NCBI GenBank assembly: GCA_038212275.1
Contig: JBBQUR010000002.1
Span: 222,823-286,822 of the forward strand
Length of the DNA: 64,000 bases
From: Planctomycetota bacterium
GTDB lineage: Bacteria > Planctomycetota > B15-G4
Direction of reading: 5' to 3'
Shown: positions 1 through 64,000 of the stretch, piece after piece
Layout: each line of letters opens with the position of its first letter
Position numbering within the stretch: the first letter of the stretch is position 1
Translations under genes and position numbers: made by a program
Notes under the pieces: generated by a model
What the model saw: the letters and a program-made list of their open reading frames with translations, nothing else
Told to the model about the DNA's origin: nothing
Databases searched by the model: none

Positions 1-303
1 GTCTTCGATGCCGAGCTTGCTGGCGGCTTCCTTTGCCTCGGGCGACGCGAGGCGCGCGAAGGCCTTGCTGTGATCCGTGCCTTCCCACTGGGCGAACTGG
101 TCGCCGCCCGCCTCGGACTTGTGGCAGTTCTTGCACTTGGCGGCGCCGATGTACTTGTTGGCACCCGCCGCGCTGGCGCCAGGAACGGCCGCGCGCACCG
201 GCACGGGATCCAGGGATCCGGCAGCAACGAGACCGAGGGCACACGCGGCGACGACGAGTCCGCTCCAGAGGCTTGAAGACAAACCGAGGCACTTCACGCG
301 CAT
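1..303 (-). CDS. Cytochrome c554-family multiheme cytochrome c, N-terminal part (runs off the window edge)
   Basis: Manual translation from ATG 303 (AGGAGG RBS): MRVKCLGL...signal peptide...NKYIGAAKCKNCHKSEAGGDQFAQW...HSKAF. YIGAxxCxxCH..QxxxW..H is typical of c554-type N-termini. The frame is open to base 1. Confidence 0.8.
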   Translation of the reverse strand, partial: MRVKCLGLSSSLWSGLVVAACALGLVAAGSLDPVPVRAAVPGASAAGANKYIGAAKCKNCHKSEAGGDQFAQWEGTDHSKAFARLASPEAKEAASKLGIED

Positions 304-382
304 CTCCTCCTGAACAGGGCCATTCGATTCCCGGCGCAGTCTGTCCCGAAGGTGGGCGCAGCCGCGCAGGGAGAAATATTCC

Positions 383-398
383 GCAACCCTCGTGCCAA
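383..398 (-). promoter_or_regulatory. sigma54 (RpoN) -24/-12 promoter for the c554-like gene
   Basis: Minus strand TTGGCACGAGGGTTGC, a near-perfect TGGCAC-N5-TTGC with GG-N10-GC spacing, about 80 bp upstream of ATG 303. Confidence 0.8.
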
Positions 399-416
399 CT
401 GCGGAGACCGCGAGCT

Positions 417-1325
417 TCAGTCCGGCGGAAGCGATTCGCCAGCCGACGCGACGCCTGTGTCGGGCCACGCCGGGAAATATCCCGCGGCTGCCGCTGCATT
501 CTCATTGCCGCGGAGCGCCGCGCGGACGGCGGCCGCCCAATCGTCGTCCGCTTCGGCGGCCAGATCGGCGCCAAGCCGCCGGAGCTGCGGGGGCGTGCCG
601 AACTGCGCGACCGTTGCCGCGGCCCGGCGCCGCAGGTCGGGCGGGATCTCGCGAGCGCTCACGCACTCCGCAAGCAGCGCCACGGCGGCCGGCTCCCGTG
701 CGCCACGTGTCGCGAGGTCACTCAGCGCAAACTCGGGCAGCGACGCGTGTCCGGTGACGCGCGCATCCGGATCCGGCGGCAGGCGCAAGGCATGTGCAAA
801 CCAGGTCCCCGCCTCGGGCGAGCCGGTGTCCCGGAGCGCACGCAGCAACGCGACGCGCTCGGCGTCGGCATGACCGGGTGCGAAGACCGACGGAGCCAGC
901 TCGGCAAGTCCGCCCCCAGGCTGTCCGGCGATGACGACGAAGTGCTGATAGAGCGCGCGCTCGCTCCCCGGCCGGGGCTGCCTCGGGAACTCGGCCTGAT
1001 CGGAATCCGCAGGCCCGCTCGCCGCCGCGGGCCACGGCGCCTCGGCGTTCGGCTCGAGCGCAACGGCCTGCAGCGCCTCCGCGGCGACGGAGCCTGCACG
1101 GCGGTTCGCCATCGACGCCGCATCCGGCACATCCGGCACATCTGATGAAGGCATCGCGGCGCTCGAGACCGCCTGGCCCGACGCCTCCACTGCGGCCGGC
1201 GGACGCTGCGGTCCGGCGTCCGCCATCACCAGCGCGATGACCGCGGCGACCGTCGCCAGCACGGCAACGGTCGCTGCAAGCATCGCTCCCCGCGTGCCGG
1301 GTGCCCTGTGGGATGCCGTGTTCAC
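417..1325 (-). CDS. Hypothetical membrane-anchored, helical (HEAT-like) protein co-transcribed with the MtrC-like cytochrome
   Basis: GTG start with GGAGG RBS 10 bp after the decaheme stop; N-terminal hydrophobic segment; Ala/Leu-rich helical body; no CxxCH. Confidence 0.6.
   Translation of the reverse strand: MNTASHRAPGTRGAMLAATVAVLATVAAVIALVMADAGPQRPPAAVEASGQAVSSAAMPSSDVPDVPDAASMANRRAGSVAAEALQAVALEPNAEAPWPAAASGPADSDQAEFPRQPRPGSERALYQHFVVIAGQPGGGLAELAPSVFAPGHADAERVALLRALRDTGSPEAGTWFAHALRLPPDPDARVTGHASLPEFALSDLATRGAREPAAVALLAECVSAREIPPDLRRRAAATVAQFGTPPQLRRLGADLAAEADDDWAAAVRAALRGNENAAAAAGYFPAWPDTGVASAGESLPPD
471..504. promoter_or_regulatory. Conserved 34-bp upstream element, copy 1 (candidate enhancer/UAS)
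   Basis: CGGGAAATATCCCGCGGCTGCCGCTGCATTCTCA matches 5166-5199 at 27/34 positions without gaps; about 75 bp upstream of the sigma54 motif at 383-398. Confidence 0.55.
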
Positions 1326-1335
1326 GCACCTCCCG

Positions 1336-4300
1336 TCAACGCGGCTTGTGGACCAGCTCCACGGCGACTTCCTTGCCCTCGCCGTGGCAAAGGGCGCACG
1401 CCTCGGCGCCCGACAACGTCGTCTGCGTCTCGATATGCACCGTGGTCAGGTCGTCGTCGTGGCACGCACTGCAGACCGAGGCCCATTCATGCACTTCCGG
1501 CGTCTGGCCGCCGACGCCGGGGTAGTCGCGATCCGCGGGGCCCTGCCACAGCGTGTTCTCGGTGCCGTGGCACTTGGTGCAGTTCATCGTGCCGCCGGGG
1601 AAGGCCGGGAACTCGACCTCGTCGTACATCGAGGCGGCGCCGCCGAATCCGATCACCTGGTAGGTGCTGGCATTGGCCAGCTCCGCGCCTCGGTGAATCT
1701 TGTGAAGCATCGTGCGGAAATCGATGGTCACGCCGGTCGACGGAGGCGCCGACGTGGTGTCGTACTGCGCCTTGTCCTCGCCGCCCGAGACGCTGTGGCA
1801 GAGCAGGCAGGACTCCACGCCGCGCCGGCCGCCGCCGTGGAACTGCGTGTCGTTGTGGCACGCGTTGCAGTTGGCGGTGGACGAGATGATCTCGTGCGGC
1901 ATCACCTCCGTGGCCGTGGCGCCGTACAGGAAGTTGAAGTCGACCGCGTTCGAGGTGCTCCGGTAGGTCTGCACCTCGCCCTGCAGGGCGACCTGCAGAT
2001 TCTGCGAGAACCACAGCGAGACGACGCAGGTGCCGTCCACGTAGGGCCTGCCGACCCATTCGCCCCACTCCGGACCCAGCGTGTCGGAGTCATTGGGCGG
2101 CGGCTGGTAGAGAGTCTGCAGCGTGTCGCCCGCGTGCCTGCGGTAGCCGAAGACGCCGTCGGTGCGGTAGGTCAGCACGACGCCGTTGCTGTTGGCGGCG
2201 AAGGGCACGACCGACGTGATCGTGCCGTTGGCGGCGTTCAGCGTGTACTGATTGCCGGCGCCCTCCTGCCGGAAGGTCAGCGTGGCCTTGCCCACCGCCG
2301 CGCCGCTGGCGTGTGCGTAACGCACCGGCGACTTGAACCACATGCGCGTCGCGCTCTCGACCCATCCCAGCTGCAGATACTCGCGGGTGCCCAGACCTGC
2401 TGCGCTGTCGAGCACGACGTAGGTCGTCGAGGCGGTCGTGTAGCCAGCCGTGGACGCGACGTCCACGTAGCGCGCGAACGGCGCGACATCGGCACTGAGC
2501 GTCGTCGGGTTGGCCACGGCCGTCACTTCGGAGAGCGCCTGCCGCCCGAAGTAGACGGGCAGGTTGCCCGCCGTGAAAGTCTGCCCGACCATGCCGTTGC
2601 CATCGCCGAGGTACTCGGTCGTGAACTCCATCGGGAACGCGATCGTGTAGCTGGACGCGTCCGGCACGAACTCGTAGTAGATGCGGTCGGGCGTCGGGAG
2701 CGTGCCCGTGAAGGCCGTACGCCCCGCGATGATCCCGAAGAGCACCTGGCTCGCCGGGCCACCGAGGAGCCCCGACACGCCCGTCTCGAAGACCGTCACG
2801 TAGATGGTGTTGCCCGCGGCGAAGGCCGTGCTGCCCGCCGCGACGAGGAACGCGACGGTGCCGTCATCGGAGGTGAAGGCGTTGCTGCCGCTCACCGTGC
2901 TGGGAAGCGTGCCGGAGCCCATGGCCCCGGTCACGGAGCCCGTGACCGTGAAGGCCTGGGGTCCGGAGAAGGTCACGGCGAGGTTCTGAGTCACGGCGTC
3001 GCTGCGGAGAATGAGCGCGGAGAGCGACGAACCGTTCGGGTTTGTGCTCTTGCCGTCCACCGGCTGCAGCGCGCCGCTGCCGAGGCTGCCGCTCACCGTG
3101 CCCGTGACGGTGAACGCCGTGGCCGAGCTGAACTCCACCGTCAGCGTCTCGGCCACCGCAGGGCCGGACGCGACGACCTTGCTCATCGCGCCCTTGCCCG
3201 ACGCGCTCGCGGCCTGCAGGCGGCCCGCGAAGTCGTACGGGCTGAGGCTGACGTTGCTCGTCCCGGTGTACGGCATCATGACCTGCTGGTTGTTCGTCGG
3301 GCCGAGGAGCAACGACACCGAGGCGTCCATCGCGGTCAGGCCGACGGGGTCGCCCTGCTCGGTGCCGAGGCTGAAGACGAGACGGGGCGTGTCGCCCGCC
3401 TGAAACCTGCCGCCGGCTCCGGTGCCACCCACGACGTCCGTGATGTCCACGTCGATGCCCGCACTGATTGCCGGATCTTCGAGCGGATGGGCGTGACCGT
3501 CCACGACGGCAAGCGAGTCGCCCTCCGTGGCGTGGCACACGTTGCAGGAGCTGCTCGGATTGGCCGGCATGATGTCCTGATTGGCTGCATAGGGCCGGTT
3601 CCAGTCGATGTCGTCGTGGCAACTTCCGCACGAGGCGCGGCCCGGCTGCGACTTGTAGAGATCGCCCTGAGCGGGGGCCTGCAGTTCGCCGCTCCCATCC
3701 GGATCGCCGTGGCACTTCAGGCACGTGGTGGCGCCGGCGCGGATCGCGTCCTCCTGGGCCTTCTGGCCCGAGGTCAGCGCCGAGTAGCCGTAGTCCTTCG
3801 GGACATTCGACGTGAGGTTCGGCCAGACCGGGAAGCGGACGAACGAGAAGTCGTTCACGCTGTTCATGAAGCCGACCACCTCATAGGGCGCCGGAGTCGC
3901 GTCATAGTTGCGCGTCCCGTCTTCGTTCGTCGCCACGCCGTTCACCGACGGCAGGTGGTTGGCGTTGTGCAGCTTGTGGATCATCACCCTGAAGTCGATC
4001 GACACTCCGGGCGTGCCGTCCGCCGCCGTCGCCACGTTCTTGTCCTCGGCGCCGGCCGTGTGACACAGGAGGCAGAGCTTCGCCTCGCGGCGCAGGCCGC
4101 CGTGCGCCTGCAGCGACACGTGGCACTGGTTGCAGTTCTCGGTGCTCACGACGTCGCGCGAGGCGATCGCCGGTGTCGTGCCGAGCAGGAAGTCCTTCGT
4201 GGCGTTGCCGACATCGCGGTAGATGGCGCCATCGACGGTGTAGGTCCAGGCCGTGTACATGCCGACGGTGTAGGTGCCACCCAGCAGCGACTCGCCGGCC

Positions 4301-4857
4301 AGCTCGCCGTCCGCGGCCCCGAAGGACGCGCTGTCATTGAGCGGCGGCAGGTAAGCCTCCGGGATCGGCGTCGCGAAGGTGTACTTGTAGGTGGCCACCC
4401 CCACTTTCACCGAGGCTGTCGCCAGGTCGGACTTCTCCGCGAGCACCCGCTGATAGTTGAAGGAAGGGCCCGACATCATGATGCGCGCGGTGCCCATCTC
4501 GGCCAGGCCCCACGAGGAGCCATCGTTCTTCTTGAGCGTGAAGGTGACCGACAGCTTGTCGCCCGGAGCGAAGTGATCGGAGTTCGGCTTGGCCGCCGAC
4601 GCGCTCGGCGCCGCGGCGGACGGCAGTGAACCGCCGGACAGCTCGATGATCTGCAGTTGCACGCCCGGCGCGTCTTCTGCCGGCAGCAGCTGGGTGTCCT
4701 CCGGCGTCGGCTCGGCCGAACTGCCGCCCGATCCGCCGCCGCCGCCGCCGCTGCCGCCACCGCAACCGGCGAGCAGCCCCGCCGTGCAGAACACCACGGC
4801 CATGAACTGCGCGGGGACCGAGATTCGGAAGAAGGAGGGCAAGGCGCTGAACTTCAT
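1336..4857 (-). CDS. MtrC/OmcA-like decaheme c-type cytochrome lipoprotein, 1173 aa
   Basis: Likely start ATG 4857 (AGAGGA RBS); lipobox LLAGC; 10 CxxCH in two blocks of five (CNQCH, CLLCH, CLKCH, CGSCH, CNVCH / CNACH, CLLCH, CTKCH, CSACH, CALCH); IDFRxMxHKxH motifs after hemes 2 and 7, as in the OmcA/MtrC family. Confidence 0.85.
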   Translation of the reverse strand: MKFSALPSFFRISVPAQFMAVVFCTAGLLAGCGGGSGGGGGGSGGSSAEPTPEDTQLLPAEDAPGVQLQIIELSGGSLPSAAAPSASAAKPNSDHFAPGDKLSVTFTLKKNDGSSWGLAEMGTARIMMSGPSFNYQRVLAEKSDLATASVKVGVATYKYTFATPIPEAYLPPLNDSASFGAADGELAGESLLGGTYTVGMYTAWTYTVDGAIYRDVGNATKDFLLGTTPAIASRDVVSTENCNQCHVSLQAHGGLRREAKLCLLCHTAGAEDKNVATAADGTPGVSIDFRVMIHKLHNANHLPSVNGVATNEDGTRNYDATPAPYEVVGFMNSVNDFSFVRFPVWPNLTSNVPKDYGYSALTSGQKAQEDAIRAGATTCLKCHGDPDGSGELQAPAQGDLYKSQPGRASCGSCHDDIDWNRPYAANQDIMPANPSSSCNVCHATEGDSLAVVDGHAHPLEDPAISAGIDVDITDVVGGTGAGGRFQAGDTPRLVFSLGTEQGDPVGLTAMDASVSLLLGPTNNQQVMMPYTGTSNVSLSPYDFAGRLQAASASGKGAMSKVVASGPAVAETLTVEFSSATAFTVTGTVSGSLGSGALQPVDGKSTNPNGSSLSALILRSDAVTQNLAVTFSGPQAFTVTGSVTGAMGSGTLPSTVSGSNAFTSDDGTVAFLVAAGSTAFAAGNTIYVTVFETGVSGLLGGPASQVLFGIIAGRTAFTGTLPTPDRIYYEFVPDASSYTIAFPMEFTTEYLGDGNGMVGQTFTAGNLPVYFGRQALSEVTAVANPTTLSADVAPFARYVDVASTAGYTTASTTYVVLDSAAGLGTREYLQLGWVESATRMWFKSPVRYAHASGAAVGKATLTFRQEGAGNQYTLNAANGTITSVVPFAANSNGVVLTYRTDGVFGYRRHAGDTLQTLYQPPPNDSDTLGPEWGEWVGRPYVDGTCVVSLWFSQNLQVALQGEVQTYRSTSNAVDFNFLYGATATEVMPHEIISSTANCNACHNDTQFHGGGRRGVESCLLCHSVSGGEDKAQYDTTSAPPSTGVTIDFRTMLHKIHRGAELANASTYQVIGFGGAASMYDEVEFPAFPGGTMNCTKCHGTENTLWQGPADRDYPGVGGQTPEVHEWASVCSACHDDDLTTVHIETQTTLSGAEACALCHGEGKEVAVELVHKPR

Positions 4858-4944
4858 GATCCGAGATCCTCTTGTCCTGAAACCGGGTTGAAGGCGGAGT
4901 GCTCTCACAGGAAGCCGAAGGCACGCCCCTCGCGGACTGCTTGA

Positions 4945-4960
4945 GCAATTGGCGTGCCGT
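4945..4960 (-). promoter_or_regulatory. sigma54 -24/-12 promoter for the MtrC-like gene
   Basis: Minus strand ACGGCACGCCAATTGC (GG-N10-GC, GGCAC..TTGC), about 90 bp upstream of ATG 4857. Confidence 0.75.
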
Positions 4961-5165
4961 TCGCTCAATGGAAATGAGCCTTGAATCGCCGGGGCGCACG
5001 CGTTCGGGAGCCTACTCGACATGTCGCGGCCAAACTTTTCCCACTCGCGGCAGCCTCGTCGCCTCGGAACGGAAGCGTGCGCATGCGACTCACGGCAGAG
5101 GCCTGCCTGCCCCCTGCCGACGCGTGCAGCAGCAACTCGGTCATGTCGCCGGCGCTGAGGCGTCC

Positions 5166-5199
5166 CGGGGAAAATCCCGCTGTCGTCACTGCATTCTCA
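5166..5199. promoter_or_regulatory. Conserved 34-bp upstream element, copy 2
   Basis: CGGGGAAAATCCCGCTGTCGTCACTGCATTCTCA; intergenic; 27/34 identical to 471-504. Confidence 0.55.
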
Positions 5200-5230
5200 G
5201 CTGCGGCTTCACTCGGCGCGGCCGCCTCGC

Positions 5231-5303
5231 TGGTGGCATGCCTCACTGGTGGCATGCCTCACTTGTGGCAGCCCTCACTTGTGGCAGCCCTCACTTGTGG
5301 CAG
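5231..5303. repeat. 16-bp tandem repeat, about 4.5 copies, derived from the 3' end of the 13-heme gene
   Basis: TGGTGGCATGCCTCAC x2, TTGTGGCAGCCCTCAC x2, then TTGTGGCAG. On the minus strand each unit contains TGC CAC (A/C)AG TGA (C-H-K/Q-stop). Confidence 0.9.
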
Positions 5304-6331
5304 AAGGTGCAGTCGTCGCCGTTGTCCACGTGCGGCAACGGAGCGGAGATGCCGTGACAGGCCCGGCAATCCATGCCCGGGAAGTGGTTGGGCGGCTGGT
5401 CGGTGGCATCCAGGTGACTGGGCGTGCTCTTGTGGCACACCGAGCAGCTCTCGCTTTGCAGCGGGTAGTGACATGCCATGCAGTGCGTGTCCTGAGGAGC
5501 GCCCCACGCGCCGCTGTTGTGACTCAGCGGCGGAGTGTCGTTGTGGCAACGCACGCAGGAGGACGGTTCGTGGCAGGTCCTGCACGAGTCGCGATCCATG
5601 TCGGCGACGACGCCGTGGCCGCGCAGTCTCCAGAAGTTGTTGTGACTGGCCGGCGGCTGGTCCTGGTGGCACTTGATGCAGGTCTGGTCCGTGTGGCAGA
5701 GGGTGCAGTCGTTCGCGGGCCCCTCGAAATCGCCGCGCACCGCAACGCCGTGTGTCGTCATCCACTGCTGACTGTGATTCGGGGGCATCGTGTCCGTGTT
5801 GATCAGGCTGTGGCAGACCGTGCACGAGGTGTCCTGGCCGACGCTCTGATGGCAGCGGATGCAGTCGTCCATGCGCGGCGACACGGAGGGATCCACGAAG
5901 TCGTTGGTGAGGATCGGCTCGTGGCACGCTTCGCAGGAGGCGCCCGCGCCGACGTGCGTCGCGTGCGAGAACTTCACCTCGTCCGCCAGCGCCGAGGCGC
6001 GGGTCGCGCGGTAGGCATCGCCGTCGAAGAGCGAGGCCACCTGCCGGTCCGGCTCCTTCCCGGCATCCAGCTCCTCGTGGCACAGCGCGCACTGGGCCGG
6101 CTTCACGTCCTGGACGACGTCGCCGTCCTCGTACGCGGAGTGGCAGTCGCTGCAGCTCAGGCCTTCCTCGAGGTGCCGTTCGTGGCTGAAGGCAAGCGGC
6201 TTGTCGCTCAGGCCCAGATACTGCAGCACCGCGCAGCCGGTGATCGCGAGCACGGCCAGGGAGAGAAGCCTGGCCAACCTGCCGCGCGAACCCGGTCGAC
6301 GCCCATCCGTGAGTCTGTCTAGAAGCGCCAT
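5291..6331 (-). CDS. 13-heme c-type cytochrome lipoprotein (c3/c7-like N-terminus), 346 aa
   Basis: Start ATG 6331 overlaps the porin stop; lipobox AITGC; 13 CxxCH counted; two FSH..H..CxxCH class III motifs followed by repeated PPxH..W...H..CxxCH..CxxCH modules. Confidence 0.9.
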   Translation of the reverse strand: MALLDRLTDGRRPGSRGRLARLLSLAVLAITGCAVLQYLGLSDKPLAFSHERHLEEGLSCSDCHSAYEDGDVVQDVKPAQCALCHEELDAGKEPDRQVASLFDGDAYRATRASALADEVKFSHATHVGAGASCEACHEPILTNDFVDPSVSPRMDDCIRCHQSVGQDTSCTVCHSLINTDTMPPNHSQQWMTTHGVAVRGDFEGPANDCTLCHTDQTCIKCHQDQPPASHNNFWRLRGHGVVADMDRDSCRTCHEPSSCVRCHNDTPPLSHNSGAWGAPQDTHCMACHYPLQSESCSVCHKSTPSHLDATDQPPNHFPGMDCRACHGISAPLPHVDNGDDCTFCHK

Positions 6332-7860
6332 GTTGCCTTCGCCGTGAGGGTGTCGAAGTTGTCCACGTCGCTCACTTCGTGATCGATGCCGAGCGACCAC
6401 GTGAGCGTCTTGTCCACGAGATACCGCATCGTCAGGTAGTAGTCGCGCACGTCCTGGCGATCCTCGTTGAGCAGGAAGTCGTTCTTGTACAGCGCGTAGA
6501 ACGAACCGAGCGACATCCGGACGGCCTTGGTCCACTTCCGCGTGAGGTCGACGCCCCACGTCGCGTATTCGGTGTTGTCGTTGCCGTCCCAGAGCTCGCC
6601 GGTCACCGAGAAGTCCAGGTCTTTCGTGACGAAGTCGTGCGTCGTCTCCGTGAGGAAGTAGCGCGTGAACTCGTGGTTGAAGTCGCCCTCGTCGTCGCTG
6701 TTCTTCAGCTTCCGGCCGTCCAGTCCGGCGGTCACGTCGTAGCCGGCTTCGAAGGATTTGCTGGCCAGCACGCGCGCCTGACGGAAGGGTTCGTACTGCG
6801 TCAGCGTGGCGTAGTAAGGATCGAATTCCTCGACCAGGAACTCCTGCGTGCGAAGCAGCTCGTGATACCAGAAGTTCACCAGCCAGCCGGACTCGGGGCG
6901 CACCCACGTCGCGCGCAGATCGAGATCGCGCGGCTTCTCCTCGAGCACGGAGTAGGCGCCTTCCACGTGCACCTCCTTGCCGAACTGCTGGCCGAGTCGC
7001 GCGGCGTAAAGGTCGTTGTTCTCCGAACCCAGCTGCGACTCGCCCTGCTGCACGCCGTTCTCGATGTGCAGCGCGTCGAGGCGCAGCTTGCCGCCCTCCC
7101 ACGGCCGCACCTTGAAGTAACCGCCGACCACCTTGTTGCCCGACGACGACGACTCGTACTCGTAGTCGGACTGACCGAGGTAGGCGCCGTATTGCTGCCG
7201 CGCCGAGCCATCCGGCGCGGTCTCGATGGCCACGCCGTCGAAGCGCACGTACTCGGGCGTGTCGTCGAGCTGCTGGCGGCCGATGCGCAACAGGCTGAAG
7301 CCGTTCTCGTGGAAGTCCGCGTACGCCTCGTACAGGTTGGAGTGCACGGAGTTGGAGTAGGTGTCCTCCAGACCGCCGTACAGGTCCTGGTTGCTGTTCT
7401 TGTCGAGGTCCCACGCGGCCCGGGCCAGCACGTAGCCGGTCACCTCATCCTTGGCCGCGTCACCGATGCTCGTCTCGAGCAGACCGTAGATGTCCGTGTC
7501 GTGCGTGCCGCCCGTGGTCCTTTCCACGAAGCGCAGCCCGAACGATCCGTGCACCACGCCGCTCTCATCGATCTCGCCTTCCTTGCCATCGTCCGTGGTC
7601 GCGCCCGCGGCGGCAGATCCGTACGGCGAGGCAGCGCCGGCAGGAGTTGTTCCCGGCGCGCCCTCGTCCACGGAGACCACGGCACCTTCGCTCCATGCTG
7701 CGGTGTCGCCCGTCTCGCCGGCGCCCGCTGCGCCTTGAGCAGGACTGCCGCCGGCCGGGCCGGCACAACCCGCCATCAGCGAGGCGGACGCCACGCCGGC
7801 AGCCAGTGCAAGGAGGAGGCCGTAGCCCCTGGGTGCCGATGATTCGCCGTGTCTGTCCAC
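6319..7860 (-). CDS. Outer-membrane beta-barrel (porin of a porin-cytochrome complex)
   Basis: Lipobox LMAGC, low-complexity linker, then alternating amphipathic strands rich in Y/F/W/D; C-terminal KATWRF (BamA-type terminal Phe); directly upstream of and overlapping the multiheme gene. Confidence 0.8.
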   Translation of the reverse strand: MDRHGESSAPRGYGLLLALAAGVASASLMAGCAGPAGGSPAQGAAGAGETGDTAAWSEGAVVSVDEGAPGTTPAGAASPYGSAAAGATTDDGKEGEIDESGVVHGSFGLRFVERTTGGTHDTDIYGLLETSIGDAAKDEVTGYVLARAAWDLDKNSNQDLYGGLEDTYSNSVHSNLYEAYADFHENGFSLLRIGRQQLDDTPEYVRFDGVAIETAPDGSARQQYGAYLGQSDYEYESSSSGNKVVGGYFKVRPWEGGKLRLDALHIENGVQQGESQLGSENNDLYAARLGQQFGKEVHVEGAYSVLEEKPRDLDLRATWVRPESGWLVNFWYHELLRTQEFLVEEFDPYYATLTQYEPFRQARVLASKSFEAGYDVTAGLDGRKLKNSDDEGDFNHEFTRYFLTETTHDFVTKDLDFSVTGELWDGNDNTEYATWGVDLTRKWTKAVRMSLGSFYALYKNDFLLNEDRQDVRDYYLTMRYLVDKTLTWSLGIDHEVSDVDNFDTLTAKATWRF

Positions 7861-7911
7861 TGTATTGCCCTGTGTCCCAGACTTCGGGAAGCGTGTCCGG
7901 GCGCCTCTGTC

Positions 7912-7927
7912 GCAACTGTCATGCCGG
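7912..7927 (-). promoter_or_regulatory. sigma54 -24/-12 promoter for the porin/13-heme operon
   Basis: Minus strand CCGGCATGACAGTTGC (GG-N10-GC), about 50 bp upstream of GTG 7860. Confidence 0.7.
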
Positions 7928-8038
7928 TGTCACGCGCGCGAAGGACCTGCGCTTCCGGTGCACTTGCGGGGCCCCCGAAGCGGCACCTGGTCCCGCGAAT
8001 GCGCCCTCCGGCCGCTGCTCCACCGCTCGGATCGCGAA

Positions 8039-8521
8039 CTATTCCGCATCTCCTCTGGTGAACTCCACGCCGCGAGGCGGCGTCTCCGCGTGTCGAGTGA
8101 ATCGGGAGTGATCTGCTCCTGACTCCCGAACCGCGGAGCCCGCACGCACCACCTTCACCTGCTGGCCGCAGAGCTCGTCCATGAGGCGCTCGAGCGCCGC
8201 GTCCTCGAACTCGTCCCAGCCCTTGCAGAGGTCGCGCTCGAGCAGCTGCGTGTCGCAACACAGCTCGGCCCCGAAGCGCCGCTTCCGCTCGACCAGCCAG
8301 GCGTTGGCGAGCGCCTCGAATTCCGCACGCGGGAGCTCGGGATGCCTCAGCGACAACCACCAGAAGCGCCGCTTGAGATCGGCGTAGCTCCACCGGGCAA
8401 AGCCGTGGCAGAGCGTGCCGGTGCGTGCGGCAACCTCGCAGAGGCAGTGCTTGTCATCCACCTGTTCCGCGAGACGCGGGCGCAGAAGGTCGATGGCTTG
8501 CTCACGCGTGATGGTCTTCAT
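8039..8521 (-). CDS. Cys-rich hypothetical protein, 160 aa
   Basis: ATG 8521 with GAGG RBS: MKTITREQAIDLL...CLCEVAAR..LCHGF...CCDTQ..LCKGWDEF. 7 Cys, no signal peptide. Confidence 0.7.
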   Translation of the reverse strand: MKTITREQAIDLLRPRLAEQVDDKHCLCEVAARTGTLCHGFARWSYADLKRRFWWLSLRHPELPRAEFEALANAWLVERKRRFGAELCCDTQLLERDLCKGWDEFEDAALERLMDELCGQQVKVVRAGSAVRESGADHSRFTRHAETPPRGVEFTRGDAE

Positions 8522-8600
8522 GGCGCTACCTCGGGCGATCGAGGGGAGTGAGGGTGATCGGATGCCACGGCAGCAGCCGATGCCAGCTGTCCCGAAGCAA

Positions 8601-8616
8601 GCAACTATCCATCCAG
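8601..8616 (-). promoter_or_regulatory. Weaker sigma54-like promoter for the Cys-rich gene
   Basis: Minus strand CTGGATGGATAGTTGC: TGG-N10-GC with TTGC, but the CAC after GG is not conserved; 80 bp upstream of ATG 8521. Confidence 0.4.
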
Positions 8617-8779
8617 CGACTTCGCTTCGCTGCGCTCCCGCCCGGGCACGCGTCGAGCCGGCCGTCAGCGATCGCGATCGGGTGCGCGACCTGCCCGTTC
8701 CAGTCGCTAGAATCCGCGCCTCGTTCGGCGGCGCGCTTCCCTGACGGAGCGCTCGGCGCGCGCTCACTCGGGAGACGAC

Positions 8780-10018
8780 ATGGCCAGCAAGCCGCGCAAG
8801 GGGCGCACCGCCGCCAAGAAGAAGAGCTCCTCCGCGCCACGCCGCAGCGCCGCGGGCAGTCGTCCGGGGACCAGCACCAGGTCGGCCGAAGCCGCCGCCA
8901 TCAAGTCCCACGAGCACTGGCGCGAGCACATGGGCACGGGGCACAGCGACGGCCTCGTGCCGGTGCGCTCGCTGGACCTCTCGACCGTCTCCTCCGTGAA
9001 TGACCTCGTCCGCGGCATGTCGGCCACGAGCTTCGGCGGGCGATCGCTGGGCGAGGCGGCCGACATCCTGGAAGTCATGGTGCGCGACCCGGGCTGCAAG
9101 GTCGTGCTCACGCTCTCGGGCGCGATGACCATCGCGAAGCAGGGCCTCATCATCGCGGACATGATCGAGCGCGGCTGGGTGCATGCCGTCGTCTCCACCG
9201 GCGCGCTCATGTGCCACGGCATGGTCGAGACCGCCGGCATGCTGCACTTCAAGCACGACCCGACCATGGGCGACGAGAAGCTCTTCGCCAAGGGCTACAA
9301 CCGCGTCTACGACACGATCGAGCTGGAGCAGAACCTCGACGACACCGAGAAAATCATGGCGAAGATCCTCGGCAGCGTGCCGGAGAACGAGCACGGCCTC
9401 CCCGAGACGCTCTGCAGCCACAAGCTGAACCGCCGTATCGGCGAGTACCTCGCGCGGCACACGAAGGGCCGCGGTCCGCTGCGCTCGGCCTTCGAGCACG
9501 ACGTGCCCATTTATGTCCCGGCGTTCACCGACAGCGAACTCGGCCTGGACTACGGCACCAACAATCATCGCCGCCGCCTCGCCGGCAAGGGCCCGATCCC
9601 CTACGACCCCTTCCTCGACCTCGAGGACTTCCGCACGCGCATCGACAGCCACGAGACCTGGGGCATCTTCACCATCGGCGGCGGCGTGCCGCGCAACTGG
9701 GCCCAGCAGGTCGCGCCCTACATCGACATCCTCGGCAAGCGCCTGCCGGAGATGCGCCGGCCGCTGCGCCGCTACAGATACGCGGTGCGCATCTGCCCGG
9801 AGCCCGTGCACTGGGGCGGCCTCTCCGGCTGCGACTACAGCGAATCCGTGAGCTGGGGCAAGATCGTGCCGCGCAGCGAAGGCGGCCGCTGGGCCGAGGT
9901 CAAGGACGACGCGACCATCGCCTGGCCGCTCATCGTGAAGGCCGTCATGGAGCGCGTGGATGGCGCGGGCGGCAGGCGCAAGCGCGCGGCATCCCCTCGT
10001 GCGGCGCCCGGGCGCTGA
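8780..10018 (+). CDS. Deoxyhypusine synthase-family protein (probable homospermidine synthase)
   Basis: SFGGRSLGEA, LSGAM, VVSTGA, YVPAFTDSELG, IGGGVPRNW, GGLSGC..SESVSWGKI (catalytic Lys position), DATIAWPL. Confidence 0.9.
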   Translation: MASKPRKGRTAAKKKSSSAPRRSAAGSRPGTSTRSAEAAAIKSHEHWREHMGTGHSDGLVPVRSLDLSTVSSVNDLVRGMSATSFGGRSLGEAADILEVMVRDPGCKVVLTLSGAMTIAKQGLIIADMIERGWVHAVVSTGALMCHGMVETAGMLHFKHDPTMGDEKLFAKGYNRVYDTIELEQNLDDTEKIMAKILGSVPENEHGLPETLCSHKLNRRIGEYLARHTKGRGPLRSAFEHDVPIYVPAFTDSELGLDYGTNNHRRRLAGKGPIPYDPFLDLEDFRTRIDSHETWGIFTIGGGVPRNWAQQVAPYIDILGKRLPEMRRPLRRYRYAVRICPEPVHWGGLSGCDYSESVSWGKIVPRSEGGRWAEVKDDATIAWPLIVKAVMERVDGAGGRRKRAASPRAAPGR

Positions 10019-10143
10019 GCATCCTCATCGCGCTGGCCGGGTTGCCCGGCACCGGAAAGAGCACGCTGGCGCGCGCACTCGCGGCGCAGGTCTCGCGCGT
10101 GATCGAGGCACTCGCAGCGCTGCCCACCGTCACGCACAACTGA
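10015..10143 (+). pseudogene. 42-codon remnant of a P-loop kinase (AAA_33-like), internal deletion
   Basis: LSILIALAGLPGTGKSTLARALAAQ (intact Walker A) joins directly to VSRVIEALAAL and a stop; overlaps the upstream stop by 4 nt. Confidence 0.7.
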
Positions 10144-10202
10144 CTCACGGGGGCCGCGCGCCACACCGCCGGGGCAGCGCACCGCGAATCTTGAGCGTGC
10201 CC

Positions 10203-11048
10203 TCAGCGCGGCGCGGCCGCTTTCTCAGCGTCGCCGGCCGCGGGCGCAACACCACCCGTGACGCTGTTCCCGCCGACGCCGTCGGAGCCGTCCGCCGCGC
10301 GCGGCTTGGCCGGCTGCTCTTCGCCGCCGGACGCGTCGCTGGCCTTGTCCGTCGCCCTGTCCTCCACGCTGGCCTTGGCGTTCTTCTCGCGCAGCAGCTC
10401 GATGAGCTGCGCCGGGCTCTTGCCGGACAGCACTTCCTGGAACTGCGATCGGAAGTTCTGGACGAGGCTCACGTTCTCGATGGTGATGTCGATGATCTGC
10501 CACGCGCCGGTGTCCTTGTTCGCGCGCAGGCGGTAGTCGATGAGCGTGTCGCCCTGCTCCTTGGAGATCACCTTGGAGCGCACCGTCCAGTCGCCCTTGC
10601 CCTCGTCGCGCGAGTCGTAGATCTCGATCGTCGAGAACTTGGCCCCCTCCGCGTTGCGGTAGTAGGTGGCGATGAGGTGTTCGCGGAACTGCTTGCGGAA
10701 CTCGGCCTGCTCCTCGGTCGTGAACTTGCCGTAGTTCTTGGCGAGCACGAGCTTGGACACGACCATCATGTCGAGGCGGTTGTCCACGATGTCGACGATG
10801 CGCTCGCGCCGCGCGTGGCTGTCGAGGGTCGGATCCTTCAGCAGCGCGATGACCTTGTCGGCCGTGTCCTGGATGACCGCACGCGCACCGTCGGAGGGCG
10901 CCGTCTGCGCGGCGAGGGGCTGCGCGGCCGGCACCATCGCCGCGGCGGTCCGGGCAAGGCACGGCGAGGCCAGCACCGCGACGAGCAGCGCGGCGGCGGG
11001 CAGGATGCGGACGGCGGACGCGAGTTTCGTGTCAGGGTCGGGGTGCAT
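10203..11048 (-). CDS. mlaC: Phospholipid-binding periplasmic protein MlaC/ttg2D
   Basis: Signal peptide; VL.K.Y..FT.EEQAEF, DYRLR, WQIIDITIENVSLVQNFRSQF; last gene of the mla operon. Confidence 0.9.
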   Translation of the reverse strand: MHPDPDTKLASAVRILPAAALLVAVLASPCLARTAAAMVPAAQPLAAQTAPSDGARAVIQDTADKVIALLKDPTLDSHARRERIVDIVDNRLDMMVVSKLVLAKNYGKFTTEEQAEFRKQFREHLIATYYRNAEGAKFSTIEIYDSRDEGKGDWTVRSKVISKEQGDTLIDYRLRANKDTGAWQIIDITIENVSLVQNFRSQFQEVLSGKSPAQLIELLREKNAKASVEDRATDKASDASGGEEQPAKPRAADGSDGVGGNSVTGGVAPAAGDAEKAAAPR

Positions 11049-11838
11049 CGTCGGGCTCCGTAGCCAGGTCTTCGTCGTAGAAATCTTCATTAGCCTGCTG
11101 GGTTGCGGCCGGCTGCTGCGCCATCTCGCCCTCGATCGCGATGCGGCGACGCTGCAGGTAGGCGTTGCGCACGAACACGTAGTAGTCGAGCGAGGCCAGC
11201 CGCGCCTCGCGCAGCGGCTGGAGCAGCTGCGCGCGCGTGTTGACCACATCCACGACGCGTGAGCCGATCAGGACCGCGTCGTCCACGTCCCACACGGCGT
11301 TGTACGTCACGACGTCACCGACGAGGCCGGCCGTGTCGCGCGGACTGGACGGACCGAACAGCGGCAGCACGAGGTAGGGCCCCGAAGACACGCCCCACAC
11401 CGCGAGGGTCTGGCCGAAGTCCTCGGGCCGCTCGATCAGGCCCATGTCCTTCGCCGGGTCGAAGAAGCCCACGATGCCCAGCGTGGTGTTGACCACGAAC
11501 CGCAGCGTCTCGGTGCCGGCGTCCTCGAACTTGGCCTGCAGGAGGTTGTTGAGCACGTGCACGGGCGCCGCGGCATTGGTGAAGAAGTCGTCCACCGAGC
11601 GCTGCACGCGCGGCGTCGTGATCTCGTTCCAGCCGCGCGCCGTCGGCTCGAGCACGTAGTCGTCGAGCTGCTCGTTGAACCAGAACACCTTCCGGTTCAT
11701 GCCTTCCCACGGGTCGGCCTCGCTCGTGGTGCCCGGCGCGGCGCACCCGACGAGCGGCAGCGCAGCGACGCACGGCAGCAGCAGCATGCGCGACGCACGC
11801 GACAGGCGCGCCGCCAGCCCACGTTCGCGAAGGCTCAC
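11032..11838 (-). CDS. mlaA: MlaA/VacJ lipoprotein
   Basis: Lipobox LVGC; DPWEGMNRKVFWFN, EDFGQTLAVWGV..GPYLVLPLFGPSSPRD. Confidence 0.92.
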   Translation of the reverse strand: MSLRERGLAARLSRASRMLLLPCVAALPLVGCAAPGTTSEADPWEGMNRKVFWFNEQLDDYVLEPTARGWNEITTPRVQRSVDDFFTNAAAPVHVLNNLLQAKFEDAGTETLRFVVNTTLGIVGFFDPAKDMGLIERPEDFGQTLAVWGVSSGPYLVLPLFGPSSPRDTAGLVGDVVTYNAVWDVDDAVLIGSRVVDVVNTRAQLLQPLREARLASLDYYVFVRNAYLQRRRIAIEGEMAQQPAATQQANEDFYDEDLATEPDDAPRP

Positions 11839-12296
11839 TTCTCGTCTCCCACCGACGTGTTGTGGATCAACTTGCCGATGAGACGTTCGAGCAGCACCGC
11901 GGACTCCGTGAACGGGATCTTGTCGCCGTTCTGCAGGAAGTCCTCTTCGCCGCCGAGCTGCAGCAGCAGGTAGCGGTCGCCGAGGATGCCCGAGGTCATG
12001 ATGGAGGCGCTGCTGTCCGACGGGTACTTGCGCCCGGCGTCCACGTCGAGCTCCACGCGGGCGCGACCTTCCTCATCCAGCGTGATGGAGCGCACCTCGC
12101 CCACCTTCACGCCGGAGATCTCCACCGGCGCGCGCACCTTGAGGCCGCCGATCTCGTCGAAGCCCGCATAGAGAGTGAGCTGCGGCGGCCGGCTGAGGCT
12201 GACGCCGCCGACCTGCAGGGTGAGGTAGGCGATGGCGGCGAGGCCGACCAGCACGAACAGGCCGACGACGAAGTCGCGCAGCGGAGAGCGTTCCAT
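11835..12296 (-). CDS. mlaD: MCE-domain protein MlaD
   Basis: DFVVGLFVL, FDEIGGLKVRAPVEISGVKVGEV, TSGILGDRYL. Confidence 0.93.
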   Translation of the reverse strand: MERSPLRDFVVGLFVLVGLAAIAYLTLQVGGVSLSRPPQLTLYAGFDEIGGLKVRAPVEISGVKVGEVRSITLDEEGRARVELDVDAGRKYPSDSSASIMTSGILGDRYLLLQLGGEEDFLQNGDKIPFTESAVLLERLIGKLIHNTSVGDEK

Positions 12297-12299
12297 GGG

Positions 12300-13073
12300 T
12301 CAGATTCCCCAGAGGGCCGTGACGATGTAGTCGAGCAGAAGCACGGTGACGGACGCCGTGACCACCGTCGAGGTGGTGGCCGCGCTGACGCCGGCCGAGT
12401 TGGGTTTCGAGGTGAAGCCGCGCCACGTGGAGATGAGGCCCACGACGACGCCGAAGACGACCGCCTTCACCAGGCTTCCGACCACGTCTTCGTGAAAGTC
12501 CACGTTGGCGTAGAGATTGCTCATGTAGCGGCCGCCGTCGACACCCATGAGCGACACGCCGACGAGATAACCGCCGCCCATGCCGCACGTGATGAAAAGC
12601 GCGGACAGCAGCGGCATGACGACGATCATCGCCAGCAGGCGCGGCACGACGACGAAGCTCATCGGGTTCACGGCCATCATGCGCAGGCCGTCGAGCTGCT
12701 CGGTGGCCACCATCGTGCCGATCTCCGCGGTCGTCGCGGAACCCGCGCGTCCTGTCGCGAGCAGCGCGGTGAGCACCGGCCCCAGCTCGCGCAGCAGCGA
12801 GATGCCGACGACCGCGCCGAGCGAGTCCGTCGCGCCGAAGCGCTGCAGCGTGTTGTAGCCCTGCAGCGCGAGCACGGCGCCCACCGCCGCGCCGCTGACG
12901 CAGATGATCACCAGCGAGAGCACGCCCAGCTTGTAGAGCTCGTCGAAGAAGACGCCCATGCGGAACGGCGGCCGCAGGGCCTGCAGCATCGCGCTGCCGG
13001 AGAACGCCGTGAAGCGTCCGAGCTGCTCCACGAAGTTCAGCGCCGAAAAGCCGAGGTTCTGGATCGCCTTCAT
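12300..13073 (-). CDS. mlaE: MlaE permease
   Basis: RELGPVLTALL.GRAGSA.TAEIGTM..TEQLDGL..M; start placed at MKAIQ. Confidence 0.93.
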   Translation of the reverse strand: MKAIQNLGFSALNFVEQLGRFTAFSGSAMLQALRPPFRMGVFFDELYKLGVLSLVIICVSGAAVGAVLALQGYNTLQRFGATDSLGAVVGISLLRELGPVLTALLATGRAGSATTAEIGTMVATEQLDGLRMMAVNPMSFVVVPRLLAMIVVMPLLSALFITCGMGGGYLVGVSLMGVDGGRYMSNLYANVDFHEDVVGSLVKAVVFGVVVGLISTWRGFTSKPNSAGVSAATTSTVVTASVTVLLLDYIVTALWGI

Positions 13074-13080
13074 CGCGCGC

Positions 13081-13896
13081 TCAACCTTCCACACCCTTGG
13101 CGGTGAGTACGGCCTCGTCCACGTCCGCACTGATGAGGTTGGCGACGAGCGGGTCCTTGCTCGCGCGCAACTCCGACGGCGTGCCCTGGACGGCGGCCTT
13201 GCGCACCAGCACGAGCACGTGGTCGGCCATGCGCAGCGTGGACGGGACGTCGTGCGAGATCACGATCATGGTCACGCCCAGCGAGCGGTTGAGATCCTTG
13301 AGCAGGTTCTCGATGCGGCGCGCCGAGATCGTGTCGAGGCCCGAGAAGGGCTCGTCGCAGAGCAGGTATTGCGGGTCGCGGATGATCGCGCGGGCCAGCG
13401 CCACGCGCTTGAGCATGCCTCCCGAGAGCTGGCCAGGCAGCAGCCGGTCCTCGTCCGCCGACAGCCCGACGGCGGTCAGCTTGGCGTGCACGCGTTCGCG
13501 GATCTCCGCCTCGCTCAGCCGGGTGTGCTCGCGCAGCGGAAAGGCAAGGTTGTCGTACACCGAGAACGAGTCGAGCAGCGCGCCGGCCTGGAACATCATC
13601 CCGATCTGCTCGCGCACCGCGTACAGGCCGCGCTCGGCGAGGGTGGTGAGTTCCTTGTCGCCGACGCGCACATGCCCGGCCCTGGGGTGCAGCAGGCCGC
13701 CGATGAGCCGCAGCAGCGTGCTCTTGCCGGAGCCGCTGCCGCCGAGGATCACGGAGATCTGCCCGGCGGGGAAGCGGCACGTCAGGTCATCGAAGATGAC
13801 GCGGCTTCCGAAGGCCATGCGCACGTGGTCGAACGCGACCTCGCCGCCCCGCCCTCGTTGCGCCACCTGCGCGCCGTCCTGACCGTTCGCCGACAT
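13081..13896 (-). CDS. mlaF: ABC ATPase MlaF
   Basis: Walker A GGSGSGKS, LSGGMLKRVALARA, CDEPFSGLD; first gene of the operon. An alternative start at 13914 is possible. Confidence 0.92.
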   Translation of the reverse strand: MSANGQDGAQVAQRGRGGEVAFDHVRMAFGSRVIFDDLTCRFPAGQISVILGGSGSGKSTLLRLIGGLLHPRAGHVRVGDKELTTLAERGLYAVREQIGMMFQAGALLDSFSVYDNLAFPLREHTRLSEAEIRERVHAKLTAVGLSADEDRLLPGQLSGGMLKRVALARAIIRDPQYLLCDEPFSGLDTISARRIENLLKDLNRSLGVTMIVISHDVPSTLRMADHVLVLVRKAAVQGTPSELRASKDPLVANLISADVDEAVLTAKGVEG

Positions 13897-14001
13897 GCCT
13901 GCTCGTCGCTCCAAGATCGAAGGCGACGGTTATAACGTCGCGCGACCCGTCCGCACGAGCGTGGCGGCGGCATGTCGGCGACCTGTCAGCCAGGCGCCCC
14001 C

Positions 14002-15699
14002 TCAGCGGGGCTTGACGAGCACCACGCGCGTGTCGGCCGCCACGGCGTGCGTGCTGGCCGTGCCGTCCGGCCAGCGGACCGAAACGACGGCCGACGCCGC
14101 CGTCGCGCCAAGGCCGAACCACAGGCTCTGGGGCGCCTGGCTCAGATAGTTGTTGCCGCACTCCATCGGCGCGACCTGCACGGGAAGCCCGGCGACCTGC
14201 ACGCTGACCCGGGCCCCCACCGCCAGGCGGTTCATCCCGGGCTGGCGCAGCTCGACGTGCAACCAGTGACCGAGCCCCGCGTTGCTGCCGCGCCAGAGCC
14301 GCGGGCCGACGTCGTTGTTCATGACGAGCACGTCGAGTGCGCCATCGTGGTCGGCGTCGAAGACCACGAGTCCGCGCCCCTGGCTGTCGTCGACCAGTCC
14401 GAAGTCGGCGGCGCGATCCGTGAAGTGGCCCGCGCCGTCGTTCATGAACAGGCGCAGCGTGTCATGGTCGAAGATCAGCAGCTGCGGCACGAAGATGATG
14501 TTGCTGTACCAGCCGTTCGCCTGCACCAGGTCCACGTCGCCGTCGTTGTCCAGGTCCGCGAACTGCGCGCCCCAGCCCCAGCCGCCGTGGCGCAGCCCGG
14601 CGACGTCCGTCTTGTCGGTGAAGGTTCCGTTGCCGTTGTTCACGTAGAGGCGGTTGCCGGAGCTGAAGTAGCCGCCGAGCGGGATGGGCACGGGCGAGTC
14701 GATGGCGGTCACGAACCAGTCGAGGTCGCCGTCGCGGTCCACGTCGGCGATGGCGCTGCCCATGCCGTTCTCATCCGTGCCCACACCGGCGAGCTGCGTG
14801 ATGTTGGTGAAGCTCCAGTTGCCGTTGTTGCGCAGCAGCCGGCTCGTGTGCACGTCGTTCGCGCACAACACGTCGAGGTCGCCGTCGAAGTCGAAGTCCA
14901 CGAGGCGCGGCGTGAAGCCGTACACCTTGTCGAACTTGAACTGCGGCAGGTGGACCTCGCGGAAGCTGCCGTCGCCCGTGTTGCGGAAGAACTGGATGCG
15001 ATGGCCGCCCCAGGTGAGCGCCACGAGGTCGAGGTCGCCGTCGGCGTCGAGGTCTCCGAAGGCAGCGCCGTAGCGCCCCGCGGTGGCCAGGCCGTTGGCA
15101 TCCGGCGCCTTGCTGAACAGGCCGTGCCCGTCGTTCAGATACAGGCGGTTGTCGTGCTTGAGCAGCCCGGGTCCGGAGGGCGGGTCCGAGACGTCCGGCG
15201 TGGGGATCGGCCCCGTGCTGCTTCCGCCGCCTTTCATGGCGGTCTGCACGTCGAGCACGTTCTCGAACATGGTGAGGAAGAGGTCCAGGTCGCCGTCGCC
15301 ATCTACGTCGGCGAGCACTGGCGAGCCGACCGGCAGGCTCACCGCGACTCCCGCGGCGGCGGCCACGTCCGTGAAGTGCCCGCCGCCGTCGTTGTGGTAG
15401 AGGCGCAGCGGTTGCGCGGAGCCCATCGGCACGACGAGGTCCTCCCAGCCGTCGCCGTCCACGTCGCCGACGGCGATGCCGCCCGTGAAAGGTTGCGTGA
15501 CCGCATCGGTCGGCGACGCGGCGTACGCGCCAGCAATGCCCGCGACCGCCGTGGCCTCCGTGAAGGACTGCGCGGAGGCCGTGGCGACGAGCGACAACGC
15601 AACCAACGCCAGCATCGCCAGCATCGCCAGCAACAACGGCAGCTTCCGTTGCGACACGCGCACCAGCGCGCCGCGGGACGCGAACTCGGAAGCATGCAT
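14002..15699 (-). CDS. CRTAC1/ASPIC-UnbV FG-GAP repeat secreted protein
   Basis: Signal peptide ending ASAQ; repeated GDxDGDGDLDL motifs; C-terminal NRLAVGARV..ECGNNYLSQ...FGLG (ASPIC/UnbV). Confidence 0.88.
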   Translation of the reverse strand: MHASEFASRGALVRVSQRKLPLLLAMLAMLALVALSLVATASAQSFTEATAVAGIAGAYAASPTDAVTQPFTGGIAVGDVDGDGWEDLVVPMGSAQPLRLYHNDGGGHFTDVAAAAGVAVSLPVGSPVLADVDGDGDLDLFLTMFENVLDVQTAMKGGGSSTGPIPTPDVSDPPSGPGLLKHDNRLYLNDGHGLFSKAPDANGLATAGRYGAAFGDLDADGDLDLVALTWGGHRIQFFRNTGDGSFREVHLPQFKFDKVYGFTPRLVDFDFDGDLDVLCANDVHTSRLLRNNGNWSFTNITQLAGVGTDENGMGSAIADVDRDGDLDWFVTAIDSPVPIPLGGYFSSGNRLYVNNGNGTFTDKTDVAGLRHGGWGWGAQFADLDNDGDVDLVQANGWYSNIIFVPQLLIFDHDTLRLFMNDGAGHFTDRAADFGLVDDSQGRGLVVFDADHDGALDVLVMNNDVGPRLWRGSNAGLGHWLHVELRQPGMNRLAVGARVSVQVAGLPVQVAPMECGNNYLSQAPQSLWFGLGATAASAVVSVRWPDGTASTHAVAADTRVVLVKPR

Positions 15700-15802
15700 G
15701 GTCGAGACTCCACCAGGACGCGATGACGACGAGCCGACGGCTCGCGCTTGCCGGCCGCGGATTGCCGGCGACCATCCCCCAGACCGGCGGGCCGTGCCGG
15801 GC

Positions 15803-15850
15803 GTCACGCCCGACGTCACGCCCGACGTCAGGCCCCGTGTCACGCCGGGC
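15803..15850. repeat. 12-bp tandem repeat x4, intergenic
   Basis: GTCACGCCCGAC GTCACGCCCGAC GTCAGGCCCCGT GTCACGCCGGGC. Confidence 0.8.
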
Positions 15851-15875
15851 AGCAAGCCCGACGTGGCGCCCGCCT

Positions 15876-16076
15876 TCACGCGGCGGGCGACGGGCTGCGC
15901 TCGCCGTCCGTGCGCACGACGACCGTGCCGGCGATGCAGTCCGGCAGCGAGCGGCCGTTCTTGCCGTGGAACATCGTGACGAGCTCCGCCACGATCCACA
16001 GCGTCGCGATCCAGCTCAGCCCGATGCGCTCGAGCACGCGCTCGTCCGCGGCGGAGCGTGCCTGTCCTGCGCTCAT
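15876..16076 (-). pseudogene. RDD-family remnant, C-terminal part only, 66 aa
   Basis: ATGA-coupled to the upstream gene; WIVAELVTMF..GRSLPDCIAGTVVVR resembles the RDD C-terminal R.LHD..AGTVVV motif, but the N-terminal RDD helices are absent. Confidence 0.6.
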
Positions 16077-17026
16077 CGCTCGCCGCCCCGCGACCGGCCG
16101 CGCGGCTCCGAGAGCACCAGGCGCAGCGCGCGCAGGAGTCGATACCGCGCCAGTTGCGTCGTGTCGCCGCGCCACAGCTGCAACCAGCTGCGCAGCCGCA
16201 GGCGATGCCGCAGCGCGTGATACTGCGGGCGCTCCGGCATGCGCAGCGAGAGCACCGTCTGCAGCACCGCGCGGTCCGGATAGCCGGCGCACACGGCCGC
16301 GATGCGCGCGTGCTCGTCCCCGGCGCGGCTGGCCTCCACGACGGAGAGCATGAAGGCGAGCAGCTCGATGGCCCGCGCCTCGGCCACGTCGTGCGCCGCA
16401 TGCGGCTCGGCGAAGTCGAACCAGAGCAGCGCCGGCTCGGAGGTCGGCGTGGACCCGGGCGCGGCGCCTGACGGCGGCGCCGGCGCCGCAAACCTGGGCA
16501 TGACCAGGATGTTGTGCGCCGCGCCGTCGCTGTGCAGGTCGGCAACGGACGTGGCGCGCGCGTGCCGCGCCGCGATGCGGCTCACGACCTGCGTGAGCAG
16601 CGGCGAGGCCAGCACGAGTTCCCCGACGCGGCTGCCGTGGCGCACGCCGTCGCGCGCGAGCGACGACTCGCGCAGGACGTCGAAGAGCGTCGGCGCGGGC
16701 AGATACGGAAACACGAGCGACGGGCCGACGGCGACGACCTGCCCGTCGACAGGCAGCGACAAGCGCTCGAAGGGGCCGGCGCACGGCCACAGCACGGCCT
16801 CGCCCTGCGCGACGAAGGCCGCCTGCCCGTCGAGCTCGCGCTTCAGGCGCGCGCGCGACTCCTCCGGCGTGTCGCCCGGCGCCGCGTAGTCCTTCACGAC
16901 GAAGCGCGCCTCGCCCGAGGCCGTCGGCTGCGCCACGAAATGCAGCGCATTGCTGCGGCGCCGGCCGCGGCCCGCGTGCTCGGGGCGGAAGCTGCGGAAG
17001 GCGGTCCCCGGTTCGAAGTCCGCCAT
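16073..17026 (-). CDS. Protein-kinase-like fold protein (Kdo/WaaP/RIO-like)
   Basis: FVVKDY (beta3 Lys), LKRELDG (alphaC Glu), LHSDGAAHNILV (HxDxxxxN), WFDFAE (DF[G] equivalent). Confidence 0.65.
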   Translation of the reverse strand: MADFEPGTAFRSFRPEHAGRGRRRSNALHFVAQPTASGEARFVVKDYAAPGDTPEESRARLKRELDGQAAFVAQGEAVLWPCAGPFERLSLPVDGQVVAVGPSLVFPYLPAPTLFDVLRESSLARDGVRHGSRVGELVLASPLLTQVVSRIAARHARATSVADLHSDGAAHNILVMPRFAAPAPPSGAAPGSTPTSEPALLWFDFAEPHAAHDVAEARAIELLAFMLSVVEASRAGDEHARIAAVCAGYPDRAVLQTVLSLRMPERPQYHALRHRLRLRSWLQLWRGDTTQLARYRLLRALRLVLSEPRGRSRGGER

Positions 17027-17031
17027 GTGCC

Positions 17032-17643
17032 TCAGTAGCCCTTCAGCCGCTCCACGTGGAGCAGCTCGTCCCACGCGCCGCGGCGCAGATGCGCGAGCAT
17101 CTGGTCCCACACCTTGTAGAAGACGCGCGAGAGCACGGGCTGCAGCTCGTCGTCGCGCAGCGTGAGCGCCAGCGCGGCGAGCCGCTCGCGGTAGGCGGGC
17201 TTGAGTTCGCGCTTGTCGAAAAGCGCGTGGCACAGCAGGTGCGTCAACGCGTCCGGGCCGGCGGGGATGTGAAAGGCGCCGCTCGCGTGCGGCACGCGTC
17301 GCGCGAACATGCCTTCCGTGAGCTCCGGGTCCACCGCCACCCACGGATGCCTGCCGTAGAAGGGCGAGCGGTAGCAGAGGCGTTGCACGAGGTCGAGCAG
17401 CAGTCCCTGCCGGTTGCGGAACTGCTCGTGAGGAAGCGCGCCGGCCAGCGCGCCGTCGGCGGAGGTCACGTGCTTCGTGAAGCCCGCGGCCTCCAGCCGC
17501 CTGGTGATCTCCGGCAGCGCCGCGCCGCGCACCAGCACGTCCACGTCGCCCTCGGGATGGTCGGGCAGCTTGTCCCAGTTGCGCAGCACGACAGGTTCGC
17601 CGCGGCAGCTCTCAAACAAGGCCAGGGCCGCGACGAGCTCCAT
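17032..17643 (-). CDS. Nucleotidyltransferase-fold protein
   Basis: VVLRNWDKLP..EGDVDVLV (GDxDxL signature), later LDLV acidic strand, helical C-terminus. Confidence 0.65.
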   Translation of the reverse strand: MELVAALALFESCRGEPVVLRNWDKLPDHPEGDVDVLVRGAALPEITRRLEAAGFTKHVTSADGALAGALPHEQFRNRQGLLLDLVQRLCYRSPFYGRHPWVAVDPELTEGMFARRVPHASGAFHIPAGPDALTHLLCHALFDKRELKPAYRERLAALALTLRDDELQPVLSRVFYKVWDQMLAHLRRGAWDELLHVERLKGY

Positions 17644-17649
17644 GCCGCC

Positions 17650-17853
17650 TCAGAGACCCTTCGCGCGGCGCAGCGCGGCGGCAGCCTTCGCCACCTCTTC
17701 CGCCAGCTCGTGGAATTCGCTCGGCACGAGTTCGAGGCGCCAGGCATCGGTCTGCAGGTGCACGTCGCCCGATTCGTTGTATTCGATGGTGAGCGTGCGC
17801 AGCGGACCCTCGCGCAGCTCGGCGCGGCCTAGGAGCGTGTGAACAATCCCCAT
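17650..17853 (-). CDS. Small hypothetical protein A, 67 aa (paralogue of 17829-18089)
   Basis: MGIVHTLLG...RTLTIEYNESGDVHLQTDAWRLELVPSEFHELAEEVAKA; tight operon spacing; aligns to its neighbour. Confidence 0.7.
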   Translation of the reverse strand: MGIVHTLLGRAELREGPLRTLTIEYNESGDVHLQTDAWRLELVPSEFHELAEEVAKAAAALRRAKGL

Positions 17854-18089
17854 CTGCGGCGCCTCCTTTCCGGCGGCAGGCTGGCCGCCATCGCCTTGAG
17901 CTTGCCGTCCGCGATCGCGACCTGGTCGGCGAAGGCGAGGAAGTCGTTGATCGACAGATCGAGGCGCAGGTTGCGGTAGTGGATGTGAATGCACTCGCCG
18001 ACGTTGTCCTCGATCTTGAGGCTGCGCTTGTGCCGCACCGGCTGCGTGCCGATCTTCCGGTGCGCGAGCTCGATGACCATGATGTTCAT
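17829..18089 (-). CDS. Small hypothetical protein B, 86 aa
   Basis: MNIMVIELA...RSLKIEDNVGECIHIHYRNLRLDLSINDFLAFADQVAIA; non-shadow composition; aligns to protein A. Confidence 0.75.
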   Translation of the reverse strand: MNIMVIELAHRKIGTQPVRHKRSLKIEDNVGECIHIHYRNLRLDLSINDFLAFADQVAIADGKLKAMAASLPPERRRRRWGLFTRS

Positions 18090-18096
18090 GCGCGGT

Positions 18097-18396
18097 TCAC
18101 GACGAGAGGAATTTGTTCATCTGCGCGGCCGTCACGAGACCGCCGCGCTTGCGGATCCACTCCGAGTTGCCCGGCCCCCAGGCCTCGTCGGTGCGCACGA
18201 CGAGGGCGCGGCAGCTGCAGCCGCCCGGCAGCGTGCAGCCGTCCTTGAGCGGCGGGCCCTTGAAGTCCTTCTCGGGCAGCCAGCAGGTGCCGTCGAGTTC
18301 CTTCGCCTTGCCGCAGCGCTCCGCCGCGGCTCCTGCGTGCCAGGTGTAGTAGGCCACCAAGGCTTCCTTGCCGAACTTCCTCGAGAACCAGCTCAT
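18097..18396 (-). CDS. Small Cys-motif hypothetical protein, 99 aa
   Basis: GGAG RBS then MSWFSRKF...RCGKAKELDGTCW...GPPLKDGCTLPGGCSCR; first gene of the minus-strand cassette. Confidence 0.65.
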   Translation of the reverse strand: MSWFSRKFGKEALVAYYTWHAGAAAERCGKAKELDGTCWLPEKDFKGPPLKDGCTLPGGCSCRALVVRTDEAWGPGNSEWIRKRGGLVTAAQMNKFLSS

Positions 18397-18661
18397 CAGG
18401 GACTCCGGCGCGCGGGCCGCACCGGCGCGCACCATGCGCACCGATGCGATCCGCTGCCCAGCGTAGCGACAGCGGCGCGACCGGCCAACCGCGGGTCCCG
18501 CGGATGCGGAGGGCGCGGGCGGTCGACCCGAAAAGCTGCGGGTCGCGGAGAGCGGCGCCTTGGCGCGCGTCGCGCCGGACCGGTAGGGTGGGACGTCCCG
18601 GCCGGATGCTTCGCGGGTGCGTTCCGGCGAAATCCTCACGGCTCCCTCCGCAGAGGCGCGC

Positions 18662-19714
18662 ATGACCGAGACTCGTGCCGACACGTCCGTTCACGACGGC
18701 GCACAGCATGCCAATGCCGGGCGCGGCGTCGACCTCATCCCCGCAGCCCCCGGGGACGTCGCGCCGGACGCGCCGGCCCTGGCGATCCCGCCCCGCGCCG
18801 TCTTCGTCGTGGGCATGCCGCGCTCGGGCACCACGCTGCTCACGCGCCTGCTCGACGGCCATCCGCAGCTCTTCACGCTGCCGCACGAGACGCAGGCCAC
18901 GCGCTGGGTCGGCATGCGGGATCCGGCCGGTGCCTTCCTCGGCGAGTCCGCTTACGGCAAGTTCTATCCGGCGGGCAGCGAGGTGCGGAAGCGCTTCGAG
19001 GCGGAGCTCCGCGCGCAGCTCGGGGAGCGGACGGACCTGCGCTCCATCCTGCTCGCCATCGTGGCTGCGCAGCTGCGCATGCAGCAGCCGAAGCTCCCCG
19101 CCGACGCCTGGGTGGAGAAGACGCCGCGCCACGCGCGCGACGTGCCCGCGCTCATCGCGACCTTCGGGCCAGCGACGAAGGTCATCGCACTGGTGCGCGA
19201 CCCGCGCGCGACGCTCGCCAGCCGGCGCAAGGTCTTCCGGCGCACGTCGGAGAATCACGTGCGACACCTCGCGCGGCGCTGGGCCACGGTGGACACGCTC
19301 GTCAAGGAATACGCAGCGCGCTTCCCGCAGCAATTCCTGGCCGTCACCTACGAAGCGCTCGTGCACGACCCCGAGGCCGTCATGCGCCGCCTCGCGACGC
19401 ACGTGGGCATCGCCTGGGATGCCTCGCTCGTGCAGCCGTCCTACGTGGGCGAGGAGTGGCAGGGCAACTCCAGCTACACCGAGCCGGCCAAGGGCGTCAC
19501 CACCGCCTCGCTCGCGCGCTGGAAGGACGAACTCTCGCCGGAAGAGATCGCGCAATGCGAGGACCTGCTGCGCCCGCGCATGGCAGCGTGGGGCTACGAG
19601 ACGACAACGCCCGCGCGCCGCGGCCCGCGCCTGGAACGCGCCCTCATCGAAGCCGGCACCGCGTGGTATCTGCGCAGCTACCGTCGCGCCTGGGCGCGGG
19701 CCGGAGCGAGCTGA
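18662..19714 (+). CDS. Sulfotransferase family protein
   Basis: 5'-PSB VVGMPRSGTTLL, WVEKTP, 3'-PB LVRDPRA..S, YEALV.DPE. Confidence 0.9.
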   Translation: MTETRADTSVHDGAQHANAGRGVDLIPAAPGDVAPDAPALAIPPRAVFVVGMPRSGTTLLTRLLDGHPQLFTLPHETQATRWVGMRDPAGAFLGESAYGKFYPAGSEVRKRFEAELRAQLGERTDLRSILLAIVAAQLRMQQPKLPADAWVEKTPRHARDVPALIATFGPATKVIALVRDPRATLASRRKVFRRTSENHVRHLARRWATVDTLVKEYAARFPQQFLAVTYEALVHDPEAVMRRLATHVGIAWDASLVQPSYVGEEWQGNSSYTEPAKGVTTASLARWKDELSPEEIAQCEDLLRPRMAAWGYETTTPARRGPRLERALIEAGTAWYLRSYRRAWARAGAS

Positions 19715-19732
19715 GCCGGCGGATGCGCCGCT

Positions 19733-20121
19733 TCATGCCGGCGACGCGGCCTCGGCGCTGCCGGGGGTCGCCCCGCCGCAGACCTCGTCCAGAAGCTCGT
19801 ACGCCCGCCGCAGGTGCGGGATGACGATCGAGCCGCCGACGATGAGCGCGATGTCCAGCGCCTCCACGATCTGCTCGCGGCTGGCGCCGACCTCCACGCC
19901 GCGCAGCACGTGGTAGCTGATGCAGTCGTCGCAGCGCAGCACCGCCGAGGCGACGAGGCCCATGAGCTCCTTGTGCAGCTCGTCGATGGCGCCGGCCTTG
20001 TAGGCCTGGCCATCCAGGTTGAAGAAGCGCTTCGTGACCTGCGTGCCCATGCGGTGCACGCACTCGTTCTGCCGCTCGCGCCGCTTGCGGAACTCCTCGG
20101 CGCGGCCCGCGCTGCCTCCGC

Positions 20122-20125
<4 letters not shown>
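19733..20125 (-). CDS. Carboxymuconolactone decarboxylase/AhpD-family protein
   Basis: KELMGLVAS.VLRCDDCISYH...GAS.EQIVEAL; GTG start overlaps the cbs stop. Confidence 0.85.
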
Positions 20126-21501
<1,376 letters not shown>

Positions 21502-21753
21502 GTGGCGGCTCCTGGAAAGTTGGTGCGCGCCCGGCGCACGGGGCGCCGATTGTAAGGGGAGCGTGAAGTCCGGCGACAGCGGAACCGGCCGACTTCCCGC
21601 GCCGCGCGCCTCCGAGCCCCGCCCCGCGGTGCGCGGCAGTCCGCGGCCAGCCGTGTCGGGACACGTGGTGGCGCCACGGGACGCGCCGAGGGATTTTCAC
21701 GCCTGCGTCGTCCGGCCTCCAGCAGCGACGGCCATTCGGCCGACGAAACCGGC

Positions 21754-22620
21754 ATGTCCAGCCCCGCCGAGCCTCTCCTGCCGCCGACTCAGGCCGCGGC
21801 GCGCCGCGCGCACGACGAGGCGCCCGAGGCATCACCGGACCGAGCGCCGGGCGAAGCACCGGGCGATCGGCCGGGCACGGCGTCGGAGGCGGCAGCGGAC
21901 ACGGCGGCTGTCCTGGCTGCGATCTATCCGGCGCTCGCACACCTGCTCGGCCCGAAGCCCTTCGCCGCGCTCTGTGCGACGGCGTCCGCTCGCAGCGCCG
22001 CGGCGGACGTGCAGCCGGGCAGGCTGATCCACGCCCTGCTGCTGCGCCGCGAGGCACGCACCGACGACCGCATTCCCAGTCGGCTCGCCGCGGACATCGC
22101 CGCGCTCGAGTGGTCCATCCATCGCCTGGCGGACCGGCCGCAGCACGCCGAAGCCGAGCGCCCGGCCACGCCGCGAGATCTGCTCGCCGCAACGGCCGCA
22201 GGCTGCGGACCCGACGACGGCTGGCGCGTCGCCACGCTGCAGCCGTCCCGGCATTTCGACATCGTGCCGGTCGCCTTCCGGCTCGACACCTGGGTGCGAC
22301 GCGTGCACCAGGGGCGCCGCATGAAGCGCATGCCGATGCGCGGCGAGCAGCACATCGTGGTGCATGCGCCGGACCGCGCATCCGGCGACGCAGGGGCGCC
22401 GGTGTGGTGGTTTGCGCTGCCGCCCGGGCCGGGGACACTGCTCGCGCATCTGGCGCTCGGCCAGCCCATCGGCGTCGCGGTGGCCAGCGCCGTCCACCGC
22501 GGCTGGATGGCCGACGAGGCGGCGGCGCTCGAGCAACTCGACGGCTGGCTGCGCGAGGGACTCTTTGCACGCGTGCTGCCGCCCGAACCGGCCCGCGACG
22601 CGCCTCCGACCGCGCGCTGA
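21754..22620 (+). CDS. DUF2063/HvfC-BufC-like protein, degenerate
   Basis: LAAIYPALAHLLGPKPFAAL, ADIAALEWSIHR, C-terminal L..LALGQP..A; the usual N-terminal IY motif is replaced by low-complexity sequence. Confidence 0.5.
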   Translation: MSSPAEPLLPPTQAAARRAHDEAPEASPDRAPGEAPGDRPGTASEAAADTAAVLAAIYPALAHLLGPKPFAALCATASARSAAADVQPGRLIHALLLRREARTDDRIPSRLAADIAALEWSIHRLADRPQHAEAERPATPRDLLAATAAGCGPDDGWRVATLQPSRHFDIVPVAFRLDTWVRRVHQGRRMKRMPMRGEQHIVVHAPDRASGDAGAPVWWFALPPGPGTLLAHLALGQPIGVAVASAVHRGWMADEAAALEQLDGWLREGLFARVLPPEPARDAPPTAR

Positions 22621-22666
22621 GGGCCCTCGCTGGCGACGGGCCGCGCGCCGGTTATCGTCGCCGCGC

Positions 22667-23998
22667 ATGGACGGCACGGTGCTCGCGATCTTCGCCTTCG
22701 TCTATCTGGGGATGCTGCTCGGCCACATCCCGGGGCTGAGGCTGGACCGCACCGGTGTCGCGCTGCTCGGCGCGCTGCTGCTCATCGTCACCGGCAAGGT
22801 GAGCGTGCAGGCGGCGCGCGATGCCGTGAACATCCCGACGATGGCGCTGCTCTTCGGCCTCATGGTGGTGTCGGCGCAGTTCCGGCTGTGCGGGTTCTAT
22901 GCGGCGGTCACGCGGCGCATCGGCCTGGCGAGCCTCTCGCCCGCTGCGCTGCTCGCGCTGGTCATTGCGGTGGCGGGCGCGCTCTCGGCGGTGCTCGTCA
23001 ACGACATCATCTGTCTGGCGATGGCGCCCATCCTCGTGGCGGTCTGTGCGCACAGACGACTGCAGGCGTTGCCCTTCCTGCTCGCGCTGGCCTGCGCCTC
23101 CAACGTCGGTTCGGCCGCCACGCTCATCGGCAACCCGCAGAACATGCTCATCGGGCAGACGCTGCGGCTCTCATTCGCCGGCTACCTGGCCGATGCCGCC
23201 GTACCGTCGGTGCTGGGACTCGGTGCGGTGTGGCTCGTGGTGCGCTGGCGCGTCGCGGGGCAGTGGTTCGTCGCCGACACCGCGGCGGGCGGCACCGGGG
23301 CCAGCGGCACCGAGGCGGGCGCTGCGACGACAGTCGCCGTGTCGGCGGGCGCTGCGACGGCGGGCGGCACCGGGGCCAGCGCGGACGCAGCGTTCCTCGG
23401 TGCGCCGCCCCTGGACCGCCGCCAGACACTCAAGGGCCTGGTCGTGATGGGCGCGCTCATCGTGCTTTTCCTCATCGGGAACTGGCCGCGCGAGCTGCTG
23501 GCGCTGGGCGCCGCCGCGCTGCTGCTGCTCTCGCGACGCGTGGCCAGCGCCGGCCTGCTGGCTCTCATCGACTGGCCACTGCTCATGCTTTTCACGGGCC
23601 TGTTCGTCGTGAACCACGCGCTGGCGCAGGGCGGCGCACTCGCACGCGGCACTGCGATGCTGCAGGCCGGCGGCGTGGACCTCACGCATCCTGCGTGGCT
23701 CTTCACCGCGAGCGTCGTGCTCTCCAATCTCGTCAGCAACGTGCCCGCCGTCATGCTGCTGCTGCCGTCCGCGACACACGTGCTGTCGGGCCCGCTGCTG
23801 GCGTTGGCGAGCACGCTCTCCGGCAACCTCTTCCTCGTGGGCAGCATCGCCAACCTCATCGTGGTCGAGCAGGCCGGCCGCCTCGGCGTGCGCATCGGCT
23901 GGCGCGATCACCTGCGCATCGGCGTCCCCGTGACGCTGGTCACGCTGGCCGTCGCGGCGCTGTGGCTCTGGCTGCGCGCGGGAATGCTCGCGGGCTGA
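22667..23998 (+). CDS. ArsB/NhaD (CitMHS/SLC13-like) anion transporter
   Basis: LDRTGVALLGA, VNDIIC, SNVGSAATLIGNPQN, SNLVSNVPA, STLSGNL..GSIANLIV; many TM helices. Confidence 0.88.
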   Translation: MDGTVLAIFAFVYLGMLLGHIPGLRLDRTGVALLGALLLIVTGKVSVQAARDAVNIPTMALLFGLMVVSAQFRLCGFYAAVTRRIGLASLSPAALLALVIAVAGALSAVLVNDIICLAMAPILVAVCAHRRLQALPFLLALACASNVGSAATLIGNPQNMLIGQTLRLSFAGYLADAAVPSVLGLGAVWLVVRWRVAGQWFVADTAAGGTGASGTEAGAATTVAVSAGAATAGGTGASADAAFLGAPPLDRRQTLKGLVVMGALIVLFLIGNWPRELLALGAAALLLLSRRVASAGLLALIDWPLLMLFTGLFVVNHALAQGGALARGTAMLQAGGVDLTHPAWLFTASVVLSNLVSNVPAVMLLLPSATHVLSGPLLALASTLSGNLFLVGSIANLIVVEQAGRLGVRIGWRDHLRIGVPVTLVTLAVAALWLWLRAGMLAG

Positions 23999-24010
23999 GG
24001 CGCCGCGGCA

Positions 24011-24109
24011 GGCAACGCCGGCAGCGCCAGCAGCGCCAGCAGCGCAGGCAGCGCGGGTAGCGCGGGCAACGCGGGCAGCGCGGGTAGCGCGGGCAACGCG
24101 GGCAGCGCC
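24011..24109. repeat. 9-bp tandem repeat x11 between convergent genes
   Basis: Consensus GGCAGCGCG with GGTAGCGCG, GGCAACGCG and AGCAGCGCC variants; the minus strand reads (ALP)n. Confidence 0.9.
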
Positions 24110-24173
24110 GATCCGCCGCCGCCTCCGCAGGCGCGGACGGCGCGGCGCCTTGCCATGCGCAACAGGTCGATTC

Positions 24174-24758
24174 TCAGCTCGTCGCGCGGGCTCCACGCCG
24201 AGGGGCGGCATGCTCGCGCTCGAGCTCCAGCAGGCGGACTTTCAGCTCCAGGCCGCCGCCGAAGCCGCCGAGCTTGCCGCCCGCGGCGATCGTGCGGTGG
24301 CACGGCACGAAGAGCGGGACGGGATTGCTGCCGTTGGCTGAACCACACGCGCGGCTCGCGCGCGGATGCCCGGCGCGCGCGGCCAGTTCCGCGTAGCTGA
24401 TCGTGCCTCCGTACGGCACGCGGCGCAGTGCGGCCCAGACCTTCTTCTGGAACTCGGTGCCACGCAGATCGAGCGGCAGATCCAGCTCGAGGCGCCGGCC
24501 CGCGAGGAAGTCGCGCACGGCGGCGATGGCCGGACCGTTGCGCCCCGTGCCCTCGCGGATCTCGGCCTTCGGCAGGTGCCGGTCGAGCCACGAGCGCACG
24601 TGATCGGCGGGCGTGCGGCACGTCGCATCGTCGCCACGAAGGTTGCTGCGCTCGCCGGGCAGCGAGCACGCGACGATGCCGCGCTCCGTGGACGCGAGGC
24701 TCATCGGGCCGAAGGCCGTGTCGAAGCGCGACAGGTGGACGATCTCGAGTGCAGACAT
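24174..24758 (-). CDS. ogt: Methylated-DNA--protein-cysteine methyltransferase
   Basis: GTEFQKKVW.AL..VPYG.TISY.ELA, RACGSANGSNP, PCHR active site, LGGFGGGL..K; GGAGG RBS. Confidence 0.93.
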   Translation of the reverse strand: MSALEIVHLSRFDTAFGPMSLASTERGIVACSLPGERSNLRGDDATCRTPADHVRSWLDRHLPKAEIREGTGRNGPAIAAVRDFLAGRRLELDLPLDLRGTEFQKKVWAALRRVPYGGTISYAELAARAGHPRASRACGSANGSNPVPLFVPCHRTIAAGGKLGGFGGGLELKVRLLELEREHAAPRRGARATS

Positions 24759-24957
24759 CGCGAGCCTCCGCATGCGGAACCCCGGCGATTCTAGCGGAGC
24801 CGCGACCCCACCTGGCCGCCGCCTCCGCAGGCCCGCTGCCGTACACTGGCGCGACTCGCCGGGGCCGACCCGCACGGCGGTCGCGCGCCACGCGCTCATC
24901 CGGGTCCGACCCAGGGAAGCCCGCCAGCGATGCCGAGCCGACAGACTTCGAGCCGGA

Positions 24958-26007
24958 ATGCCCGCTAGGAAGGCTCGCGAGCGCCGCCTGCCGTCAGCCT
25001 GGGCCTCGCTGCCGGACGCGCAACTCCTCAAGCTGCGACTGAAGGACCTTCCGCTCGCCATCGAGGGCACGTGGCTTGAGGAATGCCTCGCGGACCTTCG
25101 CAAGGAGCTGGCCGAGCGCGACCTGCTCGTGCGGCCGCACGCGTGGCTCTCGGACGAATTCTTCAGCCCGGACACCACGCCGGGCATCGCGCTGCCCTTC
25201 TATCTGGCGCACCCGCGGCTCATGCGGCTCGAGCGCGCGCAGATCCTCGACGTCGAGGGCGGCACGCGCGCGGAGTGCATGAAGATCCTGCGGCACGAGG
25301 CGGGTCACGTCGTGGAGCACGCCTTCGGGCTGGCGCGCCGTCGTCGCCGGCAGGAGCTGTTCGGCCGCTCGTCCACGCGCTACCCCAGCACCTACCGCCC
25401 GAATCCCGCGAGCCGGAACTTCGTGCAGCACCTGCGGCTCTGGTACGCGCAGAGCCACCCGGACGAGGACTTCGCCGAGACCTTCGCCGTCTGGCTCGGC
25501 CCTCGCGCCACCTGGCGACGGCGCTACGAAGGCTGGCCCGCGCTGCAGAAGCTGGAATACATGAACGAACTCATGGAGGAACTCGCGGGACGCAGGCCGC
25601 CTGCGATGCGCCGCATCGAGGTCGATCCGCTGCGCTCGCTGCGCATGACGCTGGGCGAGCTCTACGCAAAGAAGCTGGCGCAGTACTCGGTGGACGCGCC
25701 GCGCATCTACGATCGCGACCTGCTGCGCATCTTCTCGAACGACGCCCGGCACCGCCGCTCGCCATCCGCGGCGGCGTTCATCCGCAAGCATCGGGCCCGC
25801 CTGCGCCAGCTCGTGTCCAAGTGGACGGGCGAGTACCAGCTCACGCTGGACGCCGTGCTCGACGCGATGGTGGAGCGCTGCCGCGAGCTGAAGCTGCGCG
25901 CCGCGGGCCCCGAGCGGCAGCTGCGGCAGGACTTCGCCGTGCTGCTCACCGCCAAGACCGTCCACTCGCTCTACAGCCATTCGCGCCGACAGTGGTTCGC
26001 GCTGTGA
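24958..26007 (+). CDS. Putative zinc-binding metallopeptidase (Peptidase_Mx-like)
   Basis: RHEAGH (HExxH), YAQSHPDEDFAETFAVWL, KLEY. Confidence 0.8.
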   Translation: MPARKARERRLPSAWASLPDAQLLKLRLKDLPLAIEGTWLEECLADLRKELAERDLLVRPHAWLSDEFFSPDTTPGIALPFYLAHPRLMRLERAQILDVEGGTRAECMKILRHEAGHVVEHAFGLARRRRRQELFGRSSTRYPSTYRPNPASRNFVQHLRLWYAQSHPDEDFAETFAVWLGPRATWRRRYEGWPALQKLEYMNELMEELAGRRPPAMRRIEVDPLRSLRMTLGELYAKKLAQYSVDAPRIYDRDLLRIFSNDARHRRSPSAAAFIRKHRARLRQLVSKWTGEYQLTLDAVLDAMVERCRELKLRAAGPERQLRQDFAVLLTAKTVHSLYSHSRRQWFAL

Positions 26008-26020
26008 GGTCGATCAACCC

Positions 26021-27052
26021 ATGAGAAAGCAGCGCGTCCTGGTGCTCATGCACGCGGATCTCGTGCCGCCGGAGTCCCTCAAGGGCCTGTCCGAGCAGGA
26101 CATCAGCCGCTTCAAGACCGAGTACGACGTCGTGTCCACGCTGCGCGCGAACGGGCACGACGTGCGGCCGCTGGGTGTGGTGGACGAACTGCTTCCCATC
26201 CGCGAGGCGGTCACGACCTGGAAGCCGCACGTCGTCTTCAACCTGCTCGAGGAATTCCACGGCGAGGCGGTCTACGACCAGAACGTCGCGTCCTACCTCG
26301 AACTCCTGCGCGTGCCGTACACCGGCTGCAATCCGCGCGGCCTCGTGCTGGCGCGCGGCAAGGACCTCTCCAAGAAGCTCGTGCACTATCACCGCATCCC
26401 GGTGCCTGCTTTTGCGGTCTTTCCGCTGCGGCGCAAGGTGCGGCGGCCGACGCGCCTCGCGTTGCCGCTCATCGTCAAGAGCGTGAACGAGGACGCCTCC
26501 ATGGGCATCGCGCAGGCCTCCGTCGTGGAAACCGACGAGGCGCTCGTCGAGCGCGTCGCCTTCATCCACGAGCGCATCGGCACGGCCGCCATCGCCGAGC
26601 AGTACATCGACGGCCGCGAGATCTACGTCGGCATGCTGGGCAACGACCGGCGCCGCGTGCTGCCCATCTGGGAGCTCGACTTCGGCAACCTGGCGCACGG
26701 CGCGCGCAACATCGCGACCGAACGCGTGAAGCACGACGTGGATTACCAGGAGCGGCGCGGCGTGCTGCAGGGCCCGGCCGAAGGGCTCTCGCCGGGCGTG
26801 CAGGCGCGCATCATCCGCTCGGTCAAGCGCATCAGCCGCACGCTGGAGCTGGACGGCTACGCGCGCATCGACTTCCGCCTCGCGAAGGACGGCACGCCGT
26901 ACTTCATCGAGGCCAATCCCAATCCCGAGATTTCCAATCGCGAGGAATTCGCGCAGGCGGCCGAGCACGCCGGGATCGAGTACCCCGAGCTGCTCAACCG
27001 CATCCTGGCGCTGGGCATTGCGCGCGCCCGGGCGCAGGGCCGCGCGCGCTGA
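26021..27052 (+). CDS. D-Ala-D-Ala ligase-like ATP-grasp enzyme
   Basis: VFNLLEEFHG, PYTG, PLIVK, AEQYIDGRE, GYARIDFR, IEANPNP; lacks the canonical Ddl HGxxGEDG. Confidence 0.85.
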   Translation: MRKQRVLVLMHADLVPPESLKGLSEQDISRFKTEYDVVSTLRANGHDVRPLGVVDELLPIREAVTTWKPHVVFNLLEEFHGEAVYDQNVASYLELLRVPYTGCNPRGLVLARGKDLSKKLVHYHRIPVPAFAVFPLRRKVRRPTRLALPLIVKSVNEDASMGIAQASVVETDEALVERVAFIHERIGTAAIAEQYIDGREIYVGMLGNDRRRVLPIWELDFGNLAHGARNIATERVKHDVDYQERRGVLQGPAEGLSPGVQARIIRSVKRISRTLELDGYARIDFRLAKDGTPYFIEANPNPEISNREEFAQAAEHAGIEYPELLNRILALGIARARAQGRAR

Positions 27053-27098
27053 GGCGCTGCGCGAGGCGTCGCGCGAGCCGGCTGCGTGGCGTCTGCGG

Positions 27099-28268
27099 TC
27101 AGCGCTTCCCTCGCAGGTCGCGCAGCGCGGCGAGCACCGGCTGCTCCAGCGCCGTCGCGACCACCGCGTGTCCGTCCACGGCGAGGTGCTGATCGGAGGT
27201 CCAGTAGAGCGGCCGCCGGCGTCCCAGCAGTCCGGGTTGCAGCAGCGCAGGCAGCAGGTCCACCACCTCGATGCCGTCGGCGCGCAGCACCTCGGCGAAG
27301 CGCTCCGCCAGCCGGCGGTCCACGGCGAAGTCATCGTCGCAGAGCCTGAGCGCTCCACGGACCGGCTGCAGCAGGGAGAGATCCGTCAGGTCCACCTCCT
27401 CCTTGGGGGGAAGGATCGCCACCATGAGGCGGGCGCCGCGTTCGGCGCAGTATTCCGCCATCTCACGGTAGCACTGCGTGGTGGCCAGCAGCGCGGCCTC
27501 GGCCTCTCCCTTGCAATACGTGAAGGTGTGCACCTGGCTGGTGTTCTGGGCCATGCGCGCGCGCATGCTCGGATCTTCGCGCGCCACCTCGAAGCGCTTC
27601 TGTGCGTCGCGCGGCAGCGGCGTGCGTGCGCGGCGCGTCTCGAAGTCCGAGAAGGCCTGGGCATTGATGAAGTCGTTGCCCGTGTAGAGCACGCACAGGA
27701 CGAGCTGCGGCTGCATGTCCAGCAGCACGCCGAGCAGCGCGCGCTGCTCGAAGGGGCCGGTGCCGCTGACGCCCGCATTCAGCACTTCGCAGCGCCGGAA
27801 CTTCAGTTTCGGTGCGAGGCGCTTCTCGAGCAGATTCGGGAAGGTCTCTCCGTTGGCGACGAGGCCGAAGGTGTGACTGTCGCCGAGGACCAGCACGCGA
27901 AGATCGGTGCCGTGAGGCGGACCGAAGACCGTGCGCTCATCCTCGCGGAAGCCCAGGTTGTTGGTGCGCAACGTGAACTTGCCGCCGATGTGCTCGGGCC
28001 AGTTGATCGTCTCGGAGCGGTCCTCCGCCGCACGCACCACCGCCAGCGGGTCGTAGCGGGTCCACTTGGCGGTCGCAAGGCTCGGCAGGAGCTGCTCCAC
28101 CGCAGCACGGTCCAGCGCGGCGCTCTTGATGGACGCGGACTCCACGCGCGGCGCCTCCACCGCTGTCGGAGCCGGCCGCTGCCCCTCCTGATGCAGCACC
28201 AGCAGGCCGCCGCACAGCAGCAGCGCCAGGATCACGATGACGATCTTGCGCCGCGCGTCCACTTGCAT
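27099..28268 (-). CDS. SGNH/GDSL hydrolase-family protein with N-terminal membrane anchor
   Basis: LVLGDSHTFG, VLNAGVSG, GNDF, DQHLAVDGH. Confidence 0.8.
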   Translation of the reverse strand: MQVDARRKIVIVILALLLCGGLLVLHQEGQRPAPTAVEAPRVESASIKSAALDRAAVEQLLPSLATAKWTRYDPLAVVRAAEDRSETINWPEHIGGKFTLRTNNLGFREDERTVFGPPHGTDLRVLVLGDSHTFGLVANGETFPNLLEKRLAPKLKFRRCEVLNAGVSGTGPFEQRALLGVLLDMQPQLVLCVLYTGNDFINAQAFSDFETRRARTPLPRDAQKRFEVAREDPSMRARMAQNTSQVHTFTYCKGEAEAALLATTQCYREMAEYCAERGARLMVAILPPKEEVDLTDLSLLQPVRGALRLCDDDFAVDRRLAERFAEVLRADGIEVVDLLPALLQPGLLGRRRPLYWTSDQHLAVDGHAVVATALEQPVLAALRDLRGKR

Positions 28269-28279
28269 GGCGCGCCAGC

Positions 28280-30871
28280 CTAACCTCGATCGCGCCTCCG
28301 TCGCTGGACCCGCTTGTAGACCTCGAACCAGAGCACGCCGAGCACGCCGGCCGCGACGGCGATCGTCAGCTCCCCGACGTGCAGCGCAGAAAAGCCAAAG
28401 AGCTGCTGCGTGAAGGGAAGCCACAGCAGCAGCGCCAGCAGCAGGAGCGTGCCGCCGATGATGGACCAGAGCGCGACGTTGCGGTCCCGGAGTCCGGCGA
28501 TGGCGCCGTGCGTCCATGAGCGGTTCACGATGATGAGCCCCAGGTTCGCGACGACGAGCGTGGTGAAGGACATCGTCCGCACCTCCGGCGCAGGCAGGCC
28601 GTCGAGCACGCCCCACAGGTAGACGCCGAGCACCGCGACGAGAGCGACCGCGCCCTGCAGCAGGCTGATCGTCAGCATGCGCCGCCCGAACATGGACTCT
28701 GCGACGGGTCGTGGCCCGCGCTGCATGAGGCCCTCCTCCTCCGCCTCGGCCTCGAAGACGACCGAGCACGCGGGGTCGATCACGAGCTCCAGAAAGGCGA
28801 TGTGCACCGGCATGAGCACCAGCGGCAGCAGCGCGCCGCGGAAGTGCGGGAAGAGCACCGGCAGCAGCGACATCCCGGCGATCGGGACGTGGACGGCCAG
28901 GATGTAGGCCATCGCCTTCTTCAGGTTGTCGTGGATGCGGCGTCCCGCGCGGACGGCGCCCACGATGGAGGCGAAGTCGTCGTCCGTGAGCACGAGCGCG
29001 GAGGCCTCGCGCGCGACATCCGTTCCGCGCTGGCCCATCGCGATGCCGATGTCCGCGGCCTTCAGCGCCGGGGCGTCGTTGACGCCGTCGCCGGTCATCG
29101 CGACGACGTCCCCGCAGGCCTGGAGCGCGCGCACGATGCGCAGCTTCTGTGCCGGAACGACGCGCGCGAAGACGTTGACGCCGCCGATGCACGCCGCGAG
29201 CGCCCCGTCGTCCAGCGTGTCCAGCTCGGTCCCGCTGACGAGCCGGCCCGCCGGGTCGAGCCCGATCTCGCGCGCGATGGCGAGCGCCGTCGCCGGATAG
29301 TCGCCGGTGATCATCACGATGCGGATCCCGGCCGAGTGGCACTCCGCGATCGCGCCCGGCACCGCGTTTCGGATCGGGTCGGCCAGACCGACGAGGCCGA
29401 CCCACTCGAAGCGGTAGTCGTGCGCGAGGCCGGGCAGCGCCTGCTCGCCGCGGAACGTCGCGCGGGCGACGCCCAGCACGCGCAGCCCGTCACCGGCCAG
29501 GCGCGTGACGTCGGCGAGCAGCGCGGTGCGGCGCGGCGGCTCGAGGTGGCACAGGTCGATGATGGCTTCCGGCGCGCCCTTCGCCGCGACGACGAGGTCG
29601 CTCCCGTCCGGCGAGCGCCACACGTGGGACATCGCCAGCAACTGCTCCGAGAGCGGGTATTCCCGCACCAGGCTCCAACCGGCATGCAGGTGCTCCGTCC
29701 GCGCGAGGGTCCGCTCCGCCAGCGACTTGAAGGCCACGTCCATCGGATCGAACGGGTTCACCGGGCTGGCGAGCAGTGCGTACTCGGCGATCTCGTGCAC
29801 TTCCTCCGGCAGCGTGGCGGCGCCTGGCTCAATGCGAACGGCGCGCTCGCCGGGCTGCAGTGCGCGCACCGTCATCCGGTTCTGCGTGAGCGTCCCGGTC
29901 TTGTCGGTGCAGAGCACGGTGGTCGCGCCGATCATCTCGATCACCGGCATGCGTCGCGTCAGCACGTGGCGCTTCGAGAGGCGCCACGCGCCGAGGGCGA
30001 GGAAGATCGTCAGCACCACCGGGAATTCCTCGGGCAGCATCGCCATCGCGAAGGTGATGCCGGCGAGGAAGGCGCCCAGCCAGTCGGCGCGCGTGAGCCC
30101 GTAGAACACCACGATCACGGCCGCGAGCCCCAGCCCGAGGATGGCGAGGCGCTTCACCAGGCGCGCGACATCCTGTTGCAGGCGCGTCTTGCCCGGGACC
30201 ACTTCGTTCAGCGACCTGCCGATCCGGCCCAGCTCGCTGCGGCCTCCGGTCGCGGCGACGCGCGCCACGCCCTGGCCCTTCACCACGAGCGTACCGGAGA
30301 AGACGAAGGGCGTGCCGTCGCCGCCGGGCCGGCCCATGACGGTGTCGGCGGCGGCGCGGGCCTTGCGCACCGGGATCGACTCGCCCGTCAGCAGCGACTC
30401 GTCCACGGTGAGGTTGCCGCTGTCGAGCACGATGCCGTCGGCCGGCACGCGGTCGCCCTCGGAGAGCAGCACGACGTCGCCCGGCACGACCTCGCGGCCG
30501 GGAATGCGGCGCTGCACGCCGTCGCGCACGACGAGGGCCCGCGGGCTGGCCAGGTCGCGCAGCGCCGCCAGCGCGCGCTCCGTGCGTCGCTCCTGAAAGA
30601 GCGTGATGCCGATGACGACGAACACGAACACGAAGAGCAGCACCGCGTCCCGCAAGCGCTCGGGCTCCTGCAGACTGACGAGCAGGTTGAGCGAGCCGGC
30701 CGCGACGAGCATCAGCAGCATCGGCTCCCGGATCACCGAGAGCACGATCCGAGCCAGGTTGCGCGGCTTGGCGGACTCGATCTCGTTGGGGCCTTCGGTC
30801 GCGAGCCGCGACGCCGCCTCGGCCTCGCCCAGCCCGGTGACGGACGCTGCGTCGAAAGGCTCGGTCGTCAC
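28280..30871 (-). CDS. Cation-translocating P-type ATPase (type II, Ca2+-like)
   Basis: DESLLTGES, PEEFP, CTDKTGTLT, KGAPE, MITGD, MTGDGVNDAPALK; GTG start with GAGGA RBS. Confidence 0.93.
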   Translation of the reverse strand: MTTEPFDAASVTGLGEAEAASRLATEGPNEIESAKPRNLARIVLSVIREPMLLMLVAAGSLNLLVSLQEPERLRDAVLLFVFVFVVIGITLFQERRTERALAALRDLASPRALVVRDGVQRRIPGREVVPGDVVLLSEGDRVPADGIVLDSGNLTVDESLLTGESIPVRKARAAADTVMGRPGGDGTPFVFSGTLVVKGQGVARVAATGGRSELGRIGRSLNEVVPGKTRLQQDVARLVKRLAILGLGLAAVIVVFYGLTRADWLGAFLAGITFAMAMLPEEFPVVLTIFLALGAWRLSKRHVLTRRMPVIEMIGATTVLCTDKTGTLTQNRMTVRALQPGERAVRIEPGAATLPEEVHEIAEYALLASPVNPFDPMDVAFKSLAERTLARTEHLHAGWSLVREYPLSEQLLAMSHVWRSPDGSDLVVAAKGAPEAIIDLCHLEPPRRTALLADVTRLAGDGLRVLGVARATFRGEQALPGLAHDYRFEWVGLVGLADPIRNAVPGAIAECHSAGIRIVMITGDYPATALAIAREIGLDPAGRLVSGTELDTLDDGALAACIGGVNVFARVVPAQKLRIVRALQACGDVVAMTGDGVNDAPALKAADIGIAMGQRGTDVAREASALVLTDDDFASIVGAVRAGRRIHDNLKKAMAYILAVHVPIAGMSLLPVLFPHFRGALLPLVLMPVHIAFLELVIDPACSVVFEAEAEEEGLMQRGPRPVAESMFGRRMLTISLLQGAVALVAVLGVYLWGVLDGLPAPEVRTMSFTTLVVANLGLIIVNRSWTHGAIAGLRDRNVALWSIIGGTLLLLALLLWLPFTQQLFGFSALHVGELTIAVAAGVLGVLWFEVYKRVQRRRRDRG

Positions 30872-31075
30872 GGAGAGTCCTCTCGAGGCGCGCTCGAGCC
30901 GGCAAGCGCATTCACGGTTATCCGGGCGGCGTGCCGCCCGGCACTGCGGCCGCGCCGGCTGCGAGCCATCTTCCTCAACCACGGCGCGGCCCGCGCGATA
31001 CGCCTGTGCTGGCCCTCAGGCCGTGAGCGCCGGCCCTCAGACCCGTGTGCGTCGTCGGCGCCAGCTGCCTGGCAG

Positions 31076-33664
31076 CTACAGCATCGCGACGGGATCCACG
31101 TCCACGATGACGCGCGCCTGGCGGCTCAGGCCGACCGAGGGGCCCAGGCGCCCGAGCACTGCCGACACCGCGCCGTCCGTCGCGCACTTGCACACGAGGT
31201 GCCAGCGGTGCTGCTCCGCGATGCGCGCGATCGGCGCCGGAGCCGGCCCCAGGATCTCGACGCCGTCGAGCGGCCCGGGGCCCGGCTCGGCGGGAGTGAC
31301 GGCCGCGGCGGGCGTGTCGGCCGCGGCGTCCGCAGCGGACGGGCCGTGCGCAGCGGACGCGTCGTACGCGCCGGACGCGTCAGGCAACACCGGGCGTGAC
31401 GGCGCGCCGAAGTCGAACTCCGCCGTGATGGCAGCGCCGATGCTCGCGCCGGGCGCCGCACGACGGGAGGCCGCAGTGTGCGCACCGCCCTTCGCCTCGC
31501 GGGCCGGCTCCGGCTCGCCGCGCAGCCTGCGCGCCAGCTCGTGTGCGCGCGTGCGCGCGTGGGCCTCGTCCGGTGCGTGGATGACGACGCGCACCAGTCG
31601 CGTGAACGGCGGGTAAGCGCTCTCGCGCCGCGCGGCCAGCTCCGTCGACGCGAAGCTCACATAGTCCTGGTTCACGCCGAGGCGGATGGCCATGTGCCGC
31701 GGATCGAAGGCCTGCACGACGACGCGCCCGCCCTTGGGGCCCCGCCCGGTGCGCCCCACCACCTGCGCGAGCAGCTGGAAGGTGCGCTCCGCCGCGCGAT
31801 AGTCCGGCAGGAAGAGCGCGCTGTCCGCGCAGATCACGCCGACGAGCAGCACGTTGGGAAAGTCCAGGCCCTTGGCGATCATCTGCGTGCCGATGAGCAC
31901 CTGCGTGCGCCCCGCGGCGAAGTCCGCCAGCGCGCCCTCGTGCGCGCCGCGCCCCGACATCGTGTCGCTGTCCATGCGCGCCACCGAGGCGTGCAGGAAG
32001 CGCTGGCGCACTTCCTCCTCCACCTTCTCGGTGCCGTAGCCCAGCGGGAGCAGCGGCCCGCGGCAGGCGGGGCATTCGCGCGGCGGTGCCTTCTCCGTGC
32101 CGCAGTAGTGGCAGATGACGCGGTTGGCTTTGCGATGCAGCGTCATCGAGACATCGCAGTGCAGGCACTTGAGCGACTGCTTGCACTTGCGGCACAGCAG
32201 CACGGGCGACCAGCCGCGCCGGTTGAGGAAGAGCAGCACCTGCCCGCCGCGCGAGAGCGCATCGTCCATGCCGGCCTGCAGCGGATCCGACAGGAACGAG
32301 AAGGCCCCGCCGCGCCGCTGCTCCACGGTGAGGTCCACCATGACGATGTCCGGAGCGCGCCCGCCGGCCACGCGGTCGTGCAGCGTGAGCAGCCCGAGCT
32401 GCCCGTCCTGCGCCGCGTGCCAGGCCTCGAGCGACGGCGTCGCCGTGCCCAGCAGCACGATCGCGCCGGTGAGCCGCCCGCGCTCGAGAGCCACGTCGCG
32501 CGCGTGGTAGCGCGGCACGTTCTGCTGCTTGAAGGTGGTCTCGTGCTCTTCGTCGAGGACGATGAGCCCGAGCCGCGGCACCGGCGCGAACACCGCCGAG
32601 CGCGCGCCGACGACGACGTCCGCCTCGCCGGCGCGGATGGCGCGCCACTGCGCCGCGCGCTCGGCATCCGTGAGGTGGCTGTGCAGCACGGCGACGCGTG
32701 CGAAGCGCTGCCGGAAGCGCTTGACCGTCTGCGGCGTGAGCGCGATCTCCGGCACGAGCACGATGCCCTGCCGCCCGCGCGCCACCACCTCCGCGAGCAG
32801 CTGCAGGTACACCTCCGTCTTGCCGCTGCCCGTGACACCGTGCAGCAGGAAGGCGCGGCTGGCAGGACCGGCGGCAGCGCCCGCAACGGGGACCACGCCC
32901 GCTGCCGCGCCAGCCAGCAGTCCAACGCCACTCGCACCGCCGGGCACGGACACGCCGCTCGCCATCGCGCCGTCCAGCACCGCGCCGTCCAGTGCCGCGC
33001 CGTCCAGCGCCGCGATGAGTCGGTTCGTGACCTCGCGCTGCGGCTCGGTGAGCTCCAGCGGCTCGGTGCGCTCCACGGGCGTCGCTGCCAGCGGGTCGCG
33101 CACGGCGGCGGCGCGACGCAGTTCGATGAGGCCGGCCTTCACCAGCGTCGCCAGCGGCGAGCGGCTCACGTGCGCCAGCGACATCAGCTCGCGCGCCGGC
33201 AGCGTGCCGCCGCGTTCCGCCAGGATGCGCAGCGCGCGCGCCTGCTTCTCGTGCTTCTCCTGCAGCTCCTCCACCTGGCCGCGCATGAGCCGCGGGTCGC
33301 CGAGCAGCACGGCCTCCTCCACGACGCGCCCGCTGCGGCCGGCCTTCACCGCCGGCGGCAGCGTCGCGTCCAGGGCCTCGCCCCACGAGCAACCCGTCGC
33401 GGTGGCCACCCACGCGGTGAGCTGCAGCACGTCCGCGCCGACGAGCGGCTGATCGTCGACGAGACCGACGAGCGGCTTGACCTCCACGCCGTCCGGCGGC
33501 GGCTGCTCGTCCACGCCGACGCAGACCGCCGCGAGCCGGCGCTTGCCGAAGGGCACGAGCACGCGCACGCCGGGCACGACGCGTTCGAGCAGCGCCGGCG
33601 GCACGGAGTAGCTGTAGAGACCGGCGACCGGCAGCGGCGGCGCGACGCGTGCGTAGCGGGTCAT
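31076..33664 (-). CDS. priA: Primosomal protein N'
   Basis: GVTGSGKTEVY, DEEH, four CxxC Zn-ribbon pairs, GTQMIAKGLDF, QVVGRTGR; low-complexity inserts including a 15-bp repeat (ALDGA x3). Confidence 0.95.
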   Translation of the reverse strand: MTRYARVAPPLPVAGLYSYSVPPALLERVVPGVRVLVPFGKRRLAAVCVGVDEQPPPDGVEVKPLVGLVDDQPLVGADVLQLTAWVATATGCSWGEALDATLPPAVKAGRSGRVVEEAVLLGDPRLMRGQVEELQEKHEKQARALRILAERGGTLPARELMSLAHVSRSPLATLVKAGLIELRRAAAVRDPLAATPVERTEPLELTEPQREVTNRLIAALDGAALDGAVLDGAMASGVSVPGGASGVGLLAGAAAGVVPVAGAAAGPASRAFLLHGVTGSGKTEVYLQLLAEVVARGRQGIVLVPEIALTPQTVKRFRQRFARVAVLHSHLTDAERAAQWRAIRAGEADVVVGARSAVFAPVPRLGLIVLDEEHETTFKQQNVPRYHARDVALERGRLTGAIVLLGTATPSLEAWHAAQDGQLGLLTLHDRVAGGRAPDIVMVDLTVEQRRGGAFSFLSDPLQAGMDDALSRGGQVLLFLNRRGWSPVLLCRKCKQSLKCLHCDVSMTLHRKANRVICHYCGTEKAPPRECPACRGPLLPLGYGTEKVEEEVRQRFLHASVARMDSDTMSGRGAHEGALADFAAGRTQVLIGTQMIAKGLDFPNVLLVGVICADSALFLPDYRAAERTFQLLAQVVGRTGRGPKGGRVVVQAFDPRHMAIRLGVNQDYVSFASTELAARRESAYPPFTRLVRVVIHAPDEAHARTRAHELARRLRGEPEPAREAKGGAHTAASRRAAPGASIGAAITAEFDFGAPSRPVLPDASGAYDASAAHGPSAADAAADTPAAAVTPAEPGPGPLDGVEILGPAPAPIARIAEQHRWHLVCKCATDGAVSAVLGRLGPSVGLSRQARVIVDVDPVAML

Positions 33665-33689
33665 CGGCGGCGGCTCCCGACGCGCCGCT

Positions 33690-34046
33690 TCAGCCGGCCG
33701 ACGGCGGCGCATGGCCGGCCACGGGTTCGTGGCAGGCGCACGGAGCGCGGTGGCAGCGCGGGCAGCCGTCCTGATATTTGCGTGCGGCGGCGGCCTGCAG
33801 GTCCACGCCGTTCATCGAGGCCAGCGTGACCAGCCAGGCCAGCACGTCGGCGAACTCTTCCTCGAGATTCTCGCGCTGGCCGCGGCGCAAGGCGCGCGAC
33901 AGCTCGCCGACCTCCTCCGCGAACCACATGAAGGTGCCCGCCGTGCCGCGCGCGCCGTCCTTCGCGCCGTAGATGCTCTCGATGAGCGCCTGGAACCCGG
34001 CGATGGTCATCTGGCTGCCCTTGCCGCTGCTGCTCACGCCACTCAC
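33690..34046 (-). CDS. MazG-like nucleotide pyrophosphohydrolase
   Basis: WFAEEVGELS..EEEFADVLAWL; C-terminal CPRC...PC.C. Confidence 0.85.
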   Translation of the reverse strand: MSGVSSSGKGSQMTIAGFQALIESIYGAKDGARGTAGTFMWFAEEVGELSRALRRGQRENLEEEFADVLAWLVTLASMNGVDLQAAAARKYQDGCPRCHRAPCACHEPVAGHAPPSAG

Positions 34047-35710
34047 GATGTCGCGCCCTCATCTCCGGCCTGACGGCCCAGCGAGAGCAGCGTCACATCC
34101 TCCGTGAGCGGCTGCTCGCCTCGGAACTTCTTCACCAGCGCGGCCATGCGGCGCACGAAGAGCGCGGCGGGGTGCACGGCTTCGCGGCGCACGAGGTTCG
34201 CGAAACGCTCCTCGCCCAGCTCGGCGCCCTCGGCATTGGCGACGCGCGTGACGCCCGGCGTGTAGAGCATGACGCGGTCGCCGGGCTGAAGCGCGAGGCG
34301 CACGACCTTCAGCGTGCGGTCGAAGACGGGGCCCTTGTCGAAGCCCAGCGCGATGCCCTCGCTGTGCACGGGCAGCAGCTTGCCGTCGCCCGAGCCGCGG
34401 TACAGCAGCAGCGGACTGTGGCCCGCATTGGCCACGGTGAGCGTGCCCGCCGCCGGATCCAGCACGGCCAGCAGCACGGTGACGTACATGCCGCGCCGCA
34501 GGTCCGAGGAGAGCAGCGCATTCACGTCGCGCAGCATCGCGCCCGGATCCGAGGTGCTGCGCGCGATGGCCGTGAGGAAGGAGCGCGCCATGGTCATGAC
34601 CATCGCCGCGGGCAGGCCGCGCCCCGAGGCCGAGCCGACGATGAGGCCCCAGCGTGCGCCGGGCAGCTCCAGCACGTCGTAGTACTCGCCGCCGAGCGTG
34701 CCGGAGGTCTCGTGGTGCCCGGCGAGGTCGAAGCCCGCGATGTCCGGCAGCTTGCTCGGGAAGAGACTGGTGGCCACCTCGCCCGCGACGGCCATCTGGT
34801 GCACGGAGGTCGCCGCGTTGCGCTCGGCCTGGCGCGCCTCGTGCAGGCTCTGCGTCATCTGGTCGAAGCTGCGCGCCAGCGCGCCGATCTCGTCCCGGCT
34901 GTGCGGCTCGGTGCGGTGCTCGAGGTCGCCGCCCGCGACGATGCGCAGGTCTTCCTTCAGCAGCGTGAGCGGACGCGTCACCCAACGCCCCGCGAACCAG
35001 GCCACGCCCGCGCCGATGAACACGAAGACTGCAGCGAGGAACATGACGCGGCTCATGAGCTTCGTCGTCGCTTCCTCGATGGCGGAGGCGCTGATGTACA
35101 CGCTGAACTCCGCGACTTCCTGCCCGTCGCGGTCGACGACGGGATAGCTGCCGCGGATCACGTGCTGCAGCTTCCCGCCGATCTGCAGGTAGAGCTCGCT
35201 GGCCGCGCCGTGCGGGAAGGTCACGGGCCGGTCGTCCGCCATCGGCGCAAAGGTCAGGTTGCCCGCGTAGGAGGCGGCCAGCACGCCGCCGCGCTCGCCC
35301 TTGGCGCGCAGGTCCACCGCGACGATGCGCGCGTCGCTGCGGACCATGCGCTCGAAGCGCGCGCGATTCCAGTCGAAGCTCTTGATGTACTCCGTGTCCT
35401 GGAAGGCCAGCTCGTATTCCTTCGGCTTCATCGCCTGCGCCAGAGCCTTCACTTCCGAGGCCGTCTTGCCCTGGAAGTCCGTGCCGAAGTATTCGCTCCA
35501 GGCGAGCAGGTCCGGCTGCGCGGCCATGAACGCCGCCTCGTGCGCGGCGTGCTTGATCTGCAGCTTCACGGCGTCCGTGATGAAGCCGCGCGCGAAGAGC
35601 GCGAAGCCCAGCATGAAGAGCGCGATCGTGCCCGCCATCACCAGCGCCAGCTTGGTGGCCAGCGGGATGTCGCGCATGCGCCGGCCCTCGGTCTTCACCT
35701 TCCTGGCCAT
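34043..35710 (-). CDS. HAMP plus PP2C/SpoIIE (RsbU-like) membrane protein, degenerate active site
   Basis: Two TM segments, HAMP (DEIGALARSF..M), PP2C fold with the canonical Asp motifs altered. Confidence 0.85.
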   Translation of the reverse strand: MARKVKTEGRRMRDIPLATKLALVMAGTIALFMLGFALFARGFITDAVKLQIKHAAHEAAFMAAQPDLLAWSEYFGTDFQGKTASEVKALAQAMKPKEYELAFQDTEYIKSFDWNRARFERMVRSDARIVAVDLRAKGERGGVLAASYAGNLTFAPMADDRPVTFPHGAASELYLQIGGKLQHVIRGSYPVVDRDGQEVAEFSVYISASAIEEATTKLMSRVMFLAAVFVFIGAGVAWFAGRWVTRPLTLLKEDLRIVAGGDLEHRTEPHSRDEIGALARSFDQMTQSLHEARQAERNAATSVHQMAVAGEVATSLFPSKLPDIAGFDLAGHHETSGTLGGEYYDVLELPGARWGLIVGSASGRGLPAAMVMTMARSFLTAIARSTSDPGAMLRDVNALLSSDLRRGMYVTVLLAVLDPAAGTLTVANAGHSPLLLYRGSGDGKLLPVHSEGIALGFDKGPVFDRTLKVVRLALQPGDRVMLYTPGVTRVANAEGAELGEERFANLVRREAVHPAALFVRRMAALVKKFRGEQPLTEDVTLLSLGRQAGDEGATS

Positions 35711-35765
35711 CGGCTCTCCGCCCCGGGGTTGCTGCGCCGCGCCATGCGCGCCGCGTGGCGCGCGT

Positions 35766-36314
35766 TCAGACGGGCAGCAGCGCGACGATCACCGCCGCGT
35801 AGACGCCCGCCATGACGTCGTCGGCCATGATACCGAGGCCACCGTGCAGTCGCTCCAGTTGCGCGCACGGCGGCGGCTTCCAGATGTCGAAGAGCCGGAA
35901 GAGCGCGAAGGCGACGAGCACTCCCCACGGCGACATCGGCCCGGGCAGCAGCGGCAGCAGCGCGATGCCCTGACCCACGACCTCGTCGAGCACGAAGGGC
36001 CCGGGATCGCTCACGCCGAAGTCGCGCGCCGCGCGATTCCCGAGCCAGATGCCGGCCGCGAAGATCAGCGCGAGCACGGCCAGCGTGGCGCCGCGCAGGA
36101 CCCACGCGGCCGCGGCGGGACTGAAGCCCTCCACGTTCCAGACGCCCGACTGGTAGCAGCCCGTGCGGAGGAAGATCTCCGGCTCGAGCAGTCCGCGCAC
36201 GCCGAACAGCAGCGCGAGCAGCAGCGCCGTGGCGGCCGAGGCCCACGTGCCCGGTGCGCGCGGCAGCCAGCCGACGCCGCAGGCCGTGGCGAGAAAGCGG
36301 CGGACGCGGCTCAT
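35766..36314 (-). CDS. pgpA: Phosphatidylglycerophosphatase A
   Basis: G.LP.APGTWAS, DPG.FVLDEVVG, FRLFDIWKP, GGLGIMADD. Confidence 0.92.
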   Translation of the reverse strand: MSRVRRFLATACGVGWLPRAPGTWASAATALLLALLFGVRGLLEPEIFLRTGCYQSGVWNVEGFSPAAAAWVLRGATLAVLALIFAAGIWLGNRAARDFGVSDPGPFVLDEVVGQGIALLPLLPGPMSPWGVLVAFALFRLFDIWKPPPCAQLERLHGGLGIMADDVMAGVYAAVIVALLPV

Positions 36315-36329
36315 GTCAGTGCAGGCCGG

Positions 36330-36941
36330 TCACAGCCGCGCATCGCCGTGCTGGCGCAGCACGCGCGCGGCGGCCGCGACGTAACGCGCGCCCGAGCTGA
36401 TCGTCACCACGAAGGTGAGCCAGGTGGCCACGTAGGCAAAGGTGTCCACCACGGAGAAGAGCAGCCGCTGATCGGGCCAGCCCAGGTCCACCGCGCGCTG
36501 GGCGAAGAGGGCCGGGATCACGACGCATTGCAGCACCATCTTGAGCTTGCCGTCCCAGCGCGCGGGAAAGGCGACGCCGCGGGCCTCGATGAAGCCGCGC
36601 AGCCCCGACACCATGAACTCGCGGCTGATGATGAGCACCACCATCCACACCGGCAGCACGGGCCGCGCCCATGGGCAAGCCGTCAGGAAGATGAGCCCGC
36701 CCGACACGATGATCTTGTCCACGACCGGGTCGGCGATGCGGCCAAAATCCGTCTGCAGGCCGAGCTTGCGCGCGTAGTAGCCGTCCAGCGCGTCGGTCGC
36801 GACGGCGAGGATGAAGATGCCGCCCGCGATGGTGGGCTTCCACCACTCGGACGCGGTGTCGGCGTGCGTGAGCTCGAGGAAGGCGAAGAAGAACAACGCC
36901 AGCGCGAAGCGGCCCATCGTGATGCGGTTGGGGAGGTTCAT
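36330..36941 (-). CDS. pgsA: CDP-diacylglycerol--glycerol-3-phosphate 3-phosphatidyltransferase
   Basis: MNLPN.IT..R, TDALDGYYAR...TDFG..ADP..DK, REF.VSGLR, GKLK. Confidence 0.92.
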   Translation of the reverse strand: MNLPNRITMGRFALALFFFAFLELTHADTASEWWKPTIAGGIFILAVATDALDGYYARKLGLQTDFGRIADPVVDKIIVSGGLIFLTACPWARPVLPVWMVVLIISREFMVSGLRGFIEARGVAFPARWDGKLKMVLQCVVIPALFAQRAVDLGWPDQRLLFSVVDTFAYVATWLTFVVTISSGARYVAAAARVLRQHGDARL

Positions 36942-37038
36942 CGCGAGCCGCGGGAGGAGCGGGCACTGTCGCGCGGCCCTGCGCGAGATCGGCCAGCCTC
37001 GCGTCGCGCCTCGCGCTCGGCCTCCGGCGGCACGAGGC

Positions 37039-38772
37039 TCAACGCGAGTCGGCGGCGCCGGACTCGAGCGTCGCGGTGAGGTCGTAGCCCTTGGTGCCGG
37101 TGATGCGCACGGGGATGAGATCGCCGACCTTCACCTCGGCGCTGCCGCGTGCGGGCTTGGCGGGCAACTCGACCAGCACGCGGCCGTCGATCTCCGGCGC
37201 GTCCGTCACCGTGCGGCCGATGGCGAGGCGCCCACTGCCGGCCACGGCGCGCTCGACGCCATCCACCAGCACGGTGTCGCGGCTGCCGTGGCGTGCACGG
37301 TTCTTGGCGACGAGCAGGCCGCGCTGCAGCTCCATGACCTTGGCGCGACGTTCCTCGGCCAGCTCGCGCGGCACGCGGCCGTCCATGCGCCAGGCCTCCG
37401 TGCCCTCTTCCGGCGAGAAGACGAAGCAGCCGACGCGGTCGAAGGACAGCTCGGCCAGCAGGGCCATGAGGTTGTTGAAGGCGGCTTCCGTCTCGCCGGG
37501 AAAGCCGACGAGGATGGTCGTGCGCAGCGTGATGCCGGGGATCGCGTTGCGCAGGTCGGTCACCACTTCGCGGATGCGCTCCGGCGAGCTGCCGCGCCGC
37601 ATGCGCTTCAGCACCGCCTCGTCACCGTGCTGCACGGGCATGTCCAGGTACGGGACGACGTTTGGCACCGCGGCCATGGTCTCGATGAGGTGCTCGTCGA
37701 TGGTGGCCGGGTGGGCGTACATGACGCGCACCCAGGGTTGCGTGGGCAGCTTGCCGAGCGCGCGCAGCAGTTGCGCGAGGCCCAGACCATGGCCGAGGTC
37801 CTTGCCCCAGTCCGTGCTGTCTTCCGCGATGAGCGTCAGCTCGCGCACGCCGAGCGTCGCCAGCGCGGCGGCCTCCTCCACGAGCACCGCCAGCGGCTTG
37901 CTCTTGAGTTTGCCGCGGATCTTCGGGATCGCGCAGAAGGCGCAGATGTGATTGCAGCCCTCGCCGAGGCGCAGGTAGGCGGTGTGCCGCGCCGTGAGCA
38001 GCGCGCGACCGAGGTCGCTGTCGCCCTGCTTGACGAGGCCGCCGGGCAGCTCGATCTCCGTGGTCGGGTAGCCCATGCCGCCTGGCGCGCGCTCGAGGAT
38101 CACGCGCGGCGGCGACGTGCGCGGCGCCGAGGGCGTGGTCTGCGGCGCAGGAGCCCGCACCGGGGCGCGGCCGACCTCGCCGCCGACGCAGACGGTGCTG
38201 GGCGCGTGCCCGAGCAGCGCGTCCACGATGGACGGCACGCCGCTGTAGTCGGAGATGGGCAGGAAGGCGTCCACGCCGGGCAGCTCGGTCTTCAGCTTCG
38301 GCTCGTGAAGCTGCACGAGGCAGCCGGTCACGACGACGCCGCGCAGCTTGCCGCGCCGCTTCAGCTCGGTGTACTTGCGCACCGTGGCCAGGCTTTCCTC
38401 GCGGGCTTCATCGATGAAGCCGCAGGTGTTGATGATGACGACCTCGCTGTCCTCGGGGTTGCCGACCAGCGTGAGGCCCGCGCGGCCGAGGTGGCCGCCC
38501 ATGACCTCGGTGTCCACCAGGGCCTTGCTGCACCCGAGCGAGACGAGGCAGACCGCGCGCGAGGCTGCGTGCGTCGCCGGCGCGGCGGACGCCCGGGACT
38601 TGCCGCGCGGGCGGCCTGTCGCTGGAGCCGCGGCCGACCTGGCACGCGCTGCGGAGGGCTCCGCTGGTGCCGATTTGCCGCGCGCGGCGGGCGCTGCCGG
38701 CTTGCCGGCCGAGGCCGGGCGCGCGGGAGATGGAGCCGGGGAACGGGACGAGGTGCGTGTGCGAGGCGTCAT
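37039..38772 (-). CDS. rimO: Ribosomal protein S12 methylthiotransferase
   Basis: SLGCSK..VD, NTCGFI, VTGC, AYLRL.EGCNHICAFC (radical SAM), C-terminal APEIDG TRAM domain. Confidence 0.92.
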   Translation of the reverse strand: MTPRTRTSSRSPAPSPARPASAGKPAAPAARGKSAPAEPSAARARSAAAPATGRPRGKSRASAAPATHAASRAVCLVSLGCSKALVDTEVMGGHLGRAGLTLVGNPEDSEVVIINTCGFIDEAREESLATVRKYTELKRRGKLRGVVVTGCLVQLHEPKLKTELPGVDAFLPISDYSGVPSIVDALLGHAPSTVCVGGEVGRAPVRAPAPQTTPSAPRTSPPRVILERAPGGMGYPTTEIELPGGLVKQGDSDLGRALLTARHTAYLRLGEGCNHICAFCAIPKIRGKLKSKPLAVLVEEAAALATLGVRELTLIAEDSTDWGKDLGHGLGLAQLLRALGKLPTQPWVRVMYAHPATIDEHLIETMAAVPNVVPYLDMPVQHGDEAVLKRMRRGSSPERIREVVTDLRNAIPGITLRTTILVGFPGETEAAFNNLMALLAELSFDRVGCFVFSPEEGTEAWRMDGRVPRELAEERRAKVMELQRGLLVAKNRARHGSRDTVLVDGVERAVAGSGRLAIGRTVTDAPEIDGRVLVELPAKPARGSAEVKVGDLIPVRITGTKGYDLTATLESGAADSR

Positions 38773-38956
38773 GAGCGGCGAGATTCTAGCCCGCGGCGCC
38801 TGTCTGGCGCCCCGCCAACTTGCCGCACGAAAGCGACAGGCTCTCCCGAGTGCAGGTCCGGCGCATGGCCCCCTCGCCTTGTCCCCCCTCCGAAGCCGGG
38901 GCAGAATGCAGGTCGGGGAGCGCTCGCGGGGCTCCCCACCCCCGGAAAAAGGCCGC

Positions 38957-41515
38957 ATGTCCGTATCCTCTCCCTGGCACCGCCGTCGCACGAGAGCTGG
39001 CCTTCGAGCGGCCGCATCGGTGGTTGCCGGGTGCTTCCTCCTGGCCCCCGCGGCGCCAGCCCACGCGCCGCACGACGTGGTCGGCGAGCTGGCGATGTCG
39101 CCCACCTTCCTGCAGGACCACACGCTCTTCGCGAGCTTCTCGCTCACCGATCACACGCTCTTCGGCCGGTCCACGGACGGCGGCCTGAGCTGGCAGGAAT
39201 ACGGCCTGCCGATGATGGAGCACCCGATCCAGAAGTTCGCGTTCTCGCCGCGCTTCGTGGTGGACGGCATCGCCTTTGCCGCGACGGACGGCGGCGGCAT
39301 CTGGCGCACCGCGGACGCAGGACTGACCTGGGCGCCCATCAACACCGGACTGCCGAGCCTGGTGGTGCGCAGCATCGCGGTCTCGCCCAAGTTCAAGTCG
39401 GACGCCACCCTGATTGCCGCCACCGACCTCGGGTGCGCGCGTTCCTCCAACGGCGGCCTGACGTGGGTCTCGGTCAACACGGGCCTCGTCGAGACGGCCC
39501 TCCGCGTCGTCGATTTCGCCCCGGGGGACAACACCACCGCCTTCATCGGCGGCAAGACGCTGCACGCCTCGAGCGACGGTGGCCTCACCTGGGCGCCGCG
39601 CGTGACCTACCCCAATCTCATGGAGACGCTCGCGGTCTCGCCCAGGTTCGCCCAGGACCACGCGCTCATGCTGGCCTTCGGGCGTTTCGGCACCGGCGCC
39701 CGCTACAGCACGGACGGCGGTCTCAGCTTCAGCGGCTGCAACACGGGCCTGACCGACCAGTTCGTCTACGAGATCGCCATCGCGAACAACGGCACCGTGC
39801 TGGCCGCCACCAAGACCGCAGGTTGTTATCGCGCGTCGGCGCCGGGCTCCCCGTGGAAGCTCACGATCAACGGCTTCGAGGCGCCCTCGGACCTGACGGA
39901 GTTCCACAACACCGAGGCCCTCGTCTCGCCGGGCTTCGGTGCCGACGGCCTGGCTTACATCGGCTCCTACGAAGGCCTCTACGTCACGCACGACGGCGGG
40001 GAAAGCTGGCGGCAGTGCGACGTCTACAACCAGTTCCTCAATCGGCACATCGCCTTCTCGCCGAACTTCGCGCACGATCGCACCGTCTTCTTCGGCAACT
40101 ACGGCGGCGGCGTGCTGCAGTACGGACCTGAGGCGCCCGGGCCCGTGGCCGCCACCGCATCCGGCACGGCGTCCGTCGCGGTCGTGGGACAGCCCACCCC
40201 GGCGGCAGCGGTCTCCGGAGGGGGCGAGCCCCACTCGCTGCAGAGGGCCACGGCCTTCGCTTCCAGCTCGTGGAGAGGGCTCTCCAACAACATCGCGGCG
40301 CTCTACAGCGATGCGCTGGCGGTCTCGCCGGAATTCGCCTCCGACCGCACGCTTTTCTACGGCTACACGGTGCTCAGCCGATCCACCGACGCGGGCGAGC
40401 ACTGGACGCAGCTGCCGAAGCCGTCGGGCGTCACCGTCGTGCGTCGCATCGCGACCTCGCCCGACTTCGCCAACGACCGCACGGTGATCTTCGGCTCGGG
40501 CGGCGAAGGCACCTGGCGCAGCCTCGACGGCGGCGACAGCTTCTCGCAGCTGCAGCTCGGCCTGCCGGCCGCCTTCTCGACGAGCAGCATCGACTTCTCG
40601 CCCGACTTCGCCGCGGACGGCACCATCTTCCTCGCGTCGCGCAATCTGGGCGTCTACCGCAGCACCGACCGCGGGCACAGCTGGACGCCCGCCAACGCCG
40701 GAATGTCCAACCTCATGGTGCGCTGCTTCGCCGTCTCGCCGGATTTCGCGGCGGACCGGACGGCCTTCGCGGGGACCGTCGGCAGCGGCGTCTTCATCAC
40801 GCACGACGCCGGCGTGTCGTGGTCGCCCACCGATGCGGGGCTTCCCGGAACCAGCGGACCGGCTGCCGGCCCGCTCATCATCGAGAGCATCGTGCTTTCG
40901 CCCGCCTTCGCGACGGACCGCACGGCGCTGCTCGCCACGCTGAACGACAGCGTCTTCCGCTCCGTGGACGGCGGCAACTCGTGGGCCCCGGCCTCCGCGG
41001 GCATGCCGCGCGACTCGGTGCGCACGCTGGAGATCTCGCCGGACTTCGCGCACGACCAGCGGGTCCTGGCCGGCACTTACGGCTGGACCTGGGAGACGAC
41101 CGACGCCGGCGCCACGTGGAGCCGCCTCCCCGGCGGACTGCGCGTGGACGAGTCGGCCGCCACCGTGTATCGCTCCGACGACTGGACCAAGATCGGCGGC
41201 ACGAACAACAACGGCGGCTCGGTACGCGTGTCGCTCGGCGCCGGCGCCTGGGAGGAGCTGCAGTTCTTCGGCGACCGCATCGTGTGGTTCGCCAACACCG
41301 GCAAACTCTCCGGCATCGCCCGGGTGAGCATCGACGGACTCCCGCCCCAGCGGGTTGACCTCTACGGGCCGACGCTCAAGACGCAGCAGCCGGTGTTCGA
41401 GCAGAGCTTCGAGACCCCCGGCTGGCACGTGATCCGCGTGACCAACACAGGCGAGTCGAACCCGGATGCGAAGTTCGGCGCCGTGAACTCCGACGGCTAC
41501 TTCTACTCGTTCTGA
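38957..41515 (+). CDS. Secreted BNR/YCF48-like beta-propeller protein with C-terminal beta-sandwich
   Basis: Signal peptide (APAHA); many SxDGGxTW Asp-box and SPxFAxDxT repeats; C-terminal F.G..I.W....G.A.V.IDG domain. Confidence 0.8.
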   Translation: MSVSSPWHRRRTRAGLRAAASVVAGCFLLAPAAPAHAPHDVVGELAMSPTFLQDHTLFASFSLTDHTLFGRSTDGGLSWQEYGLPMMEHPIQKFAFSPRFVVDGIAFAATDGGGIWRTADAGLTWAPINTGLPSLVVRSIAVSPKFKSDATLIAATDLGCARSSNGGLTWVSVNTGLVETALRVVDFAPGDNTTAFIGGKTLHASSDGGLTWAPRVTYPNLMETLAVSPRFAQDHALMLAFGRFGTGARYSTDGGLSFSGCNTGLTDQFVYEIAIANNGTVLAATKTAGCYRASAPGSPWKLTINGFEAPSDLTEFHNTEALVSPGFGADGLAYIGSYEGLYVTHDGGESWRQCDVYNQFLNRHIAFSPNFAHDRTVFFGNYGGGVLQYGPEAPGPVAATASGTASVAVVGQPTPAAAVSGGGEPHSLQRATAFASSSWRGLSNNIAALYSDALAVSPEFASDRTLFYGYTVLSRSTDAGEHWTQLPKPSGVTVVRRIATSPDFANDRTVIFGSGGEGTWRSLDGGDSFSQLQLGLPAAFSTSSIDFSPDFAADGTIFLASRNLGVYRSTDRGHSWTPANAGMSNLMVRCFAVSPDFAADRTAFAGTVGSGVFITHDAGVSWSPTDAGLPGTSGPAAGPLIIESIVLSPAFATDRTALLATLNDSVFRSVDGGNSWAPASAGMPRDSVRTLEISPDFAHDQRVLAGTYGWTWETTDAGATWSRLPGGLRVDESAATVYRSDDWTKIGGTNNNGGSVRVSLGAGAWEELQFFGDRIVWFANTGKLSGIARVSIDGLPPQRVDLYGPTLKTQQPVFEQSFETPGWHVIRVTNTGESNPDAKFGAVNSDGYFYSF

Positions 41516-41578
41516 GCCCGCGGGGCCGCAGCGCGGCTGCGTCGCACGCGAGCCGCACCGCAAGGCTGCCGTGGTGCG

Positions 41579-44500
41579 TCAGGCCTCGGCGTCGTCGTCC
41601 GCGTCGAGGGTGCCGTCGTCTTCGGAGGGGGCGACCTCGTGCGCCACGCTGCCCGACGCGCGGGGCCCGCGGCCCGAGTCGTCGTCGTCGCTGCCGCGTG
41701 CATCGGGCTTGAGCGCGATCCAGTCCTGCAGCGTCATGGTGAGCTCGCGCGCCTGGCTGCCCTTGTATTCGCCGAGCACGCCTTCCTCGGCCATCATGTC
41801 GATGAGCCGGCTGGCGCGCGTGTAGCCGATCGCGAACTTGCGCTGCAGCAGCGAGGCGGAGCCGCGCTCGGTGGAGAAGACGAAGCGCACGGCCGCGTCG
41901 TAGAGCTCGTCCTCGCTGTCCGGGTCGCGCGCGTTCTCGGAGCGGCGCTGCACGAGGTCGGGCTCGTAGGCGTGGCCCGAGACCGTCTTCACCTCGTTCA
42001 TGATGCGCTGCACTTCCTCTTCGCTGAGGTAGGTGCCCTGGCCGCGCACGAGCGCCGAGCTGGCCGGCGACATCATGAGCAGGTCGCCCTCGCCGAGGAG
42101 CTGCTCGGCGCCGTTCTCGTCGAGGATGACGCGCGAGTCGATCTTGCTGCTCACCATGAAGGCGATGCGCGTCGGCAGGTTGGCCTTGATGAGGCCCGTG
42201 ATGACGTTGGTGGACGGCCGCTGCGTCGCGACGATGAGGTGGATGCCCACCGCGCGGCTCTTGGCGGCGAGGCGCGTGATGGAGGTCTCGACCTCCTTGG
42301 CCGAGGTCATCATGAGGTCGGCCAGCTCGTCGATGACGATGACGATGAAGGGCAGGAAGCGCGGGAAGTCCGGGTCATCGGCGCGCTCTCCGAAGTGCGC
42401 CCGCAGGCCCTCGACGCCCAGCTTGTTGTAGCTGTAGATGTTGCGCACGCCGGCCTGCGAGAGGAGCTTGTAGCGCTCCTCCATCTTCATGATGGCCCAC
42501 TCGAGAATGCCCGGCGCGCGCTTCATGTCCGAGATGACCGGGCACGCCAGGTGCGGCGCGTTGGCGAACTGCGTGAGCTCCACCATCTTCGGGTCGATGA
42601 GGATGAGCTTGAGCTGCTCCGGCGAGCGCGTGTAGAGGAAGGACACGAGGATGGAGTTCAGGCACACCGACTTGCCCGAGCCGGTGGCGCCCGCGACGAG
42701 CAGGTGCGGCATGCGCGCCAGGTCCACCACCATCGGGCGGCCCGACGCGTCGCGTCCCAGGAAGATCGGCAGGGCATACTTGCCCTCCATGTATTCCCGC
42801 GAGTGCAGCAGCGGCTTCATCCGCACGGTTTCGCGCAGCGGGTTGGGCACCTCGATGCCGATCGTGTTCTTGCCGGGAATCGGCGCCACGATGCGCACGC
42901 TGCGGGCGCGCAGCGCGATGGCCAGGTCGTCCTCGAGCGAGCGCACCTTCTCGACCTTGATGCCCGGCGCCAGCTCCATCTCGAACATCGAGATGACCGG
43001 CCCCTTCTGGATCTCCACGACGCGCGCCTCGACCTTGAAGGACTCGAGCGTGCGCTCCAGCGTTGCGGTCTTGTTGGCAAGCAGCGCGTCCAGCTCGACC
43101 TGGTCGACGGACTCCTGTTCGTCGAGCAGCTCGTCGCCGGGGAATTTGTAGGGGCCGGCGATGGCCGCCGCCGCGGCGGGGTTCACGGCAGTCTCGCCGT
43201 AGAGCGTCTTCTGCACCGGCTGCTCGTCCGCCGGCCGACGCACGCGCGGCATCGGGCGCGCCGTGGCGCCTGCGCCGGACGCGGCGGGTCCCGCCGTGCC
43301 AGGACCCGCGGCGACATCGCCGGCTTCGGCAGCCACCGCGTCGCCCGGATCAGGCATCGCGACACCTGCCGGCTTGCCCGGCCTTCCGGCCGGTGTGGCC
43401 GGTGCCGTCGAGGCGGCCGGTGCGGCCTCGCCTCTGGGGCCCGCGCCGCTCTGCATCGAGTGGATCTTCGGTGCGCTCGCCGCCGGACCCGCGTCGGACT
43501 TGCCGGCAGTCTCGCCCTTCGTGCCGGCGCCGGCCTTGTCGCCGGCGCGCGCGCCGTCGGAGCTCCGCTCGGAGCGTCCCGCTTCCCTGGCAGCTGCTTC
43601 CTTCGCAGCCGCGTCTCTGGCGGCCGACTCCCTGGCTGCGGCTTCCCGAGCCGGCGCATCTTTGCCGGCGCCGTCGCGCGTCGCTGTGCCGGACTTTCCC
43701 GGCGCGGTCGGCGCGGTCGGCGTGGCGACGGCTGCGGCTGGCGCGCCGGAGCGCGCGCGACGCGCGGCGCCCGCGGCGCCCGCCGTGTCCGGAATGCTCG
43801 CGCCCGGCAGGCCCTCGAGCACCTTGAACGGCGACAGGTCCGCGCTGGAACCCAGCGGCCGCGCCTCACCCACCTCGGGCACGTCGTCCATGACGGGCGT
43901 CGAGCTGACCGTCGCGCGACGCGCGCGCAACCAGCCCAGCGTGCGCATGACGTGGGTGTAGTAGACGATGTCCGTCGCGAGCACGAAGGTCATCAGCGTG
44001 AGCACGATGAGCGCGATGCGCGTGCCCGCCAGGCCGAGGCCCGCCACGTCGCGAAGCTGGTGGTTGATGTACTCGCCCACCGTGCCGCCCGACGGGAAGT
44101 GTCCCGACAGGCCGCCGAGGAAGTGCGCCAGCAGGCCCGACAGCGCCACGAGGCACAGCACCAGCCCCATGAAGCGGATGCTGAAGGACTCCGGCTGCAG
44201 GCGCGCGAAGAGCGTCCCGCCCCAGAGCCCCAGGCACAGCACGAGCAGGTAGGCCGCGTAGCCGAAGGAGCCGAGCAGGAAAGTGCCGAACCACTCGCCC
44301 GTGGGGCCGCAGAGGTTGGAGTCGCCGTAGGCCGAGCCGCAGGCCAGCAGAAGAAAGAGCGTGAAGCCCAGCAGCGCCAGCGCGCCCATTTCGCGCAGCC
44401 GGTGGCGCGCGGCCTCGGACATCGGAGCGCGCGGCTCGGCCGGCGCCGCCTTGTCGCGAGCACCGCGATCCGCGGCACCGGAGCGCGAGCCGCCGGCCTT

Positions 44501-44653
44501 GCCGCCGCGCCCGGCCGGGCGCCCGGCGCCGCGCGCCGTCAGCCCTGCGGCCGACGCGGCCAGCGAGGCCTTCGCCTGATGGCCGATGCGCTGAACCAGT
44601 CGCTTGCTCGCCAGCAGCGATGCCGCCGCCTTCGCCTTCTTGCCCCGTGCCAT
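41579..44653 (-). CDS. ftsK: DNA translocase FtsK/SpoIIIE
   Basis: N-terminal TM block, low-complexity linker, GATGSGKS, IDELADLM, TQRPS, gamma domain SASLLQRKFAIGY.RA.RLID. Confidence 0.95.
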   Translation of the reverse strand: MARGKKAKAAASLLASKRLVQRIGHQAKASLAASAAGLTARGAGRPAGRGGKAGGSRSGAADRGARDKAAPAEPRAPMSEAARHRLREMGALALLGFTLFLLLACGSAYGDSNLCGPTGEWFGTFLLGSFGYAAYLLVLCLGLWGGTLFARLQPESFSIRFMGLVLCLVALSGLLAHFLGGLSGHFPSGGTVGEYINHQLRDVAGLGLAGTRIALIVLTLMTFVLATDIVYYTHVMRTLGWLRARRATVSSTPVMDDVPEVGEARPLGSSADLSPFKVLEGLPGASIPDTAGAAGAARRARSGAPAAAVATPTAPTAPGKSGTATRDGAGKDAPAREAAARESAARDAAAKEAAAREAGRSERSSDGARAGDKAGAGTKGETAGKSDAGPAASAPKIHSMQSGAGPRGEAAPAASTAPATPAGRPGKPAGVAMPDPGDAVAAEAGDVAAGPGTAGPAASGAGATARPMPRVRRPADEQPVQKTLYGETAVNPAAAAAIAGPYKFPGDELLDEQESVDQVELDALLANKTATLERTLESFKVEARVVEIQKGPVISMFEMELAPGIKVEKVRSLEDDLAIALRARSVRIVAPIPGKNTIGIEVPNPLRETVRMKPLLHSREYMEGKYALPIFLGRDASGRPMVVDLARMPHLLVAGATGSGKSVCLNSILVSFLYTRSPEQLKLILIDPKMVELTQFANAPHLACPVISDMKRAPGILEWAIMKMEERYKLLSQAGVRNIYSYNKLGVEGLRAHFGERADDPDFPRFLPFIVIVIDELADLMMTSAKEVETSITRLAAKSRAVGIHLIVATQRPSTNVITGLIKANLPTRIAFMVSSKIDSRVILDENGAEQLLGEGDLLMMSPASSALVRGQGTYLSEEEVQRIMNEVKTVSGHAYEPDLVQRRSENARDPDSEDELYDAAVRFVFSTERGSASLLQRKFAIGYTRASRLIDMMAEEGVLGEYKGSQARELTMTLQDWIALKPDARGSDDDDSGRGPRASGSVAHEVAPSEDDGTLDADDDAEA

Positions 44654-44755
44654 GCCGCCTCACCGCCTGTTGCCGTCGTCGCTTCCCGGGCATCGCGGCC
44701 GCAGCGCGCCGCGATCGCTCAAGACCGGACTCTCCGGCCGCCGAGAAAGGACATC

Positions 44756-45940
44756 GTGGCGACCCTGCAGATGCTCATCAATCTCTTTCCAGTGGAGACG
44801 GGCGGCATCCAGGCGGCGGCCGCCCTGCTGCTGGCTGCCGTCGCGCTCGTCGTGGGCAGCACGAGCTTCGTGTTCTGGAGGCGCGCGAGCCGGCGTCGCA
44901 CGGCCACGGAACTTGCGCTGGCGCACGGACTCTCGGCGCGCTCGGCGCAGTGCTTCGCCACGATGTTCCAGCACGAGAGCGCGGGCACGGCCGAATCGCT
45001 GCTCACGGCGCCCGACCTGCTGACCAAGCGGCTGGTGCTTGCCATCGCACGCCAGCCGGGGCGGGAGGCCGCACTGGCCGTCGCGGCCGACGCCGCACGC
45101 CTGCTCGACGAGCTGGGCCTGCGCACGCCGGCTTTCGACGGCGCGCCGCTGCCGTGCGAGCCGTTCGTCATCAGCGACCCCACCGAACCCTCGGGGCCCG
45201 CTGTCCTGGTCTTCGTCGGCGCGGCCGACGAGAAGAACCTCATCGTGGTGAGCCCCTTCCCCTGCCCGTGGCCGCTGCGCCGCAATCTGCTGGCCACGCC
45301 GCAGCCGCTGCCCGGTCTCGGCACGACAAGCGGTGCGCCGCTCGCGAATTCGAACGGCACCGCGGAGCCCGAGGCCCCGCCAGGCCGCATGGCCTTCGAG
45401 GCCGCGCTGCTGCTGCGCCCGATGCCGCCGCTGAACGAGTGGGTCTTCACCCACGCGCTGGTCGAGACCATCACCAACCGCCGCGCGACGGTGCGCGTGC
45501 CGTGCCGGATCGAGACCGTCACGCTGCCCGACAGCGGCGACCCGCTGCTGCTGCGCCAGCGCCTGCAGCGCGAGGAAAGCGTGCGCTTCGGCGAGTTGCA
45601 GTCGTCCCGAGCCTGGAGCCAGCGACTGACCGTCACGGTGGTGGACATCTCCGCCGACGGCGCGCGCCTGGTTCTCGATCAGCCGCTGGCCAAGCACCAG
45701 CGCCTGCACCTGGTGCTCGCGCGCGCCGACGACTCGCTCCTCGCGCTGCCGCTGGCCGAGGTCGTGGACGTGCGCCGCGACGACGGCGGCGGCACGATCG
45801 CCGGCGTGCGCTTCATCGGCGTGCGCATGAAGGAGCGCCTTTGCCTCGCCGACTACGTGCGCGCCCTGGCCCGCCCCGCCATCAGCGCCGCGCGGAGGTT
45901 GCCCCGCGGGCCGGAGCGACGGCGCGGGCCGGAGCCGTAA
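44756..45940 (+). CDS. PilZ-domain protein with N-terminal TM segment
   Basis: RRATVR (RxxxR) and DISADG (DxSxxG) c-di-GMP-binding motifs; GTG start with AAGGA RBS. Confidence 0.75.
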   Translation: MATLQMLINLFPVETGGIQAAAALLLAAVALVVGSTSFVFWRRASRRRTATELALAHGLSARSAQCFATMFQHESAGTAESLLTAPDLLTKRLVLAIARQPGREAALAVAADAARLLDELGLRTPAFDGAPLPCEPFVISDPTEPSGPAVLVFVGAADEKNLIVVSPFPCPWPLRRNLLATPQPLPGLGTTSGAPLANSNGTAEPEAPPGRMAFEAALLLRPMPPLNEWVFTHALVETITNRRATVRVPCRIETVTLPDSGDPLLLRQRLQREESVRFGELQSSRAWSQRLTVTVVDISADGARLVLDQPLAKHQRLHLVLARADDSLLALPLAEVVDVRRDDGGGTIAGVRFIGVRMKERLCLADYVRALARPAISAARRLPRGPERRRGPEP

Positions 45941-45950
45941 TGCCGCCAGC

Positions 45951-46226
45951 TCACGGCGCGGTGAGTTGCACCGCCGTGATCGCGCCCGCGGAGACCGTCA
46001 CCGACTCCGGGCCAGCGGCCAGTTCAGCGTCCTCCCCGCCGGCGCGGTGCTGCATGAGCCGCACGACGTAGCGTCCTGGAAGCAGCGCCTGGAGCATGGT
46101 CTCCTTCGCCTCCCGCTCGGCGCCGGACAGAATCGTCCGCAGCGCGGGAAAGGCTAGCAGCCAGCGCGGAGCCGTGTCATGTCCCGATGCTCCGAGCGCG
46201 CCCTCGTTGCGATTCTGAGATCGCAA
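45951..46226 (-). pseudogene. Possible C-terminal fragment of a carboxypeptidase-regulatory/Cna-B-like beta-sandwich protein
   Basis: LLPGRYVVRL...VTVSAGAITAVQL pattern with no plausible N-terminus; abuts the TA insertion. Confidence 0.3.
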
Positions 46227-46364
46227 CAGTTGAGCGACACATCGGGCACGCCATCAGCCGTAACGATCGAGGACTCGCCCCGTCCTTCTCCTCGCGGACC
46301 AACGAACGGGGAGGTGCTAGACTTCATGGGCGCAAGAACGATCAGCGCGCGGACCGACAGTTTC

Positions 46365-46577
46365 ATGGCGCAGGAATACGACGTCCTCATCGAGCGGGAC
46401 CAGGACGGCACCCTGGTCGCTTCGGTGCCGGCGCTGCCCGGCTGCCACACGCAGGCTCACTCGCTCGATGACCTCATGGAGCGCGTGAAGGAAGCGATCA
46501 CGCTTTGCCTCGAGGAACGCGGACAGCCCCCCGACAACCTTGTCTTCGTCGGCATCCAGCGCGTCCGCGTCTCGTGA
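46365..46577 (+). CDS. hicB: HicB-family antitoxin (short form)
   Basis: YDVLIERDQDG..VASVPALPGCHTQA..LDDL.E..KEAI.L.LE. Confidence 0.9.
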   Translation: MAQEYDVLIERDQDGTLVASVPALPGCHTQAHSLDDLMERVKEAITLCLEERGQPPDNLVFVGIQRVRVS

Positions 46578-46795
46578 ACCCGCGAGCGCCGCGACCTGGC
46601 GGTCGCGAGGTCATCGTCATTCTGGAGCGGCGCGGATTCACGGTCGTGCGCGTCCGCGGGTCGCACCACATCCTGCGTCACGCAGATGGCCGCATGACCG
46701 TGGTTCCGGTGCATCGAGGCGAGACGATCGGCCCCGGGCTGCTCGCAAAGATCCTGCGCGATGCCCGCATGACCCATGCAGACCTCTCCGACTGA
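46574..46795 (+). CDS. hicA: HicA-family toxin
   Basis: GREV..IL.RRGF...R.RGSH..LRH.DGR.TVVPVH..E.I.PGLL.KIL; GTGA overlap with hicB. Confidence 0.88.
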   Translation: MNPRAPRPGGREVIVILERRGFTVVRVRGSHHILRHADGRMTVVPVHRGETIGPGLLAKILRDARMTHADLSD

Positions 46796-46803
46796 GAACG
46801 TCG

Positions 46804-46896
46804 CCGCGCATCGCGGCGGCGAGCGTGCGCCACCGCGATGCGCGGAAGATCATGTCGTGAATCGCCGAACGCATCGCGCGACACGTCGTCGCGCGA
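46804..46896. terminator. Two GC-rich hairpins between convergent hicA and rpoZ
   Basis: 18-bp stem with one mismatch (CCGCGCATCGCGGCGGCG / CGCCACCGCGATGCGCGG, 46804-46845) and a perfect 9-bp stem TCGCGCGAC..GTCGCGCGA (46874-46896); no U-tract. Confidence 0.5.
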
Positions 46897-46919
46897 GCCG
46901 TCAGCGTGCCCCGCGGCGA

Positions 46920-47288
46920 CTACTCGTCGTCGTCGTCGCTGCCGCCGCCACCGGCATCGAAGCCGCCGCCGCCGGCGGAGGACGAGTTGTCCGCGCTGGC
47001 CATGTTGCGGGTCATGCGCGAGCGCAGCGCCTCGAGCAGTTCGGCCTCGTCGTTGGCCATCTGCGATTCGACCTGGAGCTGCTTGAGCTCCTCCTCGGAG
47101 AGGTCCACCAGCTCGATCGCGTCGGCCTCGATCTCGAGCAGCGCGATGTTGATCGGGTTGATCTCGCGCGTGTCCACGAGCTTGGGCGAACCGGCCACCA
47201 GCTCCTGCACGCGCTTCTGCAGCAGGACCGACAGGCGGAACAAACCGCCCACCTTGTCCGAGAGGGTCATGACTTTCGTGCGATCCAT
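46920..47288 (-). CDS. rpoZ: RNA polymerase omega subunit
   Basis: KVGG.FRL.VLLQKRV.EL..G; downstream of gmk, a conserved position. Confidence 0.8.
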   Translation of the reverse strand: MDRTKVMTLSDKVGGLFRLSVLLQKRVQELVAGSPKLVDTREINPINIALLEIEADAIELVDLSEEELKQLQVESQMANDEAELLEALRSRMTRNMASADNSSSAGGGGFDAGGGGSDDDDE

Positions 47289-47323
47289 CGGGGCTCTCCG
47301 TAGTACTTCGGTTGCGGTCGTGT

Positions 47324-48049
47324 TCAAAGCGTCGTCGAGCGCGGCTTGCCGTTGGCAGGCGCGCCCGGGGTGTTCGGTGCGTGCGGCGCCGGGGCGGGGC
47401 CGGGCGCGTGCGTCGTGGTCGCGCTGCCGGGGCCTTGCGGCGCGGCGGTCTTCGGCGCGGGACTCGCGGGCACAGCGTCCTCGCGCAGCTCGAGGAGCGC
47501 GAAGATCTGCGCGACGGTGGCGTCGATGGTCTCGTTGACCACGATCGTGCTGCCGGCAGCACGCGAGGCCGCCATCTCCTCGGCGGCGCGCGCGAGACGG
47601 CGCCGGATCGCGCTCTCGGCGTCGGTGCGGCGCTCGCGCAGGCGGCGCTCCAGGACGTCCATGCTGGGCGGCGCGATGAAGATGTACGTGCCGTCGTAGC
47701 CGGCCTTGCGCAGGTTCTCCGCGCCGGTGACATCCACTTCCATGAGGTAGACACGGCCGGGCTGCGCGAGCGCGGCCTGCAGCTCCGCGCGCAGCGAGCC
47801 GTAGAGGTGCCCGTTGCCGAAGACGTCGTTGGTCTCCGCGAACAGGTCCTGCGCCTTCATCTCCAGGAATTTCTCGCGCGTCACGAAGTGGTAGTCGCGG
47901 TCCGGGATCTCGCCCGTGCGCGGCTCGCGCGTCGTCACCGTCACGGCCACCATCACCGACGGATGCCGGCGCAGCCGCTCCTTGATGGTGGTCTTGCCGG
48001 TGCCGCTGGGCCCGGACATGACGACGAGCTGTCCGCGTGCGGCGCTCAT
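47324..48049 (-). CDS. gmk: Guanylate kinase
   Basis: SGPSGTGKTT, TTREPR.GE..DRDYHFV, YG, IFIAPPS...LERRL..R.TD. Confidence 0.95.
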   Translation of the reverse strand: MSAARGQLVVMSGPSGTGKTTIKERLRRHPSVMVAVTVTTREPRTGEIPDRDYHFVTREKFLEMKAQDLFAETNDVFGNGHLYGSLRAELQAALAQPGRVYLMEVDVTGAENLRKAGYDGTYIFIAPPSMDVLERRLRERRTDAESAIRRRLARAAEEMAASRAAGSTIVVNETIDATVAQIFALLELREDAVPASPAPKTAAPQGPGSATTTHAPGPAPAPHAPNTPGAPANGKPRSTTL

Positions 48050-48909
48050 TCGATGTTGGCCGCCTGCTCGCGCAGGCGCTCCACGCAGGTCTTCATGCGG
48101 ACGACCCGCGCCGCGGCGCGCGCATCGGAGCACTTGCTGCCCACGGTGTTCACCTCGCGCCCGATCTCCTGCAGCACGAAGTCGATCGAGCGGCCGACGG
48201 GCTCGCGCAGCTCGAGCGTCGCGGCCAGCGCATCGAGATGGCTGTCGAGGCGGTCGAGTTCCTCGGTGATGTCGGTGCGGCTGGCCAGCAGCGCGACCTC
48301 GCGCAGCAGCGCGGGGTCATTGCCGGACACGGCGCTGCCCGCGACGAGCGCGTCGAGGCGGCGGCGCAGGTTCGAGTGAAAGACCTTCACGGCCGCGGGC
48401 GCCAGGCGGCGCAGCGCGGTGGCGTGGCGGCGCACGGAAGATAAGTCGCGCAGCAGCGAGCGCTTGAGGCGCGCGCCCTCCGCCAGCCGCATGCGGCGCA
48501 TCTGCTCGACCGCGAGGCCCGCGACCTCGAGCACGATGCGTTCCATGTCCGTCTCGGAAACCTGCTGCTCGTCCTGCGTGATGACGCCGGGCAGCGAGAG
48601 CAGGTGGCCCGCGTCGCCGCCGCCGGCCTCCAGCAGCGCCTTGCGGTACACGGCGAGCAGCTTGTGATTCACGCGCGGAAGGCTTGCGGAGCGATCCGCG
48701 CGCAGCTTCACCAGCACGTCCACCGTGCCGCGCTGCGCGCTCTCCCGCACGATCGCCTCGAGGCGCGCCTCCACGCGGAGCATGTCCGACGGCACGCGGC
48801 AGCGCACCTGCAGGAAGCGCCCGTTCACGGAGCGTGCTTCCGCCTCGGCGGACAACGCGCCGTGACGACGCGACGCGCGCCCGAAGCCGGTCATGCTGCA
48901 AAGCGTCAA
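48046..48909 (-). CDS. yicC: YicC/YloC-family endoribonuclease
   Basis: SMTGFGRA, RSVNGRFL, DITEELDRL.SH, GRSIDF..QE..RE.NT.GSK, EQAANIE. Confidence 0.93.
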   Translation of the reverse strand: MTLCSMTGFGRASRRHGALSAEAEARSVNGRFLQVRCRVPSDMLRVEARLEAIVRESAQRGTVDVLVKLRADRSASLPRVNHKLLAVYRKALLEAGGGDAGHLLSLPGVITQDEQQVSETDMERIVLEVAGLAVEQMRRMRLAEGARLKRSLLRDLSSVRRHATALRRLAPAAVKVFHSNLRRRLDALVAGSAVSGNDPALLREVALLASRTDITEELDRLDSHLDALAATLELREPVGRSIDFVLQEIGREVNTVGSKCSDARAAARVVRMKTCVERLREQAANIE

Positions 48910-48944
48910 GCGATCATGCTCCGTTCACGCACCGTTCATGCACC

Positions 48945-49532
48945 TCAGGCGCCGGGCCGGCTGCCCGGCTTGATGGCCGTCGAGCCCGACTTGCAGAGCG
49001 GGCACTCGGCGGCCTCCCAGCTCTCGATGGGAAGCTTCAGCAGGGCCTCGTAGCGCATGTCGAAGGGCGACGTCGCGCTGCGGCACACCAGCGAACCGAG
49101 GGCCACGACGTTGCCGCCGGCCGCGCGCAGCAGGGCCACGACTTCCTTCACGCTGCCGCCGGTGGTCACGACGTCCTCGACCACGACGATGCGCTGGCCG
49201 GGCTTGATCGCGAAGCCGCGCCGCAGCGTCATGACGCCGTCCTTGCGCTCCGCGAAAAACGACGGCGTGCCGAGTCGGCGCGCGACCTCGTGCGCGACGA
49301 TGACGCCGCCGAGCGCGGGCCCGACGACGACATCGGGCCTGGCGTCCGCGAGGCGGTCCGCCAGCGCGGCGCACACGGCTTCCGCTTCGCGCGGCAGCGC
49401 AAGCAGCAGCGCGCACTGCACGTAGCGGTCGCTGTGGCGGCCGGAGGTGAGCTGGAAATGGCCCTTGAGCAGCGCGTTGGCGCGCACGAGGCGCTGCTCG
49501 ACGTCGAGAGTCGCGGGAGCGGCGGAGCTCAC
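48945..49532 (-). CDS. pyrE: Orotate phosphoribosyltransferase
   Basis: GHF.LTSGRHS..Y, VVGPALGG, FAER, VVEDVVTTGGS. Confidence 0.95.
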   Translation of the reverse strand: MSSAAPATLDVEQRLVRANALLKGHFQLTSGRHSDRYVQCALLLALPREAEAVCAALADRLADARPDVVVGPALGGVIVAHEVARRLGTPSFFAERKDGVMTLRRGFAIKPGQRIVVVEDVVTTGGSVKEVVALLRAAGGNVVALGSLVCRSATSPFDMRYEALLKLPIESWEAAECPLCKSGSTAIKPGSRPGA

Positions 49533-49951
49533 TTGCCGTCTTCCACGGGCGCGCCATCTCCCGTCGGAGCCGGTGCGCTGTCGCCGCTCGGGGGCGCGAC
49601 GTCACCGGGCATCGCGTCACCGGGCATCGCGCCGCCGGCGTCGCCGGCGCCGGGCTCCGTCGTCATCGTGCCTTCGGTGCCCGGCGTGGAGATCGGGGGC
49701 AGGACCTCGTTGAATGCGATCGACGACCCGTCGCTGCGGAGCTTCGTGATGAAGATCGCGAGCACGATGACGAGCAGCGCGACGTAGCCCGTGAACTTGT
49801 TGATGCCCTCGGCCTTCACGCCGAAGGTCTGCTGGCCGACGCCGCCGAAGGCCTCGCCGAGGCCGCCGCCCTTGCCCTCCTGGAGCAGGATCACCGCCGA
49901 GACGACGATGCAGGCCAGCACGAACACGATCCACAGAATGCTCTCGATCAT
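49529..49951 (-). CDS. secG: Preprotein translocase subunit SecG
   Basis: ILLQEGKGGGLGEAFGG..QQTFG; two TM helices; follows tpiA. Confidence 0.92.
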   Translation of the reverse strand: MIESILWIVFVLACIVVSAVILLQEGKGGGLGEAFGGVGQQTFGVKAEGINKFTGYVALLVIVLAIFITKLRSDGSSIAFNEVLPPISTPGTEGTMTTEPGAGDAGGAMPGDAMPGDVAPPSGDSAPAPTGDGAPVEDGK

Positions 49952-50742
49952 CGATCACTCCCCGCGGGGCGTGGCGCGCTGGCGCCAAGCCGGGCGATGG
50001 CTGCAAAGGAACGGAAATCCAGGGACGCGCCACCCACCAGCGCGCCGTCCACGTCGGGGCAGGCCTCGAGGGCCGCAATGTTGTCGGGCTTCACGCTGCC
50101 GCCGTACTGCACGACGACACGTTGCGCCGCGGCGTCGCCGGCCAGCTCCGCAAGTCGCGCGCGCAGCAGCGCATGCACTTCCTGCGCCTGCGCCGGCGTG
50201 GCGTTGAGGCCGGTGCCGATGGCCCACACGGGCTCGTAGGCGACGGTCAGCCGCCGCGCCACCGTGTCGGCCGGCAGGCCGGACACGCCGACCGCAAGCT
50301 GGCGCGACACCACGTCGGCGGTGGAGCCGGCCTTGCGCTCGTCCAGCGTCTCGCCGACGCACAGGATCACGTCGAGACCGGTCGCCAGCGCGATGTCGAG
50401 GCGCGCGCGCACGTCGGCGTCGGTCTCTCCGCAGAGGTGACGGCGCTCGGAGTGCCCCACGATGACGTGGGTCGCGCCGACGTCGCGGATCATGCGCGCG
50501 GAGATCTCGCCGGTGAACGCGCCGGACTCCCGCGCGTGGCAGGTCTGCGCGCCGACGACGATGCCGCTGCCCGAGAGCTCCGAGACGACGTCCGCGAGAT
50601 AGATGAAGGGCGGGAAGACGCCGAGGCGCGCCGGCGGTTTCTCGCTCGCGAGCTGCGTGAGGTGGCGGCACAGCGAGCGCACCGCGACGCGGTCGAGGTT
50701 CATCTTCCAATTGCCGGCGATGAAGGGCGTGCGTGCGCTCAT
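49948..50742 (-). CDS. tpiA: Triosephosphate isomerase
   Basis: AGNWKMN, GAFTGEIS, VGHSERR, AYEPVWAIGTG, YGGSVK, LVGGASL. Confidence 0.97.
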   Translation of the reverse strand: MSARTPFIAGNWKMNLDRVAVRSLCRHLTQLASEKPPARLGVFPPFIYLADVVSELSGSGIVVGAQTCHARESGAFTGEISARMIRDVGATHVIVGHSERRHLCGETDADVRARLDIALATGLDVILCVGETLDERKAGSTADVVSRQLAVGVSGLPADTVARRLTVAYEPVWAIGTGLNATPAQAQEVHALLRARLAELAGDAAAQRVVVQYGGSVKPDNIAALEACPDVDGALVGGASLDFRSFAAIARLGASAPRPAGSDR

Positions 50743-50744
50743 GC

Positions 50745-51965
50745 TCAACCGTTCACCGCGGCGCGGAGCTTGTCGGCGGCGGCCGGTGCGGCGGGCGTGC
50801 CGGAGCTTCCGGTCGCGCCGGACTCGCCGGGTGTGGAAGGCGTGGCAGGCGTGGCGGGAACTCCGGGCGCGGAGGATGCGACAGGTGCGGCGGCCATGCT
50901 GCGGCCGTCCATGCGCGCCAGGGCGCGCACGTCGTCCATGAGGCGCACGAAGTCCGCGGGCGGCAGCGCCTGCAGCGCGTCGCAGCGCGTGGTCTCGGGC
51001 CGCGGATGCACCTCGATGATGAGTCCGTCGGCGCCTGCGGCGATGGCCGCGCGCGCGAGCGCCGGCACGAGGCGCCAGTCTCCCGCCGAGTGCGAGGGAT
51101 CGACGATGACGGGCAGCCCGATGCGCGACTTCAGCCAGGGAATGACGCCGATGTCCAGCAGGTAGCGCACGTGACGCTCGCTGCTCTTGAGCCCGCGCTC
51201 GCAGAGGATGAGCTGCTCGTTGCCGGTCTGCAGCACGTACTCCGCCGCGAGCAGCCACTCGTCCACGTCGGCCGCCATGTGGCGCTTGAGCAACACCGGC
51301 TTGCCCGTGCGTCCCGCTTCCATGAGCAGCGGGAAGTTCTGCATGTGGCGTGCGCCGATCTGCAGGCCGTCGGCGAGATCCGCGACGAGCGACACCTGGC
51401 GCGGGTCGCTGATTTCCGTGAAGAAGGGCAGGCCGACGGCGCGCGCGGTCGCGGCCAGTTCGGTGAGTGCCGGCAGGCCGCCGCCCTGGTAGGCGTGCGG
51501 CGAGGTGCGCACCTTGAACACGCCGCCGCGCAACGCCGTGGCGCCCGCCGCGTGCACGGCCGCCGCGACATCGCGCAGTGCGTCCGGGTCCTCCACCGTG
51601 CACGGCCCGGCGATGACGGCGACGTGGCCGCCTCCGAAGGCTGCAGGGCCGACGCGCACCGTGCGCCCCGGATGCGCGACGGCTCCGCCGGAGCCGTTCG
51701 GAGTCGCGGCCCCGGGGACGACGGCGACAGCCGGCCGGCGCGTCGCCATGGCAAGCGGCGCGCGCGATGCCAGCGGCACGACGCGCTCGACACCCGGAAT
51801 GCGCTGGACACTCTCGGCGGGCACCTCGTCGGCGCCTGCCACGACGACCAGCGCCGTGCGGTCTCCGAGGCGCGTCTCTTCGACCGTGACGCCGAGCCGC
51901 TCGAGCACCGCCCGAACCGCGGATCGCTCCGACGGACCGGCATCCGGATGAAGAAGGATGATCAA
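50745..51965 (-). CDS. aroF: DAHP synthase class I-beta with N-terminal regulatory domain
   Basis: TTG start placed at LIILLHP; IAGPC.VE, GGVFKVRTSP..YQG, QIGARHMQNF.LL, KRH, LCERG, VDPSH, EVHP. Confidence 0.85.
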   Translation of the reverse strand: MIILLHPDAGPSERSAVRAVLERLGVTVEETRLGDRTALVVVAGADEVPAESVQRIPGVERVVPLASRAPLAMATRRPAVAVVPGAATPNGSGGAVAHPGRTVRVGPAAFGGGHVAVIAGPCTVEDPDALRDVAAAVHAAGATALRGGVFKVRTSPHAYQGGGLPALTELAATARAVGLPFFTEISDPRQVSLVADLADGLQIGARHMQNFPLLMEAGRTGKPVLLKRHMAADVDEWLLAAEYVLQTGNEQLILCERGLKSSERHVRYLLDIGVIPWLKSRIGLPVIVDPSHSAGDWRLVPALARAAIAAGADGLIIEVHPRPETTRCDALQALPPADFVRLMDDVRALARMDGRSMAAAPVASSAPGVPATPATPSTPGESGATGSSGTPAAPAAADKLRAAVNG

Positions 51966-52084
51966 GGCGTGCGCGTCCCGCGGAGGGCCTGCAATTTCAG
52001 GCCTTTGGAGCCCACAATCGAGCCCCACAACATAAGGAATGCCTGCCGAAGGGGTCAACCCGGCGAGACCGGCGGAAGGCCGCG

Positions 52085-53890
52085 TCAGCGCAGCAGGCCC
52101 TGGTCTTCCCGGCGCTGTTTGTCCGCCGCGTAGGTGAACCGGTCGTCCGAGGTCTCGGACAGGTCCTTGGGGAAGTCTTTCAGGCGCCTCGGATCGTAGG
52201 CCGGCTCGAGCGGGACGAGCGTGAGCATCTGGGGGTATTCGCCCCCGGTCATGCGCCAGACGGTGCCGCGGTAGCTGCTGCGCCGACCCGAATGCTCATC
52301 AAGGATCAATATCTTGATCGTGAAGACCTTGCTTGAGGTGGTCAAAAGGCTGGTGAAGTCGGTCTTCACGCCGGGGTCGAGGTTCAGGGTGAAGTGGTAC
52401 TTCTGCTCCACCTTGTCCACCACCTCCTCGGGGGTGCTGAACACGAAGTCGATGATGTTCTCGTCCTCTGCCGTGTCGCCGAAACCCGCGCCGGAGCTGC
52501 TGCCGCCGGTCCCGCCGGAGTCGGAGCCGCTGCTGCCGGAAGCCCCGCTGGCTCCCGAGCCGGTGCCGGGCTTGTCGTCGAAGAGCGATCCGCCGGTCTC
52601 GTCCAGCGCGCCCTCGAGCTGCAGCCGGATGATCTCCTTGCGGTATTCAACGATCTTTTCAATGAACGATGTGGGTATTTCATCTGGAGCAAGCGCGCGC
52701 AGTACGGTGAGCGGTGCGGTGTTGGCATTCACGAGGCCGTCGTTGGTCGGGTCGAAGCTTTCCTCGGTGTCGTCGGTGCCGGTGTCGCTTCCGCCGGCCC
52801 CGCCGGCCCCGCCGGCCTCGCCAGCACCTGCCCCGGCCCCACCGGCACCGGCGCCGCCGGCACCGGTGTTGGCGCCTGCAGTCAGGCCCGGCTTGTCGAA
52901 GAGGCTGCCCTTGGTGAACGGGCTGTCGCCGAACAGGTCATCGGTCTTCGGCTTGGGCTTGATCTCAAGGCTACTGTTGACGGTCAGATAGCGATCAAGA
53001 CCGGGGTAGAAGGTGTCGTCCTCGACGAAACCGACGAGGCGCTCCGAGGTGATGCCCTCGATGTCCGCAAGCTCACCCAGCGTGAGCGGGAAGTTCACCT
53101 TCTGGTTGTCCAGGAAGCCCGCCCCGCTCAGCTCGGTCTCGGTCTTCTCCTCGTCGGCGTTGCTGGGCTTGATCTTCGGCACCGGCACGGGATCGAAGGT
53201 GCCCCGGTTGCCGGAGACCCAGTCGTCGAGGCTGTCGATGAGGTCCGTGGCATCCACGATGGACAGGTCGCGACTCGTCCCCTCGAAGGCCTTGTCGAGC
53301 AGTCTGCGCACGATTTCGCGGTGCTTGGCGGCGATGTCCTTGTCGGGGTTCCACAGGCCGAGCAAGTTGATCTTGCTGTCCTCGTCCTCGACCTCGACGA
53401 ACATCGTGAAGTCCTGGCCGAGCGCCGGGGAGAGGGCGCTGCTGTCCTGCCACTCGTCGAGCAGGCTGTCGGTCTTCGCGATGGTGTCCGCGATGCTGGC
53501 CTGCTCATCGGAGCCGGGGCCGCCGTCGACGGAACCCGAGGCGTCACCGCCTCCATCGCCGCCACCCCCGTCTCCGCCGCCTGCCCCGCCGAGTCCCCCC
53601 AGCAGGTCGCCGCCTCCCGCGTCACCGCCGGAGCCATCGTCCGGCGTGTCCACATCGAGCAGCAGTTGAGTCTGCGCCTGCTGGAAGGCGGCGTCGGCCA
53701 GCATGCCCATGCGGGCGGCGTCGACGAAGGCGCGCGAGTGATCCAGTTCGACGGAGGCCGTGAAGCGCACCTGGAACAGGACGATCACGAGCACGAAGAG
53801 CACGAGCATCGCCAGCACGATGGAGACGCCGGCCTCGCTTCGGCGGCGCACGACGGGATGGGCACTGAACGTGTCGGGCGGTGCGTGCAT
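52085..53890 (-). CDS. gspK: Type II secretion minor pseudopilin GspK-like protein with G/S/D-rich inserts
   Basis: RRRSEAGVSIVLAMLVL prepilin-like N-terminus, VEDEDSKINL, NANTAP..VLRAL, TTSSKVFTI. Confidence 0.7.
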   Translation of the reverse strand: MHAPPDTFSAHPVVRRRSEAGVSIVLAMLVLFVLVIVLFQVRFTASVELDHSRAFVDAARMGMLADAAFQQAQTQLLLDVDTPDDGSGGDAGGGDLLGGLGGAGGGDGGGGDGGGDASGSVDGGPGSDEQASIADTIAKTDSLLDEWQDSSALSPALGQDFTMFVEVEDEDSKINLLGLWNPDKDIAAKHREIVRRLLDKAFEGTSRDLSIVDATDLIDSLDDWVSGNRGTFDPVPVPKIKPSNADEEKTETELSGAGFLDNQKVNFPLTLGELADIEGITSERLVGFVEDDTFYPGLDRYLTVNSSLEIKPKPKTDDLFGDSPFTKGSLFDKPGLTAGANTGAGGAGAGGAGAGAGEAGGAGGAGGSDTGTDDTEESFDPTNDGLVNANTAPLTVLRALAPDEIPTSFIEKIVEYRKEIIRLQLEGALDETGGSLFDDKPGTGSGASGASGSSGSDSGGTGGSSSGAGFGDTAEDENIIDFVFSTPEEVVDKVEQKYHFTLNLDPGVKTDFTSLLTTSSKVFTIKILILDEHSGRRSSYRGTVWRMTGGEYPQMLTLVPLEPAYDPRRLKDFPKDLSETSDDRFTYAADKQRREDQGLLR

Positions 53891-54115
53891 GCCTGTCTTG
53901 GACGACCTCCGTGCGCCGGGTGTTCCCGAAGCCCCGCGGGCCCGGATGTCCGGCGCCCACGGCCACGATAGCAGGGCGTCGAGGCCGGGCAGCCGGTCGT
54001 CGCCGGGAGCGGCCGGCGCCGACAGGTGCACGGCCTCGCTCCACGCCCTCGCTCCAAGCCCTCGCCCGAAAGCTGCGGTGAACCTCCGGGGGCCGTCGCC
54101 TATGATCCGCGGCCG

Positions 54116-54985
54116 ATGATCGAGCTTACGGTGGTGATTCCGGCCTACAACGAGGCCCACGGCATCCGTCCTGCCGTGACGCAGCTGGCGGAGGTGCTGG
54201 CGCGTTCGGGCATCGTTCACGAGATCCTGCTCGTGGACGACGGCAGCACGGACGGCACCGACGCGGCCATCGCCGAGCTGGCCGCCCGGCTGCCAGCGGT
54301 CCGGGCGCTGTCCCACCCGATGAACCGCGGCTACGGCGCGTCGCTCAAGACCGGCATCCTGGCGGCGAGCGCGCCCGTCATCGCCATCACGGACGCGGAC
54401 GGCACCTACCCCGAAGACTCCCTGCCCGGTCTGTATCGCGAACTGGTCGCGAAGGGCGCCGACATGGTCGTCGGCGCGCGCACCGGCGCCAGCGTGCACA
54501 TCCCGCTGGTGCGCCGGCCGGCCAAGGCCGTGCTGCGCCTGCTGGCCAACTACCTCACGGGCAAGCGCATCCCGGACCTCAACTCCGGCCTGCGCGTCTT
54601 CCGCCGCGAGCCGGTCGTCGAGCGCTTCAACCTCATCAGCGACGGCTTCTCGTTCACGACGACGGTCACGATGGCGCTGCTCTCGCGCAACCGGCCCGTG
54701 ATCTTCGTGCCGATCGACTACCGCAAGCGCACCGGCAACAGCAAGATCCGGCCCATCGCCGACACCTTCAACTTCACGGTGCTCATCCTGCGCGTCAGCA
54801 TTTTCTTCGAGCCGTTCAAGGTCTTCCTGCCGGTGTCGGGTGCGCTGGCCGTGGCCGGGCTGGCGTACGGCGGCTACCAGGTGAATCAGGGCAACCTCGG
54901 CGAGGGCCCCGTGCTGCTGCTCGTCGCCTCGCTGCAGATCTTCTGCGTCGGGCTCATCGCCGACATGATCAGCCGCAAGAACTGA
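54116..54985 (+). CDS. Glycosyltransferase family 2 (DPM/ArnC-like)
   Basis: VVIPAYNE, VDDGSTDGT, NRGYGA, DADG, GAR, DLNSGLR; two C-terminal TM helices. Confidence 0.92.
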   Translation: MIELTVVIPAYNEAHGIRPAVTQLAEVLARSGIVHEILLVDDGSTDGTDAAIAELAARLPAVRALSHPMNRGYGASLKTGILAASAPVIAITDADGTYPEDSLPGLYRELVAKGADMVVGARTGASVHIPLVRRPAKAVLRLLANYLTGKRIPDLNSGLRVFRREPVVERFNLISDGFSFTTTVTMALLSRNRPVIFVPIDYRKRTGNSKIRPIADTFNFTVLILRVSIFFEPFKVFLPVSGALAVAGLAYGGYQVNQGNLGEGPVLLLVASLQIFCVGLIADMISRKN

Positions 54986-55017
54986 GCGCACGTGTTCCTC
55001 GACCTCCGGAGACGGTC

Positions 55018-55479
55018 ATGAAGTACTTCGCAGGAATGCTGCTCGTCATCGGGCTCGGTCTCGCGCTCGCGCCGGCACCCGGTTGCAGCAGCGACGGCAG
55101 CGGCAGCGAGCGAGGCGACTTCCTGCACTCGGAGCGGCCGCTCGTCGAGCTCGACGGCCACGTATGGCAGTTGCTGGAAGTGGGCGGCCTGGCCTTCACG
55201 CTGCCGCCCGGCAGCACCGTTCCCTCCATCAGCTTCGACACGGAATCGGGCAAGGCCAGCGGGCACGCCGGCTGCAACCAGTTCTTCGGCCAGTTCGTGA
55301 TCTCGGGGTCGAGCCTGAGCTTCGAGCAGCTCGGCACCACGCGCATGGCCTGTCCGGAGCCGCTCGCAAGCGTCGAGCAGCGCTTCCTGGCCGCGCTCGG
55401 CAACACGGACGGCTACGCGATGCAGGGCAGCGAGCTGCTGCTGCTGTCGGGCTCCACCGTTCTCGCGCGGCTCCATTAG
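55018..55479 (+). CDS. META/HslJ-domain lipoprotein
   Basis: Signal peptide with Cys (APGC); W.L, SGHAGCNQFFG, TTRMAC...EQRFLAAL. Confidence 0.88.
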   Translation: MKYFAGMLLVIGLGLALAPAPGCSSDGSGSERGDFLHSERPLVELDGHVWQLLEVGGLAFTLPPGSTVPSISFDTESGKASGHAGCNQFFGQFVISGSSLSFEQLGTTRMACPEPLASVEQRFLAALGNTDGYAMQGSELLLLSGSTVLARLH

Positions 55480-55518
55480 GCGTCAGCGCGATGGCTTGAT
55501 GAAAGGAGCGCCGGACGT

Positions 55519-55734
55519 TCAGGCCGGACGCCACTTCATCGAGAGCTCCCGACCGTGAGCCGCGCAGTCGCGGAGGTACAGGTTGATGAGACTCTGGTAG
55601 GGCAGTTCCGTCTTTTCGGCGAGCACCTTGAAGTACGAGATGGTCTCCTCGTCGAGACGAATCGTCACCGAGCGCTTGAGGCGCTTGGCGTAGGGATTGC
55701 GACGAGCCTTGGAAAAGTCGTAGCTGGTTCTCAT
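55519..55734 (-). CDS. brnA: BrnA-family (CopG-like) antitoxin
   Basis: YDFSKA.RNPYA..LK..VTIRLD...I.YFK......PYQSLIN.YLR. Confidence 0.9.
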   Translation of the reverse strand: MRTSYDFSKARRNPYAKRLKRSVTIRLDEETISYFKVLAEKTELPYQSLINLYLRDCAAHGRELSMKWRPA

Positions 55735-56027
55735 GGCGCGTACCTCGTCGTGTATTGACGCTGCTCCGCGCGGATTGCCTTCCGCGCAGAGATGATTCGG
55801 ATGGTGTTCGCCGCCTCCCGGTACACATGCACCACCACGAGTACCCGAGTGGCGGCGCTGAGCCCGAGGAGGATGAAGCGGTCCTCGACGTCGGAGTGAT
55901 CCGGGTCGTCGATGAGAAGTGCGGCTTCGTCCGCGAACACGGTCGTGTCTTCGTCAAACGTGATGCCATGCTTCGCCCGGTTGGCTGAGGCCTTGCGCGG
56001 ATCCCATTCGAAGTCGACTGCCGGCAT
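55731..56027 (-). CDS. brnT: BrnT-family ribonuclease toxin
   Basis: FEWD..K...N..KHGI.F, D..HS..EDRF..LG, IRIISARKA; ATGA overlap with the antitoxin. Confidence 0.92.
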   Translation of the reverse strand: MPAVDFEWDPRKASANRAKHGITFDEDTTVFADEAALLIDDPDHSDVEDRFILLGLSAATRVLVVVHVYREAANTIRIISARKAIRAEQRQYTTRYAP

Positions 56028-56040
56028 GCTGCCAGTGTAG

Positions 56041-56051
56041 GTACAATGTAC
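56041..56051. promoter_or_regulatory. Palindrome upstream of brnT (candidate autorepression operator)
   Basis: GTACA-A-TGTAC, next to a TACACT -10 hexamer that lies 6 nt before the brnT ATG. Confidence 0.45.
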
Positions 56052-56186
56052 GCACGCTGCACGCTACAAGAGGGGGGCGGCGTTCTCCGTTCACCCGGCG
56101 CGAAGGGTGCTGGACCCCAACGCCTGCGTCGGCGATTCTCTGGGGCTTCGCGGTCCGCACCGCACGCGCCCCTCGACAGGCACAGC

Positions 56187-57821
<1,635 letters not shown>

Positions 57822-57824
57822 CGC

Positions 57825-58110
57825 TTCGTTCCTTGACCTTGCAGGACAACCGCTGAACCGAGGCCGTCGCCAACGCCGCGTCCGTCGACGCTCGTCGCCA
57901 GCTCCACCCGGAGTCCGGCGCCACATGGATCGGGATCGCCGGAGCTCATGCCATGTTCGGAGCCTCGTCGTGCAGCGCAGAGATCGCGGCCTGCGCCCGG
58001 CAGCTGCCGCGGCGCAAGGCCTCGCTGGTGTGCGACGTGCTCGACCAGGAATGCTTCGCGAAGTCGCTCGACCTCGCGGATTTCGCATGCCTTTTCGCCA
58101 ACGTATGATG
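57825..58110 (+). pseudogene. Degraded GNAT acetyltransferase remnant
   Basis: No start codon. One frame reads TEAVANAASVDARRQLHPESGATWIGIAGAHAMF and another AAAQG...ARPG...RGFR; recalled similarity to the N- and C-termini of one GNAT family. Frameshifted. Confidence 0.4.
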
Positions 58111-58177
58111 CGTGGGCGGATCGGGCGCAACGAGGGCTGCCCGCCCTGATCGAAGCGCCCACGGGAGGGAAATCCAC

Positions 58178-58609
58178 ATGTCGCACCCGGTCGTCGAACC
58201 CTATCTCTTCTTCGGTGGTCGCTGTGACGAAGCGCTCGCCTTCTACCGCACCGCACTCGGCGCGACGGTGGGCATGGTGATGCGCTTCAGCGACAGCCCG
58301 GAGCCGATGCCGCCGGGCGTGCTGCAGCCCGGCTTCGAACACAAGGTCATGCACTCCAGCTTCGTGGTCGGCGGCACCACGATCATGGCGTCCGACGGTT
58401 GCGGCGAGGGCTCGGCCTTCAGCGGCTTTTCGCTGGCGCTGTCCGTCTCGACGGAAGCCGAGGCCGACCGCGCCTTTGCCGCACTCGCCGACGGCGGCAA
58501 GGTGACCATGCCGCTCGCCCGGACCTTCTGGTCCCCGCGCTACGGCATGGTCACGGATCGCTTCGGCGTCCTGTGGATGGTCATGGTGACGGCGCTCGTG
58601 AAGCACTGA
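58178..58609 (+). CDS. VOC/PhnB-family protein
   Basis: PYLFFGGRC.EAL.FY, VMHS, MASDG, FAALA.GG.V.MPL..TFW...YGM.TDRFGV.WM. Confidence 0.92.
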   Translation: MSHPVVEPYLFFGGRCDEALAFYRTALGATVGMVMRFSDSPEPMPPGVLQPGFEHKVMHSSFVVGGTTIMASDGCGEGSAFSGFSLALSVSTEAEADRAFAALADGGKVTMPLARTFWSPRYGMVTDRFGVLWMVMVTALVKH

Positions 58610-58679
58610 AGTCCCGCCGAGGGCGCGTGCCCGCGAGTCGTGCCGCCAGATCATCCGGCGTCCGCGAGACCCGATCGCG

Positions 58680-60266
58680 CTACTTCGCCGTCACCTCGAA
58701 CCACAGGCCATTGGTGAGCGACACCTTCGGGCCGGCCGGCAGCTGCGGGTCGGCGGACAGCGCCTGCAGGTGCAGGCGCGTGCCCACGCCGAGGGTCGTG
58801 AGGAGCGCGCCGTCGATCGGCAGATCGAAGCTCCCGTCGCAGAGGCCGGGGTCACCCGAACCTGCGCTGGTCGTGCCGCTCAGCGCGAGCCACGGCGGCA
58901 GCACGAGCACTTCACCGCCGAGACCGGGCAGCGACGCGGCCTGCAGGCCGACGAGCATCAGCAACGGTTGCTGGATGAGCAGATTGCCAGCGTGCACCAC
59001 GATGCCGGCGCCGCCCGCCGTCGGCGTGCCGCTGGCCGTCAGTGCCGGCAGACAGCCCAGCGAGTTGGTCCTGGCCGTGCCGTAGCCCGCGATCAGGCAG
59101 TGGCTGTTGCCGATGCTGATCTGGCCGGTGCTGTAGTCGCCGGCCCATGCATCCAGGTAGCCGTCGCCGTTCGTGTCCGCGAGCAGCACCTCGATGGTCT
59201 GCACCGTCGCCGGCACGCTGGCCGTCACCGCGAAGTGCCCGCTGCCATCGTTCGACAGCAGCCGTATCGCCATCGAGGAGCCGGTCGTCGCGAGCAGGTC
59301 GAGGTCGCCGTCGCGATCGAGGTCGCCGGCCGCGATGCCCTTGATGTAGTAGCCGGGGTTGAAGCTCTGCCCGACCGTGAAGTGCCCCGCGCCGTCGTTG
59401 AACCACGTGGACAGCGAGTACTTGCCGCCGCACGCGAAGTCAGTGTCCCCGTCGCCGTCCCAGTCGCCCTGCTCGAGGCCGGAGGCGTACGAGCTTGCGG
59501 GATAGTCCGAGGCCACGTTGACGAAGCTGCCGTCGCTCGCGCCGAGGGCGATGTTGACGCGCGACGCGCTGACGTATCCGCCCAGCTCGGCGACATCGAG
59601 GTTGCCGTCGCCATTGAAGTCCGCCGCCACCAGGTGATGCGCCGGCAGCGCGAGGTCGTGCGTCTTGGACAACGCGAAGCCGCCGGCGCCGTCGCCGAAT
59701 GCAACGAACACGCCGCCGGAGTAGCCGCCGTTCGACAGCGCGTGATTGGACACGCCGACGATCACGTCGACGTGGCCGTCACCGTTCACGTCGCCGGGGA
59801 TCACGGCCACGGAACCGAGGTCGGCGCTCGACAGGGCGACAGGCGCTGCGAGCGTGAAGTGCCCCGCGCCGTCGTTGCGCGCCAGCCGCAGCTGGTTCCG
59901 CAGGCCGAGCACGAGGTCGAGGTCGCCGTCGTCGTCGACGTCGACCAGCGCCAGCGCCGACGGCGAGTTGCCGACGGCCAGCGTCTGCTGCGTGAATCCG
60001 GCCGCACCGCCGTTGATGAGCAGGCGCACCTGGTTGGCGACGGAGTTGGCCGACACCACGTCGAGGTCGCCGTCGCCATCGATGTCCCCTGCCGCGAGAT
60101 CATCCACGCCGCCGCCAGCCTGCATGCCGGTGGCGGAGTACTCCACGAGCAAGGCATGTTCGCCAGGCAGCGACTGGGCGAGCGATGGCGCAGCGAGGCA
60201 CGCGAGTGCGAGGCCCCGGGCAAGAGGGCGCGAAAGCAGGAAACGACTCGTGTCGTGGACGCACAT
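58680..60266 (-). CDS. FG-GAP/VCBS repeat secreted protein with C-terminal YGT..NSLGC domain
   Basis: Signal peptide (SLAQ); about seven GDxDGDGDLD repeats; C-terminal domain ending QA..ADP...SLTNGL. Confidence 0.85.
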   Translation of the reverse strand: MCVHDTSRFLLSRPLARGLALACLAAPSLAQSLPGEHALLVEYSATGMQAGGGVDDLAAGDIDGDGDLDVVSANSVANQVRLLINGGAAGFTQQTLAVGNSPSALALVDVDDDGDLDLVLGLRNQLRLARNDGAGHFTLAAPVALSSADLGSVAVIPGDVNGDGHVDVIVGVSNHALSNGGYSGGVFVAFGDGAGGFALSKTHDLALPAHHLVAADFNGDGNLDVAELGGYVSASRVNIALGASDGSFVNVASDYPASSYASGLEQGDWDGDGDTDFACGGKYSLSTWFNDGAGHFTVGQSFNPGYYIKGIAAGDLDRDGDLDLLATTGSSMAIRLLSNDGSGHFAVTASVPATVQTIEVLLADTNGDGYLDAWAGDYSTGQISIGNSHCLIAGYGTARTNSLGCLPALTASGTPTAGGAGIVVHAGNLLIQQPLLMLVGLQAASLPGLGGEVLVLPPWLALSGTTSAGSGDPGLCDGSFDLPIDGALLTTLGVGTRLHLQALSADPQLPAGPKVSLTNGLWFEVTAK

Positions 60267-60290
60267 GGAAGGTCTCCTCGGGATGTCTGC

Positions 60291-60309
60291 GCAACCGCGA
60301 TTCGGTTGC
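60291..60309. promoter_or_regulatory. Palindrome upstream of the FG-GAP gene
   Basis: GCAACCG-CGATT-CGGTTGC, a perfect 7-5-7 inverted repeat about 25 bp upstream of the start. Confidence 0.35.
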
Positions 60310-60532
60310 CCCTCCGTGGTAGCGATTCACGGCAGCGCGCGGCGTGACGTCTCCGTCCTCCTGTGGGTGAACTCCTCCGCGCTCGGCCGCGGAGAAGTCC
60401 GCGCACACCGGGCAGACGCGCGCATGCCTCGCCGAGGCCGGCTCGAGGCGCGGGCCGACCCTGCCGGCTCGCACCTCGCGTCGCTCCATGGGAAGATCCG
60501 GCGATCCGGCCCCGCGTTGCAGGAGCGAGCTC

Positions 60533-61141
60533 GTGATCACGCTGAACCCCGTCACGCTCGAAGGCCATGGCATCCGCCTCGAGCCGCTCTCACCCGCTCA
60601 CGCGGACGGCCTCGGCACGGCTGCCGCCGACGGCCGGCTCTGGGAACTCTGGTTCACGCAGGTGCCGGAACCGCAGCAAGCCGGGGCTTACATCGCCACG
60701 GCGCTCGACGGCCTGCGCGCCGGACACATGCTGCCGTGGGCCGTGCGCGATCTCGCGACGGGCGAGCTCGTCGGCAGCACGCGCTACCACGACATCATGC
60801 CGGCGATCGATCGCGTGGAGATCGGCTACACGTGGTACGCCGCCAGCCGGCAGCGCACGCACGTCAACACCGCTGCCAAGCTGCTGCTGCTCGGCCACGC
60901 CTTCGACACGCTGGGCTGCGCGGTCGTCGGCCTGCGCACGGACGGCTTCAACTTCGCGTCGCAGAAGGCCATCGCCGCGCTCGGAGCGCACAAGGACGGC
61001 GTGATCCGCCACTTCGGCACGCGCCGCGACGGCAGCGTGCGCGACACCGTGATGTTCAGCATCCTCGCGACCGAGTGGCCCGACGTGCAGCGCCACCTTG
61101 CGACCCGACTCGCGCGGCACCGGGCCGAGCCCCCGCGCTGA
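60533..61141 (+). CDS. GNAT (RimJ/RimL-type) N-acetyltransferase
   Basis: IRLEPL...H, VGSTRY, VEIGYTW, NT..KLLLL.HAF, N..SQKAI..LGA..DG.IR; GTG start with AGGAG RBS. Confidence 0.9.
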   Translation: MITLNPVTLEGHGIRLEPLSPAHADGLGTAAADGRLWELWFTQVPEPQQAGAYIATALDGLRAGHMLPWAVRDLATGELVGSTRYHDIMPAIDRVEIGYTWYAASRQRTHVNTAAKLLLLGHAFDTLGCAVVGLRTDGFNFASQKAIAALGAHKDGVIRHFGTRRDGSVRDTVMFSILATEWPDVQRHLATRLARHRAEPPR

Positions 61142-61250
61142 GCTGCCGTCGAGGCACGGCCGGGCCCGCGCCTCGTGAAGCGCGGACCCGGCTGAAGACA
61201 CGGGCGATGCATCGAGCGGCGATCCGGCAAGCCGCTGGCCGCCCGACGGA

Positions 61251-62921
61251 TCAGTTGCCCTGCGAGATGCCGTAGATCGCGGTCGAGCCGGACACCTCGT
61301 TGGCCACCACCAGCAGCGGTTGACCATTGGGGCTGGCCGAGGCCGGTATCACGAACAGGCCCTCGGGGCCGAGGTCGCCGGCGGTGCCGGCCTGCGCATC
61401 GCCCGTGAAGTCGCGGCTGTTCACGTAGGTCGCAAGCACGGGAGCGTGCGGATCGGAGACGTCCAGGACGACGACGCCGCCCACGCGCTCCAGCCCGAGG
61501 AAAGCCCACGACTTTCCGAAGAGCCGCGCGGTCGCGACGCCTTCCGGCTCCGGGCCCTTGTTGTCGCTGCGCGTGTCGAAGGAGCCGTTCGCGTCGTTGG
61601 TGCAGTTGAACTCGCCGGGCAGCACGTCGGCGATGAGCGACTCGAGCTGCGCGCCGCCATCCCAGACCAGCTCGCCGGAGGTGCTCCAGATGGAGGCCGA
61701 GCGCGCACCGAAGACGTAGAGCGCGTCGAAGTCACCATCGCCGTCGGTGTCACCGTCGCGCGAGGACACGGTGAGCCGCCCGAGTTTCTTGCTGCCCTTC
61801 AGGTCGGCCGCATCGGGGAATGCCGTCGGGTCGAGCGTGAGCGTGGAGACGCGCGCTTCGTCCGAGAAGGCCTCCCAGTCGCGCGTGTCCCCTTCGTTCG
61901 CGGTGATCAGCCACGTCTTGCCCTGCGCGCTGAAGGCGGCGATGGCGTCCGGCATGAACATGCCGTGCACCGGCCAGTTCGCCAGCGTGATCGCCGAGTC
62001 CTTGTCGGACACGTCGAGTTCATTGCCCGGGAGAGAGTGGTCCTTGGTGCCCAGCGGCAGCAGCTCCAGGAACCTGCCGGCACGGATGTCGAGCACCGCC
62101 ACCGCATTGTTCTCCTGCAGCGTCACGTACGCCCGGCGCGAGTCGGCCGAGACGGCGATGTACTCGGGCTCGATGTCCTGCGACGGCAGCGGCGACGGGC
62201 CGCTGATGCGCACGCCCGCCGGAACCGAGCTCGGGATGAACGGCGGCAGGCCGTCCCAGGCCTCGAAGCCCGCGCGGACCACGTCGGCCGCGGTGATGCC
62301 GCCGACATTGGACTTCATCCGGATGATGCTCACCGAGCCGGCGGGGTCCACCGAGTAGTCGTCCGCGGGCTCGCCCTCGTTGGCGACGAGCAGCCAGCGT
62401 CCGTTGGGCGTGAAGGTCAGCATGTCCGGCTGGCTGCCCACCGGCACGCCGCCGCGCAGATTCCCGTTGGTGTCGAAGAAGACGACCGCGCCCGGAGCGG
62501 TCTTCGGGTCGGCCTCGATCGCCACGGCGACGACGCCCTTTTTCACCGCCACGCTGTTGGCGTGATCGCCGAAGGGCTTCACGTCGATGGAGAAGAGCAG
62601 CACCGGCAGCGAAGGATCGTGGATGTCGAGCACATCGATGGTGCCAGCGCCGGCATTCGTCACGAACAGGCGCTGCAGCGCAGGATCGTGCGCGGCGATC
62701 TCGGCCGCGGAGACGTTGAACTGTCCCGTCGCGTAGCCTCCCAGCTTCTCGAGCACGAGGCTGCCGGAGGTCATGTCCGACGCGAGGTTTCCATCCAGGG
62801 CGGGCTGCTGGCTGAAGCCGGACATGGCCAGCGTGCCCAGCGCAAACGCCACCGTCACCAGAAGGACCATGGCGAACGGAATCGTTTCGGACGACCTGGG
62901 CGTGCTCGGGATGTCGCTCAT
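61251..62921 (-). CDS. Choice-of-anchor I / alkaline-phosphatase-associated beta-propeller protein
   Basis: SAAEI.AHD...RLFVTN, PDMLTFTP.G, ANEGEP, EPEYI, MPDAIA, RSDNKGPEPEG, GLERVGG, GPEG, ANEVSG. Confidence 0.85.
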   Translation of the reverse strand: MSDIPSTPRSSETIPFAMVLLVTVAFALGTLAMSGFSQQPALDGNLASDMTSGSLVLEKLGGYATGQFNVSAAEIAAHDPALQRLFVTNAGAGTIDVLDIHDPSLPVLLFSIDVKPFGDHANSVAVKKGVVAVAIEADPKTAPGAVVFFDTNGNLRGGVPVGSQPDMLTFTPNGRWLLVANEGEPADDYSVDPAGSVSIIRMKSNVGGITAADVVRAGFEAWDGLPPFIPSSVPAGVRISGPSPLPSQDIEPEYIAVSADSRRAYVTLQENNAVAVLDIRAGRFLELLPLGTKDHSLPGNELDVSDKDSAITLANWPVHGMFMPDAIAAFSAQGKTWLITANEGDTRDWEAFSDEARVSTLTLDPTAFPDAADLKGSKKLGRLTVSSRDGDTDGDGDFDALYVFGARSASIWSTSGELVWDGGAQLESLIADVLPGEFNCTNDANGSFDTRSDNKGPEPEGVATARLFGKSWAFLGLERVGGVVVLDVSDPHAPVLATYVNSRDFTGDAQAGTAGDLGPEGLFVIPASASPNGQPLLVVANEVSGSTAIYGISQGN

Positions 62922-63107
62922 CGGAGGCTCCTGCTTCGAGGCTGCGCCGCCGGGCCCGGCCGCGTGACCGGGTGCGCCGGCTGGGCGCGAAGCGCAGGAG
63001 CTTCGTGCGCGAGCTTGAAGTTCCGCCGGTGTTCCCGATGAAGACTTCGTGATGAAGCGGGCACGCGGCAGGTCTGCGACGCGTGTGCGGTCCGGAGTCG
63101 AGGCGCG

Positions 63108-64000
63108 CTACTCCGTCGCGCCCGCCGCGAGCAGGAGCGCTGCGAAGTGCGGGTTGCCGTTTGCCTGCGCGAGGCGCAGCGGCGTGTCGCCATGCTCGTC
63201 CCGCGCCGTCAGATCGGCGCCGCTGGCAAGCAGCGCGGACAGCGTGTCCGTGCTGCCGTAGTCGACGACGGCCGCCCAGTGCAGCGGCGTGCGATCGCCC
63301 ACGAGGCGGTCGCGCGCCTCCAGGTCCACCCCGGCCTCCAGCAGCACGACGACGACGGCGGCCTGCCCGTCGATGACCGCGTTGGTGAGCGGCGTCGCGC
63401 CTTCGATCTCCGCCGTGGGGTCGGCCCCGCGCTTCACGAGTTCGCGCACCATCGCCGCATCGCCCTGCCACCCGGCAAGCGCCAGCGCCGTCTCGCCACC
63501 GCGTCCCTGCGCGTTGACGTCCGCACCGGCCGCCAGCAGCAGGTCCACCTTGCCGACGTCTCCGGAGATCGCGGCGAGACGCAGCGCCTCGCCGAGGTCC
63601 TCGACGCGCGATGGATCGTCGGCGGTGAGGGGCAGGAGCACCTCGAGCACGGGCAGGCCGCCCGAGGAGGCTGCGGCGACGAGCAAGGCGGTCTTGTCGA
63701 GCGCCGAGCGCGCGGAGGGGTCGGCGCCGTGATCGAGCAGCAGGCGCGTCCTGGCGAGATCACCCGCGGCGCAGAGCAAGGGCGTGAGTCCGCGCGCGCC
63801 GCGCTCGTTGGCGTCCGCGCCGGCTTCGAGCAGCGCCCGCATGGTTGAGATGTCTTCGTAAAGCGTGGCGCGGATCAACGGCGGGAGGCCGTCGTCGTCA
63901 GGCGTGGCTTCCGCGACAGCAGCCGATGCCGGCTGCGGCGCGGCCGCGGGCGCCGGGCTCGTGTCTGATCGCGGCAGACTCGTCGTGCGCGTCCAGATCG
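63108..64000 (-). CDS. Ankyrin-repeat protein, C-terminal part (start lies beyond the window)
   Basis: Repeated G.TPL..A...LL..GAD motifs; frame checked open from 63878 to the window end. Confidence 0.88.
   Translation of the reverse strand, partial: IWTRTTSLPRSDTSPAPAAAPQPASAAVAEATPDDDGLPPLIRATLYEDISTMRALLEAGADANERGARGLTPLLCAAGDLARTRLLLDHGADPSARSALDKTALLVAAASSGGLPVLEVLLPLTADDPSRVEDLGEALRLAAISGDVGKVDLLLAAGADVNAQGRGGETALALAGWQGDAAMVRELVKRGADPTAEIEGATPLTNAVIDGQAAVVVVLLEAGVDLEARDRLVGDRTPLHWAAVVDYGSTDTLSALLASGADLTARDEHGDTPLRLAQANGNPHFAALLLAAGATE

Follow-up and report, generated by a model that had tools for sequence, protein, structure and literature searches.

Five co-oriented genes at the left end of the window (the whole 64 kb stretch of DNA that was analyzed) on balance probably encode a trans-outer-membrane porin–cytochrome conduit of the Pcc type that carries an Mtr-type surface cytochrome and would conduct electrons outward to minerals or humic substances. 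The gene content, heme counts, family memberships, and synteny of the cluster were established directly, and the fold of the barrel was established from a structural model. To our knowledge, porin–cytochrome conduits are the only well-understood route by which respiratory electrons cross the outer membrane of diderm bacteria. Mechanistic knowledge of these conduits comes mainly from Shewanella and, less so, from Geobacter.

Gene Cluster and Source Organism

The five genes were identified at positions 1–7860 by ORF calls and motif reading, all on the minus strand and at the coordinates listed in Table 1, in agreement with the earlier note on this DNA. That note had taken the source to be a probable planctomycete, and every homologue for which an organism is named was indeed found to come from a Planctomycetota or Planctomycetaceae MAG. 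The cluster shares 78% DNA identity with a contig of the Planctomycetota MAG GCA_035489175.1. The family of the 13-heme cytochrome comprises at least 472 clusters at 90% identity, and a profile search with the barrel returned 707 representative clusters at 50% identity, the best 150 of which were listed. Soil and rhizosphere contigs are the source of many of the relatives. The conduit family seems to be confined to uncultured Planctomycetota of soils, rhizospheres, sediments, and lakes.

Table 1. Features of the proposed conduit cluster and its flanks
Feature	Position	Strand	Details
c554-like multiheme cytochrome gene, 5' part	1..303	-	ATG at 303; runs off left edge; 102 aa visible
Hairpin containing TGGCACGAGGGTTGCG	380..405	-	Between 302-aa gene and c554-like gene
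Protein of no known family	417..1325	-	302 aa; one N-terminal hydrophobic helix, Ala/Arg-rich remainder
OmcA/MtrC-family decaheme lipoprotein	1336..4857	-	1173 aa from MKFSALP; 10 CXXCH as 5+5
Spacer, 13-heme to decaheme	4858..5290	-	433 nt
Sigma-54-type promoter-like element CGGCACGCCAATTGCT	4944..4959	-	87 nt upstream of decaheme ATG
13-heme c-type cytochrome lipoprotein	5291..6331	-	346 aa; exactly 13 CXXCH; AITGC lipobox
Outer-membrane barrel ("porin")	6319..7860	-	513 aa; GTG start; LMAGC lipobox; WRF C-terminus
Weaker sigma-54-like element CGGCATGACAGTTGCG	7911..7926	-	GG-N10-GC kept; ~50 nt upstream of barrel GTG
Cys-rich ORF	8039..8500	-	153 aa; directly upstream of barrel gene

Outer-Membrane Barrel

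The lipobox-containing signal peptide of the barrel protein is followed by a disordered linker of ~70 residues that is rich in Ala, Gly, and Pro. An AlphaFold2 model was built on an alignment of 48 sequences. In this model residues 31–95 were disordered (pLDDT <50) and contained no plug, and residues 103–512 were confidently predicted to form a plug-less 22-strand β-barrel, with a mean pLDDT of 78.8 for the model and values above 90 for most of the barrel blocks. The C-terminal residue is aromatic in 45 of the 48 barrel relatives. Lipoboxes had been noted earlier on the barrel, the 13-heme protein, and the decaheme protein; all three are present here, but that of the barrel is not a feature of its family, since about half of the 48 relatives have one and the others carry ordinary signal peptides.

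The barrel protein matched no family in Pfam or NCBIfam. None of the 48 family members, nor the protein from the window, matched MtrB/PioB (PF11854) at E ≤ 1, and MtrB was not among the top 50 Foldseek matches to the model. The assignment as MtrB/PioB was rejected on these grounds and on those of size, Shewanella MtrB having 26 strands and about 700 aa versus the 22 strands and 513 aa found here; judged by strand count, the barrel is ~15% narrower than MtrB, which counts against the proposed insertion of a 13-heme chain. Profile searches thus place the barrel in an unnamed family distinct from MtrB/PioB. TonB-dependent receptors are also 22-stranded, with an N-terminal plug. The assignment as such a receptor was rejected as well, there being no plug and no match to TonB_dep_Rec or to any other Pfam or NCBIfam family. 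With neither a TonB plug nor a substrate-porin family found on the protein, the objection raised in the earlier note, that the barrel might model as a TonB-dependent or other substrate porin, did not materialize.

13-Heme Cytochrome

The 13-heme cytochrome contains 26 histidines in total, and the 13 that lie outside the heme motifs are invariant across seven homologues. Exactly 13 CXXCH motifs are present in 119 of 120 homologues and a lipobox in 111 of 116. With 13 hemes in ~313 mature residues, there are roughly 24 aa per heme. A profile search against the PDB identified residues 40–213 as homologous to the pentaheme ActA subunit of Alternative Complex III (ACIII; E-values from 5e-23 to 1e-18; PDB 6f0k, 6lod, 6btm, 8k9e), and the N-terminal half of the protein is of the ActA/c7 heme-packing class. 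Both proteins are membrane-tethered periplasmic heme chains. However, ActA is part of a quinol oxidase of the inner membrane and carries five hemes or, in some cases, six, whereas the protein described here has eight more hemes and its gene is coupled to that of an outer-membrane barrel.

The expectation that the inner cytochrome would not be of the MtrA type held. The score with TIGR03508 (MtrA/DmsE) was 23.9 bits versus a cutoff of 192.2, and the MtrA chain 6r2q_A was not found by the PDB profile search, even at E ≤ 10. Identification as MtrA/DmsE was rejected on these results and on the presence of 13 hemes versus ten. The inner cytochrome is lipidated, unlike MtrA or OmaB, which counts against the proposed conduit, and it may lie at the periplasmic face or at the surface.

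Coupling and Synteny

The ATG of the 13-heme gene overlaps the last codons of the barrel gene by 13 nt. The same overlap was found in 6 of 6 loci compared, and at every junction read the cytochrome ATG lies inside the W-x-F-stop codons of the barrel. In a synteny survey of about 85 related loci, the 13-heme gene was immediately preceded by the barrel gene in 44 of the 46 with enough sequence. A gene for an MtrC-like protein was directly downstream in 33/49 loci and was present in 16 of the 17 long loci; in some relatives this outer partner is replaced by proteins with 6–8 hemes. The order of barrel, inner, and outer cytochrome is kept across dozens of loci at only 30–45% identity, which together with the 22 strands bears out the Geobacter-like order and porin size proposed at the outset. 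Porins of the Pcc class have 18–22 strands and its inner cytochromes 5–14 hemes (PMC4245776), and the dimensions found here therefore fit that class. The adjacency part of the Pcc definition of Shi et al. (2014), in which the gene pair is usually accompanied by an outer lipoprotein cytochrome, likewise describes this family, given 22 strands, 13 hemes, and the near-constant pairing of the two genes.

Decaheme Cytochrome

The decaheme protein begins with an LLAGC lipobox and a Gly/Ser tether. Its heme motifs are at residues 242, 262, 379, 410, and 438 and at 997, 1017, 1093, 1129, and 1154, and the two pentaheme sets are separated by a region of 555 aa (heme 5 to heme 6). It scored 254.6 bits with TIGR03507 (OmcA/MtrC; cutoff 209.3) and 147.5 bits with PF22113 in two stretches, and it matched MtrF (3pmq) with E-values of 3e-8 (single sequence) and 7.6e-24 (profile). 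On these matches it is a true member of the OmcA/MtrC family, and the description of the terminal cytochrome as Shewanella-like was sound. At 1173 aa, and 957–1146 aa in its relatives, the protein lies outside the compact four-domain size of ~650–750 aa. In the Shewanella proteins, a conserved, disulfide-forming cysteine pair in domain III is reported to act as a gate for the binding of flavin (PMC4486940, PMC9973256). In contrast, no conserved CX8C pair was found here, where the only non-heme cysteine after the lipobox is C944, which is not conserved in four homologues.

The spacer ahead of the decaheme gene starts with five 16-nt tandem copies of the end of the 13-heme gene. The spacer is unique within the window and absent from the close relatives, in all of which the corresponding gap is only 25–40 nt. 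The N-terminus of the decaheme protein is unlike that of the 78%-identical relative.

Neighboring Genes and Regulatory Elements

The visible part of the c554-like protein scored 24.5 bits with PF13435 (cutoff 20.8), which confirms the earlier assignment, and is 48% identical to a tetraheme protein in locus L005. Its relatives are tetrahemes of 236–237 aa with ordinary signal peptides; four CXXCH motifs are found in the L005 and L006 proteins. A c554-like tetraheme is encoded in 11/17 long loci. The 302-aa protein gave no family match in Pfam or NCBIfam and is weakly similar (36% over 86 aa) to its positional counterpart in L005. Similar genes occur in L005, L006, L007, L009, L014, L018, L038, L040, L046, and L075. 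Judged from sequence and location, the protein is a partner whose place between the genes for the decaheme and the c554-like cytochrome is conserved. The Cys-rich ORF has no Pfam match. Homologues with 34–45% identity sit next to the barrel gene, on its upstream side and in divergent orientation, in L018, L020, and L086. It is possibly an accessory or regulatory gene.

The element CGGCACGCCAATTGCT is one of only two sigma-54 motif matches with at most one mismatch in the 64 kb, where 0.71 is expected; 18 of 100 shuffles gave two or more, and the count is not significant alone. In L002, L005, L006, and L007, similar sites precede the gene for the barrel or that for the decaheme, and response regulators of the sigma-54 activator type flank the cluster in L005, L007, L038, L046, and L086. 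At the place of CGGCATGACAGTTGCG, a near-identical element, CGGCATGACACTTGCA, was found in L002. The hairpin with TGGCACGAGGGTTGCG is ambiguous and may be a sigma-54 promoter or a terminator-like stem-loop. Expression of the cluster is probably sigma-54 dependent and under a two-component system with a putative regulator.

Comparison with Known Systems

The cluster shares with Shewanella MtrCAB (6R2Q) and its paralogues MtrDEF and OmcA the three-part logic of a barrel sheath, an inner wire, and a surface decaheme lipoprotein, but the gene order in Shewanella is mtrC-A-B. The order of porin, periplasmic, and outer cytochrome is that of OmbB-OmaB-OmcB and OmbC-OmaC-OmcC in Geobacter sulfurreducens (PMC4282303, PMC4245776), which also resemble the present cluster in having a small porin (18–22 strands) and variable, swappable outer partners. 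OmaB, however, is a soluble 8-heme protein and OmcB a 12-heme protein, whereas the inner cytochrome here has 13 hemes and a lipobox and the outer one is of the MtrC type; the likeness to Geobacter is one of order and size, by description.

Shi et al. catalogued two-gene Pcc clusters in Ca. Kuenenia stuttgartiensis, likewise a planctomycete, and in Anaeromyxobacter, with cytochromes of 338–344 aa and 12–14 hemes (PMC4245776). When compared by description, these are nearly the same in size and heme density as the 13-heme protein. Those clusters lack an outer cytochrome, whereas the present one adds an MtrC-type decaheme, a c554-like cytochrome, and accessory genes. A preprint, arguing from synteny and modeling, describes divergent Mtr-like clusters (EET1-4) in Acidobacteriota and Verrucomicrobiota (bioRxiv 10.64898/2026.05.27.727921). 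These are also conserved, divergent sets of porins and multiheme proteins, with MtrC-like and MtrA-like parts of 8–13 hemes, but they are from other phyla; the preprint names Planctomycetota once, on sulfite reductase expression. The earlier suggestion of an undescribed conduit for extracellular electron transfer (EET) stands in that no description or functional test of the barrel/13-heme/MtrC-like architecture was found in the literature, but it must be tempered by the similar two-gene clusters already catalogued.

Proposed Mechanism and Direction of Electron Flow

In the mechanism that we propose, the 22-strand barrel would act as the sheath within the outer membrane. Through translational coupling, synthesis of the 13-heme lipoprotein, its hemes all bis-His, would keep pace with that of the barrel; the lipoprotein would run through the barrel as an insulated wire of hemes and be anchored by its lipid in the inner leaflet. 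The decaheme protein would be the terminal cytochrome on the cell surface, held by its Gly/Ser tether, and would reduce acceptors that are insoluble or macromolecular, for instance Fe(III)/Mn(IV) oxides or humic matter. The c554-like tetraheme would be the periplasmic shuttle from inner-membrane quinol oxidoreductases, namely a CbcL-like multiheme/FdnI-type protein and a Rieske/cytochrome b6-type complex, whose genes lie directly downstream in relatives. One of these relatives, L006, encodes an 11-heme protein with about five TM helices and an FdnI-like domain, an architecture that matches that described for CbcL (PMC6295460). Since the longer relatives run on into such genes, the system probably continues just past the left edge of the window; these genes were seen in relatives only, and the window holds part of the system.

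Proteins of the CbcL type act as quinol oxidases in reductive EET, and their occurrence in relatives, together with the MtrC-type cytochrome, favors the outward direction. Known, characterized oxidative conduits generally lack an MtrC-type surface decaheme (bioRxiv 10.1101/2022.03.26.485925). We consider it unlikely that the same conduit works inward, with Fe(II), Mn(II), or reduced humics outside the cell, or a cathode, as the electron source, the c554-like cytochrome passing the electrons on to a terminal oxidase and a reversed Rieske/cytochrome b complex passing them to the quinone pool. No oxidase gene was found in the flanks examined, but a Rieske/cytochrome b complex does adjoin the conduit in 6 of the 17 long loci. 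The electrons from such a complex normally leave at a fairly high potential, yet iron oxidizers use one for reverse flow, acidophilic iron oxidizers employing the bc1 complex for uphill transfer, and the gene context therefore fits inward flow too. In addition, Mtr-type conduits are reversible (MtoAB and PioAB, cited in PMC4245776), and many relatives come from soils and rhizospheres, where oxic–anoxic interfaces are common.

Less probable still is an arrangement with no trans-membrane wire, in which the barrel would be a channel for diffusion or export (of a soluble metal or metalloid, or of the lipoprotein cytochromes) and the cytochromes a periplasmic or surface reductase for soluble oxyanions such as selenite and tellurite, or an electron store. 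That the barrel gene is, across distant relatives, almost always adjacent to and translationally coupled with the gene of one specific 13-heme cytochrome is instead the signature of a 1:1 complex, although Porin_4 was weakly matched by 9 of the 48 barrel family members and Foldseek returned generic barrels only (TM 0.25–0.47), namely porins and exporters, AlgE and FimD among them. The cytochrome b of L006 is similar to the Geobacter protein ExtP, which belongs to the selenite/tellurite operon (201 bits, under the cutoff of 290), and both cytochromes are lipidated; however, a catalytic, non-bis-His heme site is not evident, because the 13 distal histidines are invariant, and a plug-less 22-strand barrel left unfilled would be a very large, unregulated open pore. 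It is very unlikely that the cluster is a relic in this genome, its decaheme gene uncoupled or disabled by the repeat insertion and a replaced signal-peptide region, since despite the unusual spacer and N-terminus the reading frames are all intact with high GC3, the decaheme retains a good signal peptide, lipobox, and ten heme sites, and the spacer bears a good, sensibly spaced element of the sigma-54 type.

Implications

It is possible, though we advance this only tentatively, that the outward conduit is the outer-membrane end of a complete, phylum-specific pathway of extracellular respiration in non-anammox, largely soil Planctomycetota, in which a Pcc-like barrel and wire have been joined to an Mtr-type cap and are fed by a Rieske/cytochrome b complex and not only by quinol oxidases of the CymA/ImcH/CbcL type. 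In that case, minerals or humics would be respired by bacteria that form a large and abundant group and are seen as aerobic degraders of polymers. The joining of an Mtr-type cap to a Pcc-like core would represent modular evolution, and a family in which the barrel is narrower, the 13-heme wire longer and lipid-anchored, and the MtrC enlarged offers a test of which MtrCAB features are indispensable. The proteins are of a compact size that suits heterologous expression, which makes the hypothesis directly testable. A lipid-anchored 13-heme wire within a 22-strand barrel would be a structurally new way of crossing the outer membrane, and a major phylum would be added to those that respire, or oxidize, iron, manganese, or humic substances.

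Organization of the Gene Cluster

The five co-oriented genes that the earlier note had placed at 1–7860 were all found by ORF calling on the window (G+C content of about 70%); they fill this interval on the minus strand, and the coordinates agree. The ATG of the 13-heme gene is located within the final codons of the barrel gene, with an overlap of 13 nt. Outside of 1–7860, no further multiheme cytochrome was found across the 64 kb, no sigma-54 activator or quinol oxidase was found in the remaining window, and the Rfam search of the window returned zero matches. The coordinates of all features are collected in the table.

Housekeeping genes surround the cluster (among them those for a deoxyhypusine-synthase homologue, a complete Mla system, PriA, FtsK, and RF3), and it thus resides in an unremarkable part of a diderm chromosome. 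With its complete Mla operon for lipid asymmetry of the outer membrane, the window confirms that the envelope is diderm and that the outer membrane is maintained. Also encoded in the window are a choice-of-anchor I protein and two large FG-GAP/ASPIC repeat proteins, all three of types typically secreted or found at the surface, and a 976-aa ORF whose match to T2SS-K is below threshold.

Positions of features in the window and in related loci (L numbers) from other genomes and metagenomes
Feature	Position	Strand	Description
c554-like gene	ATG at 303, crosses left edge	-	first 102 residues visible
Terminator-like hairpin	380–405	-	9-bp stem, then T-rich tail
Sigma-54-like site	382–397	- (coding)	about 80 nt upstream of c554 ATG
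Unknown gene	417–1325	-	302 aa, one N-terminal hydrophobic helix
Decaheme gene	1336–4857	-	1173 aa, ten CXXCH as 5+5, lipobox LLAGC, then Gly/Ser tether
Non-coding spacer	4858–5290		433 nt, between 13-heme and decaheme genes
Sigma-54-like site	4944–4959	- (coding)	87 nt upstream of decaheme ATG
Tandem 16-nt copies	5224–5303		five copies, GCCTCACTTGTGGCAG on plus strand
13-heme gene	5291–6331	-	346 aa, 13 CXXCH, lipobox AITGC
Barrel gene	6319–7860	-	513 aa, GTG start, signal peptide ...LLLALAAGVASASLMAGC, C-terminal WRF
GG-N10-GC element	7911–7926		ahead of barrel gene
Cys-rich ORF	8039–8500	-	153 aa, no family
Mla operon	10203–13914	-	MlaF, E, D, A, C homologues, 2.3 kb upstream of conduit
FG-GAP/ASPIC proteins (two) and choice-of-anchor I protein	14002–16545, 58680–60326, 61251–63107	-
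ORF with T2SS-K match	52085–55015		976 aa
L001, barrel frameshift	about 11250–11290		near C-terminus
L070, 6- or 7-heme gene	3764–5338		after 13-heme gene
L071, 6- or 7-heme gene	11084–13825		after 13-heme gene
L086, 8-heme gene	11997–14117		between 13-heme and MtrC-like genes
L006, downstream extension with 683-aa protein gene	17687–21531		Rieske and b6-like cytochrome b
L014, downstream extension with 683-aa protein gene	8890–12629		Rieske and b6-like cytochrome b
L007, downstream extension with ResB/CcsA genes	17534–21626		Rieske and b6-like cytochrome b
L038, downstream extension with ResB/CcsA genes	11472–15417		Rieske and b6-like cytochrome b

The Cytochromes

As the earlier note had claimed, the inner cytochrome is not an MtrA. 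The score of the 13-heme protein with TIGR03508 (MtrA/DmsE) was determined to be 23.9 bits against a cutoff of 192, and the MtrA of 6R2Q is absent from the matches even at E ≤ 10. Residues 40–213 share clear homology with the multiheme subunit ActA of Alternative Complex III (E values of 5e-23 to 1e-18), and c7-type trihemes match the same residues. The number of CXXCH motifs is exactly 13 in 119 of 120 homologues, and a lipobox is present in 111 of the 116 that are full-length. Seven 13-heme homologues share 13 invariant histidines outside of these motifs, and the window protein contains exactly 26 histidines in total. All 13 hemes are therefore probably bis-His ligated and of the electron-transfer type, without an obvious catalytic site.

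The decaheme protein is a true member of the OmcA/MtrC family, in agreement with the initial assignment, with a TIGR03507 score of 254.6 bits (cutoff 209.3) and two matches to PF22113. The lipoboxes reported for this protein and for the 13-heme protein were both read in the sequence. The sole PDB sequence match of the decaheme is MtrF (3pmq), with an E value of 3e-8 from the single sequence and 7.6e-24 from a five-sequence profile. Two features are unusual for the family. Hemes 5 and 6 are separated by 555 residues, and the protein is longer (1173 aa) than its relatives (957–1146 aa). The Cys pair known from domain III of the Shewanella proteins is absent.

The visible fragment of the c554-like cytochrome exceeds the threshold for PF13435. 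At the equivalent position, L005 encodes a 236-aa tetraheme that carries an ordinary signal peptide, and the fragment shares 48% identity with it. No family was found for the 302-aa unknown protein; a weakly similar gene occupies its position in at least 10 relatives.

The Barrel Protein

The barrel protein matched no Pfam or NCBIfam family. A word-index search gave 4 homologues, as if the gene were extremely rare, but an exhaustive search of 1.84 billion proteins with a four-sequence profile matched 707 representative clusters, 364 of these at E ≤ 1e-30. The small number probably reflects crowding of the candidate list by the low-complexity N-terminus, and estimates of rarity from word-index searches are unreliable for proteins with long N-termini of this kind.

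A first model, built from the four-sequence alignment, was unusable (pLDDT 45.6) and was superseded by a confident AlphaFold2 model from a 48-sequence alignment, with a mean pLDDT of 78.8 and most barrel blocks above 90. The model consists of 22 β-strands over residues 103–512, preceded by a disordered Ala/Gly/Pro-rich linker. A TonB-dependent receptor, which by the earlier note would have counted against a conduit, was rejected since the model has no plug domain and there is no match to the family. MtrB was also rejected; MtrB_PioB matches none of the 48 family members, and MtrB is outside of the top 50 in Foldseek. Porin_4 is weakly matched by 9 of the 48, and the Foldseek search against the PDB returned generic barrels only (TM-scores of 0.25–0.47). 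The lipobox claimed for the barrel is present in the window protein but is not a feature of the family, only about half of whose members have one.

For 22 strands and an assumed shear number of 24, standard barrel geometry gives an estimated, rather than model-measured, Cα radius of ~20 Å, versus ~23.5 Å for a 26-strand barrel. TonB-dependent receptors also have 22 strands and accommodate a plug of about 150 residues in the lumen. By this analogy, it is plausible that the lumen of the barrel has room for a slim heme wire.

Possible Promoters and the Decaheme Spacer

The sigma-54 consensus TGGCACG-N4-TTGCW, with no more than one mismatch, has two matches in the 64 kb, both within the cluster and on its coding strand, a count that is not significant by itself (0.71 expected; two or more in 18 of 100 shuffles). 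The match ahead of the c554-like gene falls within a terminator-like hairpin, and this hairpin may be a terminator or a promoter; the sequence fits either one and overlaps the best match to the consensus. The GG-N10-GC element is weaker and is nearly unchanged in L002, and L005, L006, and L007 have comparable sites ahead of their barrel or decaheme genes. No sigma-70 promoter was found in a scan of 1–8600. These sites, together with the adjacent sigma-54 activators in relatives, suggest that the cluster is under sigma-54 control.

The spacer between the 13-heme and decaheme genes is only 25–40 nt in close relatives. The 433 nt in the window, together with a decaheme signal-peptide region that differs from that of a 78%-identical relative, suggest a local rearrangement that imported its own sigma-54-like promoter. 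Neither in the window nor in the related loci is the spacer a repeated or mobile element, and no further copy was found in either. The tandem 16-nt copies are not present in any relative. The true end of the 13-heme gene (...TGC CAC AAG TGA) forms the first of them, and the later copies repeat the Cys-His-Lys-stop codons 3′ of the stop.

Related Loci

The earlier note had called for a survey of synteny. Loci were obtained from individual look-ups and from a metagenome scan with a 13-heme cytochrome profile (80 loci), and all were annotated by tblastn. The barrel gene directly precedes the 13-heme gene in 44 of the 46 loci with enough upstream sequence. An MtrC-like gene is directly downstream of the 13-heme gene in 33 of 49 loci and elsewhere in the locus in 6 more. 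Among the 17 loci with long flanks, 16 contain an MtrC-like decaheme, 11 a c554-like cytochrome, 6 a Rieske protein plus cytochrome b, and 4 a sigma-54 activator response regulator. The probable planctomycete origin proposed initially is supported. All homologues that carry an organism name belong to MAGs of Planctomycetota, Planctomycetes, or Planctomycetaceae, and none comes from a cultured strain. The homologues are annotated as "hypothetical protein" or "cytochrome c3 family protein".

At every barrel/cytochrome junction that was read, the barrel ends in W-x-F-stop with the cytochrome ATG embedded, which points to translational coupling of the two genes. Long ORFs in L001, L045, and L063 are not barrel-cytochrome fusions; the W-x-F-stop lies in another frame, overlapping the cytochrome start. 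In L001 (Planctomycetota MAG CAWGKH01), which accounts for one of the two departures from barrel adjacency, a frameshift breaks the match and made the two genes appear as one 976-aa ORF; the frameshift reflects an assembly error or else marks a pseudogene.

The surface cytochrome partner appears to be interchangeable, judging from these loci. A 6- or 7-heme protein replaces the MtrC-like decaheme in L070 and L071, and in L086 an 8-heme gene precedes a more distant MtrC-like gene. Homologues of the window's Cys-rich 153-aa ORF (34–45% identity) are found immediately upstream of the barrel gene, divergently oriented, in L018, L020, and L086, and the product may have an accessory or regulatory role alongside the conduit.

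The loci closest to the cluster of the window are L002 and L009 (78% DNA identity), L006, and L014. Beyond c554, L006, L009, and L014 encode a 683-aa protein, whose gene is followed in L006 and L014 by those for a Rieske protein and a b6-like cytochrome b. In L006, this 683-aa product contains 11 CXXCH motifs, an FdnI-like domain (TIGR01583, E 1e-6), and about five transmembrane helices, an arrangement that matches the description of CbcL, a Geobacter quinol oxidase (PMC6295460). In L007 and L038, ResB/CcsA cytochrome-maturation genes are inserted before the Rieske/cytochrome b pair. The b6-like cytochrome b of L006 scores 201 bits on the model for ExtP, from the Geobacter selenite/tellurite operon, which is below the cutoff of 290. 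Since the window stops inside the c554 gene, its system very probably continues past the left edge.

Discussion

The conduit interpretation of the earlier note stands as a supported hypothesis. Our preferred reading, held with moderate confidence, is a trans-outer-membrane porin-cytochrome conduit with outward electron flow. A Pcc-like core, made up of the 22-strand barrel and the cotranslated 13-heme wire, would be capped by an Mtr-type surface decaheme. Electrons would pass from inner-membrane quinol oxidoreductases to the periplasmic c554-like tetraheme and then to the conduit, for the respiration of Fe/Mn oxides or humic matter. The outward direction is favored because of the MtrC-type surface cytochrome and the CbcL-like gene in relatives. 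The association with Rieske/cytochrome b is equally compatible with inward flow through the same conduit, which we consider less likely. It is improbable that the cluster does not encode a wire. A disabled copy of the conduit in this genome is very improbable.

The core is Pcc-like rather than Mtr-like. Pcc clusters are defined by porins of 18–22 strands and inner cytochromes of 5–14 hemes (Shi et al. 2014, PMC4245776). The nearest described analogues, as judged by cytochrome size and heme number, are the two-gene Pcc clusters of Ca. Kuenenia and Anaeromyxobacter, with 12–14 hemes in 338–344 residues (PMC4245776). This cluster differs from every characterized system in the lipid anchor of its inner cytochrome, in a heme count fixed at 13, in its barrel family, and in its enlarged decaheme, which lacks the Cys pair. 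No published description of the barrel/13-heme/MtrC-type architecture was found in the literature searched. A boreal-lake preprint reports Planctomycetota with novel multiheme clusters and without recognizable EET genes, and a study of tunnel-biofilm MAGs reports a FeGenie "PCC" match for a single MAG, OFTM248, within its Planctomycetota/KSB1 set. Analogous divergent Mtr-like clusters have been described in Acidobacteriota and Verrucomicrobiota in a 2026 preprint, and finds of divergent conduits in new phyla are becoming common. For both the EET and the planctomycete fields, the conduit is of solid interest. To judge from the loci collected here, the module is conserved in Planctomycetota, where it is widespread, and forms only part of a longer pathway.

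What the first reader, a model, noticed from the sequence alone, without database searches (positions are those of the whole stretch)
371..8616. The cytochrome cluster appears to be a sigma54 regulon with separate promoters
Seen: GG-N10-GC motifs at 383-398 (TTGGCACGAGGGTTGC), 4945-4960 (ACGGCACGCCAATTGC) and 7912-7927 (CCGGCATGACAGTTGC), each 50-90 bp upstream of a start and correctly oriented, plus a weaker one at 8601-8616. I noticed no comparable motif in other intergenic regions I read. Known: sigma54 promoters require an enhancer-binding AAA+ activator. Inference: the conduit parts are separately but co-ordinately induced by a bEBP encoded elsewhere, unlike the CRP-type control known for Shewanella mtr.
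Basis: partly seen in the sequence, partly recalled or inferred. Interest (0 to 1): 0.7.

Follow-up and report, generated by a model that had tools for sequence, protein, structure and literature searches.

The report
Sigma-54 promoters on a cytochrome conduit
Three textbook sigma-54 (-24/-12) promoter sequences sit in front of the porin, the outer cytochrome and a small cytochrome of a Planctomycetota electron-export gene cluster, and relatives keep them, so the cluster is very probably switched on by sigma-54 and a still unidentified activator protein, a known kind of control in a new setting.

Summary
All genes and motifs lie on the minus strand. The sites are TGGCACGAGGGTTGCG (382-397), CGGCACGCCAATTGCT (4944-4959) and CGGCATGACAGTTGCG (7911-7926). 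Each lies 52-88 nt before the start of a cytochrome c gene, an OmcA/MtrC-family gene and a lipoprotein porin gene. With my sigma-54 matrix they rank 1, 2 and 6 of about 128,000 positions in the window. They are the only intergenic hits at that level. Composition-matched simulation expects 0.05 such intergenic regions; three are seen.

Conservation is the stronger evidence. In relative L030 (76-83% protein identity) all three sites are kept while the surrounding intergenic DNA is only 54-62% identical. Nucleotide similarity stops just upstream of each -24 element. The porin site recurs in four further lineages (43-62% porin identity), with a changed spacer but GGCAYG and TTGC kept.

The mtrC and cytochrome c promoters are specific to the window/L030 lineage. 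The fourth motif (8596-8616) is conserved but a poor match.

A 35-nt element and a 14-bp near-palindrome lie 88-262 nt upstream of the three promoters in both genomes. They are candidate enhancers.

No rpoN or activator gene is in the window or in 32 related loci, and no transcription start data exist. Verdict: a new member of a known kind, of moderate interest.

The parts
382..398 (-). Predicted sigma-54 promoter of the cytochrome c gene, TTGGCACGAGGGTTGCG. The predicted transcription start is near 371 and the 5' UTR is about 68 nt.
   Evidence: Matrix rank 1 in the window, 16.3 bits. A 28-nt run (399-372) is identical in L030, where the rest of the intergenic region is 62% identical.
4944..4960 (-). 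Predicted sigma-54 promoter of the OmcA/MtrC-family gene (and of B), ACGGCACGCCAATTGCT. The predicted transcription start is near 4933.
   Evidence: Rank 2, 14.9 bits. L030 has CGGCACGCCGATTGCT at the same place, with only a spacer base changed. The blastn similarity block ends at 4962.
7911..7927 (-). Predicted sigma-54 promoter of the porin-mtrA unit, CCGGCATGACAGTTGCG. The predicted transcription start is near 7900.
   Evidence: Rank 6, 11.7 bits. A 22-nt run is identical in L030. Sites at the same place occur in L001/L006, L007, L008/L009 and L010 with different spacers. The related strain in run X3 has no substitution in it.
8596..8616 (-). Weak candidate promoter of gene F, CTGGATGGATAGTTGCTTGCT.
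   Evidence: 11.3 and 10.1 bits in two registers. 20 of 21 bases are identical in L030 against 55% elsewhere, and the similarity block ends at 8618. However, it scores below 8.5 bits in L030. A distant F homologue (L031) has a strong site, TGGTATGGGGCTTGCA.
470..504 (-). Copy 1 of the 35-nt element, TGAGAATGCAG-N9-GCGGGATATTTCCCGG. It lies in the 3' end of ORF B, 88 nt upstream of the cyt c promoter. Candidate enhancer.
   Evidence: Repeat D20. The four-way alignment with L030 has an invariant core.
5165..5199 (-). Copy 2 of the 35-nt element, in the mtrA-mtrC gap, 221 nt upstream of the mtrC promoter. Candidate enhancer.
   Evidence: L030 has the orthologous copy at 5096-5130.
8034..8047 (-). 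14-bp near-palindrome GCGGAATAGTTCGC, 120 nt upstream of the porin promoter. The other copies are at 371-384, 472-485 and 5167-5180.
   Evidence: Four copies, all on the minus strand. Four copies lie at the equivalent places in L030. The pattern was derived after seeing the copies.
6319..7860 (-). Lipoprotein outer-membrane porin, 513 aa, lipobox LMAGC.
   Evidence: No Pfam or NCBIfam hit. Always followed by the periplasmic multihaem gene in relatives.
5291..6331 (-). Periplasmic multihaem cytochrome (MtrA-like role), 346 aa, 13 CXXCH. Its start overlaps the porin stop by 13 nt.
1336..4857 (-). OmcA/MtrC-family lipoprotein cytochrome, 1173 aa, 10 CXXCH.
   Evidence: TIGR03507 at 254.6 bits against a cut-off of 209.3. 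PF22113 at 3.6e-43.
417..1325 (-). ORF B, 302 aa, membrane-anchored and Ala-rich, no known family. It starts about 10 nt after the mtrC stop.
   Evidence: Homologues occupy the same position in L006, L008, L011 and L030.
1..303 (-). 5' part of a c554-like cytochrome c gene. The L030 homologue is 239 aa and is followed by a further multihaem gene.
8039..8521 (-). Gene F, 160 aa, cytoplasmic, with 5 invariant Cys. Function unknown.

Best explanation
The region is a porin-cytochrome gene cluster for extracellular electron transfer. Its nearest relatives are Planctomycetota metagenome-assembled genomes. All genes lie on the minus strand.

It is most likely transcribed as three sigma-54-dependent units:
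- P(porin), 7911-7927, driving the porin and the periplasmic multihaem cytochrome. These two genes overlap by 13 nt.
- P(mtrC), 4944-4960, driving the OmcA/MtrC-family surface cytochrome and ORF B.
- P(cyt c), 382-398, driving the c554-like cytochrome and probably the next multihaem gene, which lies beyond the window edge.

Sigma-54 holoenzyme would bind GG(-24)/GC(-12) as a closed complex. It would fire only when an AAA+ enhancer-binding protein, bound upstream, remodels it. The best candidate for that upstream site is the near-palindrome GCGGAAT|ATTCCGC. At two promoters it is part of a conserved 35-nt element. It lies 88-221 nt upstream of each promoter, and an extra copy overlaps the -12 region of the cyt c promoter. 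One regulator could therefore switch all three units together.

Shown here: the motifs, their positions, their statistical rarity and their conservation.
Inferred: sigma-54 dependence, the enhancer role of the repeated element, and co-ordinate induction.
Unknown: the activator and its signal.
For: (1) All three sites have GG and GC exactly 10 nt apart and match TGGCACG-N4-TTGCW with 1, 1 and 3 mismatches. They rank 1, 2 and 6 in the window.

(2) They are intergenic, in the sense orientation and 52-88 nt from start codons. Three of the four sense intergenic regions carry a hit of 11.6 bits or more, against 0.053 expected, and 0 of 4000 simulations reach that.

(3) L030 has the same gene order and 76-83% protein identity in the porin and cytochromes. 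It keeps 17/17, 15/17 and 17/17 motif bases, while the rest of each intergenic region is 54-62% identical. The longest identical run covers the motif at the porin (22 nt) and cyt c (28 nt) promoters. The blastn blocks end at 4962, 7932 and 8618, just upstream of each -24 element.

(4) The porin site is present 37-69 nt before the porin start in L001/L006, L007, L008/L009 and L010. The spacers differ (ACAC, AGCT, CAGT, GGCT) but GGCAYG and TTGC are unchanged. It is often the only hit of 11 bits or more in the whole locus.

(5) A more distant cluster, L002/L015, has TGGCATGATCCTTGCG after its mtrA gene.

(6) No sigma-70-like promoter was found in 1-9000. The two elements are 4 nt apart, which does not fit the 16-17 nt spacing of sigma-70 or ECF promoters (established knowledge).

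(7) The 35-nt element is conserved in four instances. The 14-bp motif is at the four equivalent places in L030.

(8) Planctomycetota have rpoN, for example Rhodopirellula baltica RB6491 (PMC2754498). Sigma-54 is nearly universal in diderm LPS bacteria (PMC3162934).

(9) A close relative transcribes these genes in compost.
Against: No transcription start data: the one RNA run gives only contigs over coding parts.

Neither rpoN nor any enhancer-binding protein could be sought in the source genome. None lies in the window or in the 32 related loci.

The mtrC and cyt c promoters are not conserved beyond L030. L001 and L006 have a 37-nt mtrA-mtrC gap, and L006 has only a degenerate CGGCATGCGCCTTTCT before cyt c.

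L011 (43% porin identity) and most clusters below 42% identity lack a site before the porin.

The matrix is my own approximation. The total hit count in the window is not above background.

The candidate enhancer was defined after seeing the copies and is absent from the more distant loci. One of its copies lies in coding sequence.
Confidence: 0.75

Rival explanations
1. Only the porin promoter is a working sigma-54 promoter. The mtrC and cyt c sites would be lineage-specific look-alikes or recent acquisitions with little activity, and the whole cluster would be read mainly as one long transcript from the porin promoter.
For: Only the porin site is conserved across several lineages. L001 and L006 have no room for an mtrC promoter, with a 37-nt gap. 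Relatives L004 and L014 have cyt c directly after the preceding gene.
Against: The two lineage-specific sites are the two best matches in the window. They are held identical between the window and L030 amid 54-62% identical DNA. Similarity stops right at their -24 elements. Each has the repeated upstream element. L002 has independently acquired a site after mtrA.
Confidence: 0.12
2. The motifs are conserved for another reason, and transcription uses another sigma factor. They could be operators of an unrelated DNA-binding protein. At 380-405 the sequence could be a terminator hairpin of the mtrC-B unit.
For: The consensus scan flags a terminator-like stem plus T-rich tail at 405-380, just after the stop of ORF B. 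The cyt c site overlaps the 14-bp near-palindrome, which could be an operator.
Against: The hairpin is not in the minimum-energy fold, and the region folds worse than shuffles (z = +1.06). Its left arm is not conserved in L030, where identity begins exactly at GTTGGCAC. The conserved positions in 13 sites are exactly the sigma-54 contact bases, at fixed 10-nt spacing, while the spacer varies. The motif is not palindromic.
Confidence: 0.06
3. The motifs are chance matches in GC-rich DNA.
For: The overall number of matrix hits in the window equals background. The best local alignment of the window and L001 upstream regions is not significant on its own (27 against 24.5 +/- 3.6).
Against: Simulation gives 0 of 4000 runs with three such regions. 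The sites are conserved in L030 and in four further lineages.
Confidence: 0.03

Closest known systems
Sigma-54 (RpoN) -24/-12 promoters with enhancer-binding-protein activation. Consensus TGGCACG-N4-TTGCW; Geobacter sulfurreducens regulon consensus TTGGCACGGTTTTTGCT (PMC2725144).
   Same: GG and GC 10 nt apart. Two sites match the extended consensus with one mismatch. The sites are intergenic, in the sense orientation and 40-76 nt before the start codon. There is a candidate upstream palindromic site at about -90 to -260.
   Different: Nothing has been verified experimentally. The -26 base is C rather than T at two of the three sites. No activator gene lies next to the targets. There is a single candidate enhancer site per promoter rather than the usual pair.
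Geobacter sulfurreducens cbcBA operon with its divergent sigma-54 activator BccR (bioRxiv 10.1101/2021.04.15.440034).
   Same: A respiratory multihaem cytochrome operon used for extracellular electron acceptors, placed under a sigma-54 promoter and a dedicated activator.
   Different: cbcBA encodes an inner-membrane quinol-oxidising bc complex with one promoter and the activator gene next door. Here the outer-membrane conduit itself is the target, there are three promoters, and no activator is nearby.
Shewanella oneidensis omcA-mtrCAB with two CRP-activated promoters that share a conserved upstream sequence (PMC4417206).
   Same: An OmcA/MtrC-family surface cytochrome, a periplasmic multihaem cytochrome and an outer-membrane porin. 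The cluster is split over more than one promoter, and those promoters share a repeated upstream element.
   Different: The Shewanella promoters are sigma-70 type and cAMP-CRP dependent. Gene order here is porin, periplasmic cytochrome, surface cytochrome. The porin is a lipoprotein with no MtrB/PioB family match.
Porin-cytochrome c complexes reported in Planctomycetota metagenome-assembled genomes (PMC10732223). L005 carries the OFTM isolate prefix used for the genomes of that paper.
   Same: The same phylum and the same kind of gene cluster.
   Different: That work lists the genes. It does not describe promoters.

Membership tests
sigma-54-dependent (-24/-12) promoter | Invariant GG and GC dinucleotides separated by exactly 10 nt | tested here: met
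   All four window sites and the 10 sites compiled from relatives.
sigma-54-dependent (-24/-12) promoter | Match to the extended consensus TGGCACG-N4-TTGCW well above background | tested here: met
   1, 1 and 3 mismatches. Ranks 1, 2 and 6 of about 128,000 positions. 0 of 4000 simulations reach three regions. The fourth site does not meet this.
sigma-54-dependent (-24/-12) promoter | Lies upstream of a gene, in the sense orientation, in non-coding DNA | tested here: met
   52-88 nt before the starts at 303, 4857 and 7860.
sigma-54-dependent (-24/-12) promoter | -24 and -12 elements conserved in orthologous upstream regions while the spacer and flanks drift | tested here: met
   All three sites in L030. 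The porin site also in L001/L006, L007, L008/L009 and L010.
sigma-54-dependent (-24/-12) promoter | The genome encodes RpoN | not testable with these tools
   The window and related loci carry no RpoN box. The source contig is not retrievable. The phylum does have rpoN (PMC2754498).
sigma-54-dependent (-24/-12) promoter | A cognate AAA+ enhancer-binding protein (GAFTGA loop) | tested here: inconclusive
   No GAFTGA or ESELFG signature in six frames of the window or of the loci fetched by then. Pfam scans of 46 window ORFs show no PF00158. The rest of the genome was not seen.
sigma-54-dependent (-24/-12) promoter | An upstream activator sequence about 80-200 nt upstream | tested here: inconclusive
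   A 14-bp near-palindrome lies 88, 120 and 221 nt upstream and is conserved in L030. Binding is untested and the pattern was chosen after seeing the copies.
sigma-54-dependent (-24/-12) promoter | Transcription start 11-13 nt downstream of the GC | not testable with these tools
   Only one RNA run exists, kept as contigs over coding parts.
MtrCAB-type porin-cytochrome conduit | OmcA/MtrC-family decahaem surface lipoprotein | tested here: met
   TIGR03507 at 254.6 bits, above the 209.3 cut-off. PF22113 at 3.6e-43. 10 CXXCH. Lipobox LLAGC.
MtrCAB-type porin-cytochrome conduit | MtrA/DmsE-family periplasmic decahaem cytochrome | tested here: not met
   TIGR03508 scores only 23.9 bits against a cut-off of 192.2. 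The protein has 13 CXXCH. It has the same role and position but is not a family member.
MtrCAB-type porin-cytochrome conduit | MtrB/PioB-family beta-barrel porin | tested here: not met
   No Pfam or NCBIfam hit at E <= 0.01. The role is inferred from conserved synteny and the signal peptide only.

The most novel reading that the evidence does not exclude
The three promoters and the repeated 35-nt/14-bp element would form a dedicated sigma-54 regulon for an outer-membrane electron conduit in uncultured Planctomycetota, run by one unlinked enhancer-binding protein. The window/L030 lineage would have split an ancestral single operon (as in L001/L006) by inserting an 'enhancer plus -24/-12 promoter' module in front of mtrC and cyt c. 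The enhancer copy that overlaps the -12 region of the cyt c promoter would make the same protein both activator and brake.
Probability: 0.35. Interest if true: 0.5.

Novelty: new member of a known kind. Interest (0 to 1): 0.38.

Why it matters
Porin-cytochrome conduits of Planctomycetota are known only from metagenomes, and nothing is known about when they are used. Sigma-54 promoters are silent without their activator. The conserved sites therefore give precise handles. They make three predictions:
- the conduit is tightly inducible;
- transcripts begin near 371, 4933 and 7900;
- a single regulator binds GCGGAAT|ATTCCGC.

Finding that regulator would point to the environmental signal that turns on extracellular electron transfer in this phylum. 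The comparison with L001/L006 also shows how an operon can be subdivided by acquiring internal sigma-54 promoters.

The mechanism itself is textbook, and a sigma-54-controlled cytochrome operon is already described in Geobacter. A specialist would find this useful rather than surprising.

Tried and rejected
- **Bare GG-N10-GC counts.** Uninformative at 70% GC.
- **Local alignment of the window and L001 upstream regions.** The best hit is the motif, but the score is not significant by itself.
- **Terminator reading of 380-405.** Raised. Rejected on folding and because its left arm is not conserved.
- **Transcription starts from public RNA.** One compost metatranscriptome covers only coding parts, as contigs. 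Nothing covers the intergenic regions, even at 80% likeness.
- **Walking the 296-kb source contig to look for rpoN or an activator.** The window's own proteins are not on record.
- **The 14-bp motif in more distant loci.** No match. The shared ATTCGCGGGA of the window and L001 is not kept in the closer L030, so I treat it as chance.
- **The TTCGGGACAG string shared by the cyt c and F leaders.** Not conserved in L030, so chance.
- **Site 38975-38990.** Inside a coding N-terminus.
- **Antisense hits TGGTAGAC..CTGCAG within mtrC in many loci.** Conserved coding sequence, not promoters.
- **Structure of F.** Model too poor to search with, pLDDT 58.8. No sequence match in the PDB.
- **LysR gene next to the cluster in L001, L006 and L030.** Absent from the window.

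Full report
**What is there.** The window has 70% G+C. Positions 1-8600 carry a minus-strand cluster, in this order:
- Gene F (8521-8039): 160 aa, Cys-rich, no known family.
- A lipoprotein porin (7860-6319): 513 aa, no family.
- A periplasmic multihaem cytochrome (6331-5291): 13 CXXCH. Its start overlaps the porin stop by 13 nt.
- A 433-nt gap.
- An OmcA/MtrC-family lipoprotein cytochrome (4857-1336): TIGR03507 at 254.6 bits against a cut-off of 209.3, with 10 CXXCH.
- ORF B (1325-417).
- The start of a c554-like cytochrome c (303-1).

The nearest relatives are Planctomycetota metagenome-assembled genomes and soil or sediment metagenome contigs. They share the order porin, mtrA-like, mtrC-like, (B), cyt c. 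The rest of the window holds housekeeping genes, including an mla operon, priA, ftsK, tpiA and prfC. It has no sigma-54-type regulator.

Bare GG-N10-GC means nothing at this G+C content: 217 hits against 226 expected in 8.5 kb. The extended core is informative.

I scored the window with a 16-position matrix that I approximated from the published sigma-54 compilation. It is my own approximation, not a curated model. The sites rank 1, 2 and 6 of about 128,000 positions. The fourth region ranks 7 and 16. The total number of hits is at background. What is non-random is that the best ones fall in the four sense intergenic regions of one cluster. First-order Markov simulation of those regions expects 0.053 regions at 11.6 bits or more, and gives three or more in 0 of 4000 runs. 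The only other apparently intergenic hit (38975-38990) is inside a coding N-terminus.

**Conservation, the main evidence.** A homologue of gene F led to L030, a 50-kb metagenome contig with the same architecture: LysR, F, porin, mtrA, 540-nt gap, mtrC, B, cyt c, further multihaem gene. Protein identity to the window is 83% (porin), 83% (mtrA), 76% (mtrC), 69% (F) and 62% (B).

In global alignments of the four intergenic regions:

| Region | Motif bases identical | Identity elsewhere |
|---|---|---|
| cyt c promoter | 17/17 | 62% |
| mtrC promoter | 15/17 | 54% |
| porin promoter | 17/17 | 61% |
| fourth motif, upstream of F | 20/21 | 55% |

The two mtrC changes are one spacer base and one flanking base. 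The longest identical run covers the motif at the cyt c promoter (28 nt), the porin promoter (22 nt) and the F motif (13 nt).

The blastn similarity blocks run from each coding region up through the leader. They stop at window positions 4962, 7932 and 8618, just upstream of each -24 element. This is what a core-promoter boundary should look like.

Further out, the porin site recurs 37-69 nt before the porin start in four more lineages:
- L001/L006: CGGCATGACACTTGCA
- L007: CGGCACGAGCTTTGCG
- L008/L009: CGGCACGCAGTTTGCA
- L010: CGGCACGGGCTTTGCG

The four spacer bases differ, while GGCAYG and TTGC stay fixed. It is often the only hit of 11 bits or more in the whole locus.

A strain about 93% identical, in an activated-sludge metagenome, has 13 substitutions and one deletion between 7840 and 8050. 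None falls in the motif. On its own that is weak evidence.

A more distant cluster, L002/L015, has TGGCATGATCCTTGCG after its mtrA gene, and L021 has GGGCATGGCGTTTGCA before its porin.

**Limits of the 'separate promoters' idea.** In L001 and L006 mtrC follows mtrA after 37 nt with no promoter. L006 has only a degenerate site before cyt c, and in L004 and L014 cyt c abuts the preceding gene. L011 has lost the canonical porin site. Most clusters with less than 42% porin identity show none. The three-promoter layout therefore belongs to the window/L030 lineage. The ancestral state looks like one promoter in front of the porin.

**The fourth motif.** CTGGATGGATAGTTGC keeps GG and GC but has ATG in place of CAC. 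The block is conserved in L030 and marks the end of sequence similarity. It scores below 8.5 bits there. A distant F homologue (L031) has a strong site, TGGTATGGGGCTTGCA, 48 nt before its start, while L014 has none. I rate it about even that this is a weak sigma-54 promoter.

**A candidate enhancer.** A 35-nt repeat, GAGAATGCAG-N10-GCGGGWTWTTYCCC, occurs at 470-504 and at 5165-5199. The first copy is inside the 3' end of ORF B. The second is in the mtrA-mtrC gap. Both copies are conserved in L030, and the four-way alignment has an invariant core with unrelated flanks.

Its 3' half is a near-palindrome, GCGGAAT|ATTCCGC. It has four minus-strand copies in the window: 371-384, 472-485, 5167-5180 and 8034-8047. 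L030 has four at the equivalent places. They lie 88, 221 and 120 nt upstream of the cyt c, mtrC and porin promoters. One more copy overlaps the -12 region of the cyt c promoter.

This is the geometry expected of an activator binding site. However, the pattern was derived after seeing the copies, it is absent from more distant loci, and binding is untested. Shewanella's two mtr promoters likewise share a conserved upstream sequence, which is bound there by CRP (PMC4417206).

**Rivals.**
- A terminator-like hairpin at 405-380 was flagged. It is not part of the minimum-energy fold (z = +1.06), and its left arm is not conserved.
- Sigma-70 or ECF promoters do not fit. No such match exists in 1-9000, and the two conserved elements are 4 nt apart rather than 16-17 nt.
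- Chance is excluded.

**What could not be tested.** No GAFTGA, ESELFG or RpoN-box signature occurs in the window or in the related loci. The source contig could not be walked. The only RNA data are contigs from a compost metatranscriptome. They show that a 93-96% identical relative expresses the three large genes, but they give no 5' ends.

From the literature:
- Rhodopirellula baltica has an expressed rpoN (PMC2754498).
- Sigma-54 is near-universal in diderm LPS bacteria (PMC3162934).
- Geobacter places its cbcBA cytochrome operon under sigma-54 and the activator BccR (bioRxiv 10.1101/2021.04.15.440034).
- The Geobacter RpoN consensus is TTGGCACGGTTTTTGCT (PMC2725144).

**Verdict.** The three strong motifs are very probably functional sigma-54 promoters (confidence 0.75). 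The promoter class and the split architecture hold for this lineage. The regulator, the signal and co-ordinate induction remain inferred. This is a new instance of a known regulatory kind in a poorly known phylum, of moderate interest.

Noticed in passing
window 5224-5303: A 16-bp unit (GCCTCACTTGTGGCAG) is repeated five times in tandem. On the coding strand it is the last codons plus the stop of the MtrA-like gene (C-H-K-stop), reiterated after the real stop. It is absent from L030 and L001. Assembly contigs of the source run break here.
   Followed up: partly
window 470-504 and 5165-5199; L030 9848-9882 and 5096-5130: A 35-nt element is conserved in two paralogous and two orthologous copies. 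One copy is inside the 3' end of ORF B and one is in non-coding DNA. Within each genome the two copies share the same variant base (GGGAT in the window, GGGTT in L030), which hints at concerted change.
   Followed up: partly
window 8039-8521 (gene F); L014 5508-5885; L030 1581-2072; L031 466-867: F belongs to a very rare family of small cytoplasmic proteins with five invariant Cys and one invariant His (6 clusters among 5.8 billion proteins). Its genes lie next to porin-cytochrome clusters, an AhpC gene or an ECF sigma factor gene. The structure model was too poor to use (pLDDT 58.8).
   Followed up: partly
L001 688-1656; L030 456-1409: A LysR-family regulator gene lies just upstream of the cluster in L001 and L030, but it is absent from the window, where a deoxyhypusine-synthase-like gene (8780-10018) is divergent from F.
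   Followed up: partly
window 6319-7860: The porin has a lipoprotein signal peptide (LMAGC) and no Pfam or NCBIfam family. It has only three other homologous clusters in the large protein collection and about 26 related loci in the genome and metagenome scans. It may be an unnamed porin family for electron conduits.
   Followed up: partly
window 1336-7390 (run X5): A compost metatranscriptome holds contigs 93-96% identical to the coding parts of the mtrC-like, mtrA-like and porin genes, so a close relative expresses the conduit in nature.
   Followed up: partly
L008 10806-10842: Two tandem sigma-54-like hits (11.6 and 14.9 bits) lie at the very end of a 723-aa ORF, just before an ORF whose N-terminus looks to me like that of a Rieske-type protein (not scanned), downstream of that locus's cytochrome cluster.
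   Followed up: no
window 2105-2120 (+) and the equivalent places in L001, L006-L009, L011, L012 and L030: A recurring antisense matrix hit, TGGTAGAC..CTGCAG, lies inside the mtrC-like gene. It is conserved coding sequence and is a reminder that conserved hits inside genes are not promoters.
   Followed up: yes
window 10203-13896: A complete mla-type lipid-transport operon (MlaC/HpnM-like, MlaA, MlaD, MlaE and the ABC ATPase) lies next to the cytochrome cluster on the same strand.
   Followed up: no

Follow-up and report, generated by a model that had tools for sequence, protein, structure and literature searches.

A conserved motif beside the sigma54 promoters of a planctomycete porin-cytochrome cluster, a candidate enhancer

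The window, by which we mean the whole 64,000-nucleotide stretch of planctomycete DNA analysed here, carries a porin-cytochrome cluster of the extracellular electron transfer type, in which a porin-like protein of 513 aa, a periplasmic MtrA-like multihaem cytochrome and an outer cytochrome of the OmcA/MtrC family are encoded in that order. The outer cytochrome (1173 aa) matches TIGR03507 at 2e-75 and PF22113 at 3.6e-43, and the porin found no match in Pfam or NCBIfam. Searching genome contigs with the MtrA-like protein returned distant relatives only (at most 39% identity) and no close orthologue. Further genes of the cluster encode a 160-aa Cys-rich protein, a 302-aa Ala-rich protein, c554 and an 869-aa multihaem/cytochrome b fusion. 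For the 160-aa protein a PDB sequence search gave only noise, and its AlphaFold model is poor (pLDDT 58.8). The genes downstream of c554 were seen in L014, which extends 7 kb beyond the window.

Three sigma54 promoters precede the c554 gene, the outer cytochrome gene and the porin and MtrA-like genes (Table 1), and comparison with L007, the sole close orthologous locus (coding DNA 79-85% identical), supports these three as real and conserved. The c554 promoter probably also serves the 869-aa gene downstream. At the outer cytochrome gene, conservation in L007 includes the 5' UTR (4962-4883), and CGGCATGACACTTGC of the porin promoter is also retained in L008, L009 and L012, which are distant orthologues. 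A fourth, sigma54-like promoter was absent from the list in the original prediction; it was missed by a scan with the 15-mer consensus because it carries three mismatches, and its GG and TTGC are kept in a three-way alignment of the window, L007 and L013.

Table 1. Promoters and motif copies in the window, with their counterparts in L007.
Feature	Position	Strand	Sequence	Forward-strand core	L007 counterpart	Context
sigma54 promoter, c554	383..397	-	TGGCACGAGGGTTGC		9957-9971, identical	0 mismatches to consensus
sigma54 promoter, outer cytochrome (1173 aa, OmcA/MtrC family)	4945..4959	-	CGGCACGCCAATTGC		5379-5393, CGGCACGCCGATTGC	
sigma54 promoter, porin and MtrA-like genes	7912..7926	-	CGGCATGACAGTTGC		2327-2341, identical	
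Fourth sigma54-like promoter	8601..8615	-	TGGATGGATAGTTGC		1483-1497, TGGAGGGATAGTTGC	upstream of 160-aa Cys-rich gene
Type A composite element	471..504	-	arm TGAGAATGCAG (504 to 494), spacer of 8 nt, core GCGGGATATTTCCC (485 to 472)	GGGAAATATCCCGC (472-485)	9850-9882	upstream of c554 promoter
Type B core	371..384	-	GCGGAATATTTCTC	GAGAAATATTCCGC (371-384)	9970-9983	over -12 GC of c554 promoter, reaching about +1
Type A composite element	5166..5199	-	arm TGAGAATGCAG (5199 to 5189), core GCGGGATTTTCCCC (5180 to 5167)	GGGGAAAATCCCGC (5167-5180)		non-coding spacer between MtrA-like and outer cytochrome genes
Type B core	8034..8047	-	GCGGAATAGTTCGC	GCGAACTATTCCGC (8034-8047)	2194-2207, GTGGAATATTTCGC, intergenic	upstream of porin promoter; overlaps stop codon of 160-aa gene
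Candidate degenerate fifth copy	8706..8717	-	GCGGATTCTAGC			about 110 bp upstream of -12 of fourth promoter

A 14-nt core recurs four times beside these promoters, at the places given by the original prediction (371, 472, 5167 and 8034) and always on the gene (minus) strand. Two of the copies belong to a longer composite element, here called type A, in which the core is preceded by an arm; they agree at 27 of 34 positions without gaps, as had been claimed, or at 28 of 35 when extended to 470-504 and 5165-5199. The perfect end that they were said to share is the 11-mer arm, CTGCATTCTCA on the forward strand, exact in both; GAGAATGCAG, which with the core makes up the two invariant blocks of type A, is centred 20.5 bp upstream of the core centre. 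The two remaining cores (type B) have no arm. One of them overlaps the -12 box of the c554 promoter, and the other lies 108 bp upstream of the porin promoter, close to the 110 bp or so originally estimated. The coding position ascribed to the first type A copy also held, since its core lies within the 3' end of the 302-aa reading frame (417-1325, minus strand), where it encodes NENAAAAAGYFP.

The core is an imperfect palindrome of 14 bp, GCGG(G/A)(A/T)TATTTC(C/T/G)C, with an AT-rich centre and G/C-rich ends. Its half-sites correspond at 6 of 7 positions in CGGGATA/TTTCCCG and at 5 of 7 in GCGGAAT/AGTTCGC; the arm is non-palindromic. Arm and core centres were measured to be 20.5 bp apart, or about 21.5 bp when counted by hand from the centre of the type A palindrome, which is roughly two helical turns, so that two protein units might sit on one face of the helix. 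Because the symmetry centres of the two types are offset by 1 bp, types A and B could be sites for two different proteins. In the L007 type A copies, which read GGGTTATTTCCC, the GGGA/TCCC symmetry is lost. The candidate fifth copy shares GCGGA.T with L007 and L013 and scores below 12 bits with the matrix, and as a copy of the motif it is weak and unproven.

Within the window alone the significance of the motif is modest. Allowing up to three mismatches, the 14-mer has six matches against 2.5 expected, a count equalled in 7 of 100 shuffles, and the raw 27/34 agreement was attained in 2 of 30 Markov shuffles of 9 kb. When the pair was scored with weights for the rarity of A and T, it reached 52.9 bits, the best in 9 kb and above all of 60 shuffles (maximum 50.2). 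An unweighted enumeration of 12-mer seeds over eight upstream regions placed the arm and the core at the top and adds little, because they were tied with GC-rich words of low complexity. We therefore take the motif as a real feature on account of its conservation in L007 and not of the window statistics.

L007 carries all four copies at orthologous places, beside the same three sigma54 promoters, and in pairwise alignments the copies stand out as islands amid diverged intergenic DNA. The non-coding type A copy is one of just two conserved islands in a spacer that is otherwise unalignable (window 5198-5160 against L007 5099-5137, 82%, E 4e-5), and at the c554 promoter the two genomes agree fully over the block GTTGGCACGAGGGTTGCGGAATATTTCT. 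A matrix that had been trained with the L007 sites ranked the copies at 371, 472 and 8034 first to third among 128,000 positions in 64 kb, at 23.2, 21.9 and 17.4 bits respectively, where the best scores in shuffles were mostly 12-15 and at most 17.3; copy 5167, scored without its arm, was at noise level (12.2 bits). Conversely, a matrix trained on the window ranked the four L007 sites first to fourth. An activated-sludge strain about 95% identical shows no difference across 471..504. This conservation is measured over two genomes and one near-identical strain, and the expectation that the element would be conserved in orthologous loci was borne out in the close locus; it failed in orthologues at 40-45% protein identity, which have no motif. 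L008 and L012 retain the porin sigma54 promoter and lack the motif, and in orthologues more distant than L007 the internal promoters are missing along with the motif.

The copies are also restricted to the cluster. No other site of at least 14 bits was found in the 64-kb window or in L007, and the 7 kb of L014 beyond the window held no further site (best extra match 13.7 bits), so that the scan covered 71 kb, or about 24% of the 297-kb contig from this genome. Within the 64 kb the 11-mer arm is confined to the type A pair. Metagenome contigs scanned for the exact pattern gave no match, and an alignment of the 302-aa family against them found nothing, in a collection that itself lacks L007. A dispersed repeat of the REP or MITE kind, which had been named as an outcome that would refute the prediction, was rejected since no further copies turned up in the window, the L014 extension or the rest of L007. 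These observations support a conserved, cluster-specific cis-element, and very probably a binding site for a regulator.

The spacing between motif and promoters is typical of enhancer sites. Measured from the core centre to the C of the -12 element, the motif lies upstream by 95.5 bp at c554 in both genomes, by 128.5 bp in the window and 140.5 bp in L007 at the porin gene, and by 228.5 and 269.5 bp respectively at the outer cytochrome gene. The differences between the genomes, 12 and 41 bp, amount to 1.1 and 3.9 helical turns, so that the phase is roughly kept, and such near-whole-turn indels fit an enhancer for a sigma54 activator. The element sits at about -100 to -290 from the promoters, and a copy within -80 to -300 of a -24 GG/-12 GC promoter is present at all three of the sigma54 promoters supported above. 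Sigma54 promoters always require an activator, and the most likely reading of the motif is an ordinary enhancer for one. More specifically, we regard it as an even bet that a single sequence-specific DNA-binding protein occupies all the sites and so co-ordinates the cluster's three or four sigma54 promoters, and that it is most likely a bacterial enhancer-binding protein whose gene lies elsewhere in the genome. Bound at these sites, the activator would oligomerise, loop to the sigma54 holoenzyme at -24/-12 and drive formation of the open complex through ATP hydrolysis.

The proposal that the motif is the activator's binding site was upheld as far as a conserved cis-element at enhancer-like distances from real sigma54 promoters is concerned; the identity of the protein as a sigma54 activator found no such backing, as six-frame translations of the window, L007, L008 and L010 contain no GAFTGA-type signature. 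Nor is there a sigma54-activator gene among those called in the 7 kb of L014. Ten more reading frames between 10.2 and 24 kb, searched against Pfam, included no regulator (they comprise Mla transport genes, an FG-GAP protein, a sulfotransferase, a PLP enzyme and a citrate transporter). Genes for sigma54 activators commonly lie far from their targets, and the missing neighbour therefore lowers the claim and does not exclude it.

The chief competitor, which we judge unlikely though deserving of attention, is that the copies are operators of a regulator other than an activator, such as a redox- or metal-responsive repressor, a co-regulator or the LysR-type protein encoded next to the cluster in relatives, whose footprint would be no different from an activator's. 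Such a regulator would modulate transcription from the sigma54 promoters, perhaps through a loop between the distal c554 site and the one overlapping the promoter. The core at 371 covers the c554 promoter from -13 to +1, where repressors classically bind and activators normally do not, and its distance from the distal core is 101 bp in both genomes; this is, however, 9.6 turns and out of phase for a simple loop. Short imperfect palindromes suit many helix-turn-helix dimers, and L007, L008/L009 and L012 have a LysR-family gene immediately before the cluster, yet in the window that position is taken by a deoxyhypusine synthase homologue, and L008 and L012 possess the LysR gene without the motif. 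The suggested kinship with Fur did not hold, as TGAGAAT agrees with TGATAAT at 6 of 7 positions of one half-site and the adjoining GCAGCGGC yields no second half, where a Fur box would show a 19-bp inverted repeat (7-1-7, TGATAATnATTATCA) or at least three NATWAT hexamers. The motif resembles no other operator consensus that we know of, and a search of the literature for its strings returned only unrelated primers.

Its position from -13 to +1 makes the 371 copy possibly repressive, as originally suggested, in which case the bound protein would compete with the holoenzyme and damp the c554 promoter. A single regulator might then act in opposite senses, activating the porin, outer cytochrome and c554 promoters from the distal sites and blocking c554 from this one; we consider this, or else a type A element that serves as promoter for some alternative sigma factor not yet described, to be distinctly unlikely. 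If true, the dual-role motif would set the ratio of the conduit components, and an enhancer copy inside the 302-aa reading frame would fix the conserved C-terminal peptide that it encodes.

It is improbable that type A is a promoter of the sigma70 family or ECF type standing in tandem before the sigma54 promoters, with ATGAGA or GAGAAT as a -35-like and GATATT as a -10-like hexamer spaced by 18 nt. The arm does precede the AT-rich core by 17-19 nt in the same orientation at both loci, and ECF sigma genes are found near homologous clusters (L008) or beside homologues of the 160-aa gene. Against this, no site in positions 1-9000 passed a sigma70 scan, which leaves a sigma70-type promoter unsupported, as such a promoter would have hexamers resembling TTGACA and TATAAT at a spacing of 16-18 nt and would carry A at -11 and T at -7; the L007 copies read GTTATT, without the A that is critical at -11, the letters conserved best (GCAG, GCGGG and CCC) fall outside the presumed hexamers, and type B cores come without the arm. 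The RNA contigs (run X5) do not reach the promoter regions. Type A was likewise rejected as a decayed sigma54 promoter (TGCAGC-N7-GC against TGGCAC-N7-GC), for in a hand count on the alignment it agreed at 6 of 20 positions upstream of the core, which is chance, and the essential GG is absent.

We find it very improbable that the motif has no regulatory role, the type A pair being the relic of a small duplication, copy 472 being kept by selection on its peptide, and the rest being chance AT-rich words. The raw pair match and the 14-mer counts do exceed chance only marginally in the window, and the peptide is identical in L007 and partly retained in P0003. In the coding copy, however, A/T-ending codons make up 6 of 12 in the window and 8 of 12 in L007 against a background of 15-18%, and the three synonymous differences between the genomes fall at positions where the motif is variable, a pattern that points to constraint on the DNA itself as well as on the peptide. 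The island in the unalignable spacer is non-coding, copies 371 and 8034, like their counterparts in L007, lie outside coding sequence or cover only a non-conserved tail and are conserved nonetheless, and the cross-trained matrices retrieved each other's sites as top matches. Barely credible, finally, is an element acting in the transcripts, whether by its structure, by being processed or by terminating them, for although every copy is on the transcribed strand and a terminator-like hairpin (405 to 380) followed by ATATTTCT occurs at copy 371, the left arm of that hairpin is not kept in L007, Rfam gave no match at E≤1, and the four type A copies fold, by consensus, into two hairpins of 3-4 bp with a covariation term of zero, so that a terminator at 405-380 was rejected and a known structured RNA found no support.

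The motif, a probable enhancer for a sigma54 activator, bears on a subject that is poorly known outside Shewanella and Geobacter, how the porin-cytochrome conduits of extracellular electron transfer are regulated, in an uncultured lineage of 70% G+C from sediment, activated sludge and compost. With complete genomes to scan, the matrix and a 34-nt probe would offer a handle for finding the sensor-regulator and the remainder of the regulon. With Mtr/Pio/Mto clusters this locus shares the order of porin-like, MtrA-like and OmcA/MtrC-family genes, and it differs from them in a porin that Pfam and NCBIfam do not match and in the 1173-aa length of its outer cytochrome; compared with the Shewanella mtr operon, of which sigma54 control is to our knowledge not a feature, it has the additional 160-aa, 302-aa, c554 and 869-aa genes. 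Control of respiratory multihaem cytochrome genes by sigma54 and a dedicated activator has a precedent in BccR and cbcBA of Geobacter sulfurreducens, in metal and electrode respiration, where the gene for the activator lies alongside in divergent orientation and one promoter serves one operon (bioRxiv 10.1101/2021.04.15.440034). Here, by contrast, the cluster has three or four sigma54 promoters distributed along it and no activator gene nearby, and we claim no sequence relationship between the two systems.

The enhancers to which activators of the NtrC family bind, among them the NtrC sites at glnAp2 and the tandem DctD sites at dctA, are short with partial symmetry. They are situated some 100-300 bp upstream of -24 GG/-12 GC promoters, often in pairs on one face of the helix, tolerate whole-turn indels and are common to several promoters of one regulon. 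The present motif is not known to match any activator site, and it departs from these enhancers in having no adjacent activator gene, one copy over a promoter and one within a coding sequence. It resembles them in its shortness and imperfect symmetry, its distance upstream, its possible same-face pairing, its near-whole-turn indels and its association with several promoters. Upstream activator sites are to be expected at sigma54 promoters, so that the general picture is unchanged, and as such a site the motif is a fresh instance of a kind already known.

At the left of the window, in DNA of 70% G+C, 8.6 kb form a single gene cluster with every gene on the minus strand. The recurrent 14-nt cores, the pairing of 471-504 with 5166-5199 at 27 of 34 nucleotides and the sigma54 promoters of the original prediction were all found in place, and reading of the gene strand distinguished two kinds of copy, type A (an 11-nt upstream arm plus core) and type B (core alone). 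The exact 11-mer arm has no third site across the 64 kb. By itself, the window gives modest statistics. The 14-mer family has 6 matches where 2.5 would be expected, a number reached in 7 of 100 shuffles; the raw 27/34 match is attained by 2 of 30 shuffles, and coding DNA holds two further pairs of this quality. With a base-composition-weighted score, the 471-504/5166-5199 pair ranks top over 9 kb and exceeds 60 of 60 shuffles.

Genes, promoters and element copies (window positions unless L007 is named)
Feature	Position	Strand	Remark
160-aa Cys-rich protein	8039-8521	-	first in transcription order
513-aa porin-like protein	6319-7860	-	second; without family match
346-aa MtrA-like multihaem cytochrome	5291-6331	-	third
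1173-aa OmcA/MtrC-family cytochrome (OMC)	1336-4857	-	fourth; TIGR03507 2e-75, PF22113 3.6e-43
302-aa Ala-rich protein	417-1325	-	fifth
Cytochrome c554	1-303	-	sixth; truncated at window end
sigma54 promoter TGGCACGAGGGTTGC	383-397		good match
sigma54 promoter CGGCACGCCAATTGC	4945-4959		good match
sigma54 promoter CGGCATGACAGTTGC	7912-7926		good match
Fourth sigma54-like promoter TGGATGGATAGTTGC	8601-8615	-	upstream of 160-aa gene; alignment with L007, L013
Type A, TGAGAATGCAG, 8 nt, GCGGG(A)T(A/T)TT(T/C)CCC	504->471 and 5199->5166	gene strand	
Type B core GCGGAATATTTCTC	384->371	gene strand	
Type B core GCGGAATAGTTCGC	8047->8034	gene strand	
L007 type B GTGGAATATTTCGC	L007 2194		
L007 type A CGAGAATGCAG-N8-GCGGGTTATTTCCC	L007 5098-5130		
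L007 type A TGAGAATGCAG-N8-GCGGGTTATTTCCC	L007 9850-9882		
L007 type B GCGGAATATTTCTT	L007 9970		

The sole informative orthologous locus that could be read, L007 from a JGI metagenome, is 79-85% identical in coding DNA and shares with the window the gene order, the three sigma54 promoters and all four element copies at matching places. Elsewhere, intergenic DNA of the two loci is too diverged to align; in the MtrA-OMC spacer (434/540 bp), local alignment gave just two significant matches, one covering the element (39 nt, 82%, E 4e-5) and the other the sigma54 promoter together with its 5' UTR. A matrix trained on L007 returned 371 (23.2 bits), 472 (21.9) and 8034 (17.4) as the best three sites of the window, against best shuffle scores of mostly 12-15 bits (maximum 17.3); site 5167, which relies on its arm, ranked sixth at 12.2 bits. 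In the reverse test, the four sites of L007 took ranks one to four. The element does not behave as a dispersed repeat, no further site of at least 14 bits being present in the window, L007 or L014, a Logan contig that matches the window exactly and extends 7 kb past it. In a 95%-identical activated-sludge strain the 34-mer 471-504 is unchanged, with differences at 468 and 511, which is weak evidence given an expectation of just about one difference. The element was not found in orthologues at 40-45% protein identity (L008/L009/L012, L010/L011), which makes the motif specific to the lineage of the window and L007. These loci also lack the long MtrA-OMC spacer and its internal promoter; L008/L012 retain the porin sigma54 promoter (CGGCATGACACTTGC) alone.

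In the 302-aa protein, copy 472 encodes the near-C-terminal peptide NENAAAAAGYFP, which is identical in L007 and partly retained in the relative P0003; part of its conservation thus comes from protein selection. A/T-ending codons make up 6 of 12 in the window (P about 0.013) and 8 of 12 in L007, compared with 15-18% elsewhere in the gene, and the three synonymous differences between the loci fall in the spacer, at the core W position and directly after the core. This codon bias and placing of differences, added to the conservation of the non-coding copy, point to constraint on the DNA itself.

Measured from core centre to the C of the -12 GC, the c554 distance is 95.5 bp in both loci, the porin distance 128.5 versus 140.5 bp (12 bp, 1.1 turns) and the OMC distance 228.5 versus 269.5 bp (41 bp, 3.9 turns). 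The two c554 cores lie 101 bp apart in both loci. Between the arm centre and the core centre the measured distance is 20.5 bp, close to two helical turns; a hand count to the palindrome centre of type A gives about 21.5 bp. This layout resembles that of sigma54 enhancer sites, which typically lie 100-300 bp away, tolerate indels of near-whole turns and occur as pairs on one helix face; the helical-phase argument, from two genomes, is no more than suggestive.

The fourth promoter escapes a consensus search at 2 mismatches and is absent from the original prediction; its counterparts in L007 (TGGAGGGATAGTTGC, 1483-1497) and the relative L013 (TGGCGGGGGACTTGC) likewise carry correctly spaced GG and TTGC. 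About 110 bp upstream, GCGGA.T is kept in the window (8706-8717), L007 and L013 and may be a degenerate fifth copy, though its matrix score lies below threshold. The OMC 5' UTR (4883-4962, minus strand) is 72.5% identical to L007 over 80 nt, including GCGTGC..GGCT.CCT.TG.GAGCAC, and might form a structured leader RNA or offer another site for a protein. Superimposed on the c554 promoter is a terminator-like hairpin (380-405, minus strand; TCCGCAGTT...GGTTGCGGA then ATATTTCT), probably fortuitous, as L007 does not preserve the left arm.

Since the sigma54 holoenzyme opens DNA only with an ATP-driven activator, each promoter of the cluster needs an activator site. The shared motif, as the sole conserved upstream sequence found, is the best candidate, a reading to which we give an even chance; the copy overlapping the c554 promoter would then be an occluding site. 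This reading is weakened because no activator gene was found within reach (GAFTGA signature; window, L007, L008, L010), core symmetry is imperfect and its centre shifts by 1 bp from type A to type B, and a regulator that is not an activator would leave an identical footprint. Binding by such a regulator is a tentative possibility: a LysR-type gene adjoins the cluster in L007 and L008/L012, but not in the window, and L008/L012 carry the gene yet lack the motif. A Fur-type site has little support, a 6/7 half-site being all that is present. A sigma70 or ECF promoter is improbable, being unsupported by a sigma70 scan and by the pattern of conserved letters, and a duplication relic or chance resemblance, contradicted by the conserved non-coding copies, is quite improbable. 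An RNA element, with no Rfam match, no covariation and the 405-380 hairpin lost in L007, is very improbable.

The LysR-family gene lies directly upstream of the cluster at L007 456-1409, L008 1408-2376 and L012 688-1656, accompanied by AhpC/redoxin genes in L008/L012; in the window a deoxyhypusine synthase homologue (8780-10018, plus strand) replaces it, so this flank is rearranged. The 160-aa protein has invariant H25, C28, C38, C89, C99 and C118 and a GWDEF motif, and its 80% identity to the L007 copy exceeds the conservation of its neighbours. Searches of Pfam, NCBIfam and PDB gave no match; 5.8 billion proteins include just five homologues besides its own copy, and the AlphaFold model is poor (pLDDT 58.8). 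In other contigs its gene adjoins an ECF sigma or AhpC/redoxin gene. Its role may be in metal or redox binding, as an accessory protein or a sensor. Ten CCG copies in the OMC gene (4733-4763), where short contigs of run X2 stack or end in number (depth 77), encode a Gly-rich linker directly after the signal/lipobox region. A 16-nt tandem repeat (5224-5303, 5 copies, 93% match), not present in L007, duplicates the end of the MtrA-like reading frame (final codons and stop, TGCCACAAGTGA, C H K stop) into the spacer. The array differs between strains, as run X2 shows by two inserted bases at 5243/5244. L014 shows the full c554 (239 aa) and, after it, a gene for an 869-aa multihaem/cytochrome b fusion, the last of the cluster. 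The 143-bp spacer between these two genes, outside the window and past its left end, holds a perfect 9-bp stem (GCCTGCCGC TTCGT GCGGCAGGC, L014 5280-5302) that no T-run follows; this hairpin might stabilise the RNA or serve in its processing.

The DNA comes from an uncultured organism of a rare lineage, and the window is present in a sediment metagenome. The 302-aa, porin and 160-aa proteins each have only 3-5 homologues among 5.8 billion proteins, their own window copies not counted. For window 1-9000 (runs X3, X4, X5), activated-sludge metagenomes hold strains about 95% identical (about 93-97%), and compost metatranscriptome contigs carry fragments of the OMC, MtrA-like and porin genes, suggesting that the cluster is expressed in nature, with DNA carry-over in the compost run possible.

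We conclude that the element is most likely the enhancer (UAS) set of a sigma54 regulon. A literature search on the motif identified no match to its sequence. Three or four sigma54 promoters within one porin-cytochrome cluster are slightly unusual, as are one copy within a reading frame and another atop a promoter. Because respiratory cytochromes are known to be under sigma54/activator control in Geobacter (BccR/cbcBA; bioRxiv 10.1101/2021.04.15.440034), the element would be a further case of a known type.
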